A stretch of 25,010 nucleotides of DNA, from the IMG/VR virus record IMGVR_UViG_3300020371_000052, positions 1-25,010 of that record. One strand, 5' to 3'. A model generated the notes under the pieces. That model did no database searches and was not told the origin of the DNA. It saw only the letters and a program-made list of their open reading frames with translations. Shown piece by piece: positions 1 to 25,010 of the stretch. This stretch comes from a virus. Taxonomy: Duplodnaviria > Caudoviricetes. Each line of letters begins with the position of its first letter. Positions within the stretch are counted from its first letter, which is position 1. Made by a program: the position numbers and the translations under genes.

Positions 1-3000
1 CAAAAGGTCTTAGAGCAGGAATCTGATCAAGTGAAATCTTGCCAGACTCTGTAAGTTGAACTAGCTGGTTAGGAACAGCGTTTGTACCATATGGTCTATT
101 GATGTATGGACCAAGGTTGTTGGTAATGTAGTCTCTAACTGCTTTCTGAGTAGGTAGGACTGAGTTACTTGTTCCTGCACCACCAAGAGTGTTATCAGCA
201 GAGAATCCAGTAACAACAACGTCGCCACCTTTCAGTTTCAAGAATTCAACTTCAGAGATGGTAACCGTACCCGTAAAGGTAATAGCACCAGTTCTGTTTT
301 CGATCTGTGCGAACGTACCAACCTTGAAGTCACCAAGTTCGTCAGTACCTGAGCAGTAGACTCTACCGTAGTCTTCAGATACCTGCTCATTAGCAACAAC
401 CTTAGTACCACCGTTTTCAGGTAGTGCAAGATAGTTAGTACCAGAACCTGCAAATTCCCAGGTGTGTGAGGAGGAGTTGACGATAGATGGTCTGTGTAGT
501 CTAACTGTCTGACCAGTAAGAACAGATGTGGATACTGGTAGACCAGTCGAACTATCGGTCAAGTCCATAGGTTGTCCCTGACCATCATCGATGGTTACTT
601 CTGCAGTGAACGGTGGACCAGCACCAACAGCACCTACAGAATCAATGAAGTATTCAATATTGGCATTTGTATTTTCATAACCATCAATCTTGACAACATA
701 GTGCTCAAGTGGTTCTCTACCAAGATTATCAATTGTTAGGATTGCTCTGCCAGTTGGAGTTGCAGATACATTTGTGATTGTACCAACGTCAAATACATAT
801 GCTTCTCTTCTAAATCCAATACCACGGAGAGCGTAGATACCGAAGTTGGTAGCAGAGTTGGTGATGGAACAGTAACCACCAGACTCAGCAAGTACACCGT
901 CAGCACAGAAGATAACAAAGACCGAAACCAACTGGGTGTAACCATCTTCGATAACCTTGTATCCTGTACCACCAAAGGAGACGATGGTGAATGCAGATGC
1001 AACCATCGATTTACCCTGGTTGGGGAACGATGCAGAACCGTCTAGTTCTAGACCAGGGAAAGGACAGTTGGGTTGCTTGACCTTAGAACCATCAACTAGA
1101 GCACCGCCACCACCTAAGAAGGAGATAACAGAAGAGTTCTGAGTGTATGGTGATGCCTCGATGATTGGGTAATCATCATAGTCACCACGGATTGCCATTC
1201 TTACATTATTAAAATCATAGATATAAGAATCTGGATATGTAACAATAGAAGAAATATCAAATAATGTTCCTGTATTTTGTACTGTAGCACCAGGAGCAAC
1301 TGTTCCATCTAAGATGTCTTCTAGTAGACCCATAGATGTAGTGATAGAAGATGCTACATTAGCACAAGATGGATTTGCACTATCTTCTAGGATACTCCAA
1401 TCCTCAAACTTAGGAATTGGGGATGTTAGAGTAATTGGATTGTAAATAATTTTAGTTCCATTTGCTAGAGCACTTGCAAAAGTATGGGTATCAGTATTGC
1501 TTCCTGCTACACCTACATTTGCAGAAACTGTAGTGTTTCCGCCAGAGGTAGAAACATTTGTAATTAAGAAACTCTGACCAAAGTTTGCATCTGTTCTATA
1601 TGGACTTGCATCATCACCAGAAGCACAGTTGAATGTGATTGCACCTTCAGCAAATGCAATCCTATCAGAGTTAGCGACAGGTAGTGTTGATGGTGTTGGG
1701 AAAGTTACTGTAAAAGCACCACTGGTAGGACTATAAGTTGCAGTTGATGGTGTTGTTGCTAGAACATCACCATCTGACCAGTTACGCATTGCATTGACAG
1801 CGTACTCAGCAACTCTTTGGTATGCGTAGATAGTTTCATCTAGTTGGGATGCATCAATACCAGTTAGAGCAGCTCCAGTGAAATATTCTTCGGCATTTGT
1901 TACGATTCCACTATTACCACCTAATACCAAGTCTCTAATCAGACCACCAAGAATGAAATTGATATCACGACGACACTTTCTCTGGTGAATATCAGATAGT
2001 CCTAATAGAGGATATGCATTTTCTGTATCGATAAGTGCTTGGTCTGCAATCAGATCTCTGTTTTTAGCAATTAGATATGCAGCATCTAGGTATGTACCAG
2101 AAGCATTATTAGAAATGACATCTACCCAAAGATATGATAGAGTATCAATTGCCGATCTAACATCATCACAAGCAGGGTTTCCTGCTGTTGATGTAATAAC
2201 ACTGTTGTCAAAGTATCTTGGTAGAGAAGAATACTGAGGAATATATTGAGGATCGCCCGTAGTTCTATTACGAGTTCTCCAGTTACACATTGCATAGATT
2301 GCTAGTTCTCTAGCATACTCAATAGCACGAACATTCTGAATAATTTCATCTTCGATATAGGCAATCTTTCCGCCTACAATGTACTTCTGTGCTGCTTCTA
2401 GGACATTATGGTTAGAACCAAACTCAAGGTCTCTTACAAGAGCATTTAAGAAGTGTACAACGTCTTCACGACACTGGTTATCATCTGTTGGAATATTGAA
2501 ACTTGGATATACTTTCTGTCCATTGTCACACTCTAATAGAATGTCAGCAAGTTTTACAATATCATCTTCCGCAAGACCAGCAACTGGGTTGGTTGTAGTA
2601 ACAACTGCAACACCAGTAGTGGTATGATCATATGAAAATCCACTGATGTTGTATGTAGATCCACCAAATTCAACAGTACCACCACTTATATACGTATGTG
2701 CAAATCTGGAAGTTCCTAAGAAAATTTTAAATGTAGATCCAGAAATATCATATGCAGAAAAATAATCTTTTGAAAACTCCCTGTTAATTCTACCTACAAC
2801 TTCATCTGCAATAAAATCTCTGTTGTTGCGGATGAATACACATGCATCTTGATATCTTCTCTCAACTGGAGTTGCAATCTGGAATGTATTTGGTGAGTTG
2901 AGTAGAGATAAAGTAACACTTCTTGTGTAAGTTTTTACCTGCGCGAATTGTCCTGGGTCAAAATTAGCATCATTAAGTCCAGGAATTTTTTTAGGAATTA

Positions 3001-5185
3001 CAAATCTTCTAGCACGACCATCAGCGTCTTCTAGAACTTTGTAAATTCTTTGTTTTCCATTAAGCATGGAAATATCTGGACTATTGTTTGTGGGAAGTCC
3101 ACTAATTTCAATTTCTTGACCTTCTTTAAATTCGTGGGTATTTTGTCTACCAACTAGTTCGTTAGTGTAGAATACAATACCACCAAGGTCTTCTGAATTT
3201 CCAAACTGCTCATTCTGGAATCCATCTGTAAATGATCCTTGCTGAGAAAAGTCAAGTCTCTGAATAGGAAGAACTGCAGTTACATCGTCCTCAACAGAAA
3301 CAACTTCTCCTTCTGCTCTAATTGACTTGAGGCTAACGGTGTCAACAGTATATGAAGTAGGTGTAGCATCATAGATTAAAATGCCCTCTGCTTGAGTGGT
3401 GCTCCAAGTAGGAGAATTTAGAATGGGAACTACGACGACATCCCAGTAAGTTGGTGAATTTTCATCATCTGGTGTGATGTTTGCTACTTCGTAATAACCT
3501 TGTGAGAAACTAGAATCATCAGTATCATCTAGGTAGATGTAAGAACCACCAGCAATAGTACCAGTAGGATCAGTAGTAATTCTGAATGTATTTTCTCCAG
3601 ATGTTTCGGTAATAGTTAAGGAAAGCGCACTTCCCGTAGCAGCAGAAGTAATGTATCTGTATTGTTCACCCTCAACGAATGAACCACTGGTCAGTTCTAC
3701 ATCAAATGTACCATTGACATATGCACTTGCTCCTGTGGTAGTATCAAATTGTACACCAATTACGTTTGCTCTTGCACCAGTGTTAACACCAACTACTTCA
3801 ATTCCAGTTTGTAGTTGTGACAAACCACCATTTTGCTGGAATCCAACACGGAATCTATCAGGTCCAAAAATTTGATGACCGATTGGGAAATCAACACCGA
3901 AGTCACCATTTACTTCATAGTCTACTAAAATTCTTTGCTTGTCGTCAAAGACCATAGCAAAGTCCCATGTAGAGACTGGATCTCCGTTAGCGTCAACTCT
4001 ATCTCTATAGGTAACGCCAATAACATAGTTTTTATCACCAAACTTGACAATATGTTTGCCAGGATTAGCAGGTCTGATAATTACCAGACGGAGGTTGTCA
4101 CCAACAATAGAACAATCTGGTGGCAATGAAATTGGGTTGTCTTCTACGTAGTCACCACCAGAAACAATAATAGTTTCTTTAATTCCAGGAGTTGACCACG
4201 CTAGTTGCGCTGCCTTCTTAATTGTACGAACAGGATTAACTGCTGAACGACCATCGTTCAAGTCAGAACCAATCTGTTCAGAAACATAGATACGACCACC
4301 AACGTCATTTGTTGCTAGGTTGAGGACGTATTCTGTAGTAGCAATTTTATCAGATCTGTCGCCTAGTAGAGGTGTGATAGAACGTGGAAAATCTCCAGAT
4401 TCTGCAGTTTCGTTATATCTATATGAAGCAGGATTATCTACTCTAAAACCAATGTGCTTGAAATTAACTTCGCCATTGAGTTCAGTGCCGTCTTGGTGTG
4501 TTGGTGCAAGACTTCCAGTTTCCCCTGTATTCAGGGCTTGGTACATATTTTGACCAAAGTATCTGTAAGAATCCTTCTGAAGGATAACGTTAGCAGACCA
4601 GATTTCACCTGTGTTGTTTGCAAATGTCTTGAGATGAGGTGCTCTCATCGCAAGGTCAGGAGTAACAAAGTTATCAATATCCAGGTTTAGGATATTTGCG
4701 GTGTCTGAAATGATAGACGTTGACGTTCTGATTGCACCGTTAATATCAAGTTCATAGTCAACAGTATCACGGAAAGCGTCAGCAGTAGCACCAAAACCAT
4801 TTCCATCGACGGAATTAATAGTTACACTAGGAACAGATGTGTAACCACTACCAGGATTGTTAATAGCAATGTTTACAACACTACCATTGAAGATAAAAGC
4901 AGACGCTTGACATGGAATTCCCGCAGGATCATTTGGCGGTCCTACCTGAACACTAGGAGGTTGTGTATATCCAGCACCACCGTTAGTGACTTCAATGTTG
5001 TTAATTCTTTGACCAGTTCTGTTAATACCAACACGAGGCAGACCCGTATTAGCATCCAATTCAGCACGTAATACTTCTCTCTCTAGAGATCCAGTACCGT
5101 TTCTAATAGTAAGTTCGTTATCACCGATGAGTTTGGGTCTGGAACCTCTAACAAACTCTTTATCGGAATTGATATTAAAACTCAT
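1..5185 (-). CDS. Large tail/fibre-like virion structural protein (>=1728 aa, 3' end outside window) with a split pectin-lyase-like beta-helix, a CBM-like motif and two phycobiliprotein-like helical repeats
   Basis: Not in the ORF track because it has no stop inside the window. ATG at 5185-5183 reads MSFNINSDKEFVRGSRPKLIGDNELTIRNG..., and the same frame reads ...GKISLDQIPALRPF at the left edge. It contains GRIYVSEQIGSDLNDGRSAVNPVRTIKKAAQLA...GGDYVEDNPISLPPDCSIVGDNLRLVIIRP and SPYTQNSSVISF..GGGALVDG..SMVASAFT..GYTQLVSVFVIFC..ESGGYCSITNSATNFG, typical of cyanomyovirus beta-helix structural proteins. A late promoter motif lies about 36 nt upstream. Confidence 0.93.
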   Translation of the reverse strand, partial: MSFNINSDKEFVRGSRPKLIGDNELTIRNGTGSLEREVLRAELDANTGLPRVGINRTGQRINNIEVTNGGAGYTQPPSVQVGPPNDPAGIPCQASAFIFNGSVVNIAINNPGSGYTSVPSVTINSVDGNGFGATADAFRDTVDYELDINGAIRTSTSIISDTANILNLDIDNFVTPDLAMRAPHLKTFANNTGEIWSANVILQKDSYRYFGQNMYQALNTGETGSLAPTHQDGTELNGEVNFKHIGFRVDNPASYRYNETAESGDFPRSITPLLGDRSDKIATTEYVLNLATNDVGGRIYVSEQIGSDLNDGRSAVNPVRTIKKAAQLAWSTPGIKETIIVSGGDYVEDNPISLPPDCSIVGDNLRLVIIRPANPGKHIVKFGDKNYVIGVTYRDRVDANGDPVSTWDFAMVFDDKQRILVDYEVNGDFGVDFPIGHQIFGPDRFRVGFQQNGGLSQLQTGIEVVGVNTGARANVIGVQFDTTTGASAYVNGTFDVELTSGSFVEGEQYRYITSAATGSALSLTITETSGENTFRITTDPTGTIAGGSYIYLDDTDDSSFSQGYYEVANITPDDENSPTYWDVVVVPILNSPTWSTTQAEGILIYDATPTSYTVDTVSLKSIRAEGEVVSVEDDVTAVLPIQRLDFSQQGSFTDGFQNEQFGNSEDLGGIVFYTNELVGRQNTHEFKEGQEIEISGLPTNNSPDISMLNGKQRIYKVLEDADGRARRFVIPKKIPGLNDANFDPGQFAQVKTYTRSVTLSLLNSPNTFQIATPVERRYQDACVFIRNNRDFIADEVVGRINREFSKDYFSAYDISGSTFKIFLGTSRFAHTYISGGTVEFGGSTYNISGFSYDHTTTGVAVVTTTNPVAGLAEDDIVKLADILLECDNGQKVYPSFNIPTDDNQCREDVVHFLNALVRDLEFGSNHNVLEAAQKYIVGGKIAYIEDEIIQNVRAIEYARELAIYAMCNWRTRNRTTGDPQYIPQYSSLPRYFDNSVITSTAGNPACDDVRSAIDTLSYLWVDVISNNASGTYLDAAYLIAKNRDLIADQALIDTENAYPLLGLSDIHQRKCRRDINFILGGLIRDLVLGGNSGIVTNAEEYFTGAALTGIDASQLDETIYAYQRVAEYAVNAMRNWSDGDVLATTPSTATYSPTSGAFTVTFPTPSTLPVANSDRIAFAEGAITFNCASGDDASPYRTDANFGQSFLITNVSTSGGNTTVSANVGVAGSNTDTHTFASALANGTKIIYNPITLTSPIPKFEDWSILEDSANPSCANVASSITTSMGLLEDILDGTVAPGATVQNTGTLFDISSIVTYPDSYIYDFNNVRMAIRGDYDDYPIIEASPYTQNSSVISFLGGGGALVDGSKVKQPNCPFPGLELDGSASFPNQGKSMVASAFTIVSFGGTGYKVIEDGYTQLVSVFVIFCADGVLAESGGYCSITNSATNFGIYALRGIGFRREAYVFDVGTITNVSATPTGRAILTIDNLGREPLEHYVVKIDGYENTNANIEYFIDSVGAVGAGPPFTAEVTIDDGQGQPMDLTDSSTGLPVSTSVLTGQTVRLHRPSIVNSSSHTWEFAGSGTNYLALPENGGTKVVANEQVSEDYGRVYCSGTDELGDFKVGTFAQIENRTGAITFTGTVTISEVEFLKLKGGDVVVTGFSADNTLGGAGTSNSVLPTQKAVRDYITNNLGPYINRPYGTNAVPNQLVQLTESGKISLDQIPALRPF

Positions 5186-5220
5186 GGTGCTATGCCGCCG
5201 CCTATACTTTTCCTATGATA

Positions 5221-5227
5221 TATTTAG
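5221..5227 (-). promoter_or_regulatory. T4-like late promoter variant CTAAATA upstream of the 5185 ORF
   Basis: Plus-strand tatttag at 5221-5227, in the 44-nt gap between the 166-aa gene stop (5230) and the ATG at 5185. Matches the gp55-dependent late promoter core (T4 TATAAATA; cyanophage variants ATAAATA/CTAAATA). Confidence 0.75.
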
Positions 5228-5229
5228 CA

Positions 5230-5730
5230 TCACTGCCATTCGATACTATGCACCTCTGTTGAAACTGCCCACTTAATTACGTTTGTTGTGCCAGTAATTG
5301 TTGTGGTATAACTAAACTTATTTTGCGAACCTAAAGGTTGGATATCCCATGACTGTCCATTTGGAATATCATCCTTAATAACAGTGATCATCGTTGACAA
5401 TAGAGTAGTGTTTCCAGATGCATCAGATGATACTACTGTCTCAAATTTTGCAGAGTAAACATCAGTTTGTGGATTTACCCCAATAATTCTTCCAGTGATA
5501 AAATTGATTGTATTATTATCAATGGGAACTTGTGTTCCAATTGTGTCAAGTTGTAGTGTTCCTGTTCCTACCCCTCTCAGGATATAATTAGAAACTTTAC
5601 CGTCAGCAAAATTTCTGTTTTTTATTTCAAACGTATTGACATCCTTAACGTTTCTCAACTCATCAACAACAACTGTTTTGTCAACAGAAAAACCTGTAAG
5701 AGAATCAAATTTATCGGTAGTGGTTGCCAT
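5230..5730 (-). CDS. Hypothetical virion/tail-associated protein (166 aa, beta-rich)
   Basis: ORF track. Starts 3 nt after the stop of the 1613-aa gene (TAA CAA ATG). Thr/Val/Ile-rich beta-strand pattern and position within a structural operon. Confidence 0.85.
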   Translation of the reverse strand: MATTTDKFDSLTGFSVDKTVVVDELRNVKDVNTFEIKNRNFADGKVSNYILRGVGTGTLQLDTIGTQVPIDNNTINFITGRIIGVNPQTDVYSAKFETVVSSDASGNTTLLSTMITVIKDDIPNGQSWDIQPLGSQNKFSYTTTITGTTNVIKWAVSTEVHSIEWQ

Positions 5731-5733
5731 TTG

Positions 5734-8700
5734 TTATGCCTTTGTAACGTTGGATACGATTGTAACTGTCACATTTTGAGTATTTGTGACATCTGATGTC
5801 AACGCAATATTTAGTTGCGCTTCTGCGTTTGCACTAAATGTGATAGTTGGATCAATTAGAGCAACACCAGTTCTGACCTTACCATATTCTGTATGGAAGA
5901 CATCAGAACCATCATCGATAATACCAAACTCAATAAATTCTTTGTCTCCTGTAGAAGTGTTGTGTGCAACAACTGTAGTCTTTGCTCCCTTAGAAATTGT
6001 GCTATCGTATATAATAGTGTTTGCATTATCTACAGTTCCTTTAACTAGAGTAAAGGCATCGGAACGAATTAAAGTTTGTGCTAGTTCTAACTCTTTTAGT
6101 TCTGCATCAAAAACTTTTACTCCACTGAATGTTCCTGTTCCAAAACCAATATTGAAATAAACATCACCCTGGTTGTCTAATCTCAATACTGGGTCAATAT
6201 TCAAACCAGAAGACAAACCAATATCAAAGAACTGCTTTGTTGAATGTAAGAAAGTTGTATCTGATCTTGTATTGTCTAATGTTGTAGCAGCATTATCAAT
6301 TGTCAGGAGAGATGCAGTAATTTCAAATTCATCTGTAGTTACAGACCTAATAGTATCGATTGAGTAGAAATCTAATCCTGCTGTAGTTAACTGTAAGGTA
6401 TTGTTATTATCATTATAGAAGAAGAGGATATTTTCATTTGCTCCAGGTGCAGTTTCTGGAATAATGAAAGTATTTTGGTCAACGTCTTTAACACCACCAA
6501 GAGAACCCCAGTTCGCTCCATCATATCCTTCAAATTGACTATCAGTTGAATTAAACCTAATAGCACCCTGTACTTCAATTCCTCTATCTAAAGATGAACC
6601 AGCAGGAAGAACAAGTGAAGTAGAAGATTGAATTACAGTTTTCTTACCAGTATTTGGTGCGAAGATAAGATCGCTAACATCTGTAGATACTACATTGTCT
6701 GCAAGTCTCAGATCATTATTGACTCTTAGTGGCAAGTCACCTAGAGGACCGACTCTGAGTTCTGAAACATCCTCAAATGTTATGGGTGCTACTGCTAACG
6801 AATGCCAGCGTAATGTTGATGTTCCATTAACAAAATCATTGCCAGTAGTATCAACAGGTTCAGTTCCATCAGAAGCAGTAGTACCTCCAGTAATTACAAG
6901 ATATAAATTATTTCTGAATTTTAAATATTCTCCTGCAGTTACAGGATTGTTGGAAGCCCAATTTCTGTAAGTTGGATTTGAAAGGTTTGGAGACTTTAGA
7001 GTTTTAGCACTTTCAAAGGAAATATGTGATTGTAAAACTCGAATAGAATTTACATTATCATTAATGAACCATAGTGTATTATCATTTGCACCAGGGGTTT
7101 CTTCTGCTAGAATAGTAGTGTTACCATCTAGGTCTCTGACACCACCAAGAGAAGACCATGATGTAGTAGTTGCATTGTAACCCTCATATTGGTCAGTATC
7201 GGTATTAAATCTAATGGCACCATTTTCTGCATCTGATCCAGTGGGTCTCTGTGCAGTGTTGCCTTTTGGTAGAATTAAAGCACTGGATCCAGTAACTTTT
7301 AAGAGTCTATTAGAAGCACATTCAATATTAATATCATTAGCACCAAGTGCATTGAAAGTTGCACCTGTAATTCTCAACGCACCGTTAGAATCAAAATAGT
7401 TTGTTGTTTTAATGAATCCAGTAGTGGTTAAACTACCAGTTGTTCCTGCTACAGATAGAGCTGCATTTGCAGCAGAAATAGCAGCAGAGAAGTTTACATT
7501 TGGAGAAGTTACTTCTAAATCAGTAGTTCCATTGTTAATTAATGGAACACTCATTGTAGTATTTACTGTTACATCACTTGCAGTTAAATTTGTGCTTGTG
7601 GCATCAGTAATTGTCGCATTGGTTGCTTCTAGATTTGTTGTGGTAATTTTTTCCTCAACATTATCAAGTTTAATTGGAGTAGATGTATCAACAGTTGCAA
7701 CAACAAAAGATGCTCCAGAACCAAATACTTTTGGATTATTTAAATCTACTGTTAGTAAAATTTCGTCGTTATCATAACCACCTTCGTTTGCATGTGTATC
7801 AGATGCAGTAGCACAATAATAATATAGACTTGGTGTGGCATCTGTTACTTTAATAGTTAAAGAGTTGTTTGTTCTAACAACTCCATCTGTATACTCTACA
7901 CCTCTAATAGTTAAATCTAATCCAGATGATGTGATTAGAGCATTAGTTGAAATGGTAATTGTGGTTGCATTGACAACACTTTCAACAGTAGTATTATCTG
8001 GAATGCCAGAACCTGTGTTTACTGTAATTGCCATTCCTGGTAAAATGCCAGCAGAAGAACTTACAGTAACAGTTTTAGACCCTGCGGTAACATCAGCAGT
8101 AATATTTTCAACTAAACTTGGACCCCAAATACCATCTCTAAACGTACTTAATGCAAAGACATGAGACGAATTAGAACCATCACTTAAATCAAATGTGTAT
8201 GTATTTCCAGAATACAATGTGATAGATGGGTTTGCATCTCCATCTAGTAGATAACGATAACCAAGTGTAGCAGTATTTGTTGTATAATCAGTTGTACTTC
8301 CTTCTACTTGAATATCATCTCCACTACTAATAGTCATTCCAGCGACTATAATATAATCAATATTTCCACCAACTTCTTTTACTGTAAGAACATCATAAAA
8401 GTTAGTTCCATCGCTAGATGGTGTTACTCTGTCTGACTCTGTAATAGTTCCCGCAGCGAGCGATGTTGCAAAATCAATTTTATAAATTGATGCGTTTGTA
8501 ACAGCAATAGAAATTGGAGAAACTAAATCGAATGCATTTACAGTTAAAGTATCAGTTTCTTCGTATGAAATTCCAGGATTATCAACAGAAATACTTTCAA
8601 CTTCTCCTAGATTTTGAATCTCAAATTCAAAAGCAGGAGATCCAACACCAAACGGAGGAGTAAATGTTACATTAGTAACACCAGAAGCAGTTACTTGTGC

Positions 8701-10575
8701 GCTCAGTGTTACAATATTTCCATTAATTTGAGATACAGTTGTTCCAGCATCGAGTGTTCCACCTCCAGAGTTTACTGTTACTGGAGATCCTGGTAAAATG
8801 CCAGTTGCATCATCTACTTCAAATTCCTCTGTAGGTCCACTAGAAGAGAAATCAAGTGTTGTGGCACCAGGAGTAGTTGGTGGATCTGATAATGTAATTT
8901 GTGTTGGACTATCTACAGAAGCAACTGTTGTTGCTGGTGTTAAAGCTCCTGTTCCTAGAGGATCTTCAATGATCGACATTCCAGGAATAATATTAGCAGT
9001 TGATGCTAAAGTTAAAGTTGTTCCTGCGCCTAGTGTTGCTGATACTCCTTGTACAATACCTCTAAAATATGCAGTGGTAGATACAGCAACGGGGAAAGTT
9101 AGAGTTTCGCCAACTTGGTACGAACTTCCTTTTGTATCAAAAACAAGATTAGTAATACTACTAGGATTCGATTGAATTGCGTACTCAAATCCAGAACCTC
9201 CTGCACCACCTATATCAGAATCTAATACTCCTACAGTATCTCCAGTTTCATATCCAGATCCTTGTGTGGTGATATTGACATCACTAACGACACCATTATA
9301 AGTGAATGTTCCTAGTGTATACTGGAATCCAGCACCAGTTGGTAAATCAGCTGCAGCTGCTTCTAATACATCGCCTGTTTTGTACCCAGATCCTTGGATA
9401 ACTTCAGTGACAGTTGATACTTGACCACCAGCATTAGTTTCAATATCTACAACCATTCCAGTACCATGCTGACCAACGGATCCTGTGGTTACAGTAATAG
9501 CTGCTCCCATGCCATCATGAGCAGCACAGTTGTATTTGATATTTCCTGTTGGAGCATCTGGACTAATAATAAAGTCCATAAATGCACCAGCAGTTCCAGC
9601 AGTGCCCGATTGAACCATTGAATATAACAATGGATCTAGTGAGTTGCCATCGGTCTGTTGGAATACCAACGGATGGGTTGACATAGAAGAATCACTTACA
9701 TCAAATCTGTAGGTATTTCCTCTAATGAGAGTTAAAGTATCTTGAGTTACTCCATTAATCTGGTATACTTCATTTGGTGGAGGAGTTCCAGGATTTGAAA
9801 CAGATGTTACAGTATATGTTGTAGTTGGAACGTTGAATAGAGTAACAGCGGAGAATTGGAAATCAGCGTCATATCCTGATCCAGGTGTAATAGTTCCTGA
9901 GATAACAGTACCACCAACGACACTAATATCTGCTCTAGCACCTGCACCACTACCTGTTAATGTTTGTAATGGAACATTATTAAAAAGACCAAACGAACCA
10001 TCATATCCAGAACCACCATCTGTGATAGTTCCTGAAATACCTTCTACATCAAAGTTCACTGCAGTTCCAGTTGAACTTCCACCAACTAAAGCAATTCCAG
10101 TGTAAGTACCAGGAGTATATCCTTCACCATCTTCGGTTACTGTTCCTGTAAATTCTGTTACTACAATATTTCCTGTAGCATTTCTGCCAGTACCACCAAA
10201 AAGAAATACCCCACTATACGAACCAGCATCATAGTTAGAACCGCCACTAGAGACAAGAAGTCCTCCAGTTGCGATAACATTTTTCTCTAACTCAACATCA
10301 ATAAAGTTGACAAATGAACTTGCTGTTAGATTTGCTAATTTTTTGCTATTATATACAAATCCAAGAACACCATTTTCTGGTCTATAAAAACCTAAACTTG
10401 GTTCATTATCAAATGCTAGAGATGGTAGGGGTCTTGTACCATCACCAATTTTTAAATTTCCTGTAGCAAGATCGCTACCACCAGCACTGATGGCAAACAA
10501 TTGAGATCCAATCTCATTGATCTTTACCCTTTGCTGCTCAAAGGTATCGGTTCTGGCGACATTAATTGCTGGCAT
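5734..10575 (-). CDS. Modular virion fibre/structural protein (1613 aa) with GSGY repeats, two cupredoxin-like domains, a CBM-like motif and a duplicated GAIRFN..EGY..W.SLGGV.D.D unit
   Basis: ORF track. The N-terminal [15 protein letters not shown] motif and C-terminal ..[20 protein letters not shown].. domain are typical of T4-like cyanophage structural proteins. Gly/Thr/Ser-rich throughout. Confidence 0.9.
   Translation of the reverse strand: [1613 protein letters not shown]
5808..5814 (-). promoter_or_regulatory. Candidate internal late promoter CTAAATA, about 78 nt upstream of the 166-aa gene
   Basis: Plus-strand tatttag at 5808-5814 within the last codons of the 1613-aa gene (CAA CTA AAT ATT). 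Its position suits the downstream gene, but it could be chance. Confidence 0.4.
6400..7278 (-). repeat. Protein-level duplication (about 75-aa unit x2) in the 1613-aa protein
   Basis: [63 protein letters not shown] (about 7050-7278) versus [63 protein letters not shown] (about 6400-6615). Confidence 0.9.
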
Positions 10576-10780
10576 TTTTGATTAACTCTCGCAGTAAGGC
10601 TTTGATTTCAGATACTTCATCCTTCAAGTTATTTATGTCATCAACTACAGTCTCGATACGAGACATCTTACGCCTAGCCTCTACATGCTTGAGAAATTCA
10701 CTTCTATTTGTATTAACAATCGCACCAGTTCTAGGATCACGAAGTAGTGAATCGTGATCCTTTACTTTGATATAATCCAT
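10562..10780 (-). CDS. Small T4-like cyanophage hypothetical protein (72 aa, C-terminal coiled coil)
   Basis: ORF track. KVKDHDSLLRDPRTGAIVNTN followed by heptad-like INNLKDEVSEIKALLRELI; I recall this type of gene following vrlC in marine T4-likes. Its start overlaps the vrlC stop (TGATG at 10782-10778) and its end overlaps the next start by 14 nt. Confidence 0.9.
   Translation of the reverse strand: MDYIKVKDHDSLLRDPRTGAIVNTNRSEFLKHVEARRKMSRIETVVDDINNLKDEVSEIKALLRELIKNASN
10630..10636 (-). promoter_or_regulatory. Candidate internal late promoter ATAAATA inside the 72-aa gene, about 55 nt upstream of the 1613-aa gene
   Basis: Plus-strand tatttat at 10630-10636, read on the minus strand as GAC ATA AAT AAC (D-I-N-N). 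Confidence 0.6.
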
Positions 10781-13700
10781 CAGTAAGAAGCAACTGCTCT
10801 CATGTCTTGGATCTTGGGAACGTAAGCAGGATTGTCAGACTTCATAACAATCTTAATACCAAAGGAAGAGAATTCAGGTAGATCTGATACACTGTATTCT
10901 AGTTCTTGATAAGAGGTCTGCTTCTCTGTAATACTTGAAATAGTATTCTCTGCGGAAGCAACAACGTCAAAGTCAGGTAGACCTGTTCCATTGAAGAACT
11001 GGTACTCAATAACATCAAAGGATTCTTGACTAGAAGACTCTTTATATCTAAAGAGAACCTGAATATCAGAAACATCTTTGATGTTTGCAGTCAACTTGAC
11101 GTTAATTGAAGTTCCAGGATTGCCAATGGAGATTTCTTTTGTTACATACTTAGCAATGGAAGAACTATTGACGAATCTATTTTCTGGTGCATAGTCAATA
11201 CCATCGGTATATTCGATTTCTTTGACTTCCCAGTATGCAGACTCATCTGCTTCTTGACCTGTGTAAGAAAGAATATCACCAACACGGAAGATATCTTCTA
11301 CACTTTCTCCACTTCTTGCTACACTTGGTTCTACTACTGAAGCTTCTGCAAGTGTTTGATCGAATGTAGTTGAACCAAACGGTTTCTTATCATTCTTAAC
11401 TGTAATCTCTTGACTATTAATATCGAAGAAGGTTACTTTACCTTCGATCTTAGCAGTGAAGATTCCAGTGAATCCAACATTTCTTGCAGTAACAGTAGCA
11501 CCAACAGTAGGAATTACAGGACCAGCTGTACCACCAAATGTTACTTTAACTGGATCTGAAGTTACTGTTGGGTTTCCAGCAATGCCAGAGATAGACAACT
11601 GATCATTCTTGGAGAATGGATTGATAGTAGAAACTCTTACGTAAACAATTGTATCACCACCTACTTCAACAACCCTAGCAATAGTTCCTTTTGCTTGAGA
11701 ACCATTTAGTCCAGCAACAGTAGAACCAATTGCTTCAATACTGACTTCTTGATTGGAAAGAATAGTCTGTCCATTCAAGTTGCCTAAGACGAAAGAATAA
11801 ACTTCCTTGAGTCTAAGCAATGCATCTCTTCTTCCATATCTATCCTCTTTACCAGATGCGTTTTCAATTCTATTGCTAGAAGTGATTACACTTGCAGAAG
11901 AAAGATCAATGGCAGGTGATAGGTATGTAATATCAGAATTGAAATCAATTTTATATTCAATAGAACGATCAATATTATTCATAACCTGATTGATTCTTGA
12001 AGCAAGAACTTTCTGGTTTGTGAAGTATTGAATTTCATTCAAGAATGTCTTTTCATATACTGTTTGAGAATATGAAACATAGTTTTCTGTATCAGAATCA
12101 ACAGGAATAATATTGGTTGTCTTTACAGATGATGTGACTGTGGTATCACTGAAGGACAAGTAATTGACTTGTGGGAATAGTCTTTCAAACTTTCTGTTAT
12201 ATGCTGCTAGGACAACACCACCGCCACCTTTTACACTATTGGAAGCAGTTGTATCGTTAGTAATGTTATACGAATCAATACCAGCATTGGTGACTCTAAA
12301 GAGTTTTGTGTTAAGTTGTGTACTAGAAACACCACCTACACCATCAGCACCACTGTAGAATACATACGATTTTCCACCGTCTTCAAAACCATGGTTCTTA
12401 TGGTAAACCTTAACAACTTTGTTGTTGAGTTTAAACAGAGGAGAAGTTGCATTCTGATCTGAGACTCCACTAGTCTCATATGGATTCAGTTTGAGATATT
12501 CGTAACCAGGATTCTCGGTAGAGAGCTTCAATGTAGCACCTCTAGTTGTATCGAATTCTGCACGATTCAATTTGAATTTAATATCTTCAAATAGATCTTC
12601 TGTCCAGTTATCAGTATTCTGTGCCTTATAAACAGATCCAAGGAGAGGTTGTGTTGTTACAGGAGAACTAGTAACAATCTCTGTTTCTCCAAGTCTAGAA
12701 GACCAAAGCATATATTCAGTAGAATCTGTTTCAATCACTAATGCATACTGAGATCCATTCTGTAAGTAAACAGGATTTTTAAATTTAAACTTGGTAGGAA
12801 TAGTAGAGTTGGTAGTTCCATCTGTATCAACAGCAACACCCATTCTAACTGCAGGATTATCAATTGTAATCTTTGCAGTAACTACTCCACCGCCATTACC
12901 ACTTCCAACACCCTTGATAACGATTGCTGGAGGTGCAGTGTATCCAGATCCACCAAGGGATACTGAAGCATCGTAAATTCTTCCTTCTGAAATCTTAACA
13001 GCACCGCTTGCCTGACTTCCTCCTGCAAGTTGTGGACTTTCAAAAGTCAAGAATGCGGAGTCGTAACTTTGACCTGTTGCTTCAACAATTAGATCAGTAA
13101 CTCTTCCAGAATCTTTAGCAATCGTAAGACCTAGGTTGGTGTTATTCTTGTTATTGAATTCTGTGATTGAATCAATAATCAAGTTCTCATTTTGGATGAA
13201 TTCTCTGCCATTGTGGTTAGAGAGAACCAAGGTGTAAACTTGATCACTAGAAACAATTACCTTACCATCAGCAGAAGCAGTCACCTCAATATTGGTTGAA
13301 TCTAGAACTTTAAGTAATGGTCCACTACATGCAGACTGAGAACCAACAATATTTTCTCCAACTGTTAAGGTTGTTGTGCCATTAGAATATGCACGAATCA
13401 AGGTATTTGGAGACAGTGTTGCTTCTGCTCCAGGAATAATATGTTTTGCTGGTTTGTCAATTTCAGTATTTGTTAGATATACTCTGATAGGAATATTGGT
13501 GCTCTTCTTATTAAAGTAGAGTTCTGCACTGGTTACAAACAAACCACCTTCAAAAGATTCAATACTGAAAGTTTGTGCAAGTGGATTGGGTTTGATTTCA
13601 ACATCAGTTACACTGTCAATTTTCTGTACACCTTCATTTGCTTTAAAGTAAGCAGGTCCAGTAGAATTGATGGTTGGTGGATTTTGTGGTAACTTGCCAA

Positions 13701-16700
13701 GTGCATAATACTTAAGATCTGCATATGAATCTACAGTATCTTTGGCGTCATTAGTACGACTTGAGGTGAACCTAATAGTCTTGATACCCGTTACGATTCT
13801 CAATTCTGGTTGTGTAGCATCATAAGATACGGTATCGATATTACCAGTCCATGTTGCATTCTCTACAGGAGGAACACCACCAGGAATAATGATGATACCA
13901 CTAGCATTACCATTTTCGTCTGTTGTAATTGGTGCGTTAAATCCAATTGAGGAATTGCCAGCAATACCAGTAAATCTGCTATCGGGACATGTCCATCTAG
14001 AGATGTCATTTCCTTCCAAGAAAGGATATAATGTAGTCAATGGTTTTAATCTTTGTACAGTAAACTTGACTGCAGTGGATCTAGCATAGAACTTCAGAGA
14101 AGTAGCAACTGTTCCTTTCTGGTCAGAATCTGTAGCAATACCTTTACCAATTTCATTGTTATCTGGACTTACATTAGAGCTACTTGCAACTGATGCTCTG
14201 GTTACTTTTTCGATAGAACTATCTGTGTTAGTCTTACCAAAAGATGCAATGCTTCCAAAGGTTCCTTTTGATCCAATCCAGTTAATTACAAATGAATTGA
14301 AGATACTAGAGAAACTCTCGGTAGTATCATCTTTGGAGATGAAGATAGAGTATAGACCAGTGTTGTTATCAACAATTACTGGTTCTACTTCTTGATCATA
14401 CCAAGAATCAATTTGTGGATCTAAGTGTCCTTCACCAACATATTGTAGTGCAACAAATGGATTTGGATTAATAGTCTTTGTAGCAAAACTATTTCCAAGA
14501 ACCTCAAGTTCTGTGTATGGTAGAGTTACTAGATCTCCTGTTCTGACATAACCATCTACAAATCTTTGGTCTGTAGTAGTATTAATTTCTTCTAGTCTGA
14601 AAGAATCTTCTTTATTGGGAGATCTCAATACAGACTGTTGTGTATCAATAGCACACTTGTAGTCCTCGGAAGAAATTTCACCAATACCATGAGTTTCAAA
14701 ATTGTCAACAACAAATCCTGTTTTGAATCTATCAAATCCAATAGTGTCACGGATCTGCATGTTCAGAGCTTGTTGCTCAAGAACACTAAGAGTGGTATAA
14801 TACTCAAGACGCTCAATGCGCTTTTCAAGTTTACCAATATCCTTCATCGTATATCTACGATTGTCAACAGGAAGAATTCTTACATCCTTGCTGTTTTTCG
14901 TAAATGCTGGTACATAGAAATAGTATAGTGGGATAGCGTCGTCAATTAACTCGGGTTTGGTTGGATTCTGTGAGGAGTTACCTTCCTTGAGTACAAACTG
15001 TCCTCTCTTCGTCAAGAACACACCATCAATTCTATTCAAGAATTCTGTTTGGGTAAACTTGAATGTAAATTCAAGGTTCTTATCTGGAGCAGGAACAACA
15101 GATGCAACACCACCCTCACCAATAAAGTTTCTGAGGATTGCTTCTCTTGAAGATTGATCTTGGAATCCTGTTACAAATGAAGAAGAATCTACCTTTGGTC
15201 TGAAGTCAAATACATTCTTGAGTGAAAGAATGCCATGGACTGCAGAGTTAAAGGTTGGGATTTCTTCTAGAGTTACACCTGCTTCGTGGAGGTAACTATC
15301 TACGGTACAGAAGTCTCCTTGTGAGTGCTCAAAATAATCAAACGCAACTACAAGTTGACCTACTGGAGCTTCAAATCCTGGTTTTAGAACAATGCGTGAT
15401 ACATCATAGAATGTATCTCTTTGTCCATCATCAAAAGTGAATCTCTCGGTAACATCAACACCAGAGACTAGGTTACCAGCACTATCGATTGTTGGTGGCG
15501 AAGAAGAAGTACCTTCGTAGATGTACTTAAGTTTGAATACATCAGAATACGTAGATACATTAGTTGCTTCTGTATCGAAGTTTTCTCCTCTTAGTGGTAC
15601 AATTCTGTCACCAGCAGACTTGATAAGAATTCTTCTGTTTCTTACTACGGACTTAATCCTAGGTCTTGCTTTGCTTAGTTCTAAGGTAGCACTTAATTTG
15701 AGTGTTGGGAATGGTTCTTGTGAAGTTCCGAAAAACTCTTGTGGTAGATTTACCTTAATACTGCCAGCATTAAGTCCACTAGCAGCATCTGTTGTGCTTT
15801 CATTAATAATGTTTGCTTCTGTCAAATAGATGACATCACCAGTTGCAACTTTTGTTGATGATCCTGGGTTCAGGACAGTCATTACAAAGTTTTCTGGAGT
15901 AAATCTGGCAAATCTTTGAGTACCAAATGGCAACTGTGCAGTAAAAGTAATGTTACCACCACTAGATGCTGCCTCTGTAATGAAATCTTTTCTGTAGAAA
16001 TAAGAGATCTTAGAGTCTTCGTTGCTTTGTGAAATGCTAGCAACTTGATTACCACCAGTTGGGTATAAGAGAGATCCCTTAGAAGAGTTTTCAATATTGC
16101 ATTCTACTTTAACAACACTTCCGTTGACAACATCTGCTGCTAGTGCAGTGTCTAGATAGATTCTAGACTTAAGGGTTCCTTCTGGTTTAGTAGCATATGC
16201 TACCATTACTTTTTCTGCAGCACCAGCAGAATCGGTAAATTGAATGTAATCACCTTGCTTCAGGAATACTGTAGTATCTCCATTAAATCCATTACACTCC
16301 AAGAATCTAGATCCTGCACCACCAGTGAAAGTAAAGTCAGTTACTGGGATAAGTTTTGCATATGGAGACTTGGATGCTTCTAGGTCAGCAGTGAACAAGT
16401 TGTTGCCACCAGATCCGTAAGCACATCCAAATGATTTGACATCGTTTGGTGTATAAGTCTGAACTGTATTTCTAAACAGGACAGCATCAATCTTTGCGGA
16501 TGTAGTAATAGTTCCCGAAGAAGGAGCATCGACAGTTACTACAGGTGGTTGTGAATATGTCTGACCAAATACGCCTCTGTTTAAAATGTCAATACCAAAT
16601 ACATTTCCGTCAATATTTCCAAAGACATTAACTTTTGATGTATCAAATGATACTCCATTGATGGAGATGCCTGCAGTTCCAGCAGTTCCATTGGTACTTA

Positions 16701-19026
16701 CTTCATAACCACCACTGCCTCTATTCTTAACAATAAAGTGTGAGATGGTGTTGTCAGTTGCAATCTTTGCGGAATTATCATCTTCGTCTCTAATTACCTC
16801 TCCCGAAACAAACTTACCAGAAAGAGCAGTAATCATCAACTCATTTCCAGTGGAGAAGGTAGAACCAGAGGATCCTTCAATGACACCATATGCGCCACTA
16901 GTAATACCAAAAATATACTTACCTTTTTCAAAGGTTCCAACAGCAATGTCGGATTCTAGTATAATTTTTGTATAGAATGATGGTGCAAAGTAACCTAGAC
17001 CAAAGATACCGTTGTATGCAGATTGTCCGCCAGACAACTTACCTTTTGATACAACTACATCAGCATCAGGGTTAAAACCAAATCCAGTTTCTTTTAGGGT
17101 ATAGTTTCCTGGTTTTGCAACACCAATTAGGGGAGTTGTAACTTCGGAAAAGTCTTGAATATTTCCAAGAATTGCTGAAGTAGGATTTAATACATTTCCT
17201 TGATCGTCAACACCAGCAATTGCTTCTAGATACAGTTGTCTTCTAGATTCTGTATCTTCGATATCATAAGTCTTAACTAAACCTTTTAGAACTGCTTTAT
17301 CTCCAAGTAAAGTCAGTTCTGCAAATCTCTTTTGTGCTACAACATCGTCTCTTTGCTTGATAGAAAAACCTACCAAGTCAACAGATTTATAAGTGTCTGG
17401 ATAACCACCACTATATGTAAAGGCAAGATATAACTTACCATTTGAGTCGCAGCATTCTTCAAAGGTTAGCGAACCATCAAGAGTTTTATCAACTAAAGTT
17501 GGTGCTGCACCAGTACCATTAGTAATGTCAACAGTTACTGTGACAGTTGCTAAACTGTCACCATATAGTTCTCCTCTTCTATCAACTGAAGCACGAGCAC
17601 CAACACCAGATCTGTTTGGATTTACTGCTGATTTTTGACCAGATGCAAACTCAATGTTTTGACCTACAGTTCCATCATTATAAACATTGTATAATTCTAC
17701 ATCTGGATATGCTGTTAGTTCAGATCCCTCTGCATTGAATGGAATAGATCCATAGACATTAGTAATAGGATATGTTGGAAGACCAGTTGTTTTGAGAGTT
17801 ACGTTTTCAGCGTCTACAGTCTCTCTTGCTTTGTTTACTTCTAGATATTTGGTTTCTTTATTAACAATTTCATATCCTCTAATGTATGCTTTACCAGCAC
17901 CAACATTAGCAACCATCTTTTGGGATGCATCTTGTAATGAAAGACCATTTACTAGTCCATCATCTCCTTGTGCATATAAACCATTATTGCCATCATTCTG
18001 GTAGTATTCTCTGATACCTACATCAAATCTATCTACAACATAGTCACCAGATTCATCATATGTTCTTCTTGCTAAAGTTTCTTCTAGTACGGTATAATCA
18101 GTAGGCTTAATTTGCTTCTGAATTACACCACTCTTAACAGTGAGAATCTTGATAAAGTTTTTATCTGTGGTAGCAGACAGATCATACTTCTCTAGGTTTA
18201 GTTTGATGCTAAGTCTGTGAGCACCAGGAGCAGAGAAGTTTGAAGAACCAATTGCATTATCGTAGAGGCTTGGGTCTTCTTCTGGTGTGACAATAGATTC
18301 TTCTACTCTAAATCCAACAATAGCAGAAGGTGCATTATAATATGGATCAATGATAAAAAGTTCTTCGTCATTACGAACAAAATATCCGTTGACAAAGTAA
18401 ATACCTTCTTCTACTTTAACTGCAGAAGCATAACCCATTGCACGACTTTCAAGAACTGTTACATCTTGAGTATCTGGGTTGACAACACTAACAGTTGTTG
18501 GTAGTACACTACCATCAGTTCCAACAACTAGTAAAGGAGTGTTTACTCCATCCACAACCTCTAGTGTTTCTCCTTGCCTAAAGGTATTCTCATTGCCAGC
18601 ATTACCGCTAGTTAAGTAAGTGACAAAGAGAGTATCTGCTGTAGTTTCAGTCGCAGTTTGTACGGAGACAAGATTAGCAACAACACCAGAAGTTAAACCT
18701 CTTAGTTGTTGTCCGACTAACTGTGAAATATCATATTTTCTATAGACGATAGCGCCACCTTCATTGACTGCTACCTCTGACACAGAAGATAGTTTTACAT
18801 AATCTAACTTATTATTAAGTCCAACCTCTCCAGGAACAATAAGCTCTCCTTGCTTAAAAGCATTTTTTCCAATACTTTCAATTTGATTCTGTAGAACAGA
18901 TTGTAACTGCGTTAACTCTCTACCTTGAATTGAGTATCCAGGACGGAAGAGAATTTTATAAAAATTCTTACTATCGTCAAAATCCTCAAAATAAGGAGAA
19001 ACATTTAGGTTAGTCTTCTGTGGCAT
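10780..19026 (-). CDS. vrlC: VrlC-like / DUF4815 virion structural protein (2748 aa)
   Basis: The N-terminus MPQKTNLNVSPYFEDFDDSKNFYKILFRPGYSIQGRELTQLQSVLQNQIE, internal LARRTYDESGDY, DNRRYTMKDIGKLEKRIERLEYYTTLSVLE, DRFKTGFVVDNF and PLAQTF motifs, and the C-terminal FSSFGIKIVMKSDNPAYVPKIQDMRAVA are hallmarks of this family. It lies in the usual position after gp8. Confidence 0.9.
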   Translation of the reverse strand: MPQKTNLNVSPYFEDFDDSKNFYKILFRPGYSIQGRELTQLQSVLQNQIESIGKNAFKQGELIVPGEVGLNNKLDYVKLSSVSEVAVNEGGAIVYRKYDISQLVGQQLRGLTSGVVANLVSVQTATETTADTLFVTYLTSGNAGNENTFRQGETLEVVDGVNTPLLVVGTDGSVLPTTVSVVNPDTQDVTVLESRAMGYASAVKVEEGIYFVNGYFVRNDEELFIIDPYYNAPSAIVGFRVEESIVTPEEDPSLYDNAIGSSNFSAPGAHRLSIKLNLEKYDLSATTDKNFIKILTVKSGVIQKQIKPTDYTVLEETLARRTYDESGDYVVDRFDVGIREYYQNDGNNGLYAQGDDGLVNGLSLQDASQKMVANVGAGKAYIRGYEIVNKETKYLEVNKARETVDAENVTLKTTGLPTYPITNVYGSIPFNAEGSELTAYPDVELYNVYNDGTVGQNIEFASGQKSAVNPNRSGVGARASVDRRGELYGDSLATVTVTVDITNGTGAAPTLVDKTLDGSLTFEECCDSNGKLYLAFTYSGGYPDTYKSVDLVGFSIKQRDDVVAQKRFAELTLLGDKAVLKGLVKTYDIEDTESRRQLYLEAIAGVDDQGNVLNPTSAILGNIQDFSEVTTPLIGVAKPGNYTLKETGFGFNPDADVVVSKGKLSGGQSAYNGIFGLGYFAPSFYTKIILESDIAVGTFEKGKYIFGITSGAYGVIEGSSGSTFSTGNELMITALSGKFVSGEVIRDEDDNSAKIATDNTISHFIVKNRGSGGYEVSTNGTAGTAGISINGVSFDTSKVNVFGNIDGNVFGIDILNRGVFGQTYSQPPVVTVDAPSSGTITTSAKIDAVLFRNTVQTYTPNDVKSFGCAYGSGGNNLFTADLEASKSPYAKLIPVTDFTFTGGAGSRFLECNGFNGDTTVFLKQGDYIQFTDSAGAAEKVMVAYATKPEGTLKSRIYLDTALAADVVNGSVVKVECNIENSSKGSLLYPTGGNQVASISQSNEDSKISYFYRKDFITEAASSGGNITFTAQLPFGTQRFARFTPENFVMTVLNPGSSTKVATGDVIYLTEANIINESTTDAASGLNAGSIKVNLPQEFFGTSQEPFPTLKLSATLELSKARPRIKSVVRNRRILIKSAGDRIVPLRGENFDTEATNVSTYSDVFKLKYIYEGTSSSPPTIDSAGNLVSGVDVTERFTFDDGQRDTFYDVSRIVLKPGFEAPVGQLVVAFDYFEHSQGDFCTVDSYLHEAGVTLEEIPTFNSAVHGILSLKNVFDFRPKVDSSSFVTGFQDQSSREAILRNFIGEGGVASVVPAPDKNLEFTFKFTQTEFLNRIDGVFLTKRGQFVLKEGNSSQNPTKPELIDDAIPLYYFYVPAFTKNSKDVRILPVDNRRYTMKDIGKLEKRIERLEYYTTLSVLEQQALNMQIRDTIGFDRFKTGFVVDNFETHGIGEISSEDYKCAIDTQQSVLRSPNKEDSFRLEEINTTTDQRFVDGYVRTGDLVTLPYTELEVLGNSFATKTINPNPFVALQYVGEGHLDPQIDSWYDQEVEPVIVDNNTGLYSIFISKDDTTESFSSIFNSFVINWIGSKGTFGSIASFGKTNTDSSIEKVTRASVASSSNVSPDNNEIGKGIATDSDQKGTVATSLKFYARSTAVKFTVQRLKPLTTLYPFLEGNDISRWTCPDSRFTGIAGNSSIGFNAPITTDENGNASGIIIIPGGVPPVENATWTGNIDTVSYDATQPELRIVTGIKTIRFTSSRTNDAKDTVDSYADLKYYALGKLPQNPPTINSTGPAYFKANEGVQKIDSVTDVEIKPNPLAQTFSIESFEGGLFVTSAELYFNKKSTNIPIRVYLTNTEIDKPAKHIIPGAEATLSPNTLIRAYSNGTTTLTVGENIVGSQSACSGPLLKVLDSTNIEVTASADGKVIVSSDQVYTLVLSNHNGREFIQNENLIIDSITEFNNKNNTNLGLTIAKDSGRVTDLIVEATGQSYDSAFLTFESPQLAGGSQASGAVKISEGRIYDASVSLGGSGYTAPPAIVIKGVGSGNGGGVVTAKITIDNPAVRMGVAVDTDGTTNSTIPTKFKFKNPVYLQNGSQYALVIETDSTEYMLWSSRLGETEIVTSSPVTTQPLLGSVYKAQNTDNWTEDLFEDIKFKLNRAEFDTTRGATLKLSTENPGYEYLKLNPYETSGVSDQNATSPLFKLNNKVVKVYHKNHGFEDGGKSYVFYSGADGVGGVSSTQLNTKLFRVTNAGIDSYNITNDTTASNSVKGGGGVVLAAYNRKFERLFPQVNYLSFSDTTVTSSVKTTNIIPVDSDTENYVSYSQTVYEKTFLNEIQYFTNQKVLASRINQVMNNIDRSIEYKIDFNSDITYLSPAIDLSSASVITSSNRIENASGKEDRYGRRDALLRLKEVYSFVLGNLNGQTILSNQEVSIEAIGSTVAGLNGSQAKGTIARVVEVGGDTIVYVRVSTINPFSKNDQLSISGIAGNPTVTSDPVKVTFGGTAGPVIPTVGATVTARNVGFTGIFTAKIEGKVTFFDINSQEITVKNDKKPFGSTTFDQTLAEASVVEPSVARSGESVEDIFRVGDILSYTGQEADESAYWEVKEIEYTDGIDYAPENRFVNSSSIAKYVTKEISIGNPGTSINVKLTANIKDVSDIQVLFRYKESSSQESFDVIEYQFFNGTGLPDFDVVASAENTISSITEKQTSYQELEYSVSDLPEFSSFGIKIVMKSDNPAYVPKIQDMRAVASY

Positions 19027-19030
19027 TGTA

Positions 19031-19037
19031 CTCCGCC
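19031..19037 (-). promoter_or_regulatory. Shine-Dalgarno-like sequence GGCGGAG for vrlC
   Basis: Minus strand reads GGCGGAG-TACA-ATG immediately before 19026. Confidence 0.55.
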
Positions 19038-19060
19038 AAATACTAGCATCTTGTCCCTAG

Positions 19061-19067
19061 TATTTAG
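19061..19067 (-). promoter_or_regulatory. T4-like late promoter CTAAATA for vrlC
   Basis: Plus-strand tatttag at 19061-19067, just downstream of the gp8 terminator U-tract and 35 nt upstream of the vrlC ATG. Confidence 0.75.
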
Positions 19068-19074
19068 TAGAGAT

Positions 19075-19102
19075 AAAAAAAATCCCCCGATCGCTCGGGG
19101 GA
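19075..19102 (-). terminator. Rho-independent terminator after gp8
   Basis: Perfect 8-bp stem tcccccga (19083-19090) / tcggggga (19095-19102) with a GCGA (GNRA) tetraloop on the minus strand, followed by 8 T (plus-strand A run 19075-19082), about 20 nt after the gp8 stop. Confidence 0.93.
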
Positions 19103-19121
19103 CTTAATGATGTGTTTTTGA

Positions 19122-20933
19122 TCAGAATTCAATAACGAGTTTGATATCTTCAATCTGGTCAGGAGCACGAGTGATTAGTCTTCTGTTCTCAATGTAGATG
19201 ATGTCTCCAGAATTGTTAGCAATCTCAGGAGTTCCTAGACCGTTTGCAAGGGTTACACCTTCTAGTGTTCCGTTGTATACAGTATCTACATTACCATCTG
19301 CTGCGGAGTTTCCACCAGTAACGTCTACAGCACCATTTGCTTCAAATGCATATACTGCACCGTTGTGTAGGTGCTCAGCAGGAGACTGGTAATACTTGAG
19401 AATACCATTGGTGGTTGAACCAGCATCTAGTGTCCAAGAAACAACAGTTCCTTTTGCGATGTTTCCATCTGCACGGACTTGACTGATTGGTTCGTCAGAG
19501 ATATAATCTGCAGATGATCCAGTGATCTTAACAGCATACATGCCATTAAGTGTTGAAGAGGTAGCATATGAAGAAGTACCCCAATCATAAGGATCGGTTA
19601 GTAGACCAATACGGCGGAAGTCGTTATCTACAGGGAAGTCACCTGAACCTTCTGCATAGGTTAGGCGAATGTTTGTCATGACACGCTTTGCATTCAGCTC
19701 GATGTCTGCAGCAGCGCCGTGACCGCCCTTAGGAGGAAGTACAACTTCGATTGCACCAGTTGCACCAGCAGGTGTTGCAACACCAGTGGTGGTGCCAGCG
19801 TCACTGTAGAGGTAACCGTTGCTTAGAAGGACGTTTGCATAGGTGTAACCAGATCCACGAGAAGTGACAGTTGCGCTAGAAATAGCACCACCTGCAGTAG
19901 TTACGATTTGAACAATACCGCCAGTACCATCACCTAGGATGTCTGCATATAGAGTCTGTGAAGGAGGTAGGTTTCCACCTGCATCTTCTACTAGTGCAAC
20001 ATCAACAGAACCAGCAACAGCAAGTGCTTCAGTTGCTACTCTGGTTGATTCTGTTGGAAGTACAACAGGCATGAAGTCGGAAGACAAGAACTTAAGTACA
20101 TCATCGGTTGGGAGGGTGTACATGTACTTCCAGACATATCCTGCACCAGAAGTCTCGGTGTAGATACCAGTTGCACCATTGTATCCTGCACCTGCTACAG
20201 AAGGTTCTTCAGTAGCATTTTGACCAGTTGGGTTGGCAGGGTTTTCGCCGTTGTAGAGACACTTGAATACTTCATAGTTAGTATTCATTACATAGAACTT
20301 AGCGTCTGCAATGCTATCATATCCTAGTGCAGTTGACTTACCAATCTGACCACCACCTGCAGGTGATGCAGAATAGTCAGGCTTCCACATGTCGAACTTA
20401 GGATTGGCAACTAGATCCCAGTTATAACGACGAACAACAGCACGGGCATTTGCGTCGGTTACTCTCTTTGCTGCAATGATGTCGTCGTAAATGTCAGTCT
20501 TCTCTACTTGGTTGTCAAGAGGAAGTGGGGGTGCATCTTCAGTTGCATAACGGTATACGCCAGAAGTTGCAGTAACGCCAGTATCAGAAGCACCGTCCCA
20601 TTCTTTGATGGTTGATCCTAAACCAGGAGCAGATGCAGTACCAGCAGAACCGAAGATTGCGCTTAGAAGAATTGAGTTGCTGTATACTGCCTCAACAGTA
20701 CCGCGCCATGTTGCTGTTCCGTAGTTAGTTCCAACATAGAGTTCGTTACCTACTGTGAAAGATCCTCCGTCTACAGAGTAGGTTTCGAGGAATGCTCTCC
20801 AGGGTTGTGGACGACCTACAAAGAAGTAGAGTCTGGTGCGGTCGGCGCTAGCATCGTTTGCGCCTTCACTAAGCGATTCAAGGAATTGCTTCGCATTAAA
20901 AATTCGAAATTTATCAGAGATGATAGCAGCCAT
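19122..20933 (-). CDS. gp8: Baseplate wedge subunit gp8 (603 aa)
   Basis: MAAIISDKFRIFNAKQFLES, LYFFVGRPQPW, FYVMNTNYEVFKCLYNG, GYVWKYMYT, FLSSDFMPV, NDFRRIGLL and SGDIIYIENRRLITRAPDQIEDIKLVIEF are typical T4-like gp8 motifs. Confidence 0.95.
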   Translation of the reverse strand: MAAIISDKFRIFNAKQFLESLSEGANDASADRTRLYFFVGRPQPWRAFLETYSVDGGSFTVGNELYVGTNYGTATWRGTVEAVYSNSILLSAIFGSAGTASAPGLGSTIKEWDGASDTGVTATSGVYRYATEDAPPLPLDNQVEKTDIYDDIIAAKRVTDANARAVVRRYNWDLVANPKFDMWKPDYSASPAGGGQIGKSTALGYDSIADAKFYVMNTNYEVFKCLYNGENPANPTGQNATEEPSVAGAGYNGATGIYTETSGAGYVWKYMYTLPTDDVLKFLSSDFMPVVLPTESTRVATEALAVAGSVDVALVEDAGGNLPPSQTLYADILGDGTGGIVQIVTTAGGAISSATVTSRGSGYTYANVLLSNGYLYSDAGTTTGVATPAGATGAIEVVLPPKGGHGAAADIELNAKRVMTNIRLTYAEGSGDFPVDNDFRRIGLLTDPYDWGTSSYATSSTLNGMYAVKITGSSADYISDEPISQVRADGNIAKGTVVSWTLDAGSTTNGILKYYQSPAEHLHNGAVYAFEANGAVDVTGGNSAADGNVDTVYNGTLEGVTLANGLGTPEIANNSGDIIYIENRRLITRAPDQIEDIKLVIEF

Positions 20934-20969
20934 TGGTTTCTTTTTCCGACGTGTGGTTTATGCCAAAGT

Positions 20970-20994
20970 TATTTATATTTATACCGATATTTAG
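20970..20994 (-). promoter_or_regulatory. Cluster of late promoters upstream of gp8: two overlapping TATAAATA plus a CTAAATA spanning the gp7 stop
   Basis: Plus-strand tatttata at 20970-20977 and 20976-20983 (minus strand TATAAATATAAATA), and tatttag at 20988-20994. Confidence 0.85.
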
Positions 20995-23900
20995 TCAATT
21001 GAATATGGTATGATGTCAGAACCACTTTGGATGGTAGTGGATCCGCTAATAACGGTACATCCATTAAATGTGGTTGGGGTCTTAGATGTGTAACGAATCA
21101 CACCTCTATTGGATCCAGAACCATGGAATATGTATCCAGATGCTGGGAAGTAATCTGTATTTTGTACAGTAATATCTCCAAGAGAAGCAATTGTTCCGCT
21201 ACTAAACGTAGTTGTTGCTGGATTATTGAAAGATGGAATACCTAGATTGAATTTCTCTCCCGCTAATGTATAGTTGGAGAATCCACGTTCTTCTAAATCT
21301 CTAATACCGAAAGATACAAAGAGTTGTGAGAATTCAGCAATTGAAACTCCACCACCAGGCATAAATCCGCTATCTTTGGAAACATAGTCCCAAGAAGAAA
21401 TATTTGCACCCACATTACCAACATTATACTTACCGATATAAGAAGTTTGTTCTTCTTCGAGGATGTTACGTGCAACAATAACCGTTCCATCTCTTTGAGT
21501 TACTGACTTATCGAGAACAGTAACAAATCCATTAATTCTAGTCAAAATTGGATTTGAGAATTTGATTTTCTCAATAAAGTAATCAACAAATCCGCCAGGT
21601 GGTGTGAAGAACAGAAGTTCTGATGCTTTTTCTAGAGCAGAAACAACTTCAGTCTCGACCTGAATAACAGAAGTGTCAACTGTTGCAACTGGTCTAAAGT
21701 TAGTAAAGTCGGAAACAATATTGTTTCCGCCAGCAGGAACATCTAGAGTGACCTGCTGTGAGATAGAAGAAATAGACTCTACGTTTACAGAAACCTGCAA
21801 TTCGGTAACACGATTTACAGTAGTTTCCATTTCAAATGTTGCTGGAGCAACAAATTGTCTGGTTAACTTGTTCTCTGCTTTTCCAACTGGAATAGAATTT
21901 GTAACAATTGTTTCACTAGTGAAGGAAGTTACACCGCCGAATGCAAGACTTACGAAATCTTCAATCTGTCTGATGAATGTTCCAGGATTCCAGTTCTTCT
22001 CTGTAGTGTTATCAAATCCTCTAGTTACGTTGAGGAATCTATCGCTTCTCTTTCTTGGATAGTATACAACTTCATCGCCAACCATAAGTTTGCCATGACT
22101 GGTAAACTTAGCAGTATCTGGAATGTAAACAATGTGATCTCCAATGTTTAGAGGTGCCTGTAGATATGCTCCAGGTGCTCTGTAGACAGCATTGTCTAGG
22201 AAGGTATTGTCAAGTTCTCTCTGAATTGTCTGAACAATAAATCTATCAGTAGACATTTGAGAGATGCTGATAACATCTTCTGCACGTACATCTACAAAAC
22301 TTTGGATGTATCTTTCTGCTTCTTCTGCTTGTCCAGCATAATAAGGTCCAAGATAATAAAAATGTTGTCTGTACAAAGGTGGTACATCTTCTGGCATGAC
22401 AGAAGCACCATCTTCAAGAGACTCTGGGTAAATCTCTTGTTCAATTTGGTCTTGGACATTTCTTACAGAATCTAGAACAACAGCAGTGAGAAGTGCCTGT
22501 TCTGGGGGTGGTAGTTGAATAACATCAACCGTAGAAATAACATTAATTCCTTGATTAATTACAGACTGTACACCCAACTTGACAAGTGATACCTTGATAT
22601 CATCTTGTTTCTTGACATCATACTTTCTGGTAACAACTACCTTAGGTGCTTCTGTGTAACCAGATCCACCAGATACGAGTTGAATACCTTGGATTTCTCC
22701 ACCAGCAACAATTACTTGTGCTCTTGCACCACCACCATTTCCATCTTTTGGAATAAACTTAAGTTGTGGTGGAGTTCTATATCCAAATGCAGTGGGTCTA
22801 TAAAACTTGTAAGTTGTAGTTCCATCTGCATTTGCAATCTCTTCTACAATTCTCTCATTCCAGTTGAGAGCAGTAACAACACCATTTGTAATGACAGCAG
22901 AAACACTAAGACCTTCGCCTAATGTCTTACCATTATAAGATGAGACACCAAATGATCCATAGATGTCATTACCAGCATCACCGTCTAAACGGTTATCTCT
23001 GGTGTAAACTTCATTTGGAACTGAACTGATAGTTCTATATCTAGACTCACCTTCAATCTTAACTTGATCTCCTGGTGCAAGTCTGAAGAATCCTTTTCTT
23101 TGTAGAAGATCATTAGTTCTCTTTACATCTTCAGCAAAGTACGACTTATCTGTTCTAGACAAATAATCATAATTCTTGGTTAATGTAAGACTATCTGTTG
23201 CAGCAAAAGTAAATGTACTAACTGCAGTAGCACCCATAGTTTGAACATATGTTGTTCTAGAAGCATCATAATCAAGATTGTTAGAATACATCTTGATCAT
23301 AACTTGGTTTGCACCAACTAGTTTCCAATCATAGATGGAACCAATACCATAAACTCCATTGGAGTCTTCTTGATAAATGTAGAATTTATCTTTAGTCGTC
23401 AATGCCCAATCACTGGTAACTGCAAAACCATTAAATCTAGCACTTACTCCAGATCCATTTACTTCAAGTGTGTAATCATACAGATATCCAGAAGTATCAA
23501 AATCATGGAATGTTACTGTAGATTCTAAGTCTCTACCATAACAAAGTCTGATGTCAACAACATCTTCTTCGCGTATTGAATACTTCTTGAATGTAATTGA
23601 TGCACCTGCAATTTCATATGCAGTTATTGGTTTTTGAATTACACCATTGACAATAACAATCACATAGTTTGAGTCGCTAATATTTACAATCTTATCTTCG
23701 TCTACACTTACAATCAAGAAAGGACCAACTCTTTCGCCATTAACTAGTGACTTATCAATAGTATAACGTTTGTAGTTACCAATATTGGTGGCAAATAATC
23801 TCTCGACCTGTGATGGTTCTTGAATTGTCTTTGCAGACAAATCTTGATCCCAAATGGGAGGAGCAGTAAACTTGATTAAGTTTGGTGTGACTGTTTTATC

Positions 23901-25010
23901 AATCCAATAAGAATCAAATGCTGGTTCATCTGGGTTGTACTTAGGACGTTGAATTACACCATTAAGTGCAACCATCAAATGCTCGTCTGTTTCAGTTAGA
24001 GAAACTGGTGATCCATCATCATCCCAATACAGTTCAAATTCTGAGGTTTCATTATCAATAAAGTCAGGTAATGACTTGGTAGTTGATGTATCTAAGATCA
24101 TTGCATCATTAATAATATCAGCAAAAGACGATAGGGAAGAAACTACATCTTCACACTCTCCACTAATTAACTGATTATCTGCTATAATGTCATAGTTAGC
24201 ATAAGGAACGAGTCTTGTGTAGTATCCAGGTCTCGTTGGATTCTGACTAGTTGGTTGAATGACATTAGGACCTGTATTAAAAATAGTTTCAACGATATCA
24301 TAATAAGTATTCAGCGCAGATTCTACGCCAGCACAAGTAGGAGATAAGAGATCAACAATTACTTCTGGGTCATTTACAGGAGCAATTGATGTATACGTAC
24401 TACCACTCGTTAGCTCTTGACGCATCGCTTGAACACAAAGTTCAGTAAGAACTTTTTTGTATATTGATTTTGTCTCAACAAACTCACCAACAATATAATT
24501 GAGTTTGCTACCAACAAAGTATAGTTCAGCAAATTCTACTAGTTTTTGGTTTCCGCCAAATCTCAAACTATAAAGGGCAGCATCTAGGAGATAACCAATA
24601 TCTCTACCACACTTTGTAGTTAAGTTGTTTTCGCCTAAAGTTCTGTGTGTTAATTGCAAACCAACTGGTATTCTATCAATAGGACCTTGATTTTCTAACT
24701 CTACAGAAAGTACAGTTCCATTTTCATCATATTCTACTTCTACTGTAGGTAAGTCGGTTGTTATTGTAGGATTGCTTATGACTACCGATGCTGGTACATT
24801 TGGATCATATCCATAACCACCATCAGTAACACTAACTGTTGTTTCTACGGCAAGTTTTACAGTTGCATCCAATTCAATAATCTGATCTTGATTCAAGAGA
24901 GACTTAATATAAACTTCAGTTTGGTTTGGATCTGCAGCCTGCATTCCTTGTCCACCATCAACAATTTCTAGTCGATCGACTCTCTTTCCAAGAGCTACTC
25001 TTGCTTCTCC
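20991..25010 (-). CDS. gp7: C-terminal part of a giant baseplate wedge initiator (gp7-like); 5' end outside window
   Basis: The frame of the 1317-aa track ORF stays open to the window edge (GEARVALGKRVDRLEIVDGGQG before M at 24944), so that ATG is internal. It lies directly upstream of gp8. It has LMVALNGVIQRP/VIVNGVIQKP repeats, GGSGYTEAPKV repeats and an ..IPDTAKF..GKLMVGDEVVYY..FLNVTRG.. unit as in cyanophage gp7. The gp7 name rests mainly on synteny. Confidence 0.8.
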   Translation of the reverse strand, partial: GEARVALGKRVDRLEIVDGGQGMQAADPNQTEVYIKSLLNQDQIIELDATVKLAVETTVSVTDGGYGYDPNVPASVVISNPTITTDLPTVEVEYDENGTVLSVELENQGPIDRIPVGLQLTHRTLGENNLTTKCGRDIGYLLDAALYSLRFGGNQKLVEFAELYFVGSKLNYIVGEFVETKSIYKKVLTELCVQAMRQELTSGSTYTSIAPVNDPEVIVDLLSPTCAGVESALNTYYDIVETIFNTGPNVIQPTSQNPTRPGYYTRLVPYANYDIIADNQLISGECEDVVSSLSSFADIINDAMILDTSTTKSLPDFIDNETSEFELYWDDDGSPVSLTETDEHLMVALNGVIQRPKYNPDEPAFDSYWIDKTVTPNLIKFTAPPIWDQDLSAKTIQEPSQVERLFATNIGNYKRYTIDKSLVNGERVGPFLIVSVDEDKIVNISDSNYVIVIVNGVIQKPITAYEIAGASITFKKYSIREEDVVDIRLCYGRDLESTVTFHDFDTSGYLYDYTLEVNGSGVSARFNGFAVTSDWALTTKDKFYIYQEDSNGVYGIGSIYDWKLVGANQVMIKMYSNNLDYDASRTTYVQTMGATAVSTFTFAATDSLTLTKNYDYLSRTDKSYFAEDVKRTNDLLQRKGFFRLAPGDQVKIEGESRYRTISSVPNEVYTRDNRLDGDAGNDIYGSFGVSSYNGKTLGEGLSVSAVITNGVVTALNWNERIVEEIANADGTTTYKFYRPTAFGYRTPPQLKFIPKDGNGGGARAQVIVAGGEIQGIQLVSGGSGYTEAPKVVVTRKYDVKKQDDIKVSLVKLGVQSVINQGINVISTVDVIQLPPPEQALLTAVVLDSVRNVQDQIEQEIYPESLEDGASVMPEDVPPLYRQHFYYLGPYYAGQAEEAERYIQSFVDVRAEDVISISQMSTDRFIVQTIQRELDNTFLDNAVYRAPGAYLQAPLNIGDHIVYIPDTAKFTSHGKLMVGDEVVYYPRKRSDRFLNVTRGFDNTTEKNWNPGTFIRQIEDFVSLAFGGVTSFTSETIVTNSIPVGKAENKLTRQFVAPATFEMETTVNRVTELQVSVNVESISSISQQVTLDVPAGGNNIVSDFTNFRPVATVDTSVIQVETEVVSALEKASELLFFTPPGGFVDYFIEKIKFSNPILTRINGFVTVLDKSVTQRDGTVIVARNILEEEQTSYIGKYNVGNVGANISSWDYVSKDSGFMPGGGVSIAEFSQLFVSFGIRDLEERGFSNYTLAGEKFNLGIPSFNNPATTTFSSGTIASLGDITVQNTDYFPASGYIFHGSGSNRGVIRYTSKTPTTFNGCTVISGSTTIQSGSDIIPYSID

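Follow-up and report, generated by a model that had tools for sequence, protein, structure and literature searches.

Judged from sequence comparison, this cyanobacterial virus and hundreds of phages related to it carry, in very large baseplate and tail-fibre proteins, a repeated domain in which the bilin-attachment cysteine is kept. The domain shares common ancestry with the phycobiliproteins and is a new branch of their known fold. The virus particle is likely to carry bilin pigment, and a bilin-bearing virion would explain the pigment-making and pigment-attaching enzymes encoded by these phages.

Structural genes of the window

The window (the whole stretch of 25,010 nucleotides that was analysed) is part of a structural gene cluster of a T4-like cyanomyophage, in which the minus strand encodes every large gene (Table 1). 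The ORF at 20991-25010 takes the position that gp7 has in T4, as its relatives in S-H9-1 and ACG-2014h sit between gp6 and gp8. The full-length gene is a frame of 3975 aa in the closely related locus L004; in S-H9-1 and in ACG-2014h the frame has about 3530 aa. Pfam gp7 gave no match to this ORF and phrog_708 (baseplate wedge subunit) gave a short match only. The name gp7 is given here by gene order, as a positional label, since the P-HM2 annotation names the gene at the equivalent position gp7 and ACG-2014h puts gp7 on another gene. The DUF4815/VrlC-like protein of 2748 aa encoded at 10780-19026 (minus strand) is gp7 in ACG-2014h and VrlC in P-HM2, so gp7 naming is inconsistent between records. 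At 5734-10575 (minus strand) a virion protein of 1613 aa (phrog_6005) has two internal repeats near its C-terminal third; cupredoxin-like YxCxxH motifs were identified in it by eye.

Table 1. Coordinates, strand and supporting evidence of the features in the window
Feature	Position	Strand	Evidence
Giant tail-fibre protein, 3'-truncated, carries repeats 1 and 2	2..5185	-	phrog_5342 E 0
Tail-fibre repeat 2	1301..2098	-	unbroken as far as 1751 (CxRD Cys 1975), then an insertion and a last helix (Cys 1366)
Tail-fibre repeat 1	2114..2857	-	first helices 2762-2857, insertion, CxED variant (Cys 2473), last helix (Cys 2170)
gp8 baseplate wedge subunit	19122..20933	-	PF09215 E 5e-13; phrog_438
gp7-position virion structural protein, 5'-truncated	20991..25010	-	phrog_4406 'virion structural protein' E 2e-221; synteny gp25-gp6-this gene-gp8
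Extra Cys-bearing last helix (Cys 24155)	24102..24248	-	weak profile match, E 0.01
C-terminal two thirds of a phycobiliprotein-like domain, from the CxRD helix through the last helix	24279..24620	-	profile match 83 bits
End of insertion between first helices and CxRD helix	24621..25010	-	absent from L007, L001 and L002

Anatomy of the domain copies

The initial annotation had placed a phycobiliprotein-like domain at 24279-24620. Its peptide, reading frame and Cys codons (24611-24609 and 24335-24333) were all as claimed, Cys 24611 being equivalent to alpha-84/beta-82 and Cys 24335 to beta-153. A family profile of 107 rows returned exactly these boundaries (83 bits). The proposed homology to the tail-fibre repeats also held, the same profile scoring 67 bits at 2114-2512 and 92 bits at 1751-2098. 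None of 400 shuffled versions of the two proteins scored above 11.9 bits, and the match at 2762-2857 was weak, at 12 bits. An insertion interrupts each tail-fibre copy, ahead of the CxRD helix in one and ahead of the last helix in the other.

In full-length relatives the complete domain comprises about 155 aa. An insertion of about 440 aa separates the 24279-24620 copy from its first two helices, which the window does not include. The N-terminal helix had been expected upstream of a Gly-rich stretch at 24650-25010. The helix is real and lies upstream: in L004, whose domain shares 96% identity with that of the window, it is about 440 aa upstream of CxRD and about 310 aa past the window edge. 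Read in frame, the stretch itself has 11 Gly in 120 aa, too few to be Gly-rich, and belongs to the insertion in the loop preceding the CxRD helix. The N-terminal helix is contiguous with the CxRD motif, with no insertion, in L007, L001 and L002. The L004 insertion (aa 2324-2765, its end matching window 24621-25010) is missing in relatives that share about 80% identity across the domain; by eye it has repeated Gly-x-Gly-Tyr beta motifs and a possible carbohydrate-binding-like block. An earlier half-copy (N-half) was located at aa 2050-2160 of full-length relatives. Taken with the extra helix at 24102-24248 it suggests a nested outer copy, begun upstream of the window and probably closed by that helix.

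Relationship to phycobiliproteins

Profile searches and structure comparison both connected the repeat to the phycobiliproteins, in agreement with the link first proposed, and phycobiliproteins ranked first by sequence profile and fold search alike. A globin-like helical core is present and both cysteines are in register with CpcB 82 and 153. The alpha-phycocyanin likeness noted at the first Cys was recovered, as was the beta-subunit likeness of the last helix: the match is alpha-like at the first Cys and beta-like across the whole length, second Cys included. Convergence or chance resemblance in a common helical bundle could be argued from the single-sequence searches, which reached only E 0.017-0.17 against phycobiliproteins, and from Pfam, where the window proteins had no match at the PF00502 gathering cut-off (22.2 bits) and 3 of 22 family members matched weakly (best E 0.023). 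The first rank in both kinds of search and the register of the cysteines largely refute this explanation, which is left with almost no probability. The N-terminal X/Y helices, absent from the repeat, were lost in its lineage; alignment to the targets begins at residues 34-40 by sequence and at residues 28-47 by fold.

CxRD is present in the window at Cys 24611 and Cys 1975, with CxED at Cys 2473. The second Cys, before the last helix (beta-153/155 site), occurs in all three window copies and in the copies of S-PM2 (3/3) and P-HM2 (2/2) that were followed to their end. In a set of 90 repeats, most of them from jumbo phages, it was found in only 6.

Compared with CpeB/CpcB (PF00502), the repeat has no X/Y helices, is about 18% identical and falls below the Pfam cut-off, and it is embedded and repeated in virion proteins of 2000-7000 aa, often split or nested. 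By sequence CpcA/RpcA matches best, with no gap between CxRD and the GG turn, but this match spans the first 60 positions only and alpha chains have no late Cys. The repeat also has Asp for Arg alpha-93 and Asp-Leu for the 98-99 pair. ApcE, the core-membrane linker, is an antenna component with one phycobilin domain, whereas the phage domains are many and are placed in the virus particle. The BBAGs and photoglobins are similar by description, being bilin-binding globins with CxRD. In the sections of PMC10151467 consulted, CxRD is the motif at which bilin is attached. The BBAGs described there occur in non-photosynthetic bacteria, are associated with genes for heme oxygenase and pre-PcyA and self-assemble with bilin, which those with CxRD take up without lyases. 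BBAGs tested for photoactivity were inactive and the holoproteins photoinert and weakly fluorescent. Unlike the phage repeats they are stand-alone bacterial proteins, and on phage the same sections cover PcyA/PcyX only.

Conservation and distribution of the repeat

The profile search gave 1379 clusters (50% identity). Among the best 150 of these a single protein had as many as 35 matched stretches, and in about 1537 aligned repeats, themselves selected by the profile, the CxRD residues were conserved at 96% (Cys), 94% (Arg) and 99% (Asp), followed downstream by an Asp (98%) and a Tyr (96%). Mean column identity of the repeat alignment was 22%, compared with 94-99% for the three CxRD residues. 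CxRD was present in 587 of 642 full-length repeats, 438 of which had one Cys. Cys accounts for 0.68% of residues in repeat-bearing proteins and 1431 of 3040 belong to CxRD. In one gp7-position copy (L047:9610-10083) the late Cys is kept but Cys and Arg of CxRD are gone.

A tblastn search of 50,697 GenBank phage records gave 348 matches, all titled Synechococcus, Cyanophage, Prochlorococcus or, in one case, Marine. An IMG/VR motif scan gave 133 loci, every one with repeats; 27 longer IMG/VR records are mostly fragments of genomes with an estimated size of about 360 kb. The suggestion of a mobile module spread over more than one baseplate protein was borne out, the repeat being present in several virion genes per genome. 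Annotation and gene position indicate that each virion would hold many copies. In S-PM2 (NC_006820.1; L076:10885-22224) 16 tRNA genes are annotated on the same strand inside an open fibre gene of 3779 aa; these tRNA annotations are probably misplaced.

CpeT and repeats in cyanomyophages

The genes hemO/ho1, pcyA, pcyX, pebS and cpeT occur in repeat-bearing genomes. For cpeT (PF06206, E<=1e-3) 19 complete cyanomyophage records were compared, hand-picked and including six chosen for having repeats. It was present in 11 of 13 repeat-bearing genomes and 0 of 6 repeat-free genomes, with a Fisher p of 0.001 that overstates the association because the genomes were hand-picked and both traits are common to kin. 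The repeat-bearing genomes with no cpeT call were S-SKS1 (missing) and P-SSM7 (sub-threshold). S-SM2, S-SSM7, S-CRM01, P-TIM68, Bellamy and P-SSM2 had neither repeats nor cpeT, and the same was found for HTVC008M and P-SSP7. Where the CpeT match is strong (six genomes), the gene lies 1.7-4.1 kb upstream of repeats in a fibre frame of 3400-4500 aa; where it is divergent (five genomes), at least 30 kb separate the gene from the repeats. Phage CpeT reportedly did not label host apoproteins (work of Gasper et al. in 2017), to which no evidential weight was given. Two phages count against a link between pigment enzymes and repeats. P-SSM2 encodes both bilin enzymes and lacks the repeat. For S-B68 an S-type lyase is reported in the part of PMC10665884 consulted, and a search of this genome for the repeat found none. 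CpcT-type lyases act on beta-153, according to the part consulted of PMC10452541.

Bilin enzymes and repeats in jumbo phages

The complete jumbo phage G022 encodes adjacent heme oxygenase and PcyA-like genes (5814-7015) and has repeats in five ORFs. The repeat gene nearest to the enzyme pair is at 51710; the two share a genome and not a cluster, and BBAG-style clustering with heme oxygenase and bilin reductase was thus not found in G022. A run of clpS-like, small heat-shock and dnaK-like genes, recognised by eye, precedes the enzyme pair (L295:5805-7090). A relative of the G022 reductase is encoded by 336 IMG/VR stretches. Repeats were present in eight of nine records chosen via reductase relatives, including all four near-complete genomes (8-44 matches, the latter being the highest count per genome). 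Among records chosen by capsid protein, G039 had 19 repeat matches and the reductase, and four partial records had repeats and no reductase match. These jumbo-phage carriers are one related group. psbA/D was found in 0 of 8 jumbo records, a set that excludes G039 and for which the positive control worked.

Phage bilin genes are usually read as support of host light harvesting. In the portions consulted, PMC11480375 calls the purpose of these genes in phages with non-cyanobacterial hosts 'still enigmatic' and names no phage-encoded acceptor protein, and PMC2984593 calls the purpose of the bilin genes of Prochlorococcus phages unclear. Single repeats were also seen in small ORFs of G022, namely L312:3538-4659 (minus strand, 374 aa) and L311:3425-4213 (plus strand, 263 aa), and in a 376 aa frame of G037 (8305-8748). 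By eye the 374 aa ORF resembles a nitroreductase-fold protein interrupted by the repeat. Such small ORFs may possibly encode a light- or bilin-regulated enzyme.

Proposed function and alternative explanations

The phycobiliprotein-derived globin domain, built into cyanophage baseplate and tail-fibre proteins, likely carries covalent bilin. Bilin is probably joined to the CxRD Cys during assembly, with CpeT, the phage T-type lyase, serving the second, beta-153-type Cys. In cyanophages the bilin would come from the host, and in jumbo phages from a heme oxygenase and a bilin reductase that the phage itself encodes. The pigment would make deployment of the fibre and baseplate light-dependent, leading to adsorption when the host is lit. 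Light-dependent adsorption of some cyanomyophages needs no host photosynthesis, according to the part consulted of PMC6628666. Four phages compared for adsorption phenotype have 10-11, 5, 0 and 0 repeats, a number of phages that proves little, and P-SSM2 shows a light effect on adsorption despite having no repeat. The whole chain, light-gated adsorption included, is offered tentatively and is given somewhat less than an even chance. The wider reading is more doubtful: most marine cyanomyophages and an abundant 330-400 kb jumbo clade may have biliprotein virions, with CpeT and heme oxygenase/reductase as virion-assembly genes and the pigment as a light sensor for adsorption.

The bilin-bearing domains could instead coat the tail apparatus passively, as photoprotection or as an antioxidant, and so slow the damage done to it by sunlight and oxidation. 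Such a coat would suit the many copies (up to 35 stretches per protein among the best 150 clusters, 44 per genome), the presence of repeats in jumbo phages without psbA/D and the photoinert, weakly fluorescent holoproteins described for BBAGs in the sections of PMC10151467 consulted. It is judged unlikely, as the location of the copies in genes for baseplate and fibre, and the frequent nesting of copies or their interruption by insertions, suit mechanical coupling, and single repeats also occur inside the two small non-fibre ORFs of G022. Quite unlikely, too, is that the captured fold is a structural or receptor-binding module whose Cys motif is kept for folding, or with bilin as a structural cofactor. 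The near-invariance of the CxRD residues in an otherwise divergent alignment, the concentration of a rare residue in that motif and the lyase and bilin reductase genes associated with the repeats all argue against it.

Homology to host antenna proteins would also be expected of decoys that act in the infected cell by binding host phycobiliproteins, bilins or lyases. Synechococcus hosts contain abundant bilins, which would favour such a role. It is nevertheless very improbable, given that the X/Y helices for alpha-beta pairing are absent (fold matches starting only at target residues 28-47), that the repeat-bearing genes are structural and that the jumbo carriers have no cyanophage marker.

A bilin-bearing virion served by phage enzymes, as predicted here, is unlike any system found. 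Phycobiliprotein domains in phage structural proteins are undescribed in the full-text literature searched (subscription papers and supplements lay outside it), including the parts consulted of PMC13198022 and bioRxiv 2024.12.13.628456. If true, the prediction would offer an answer to what phage CpeT and phage-made bilins do, chiefly where hosts have no phycobilisome (PMC11480375 and PMC2984593, portions consulted), and would offer an explanation of the light-dependent cyanomyophage adsorption without host photosynthesis (PMC6628666, part consulted). The domain may also give small monomeric bilin-binding tags. Cultured phages are found on both sides of the comparison, with repeats in S-PM2, P-HM2 and Syn9 and none in P-SSM2 and S-SM2.
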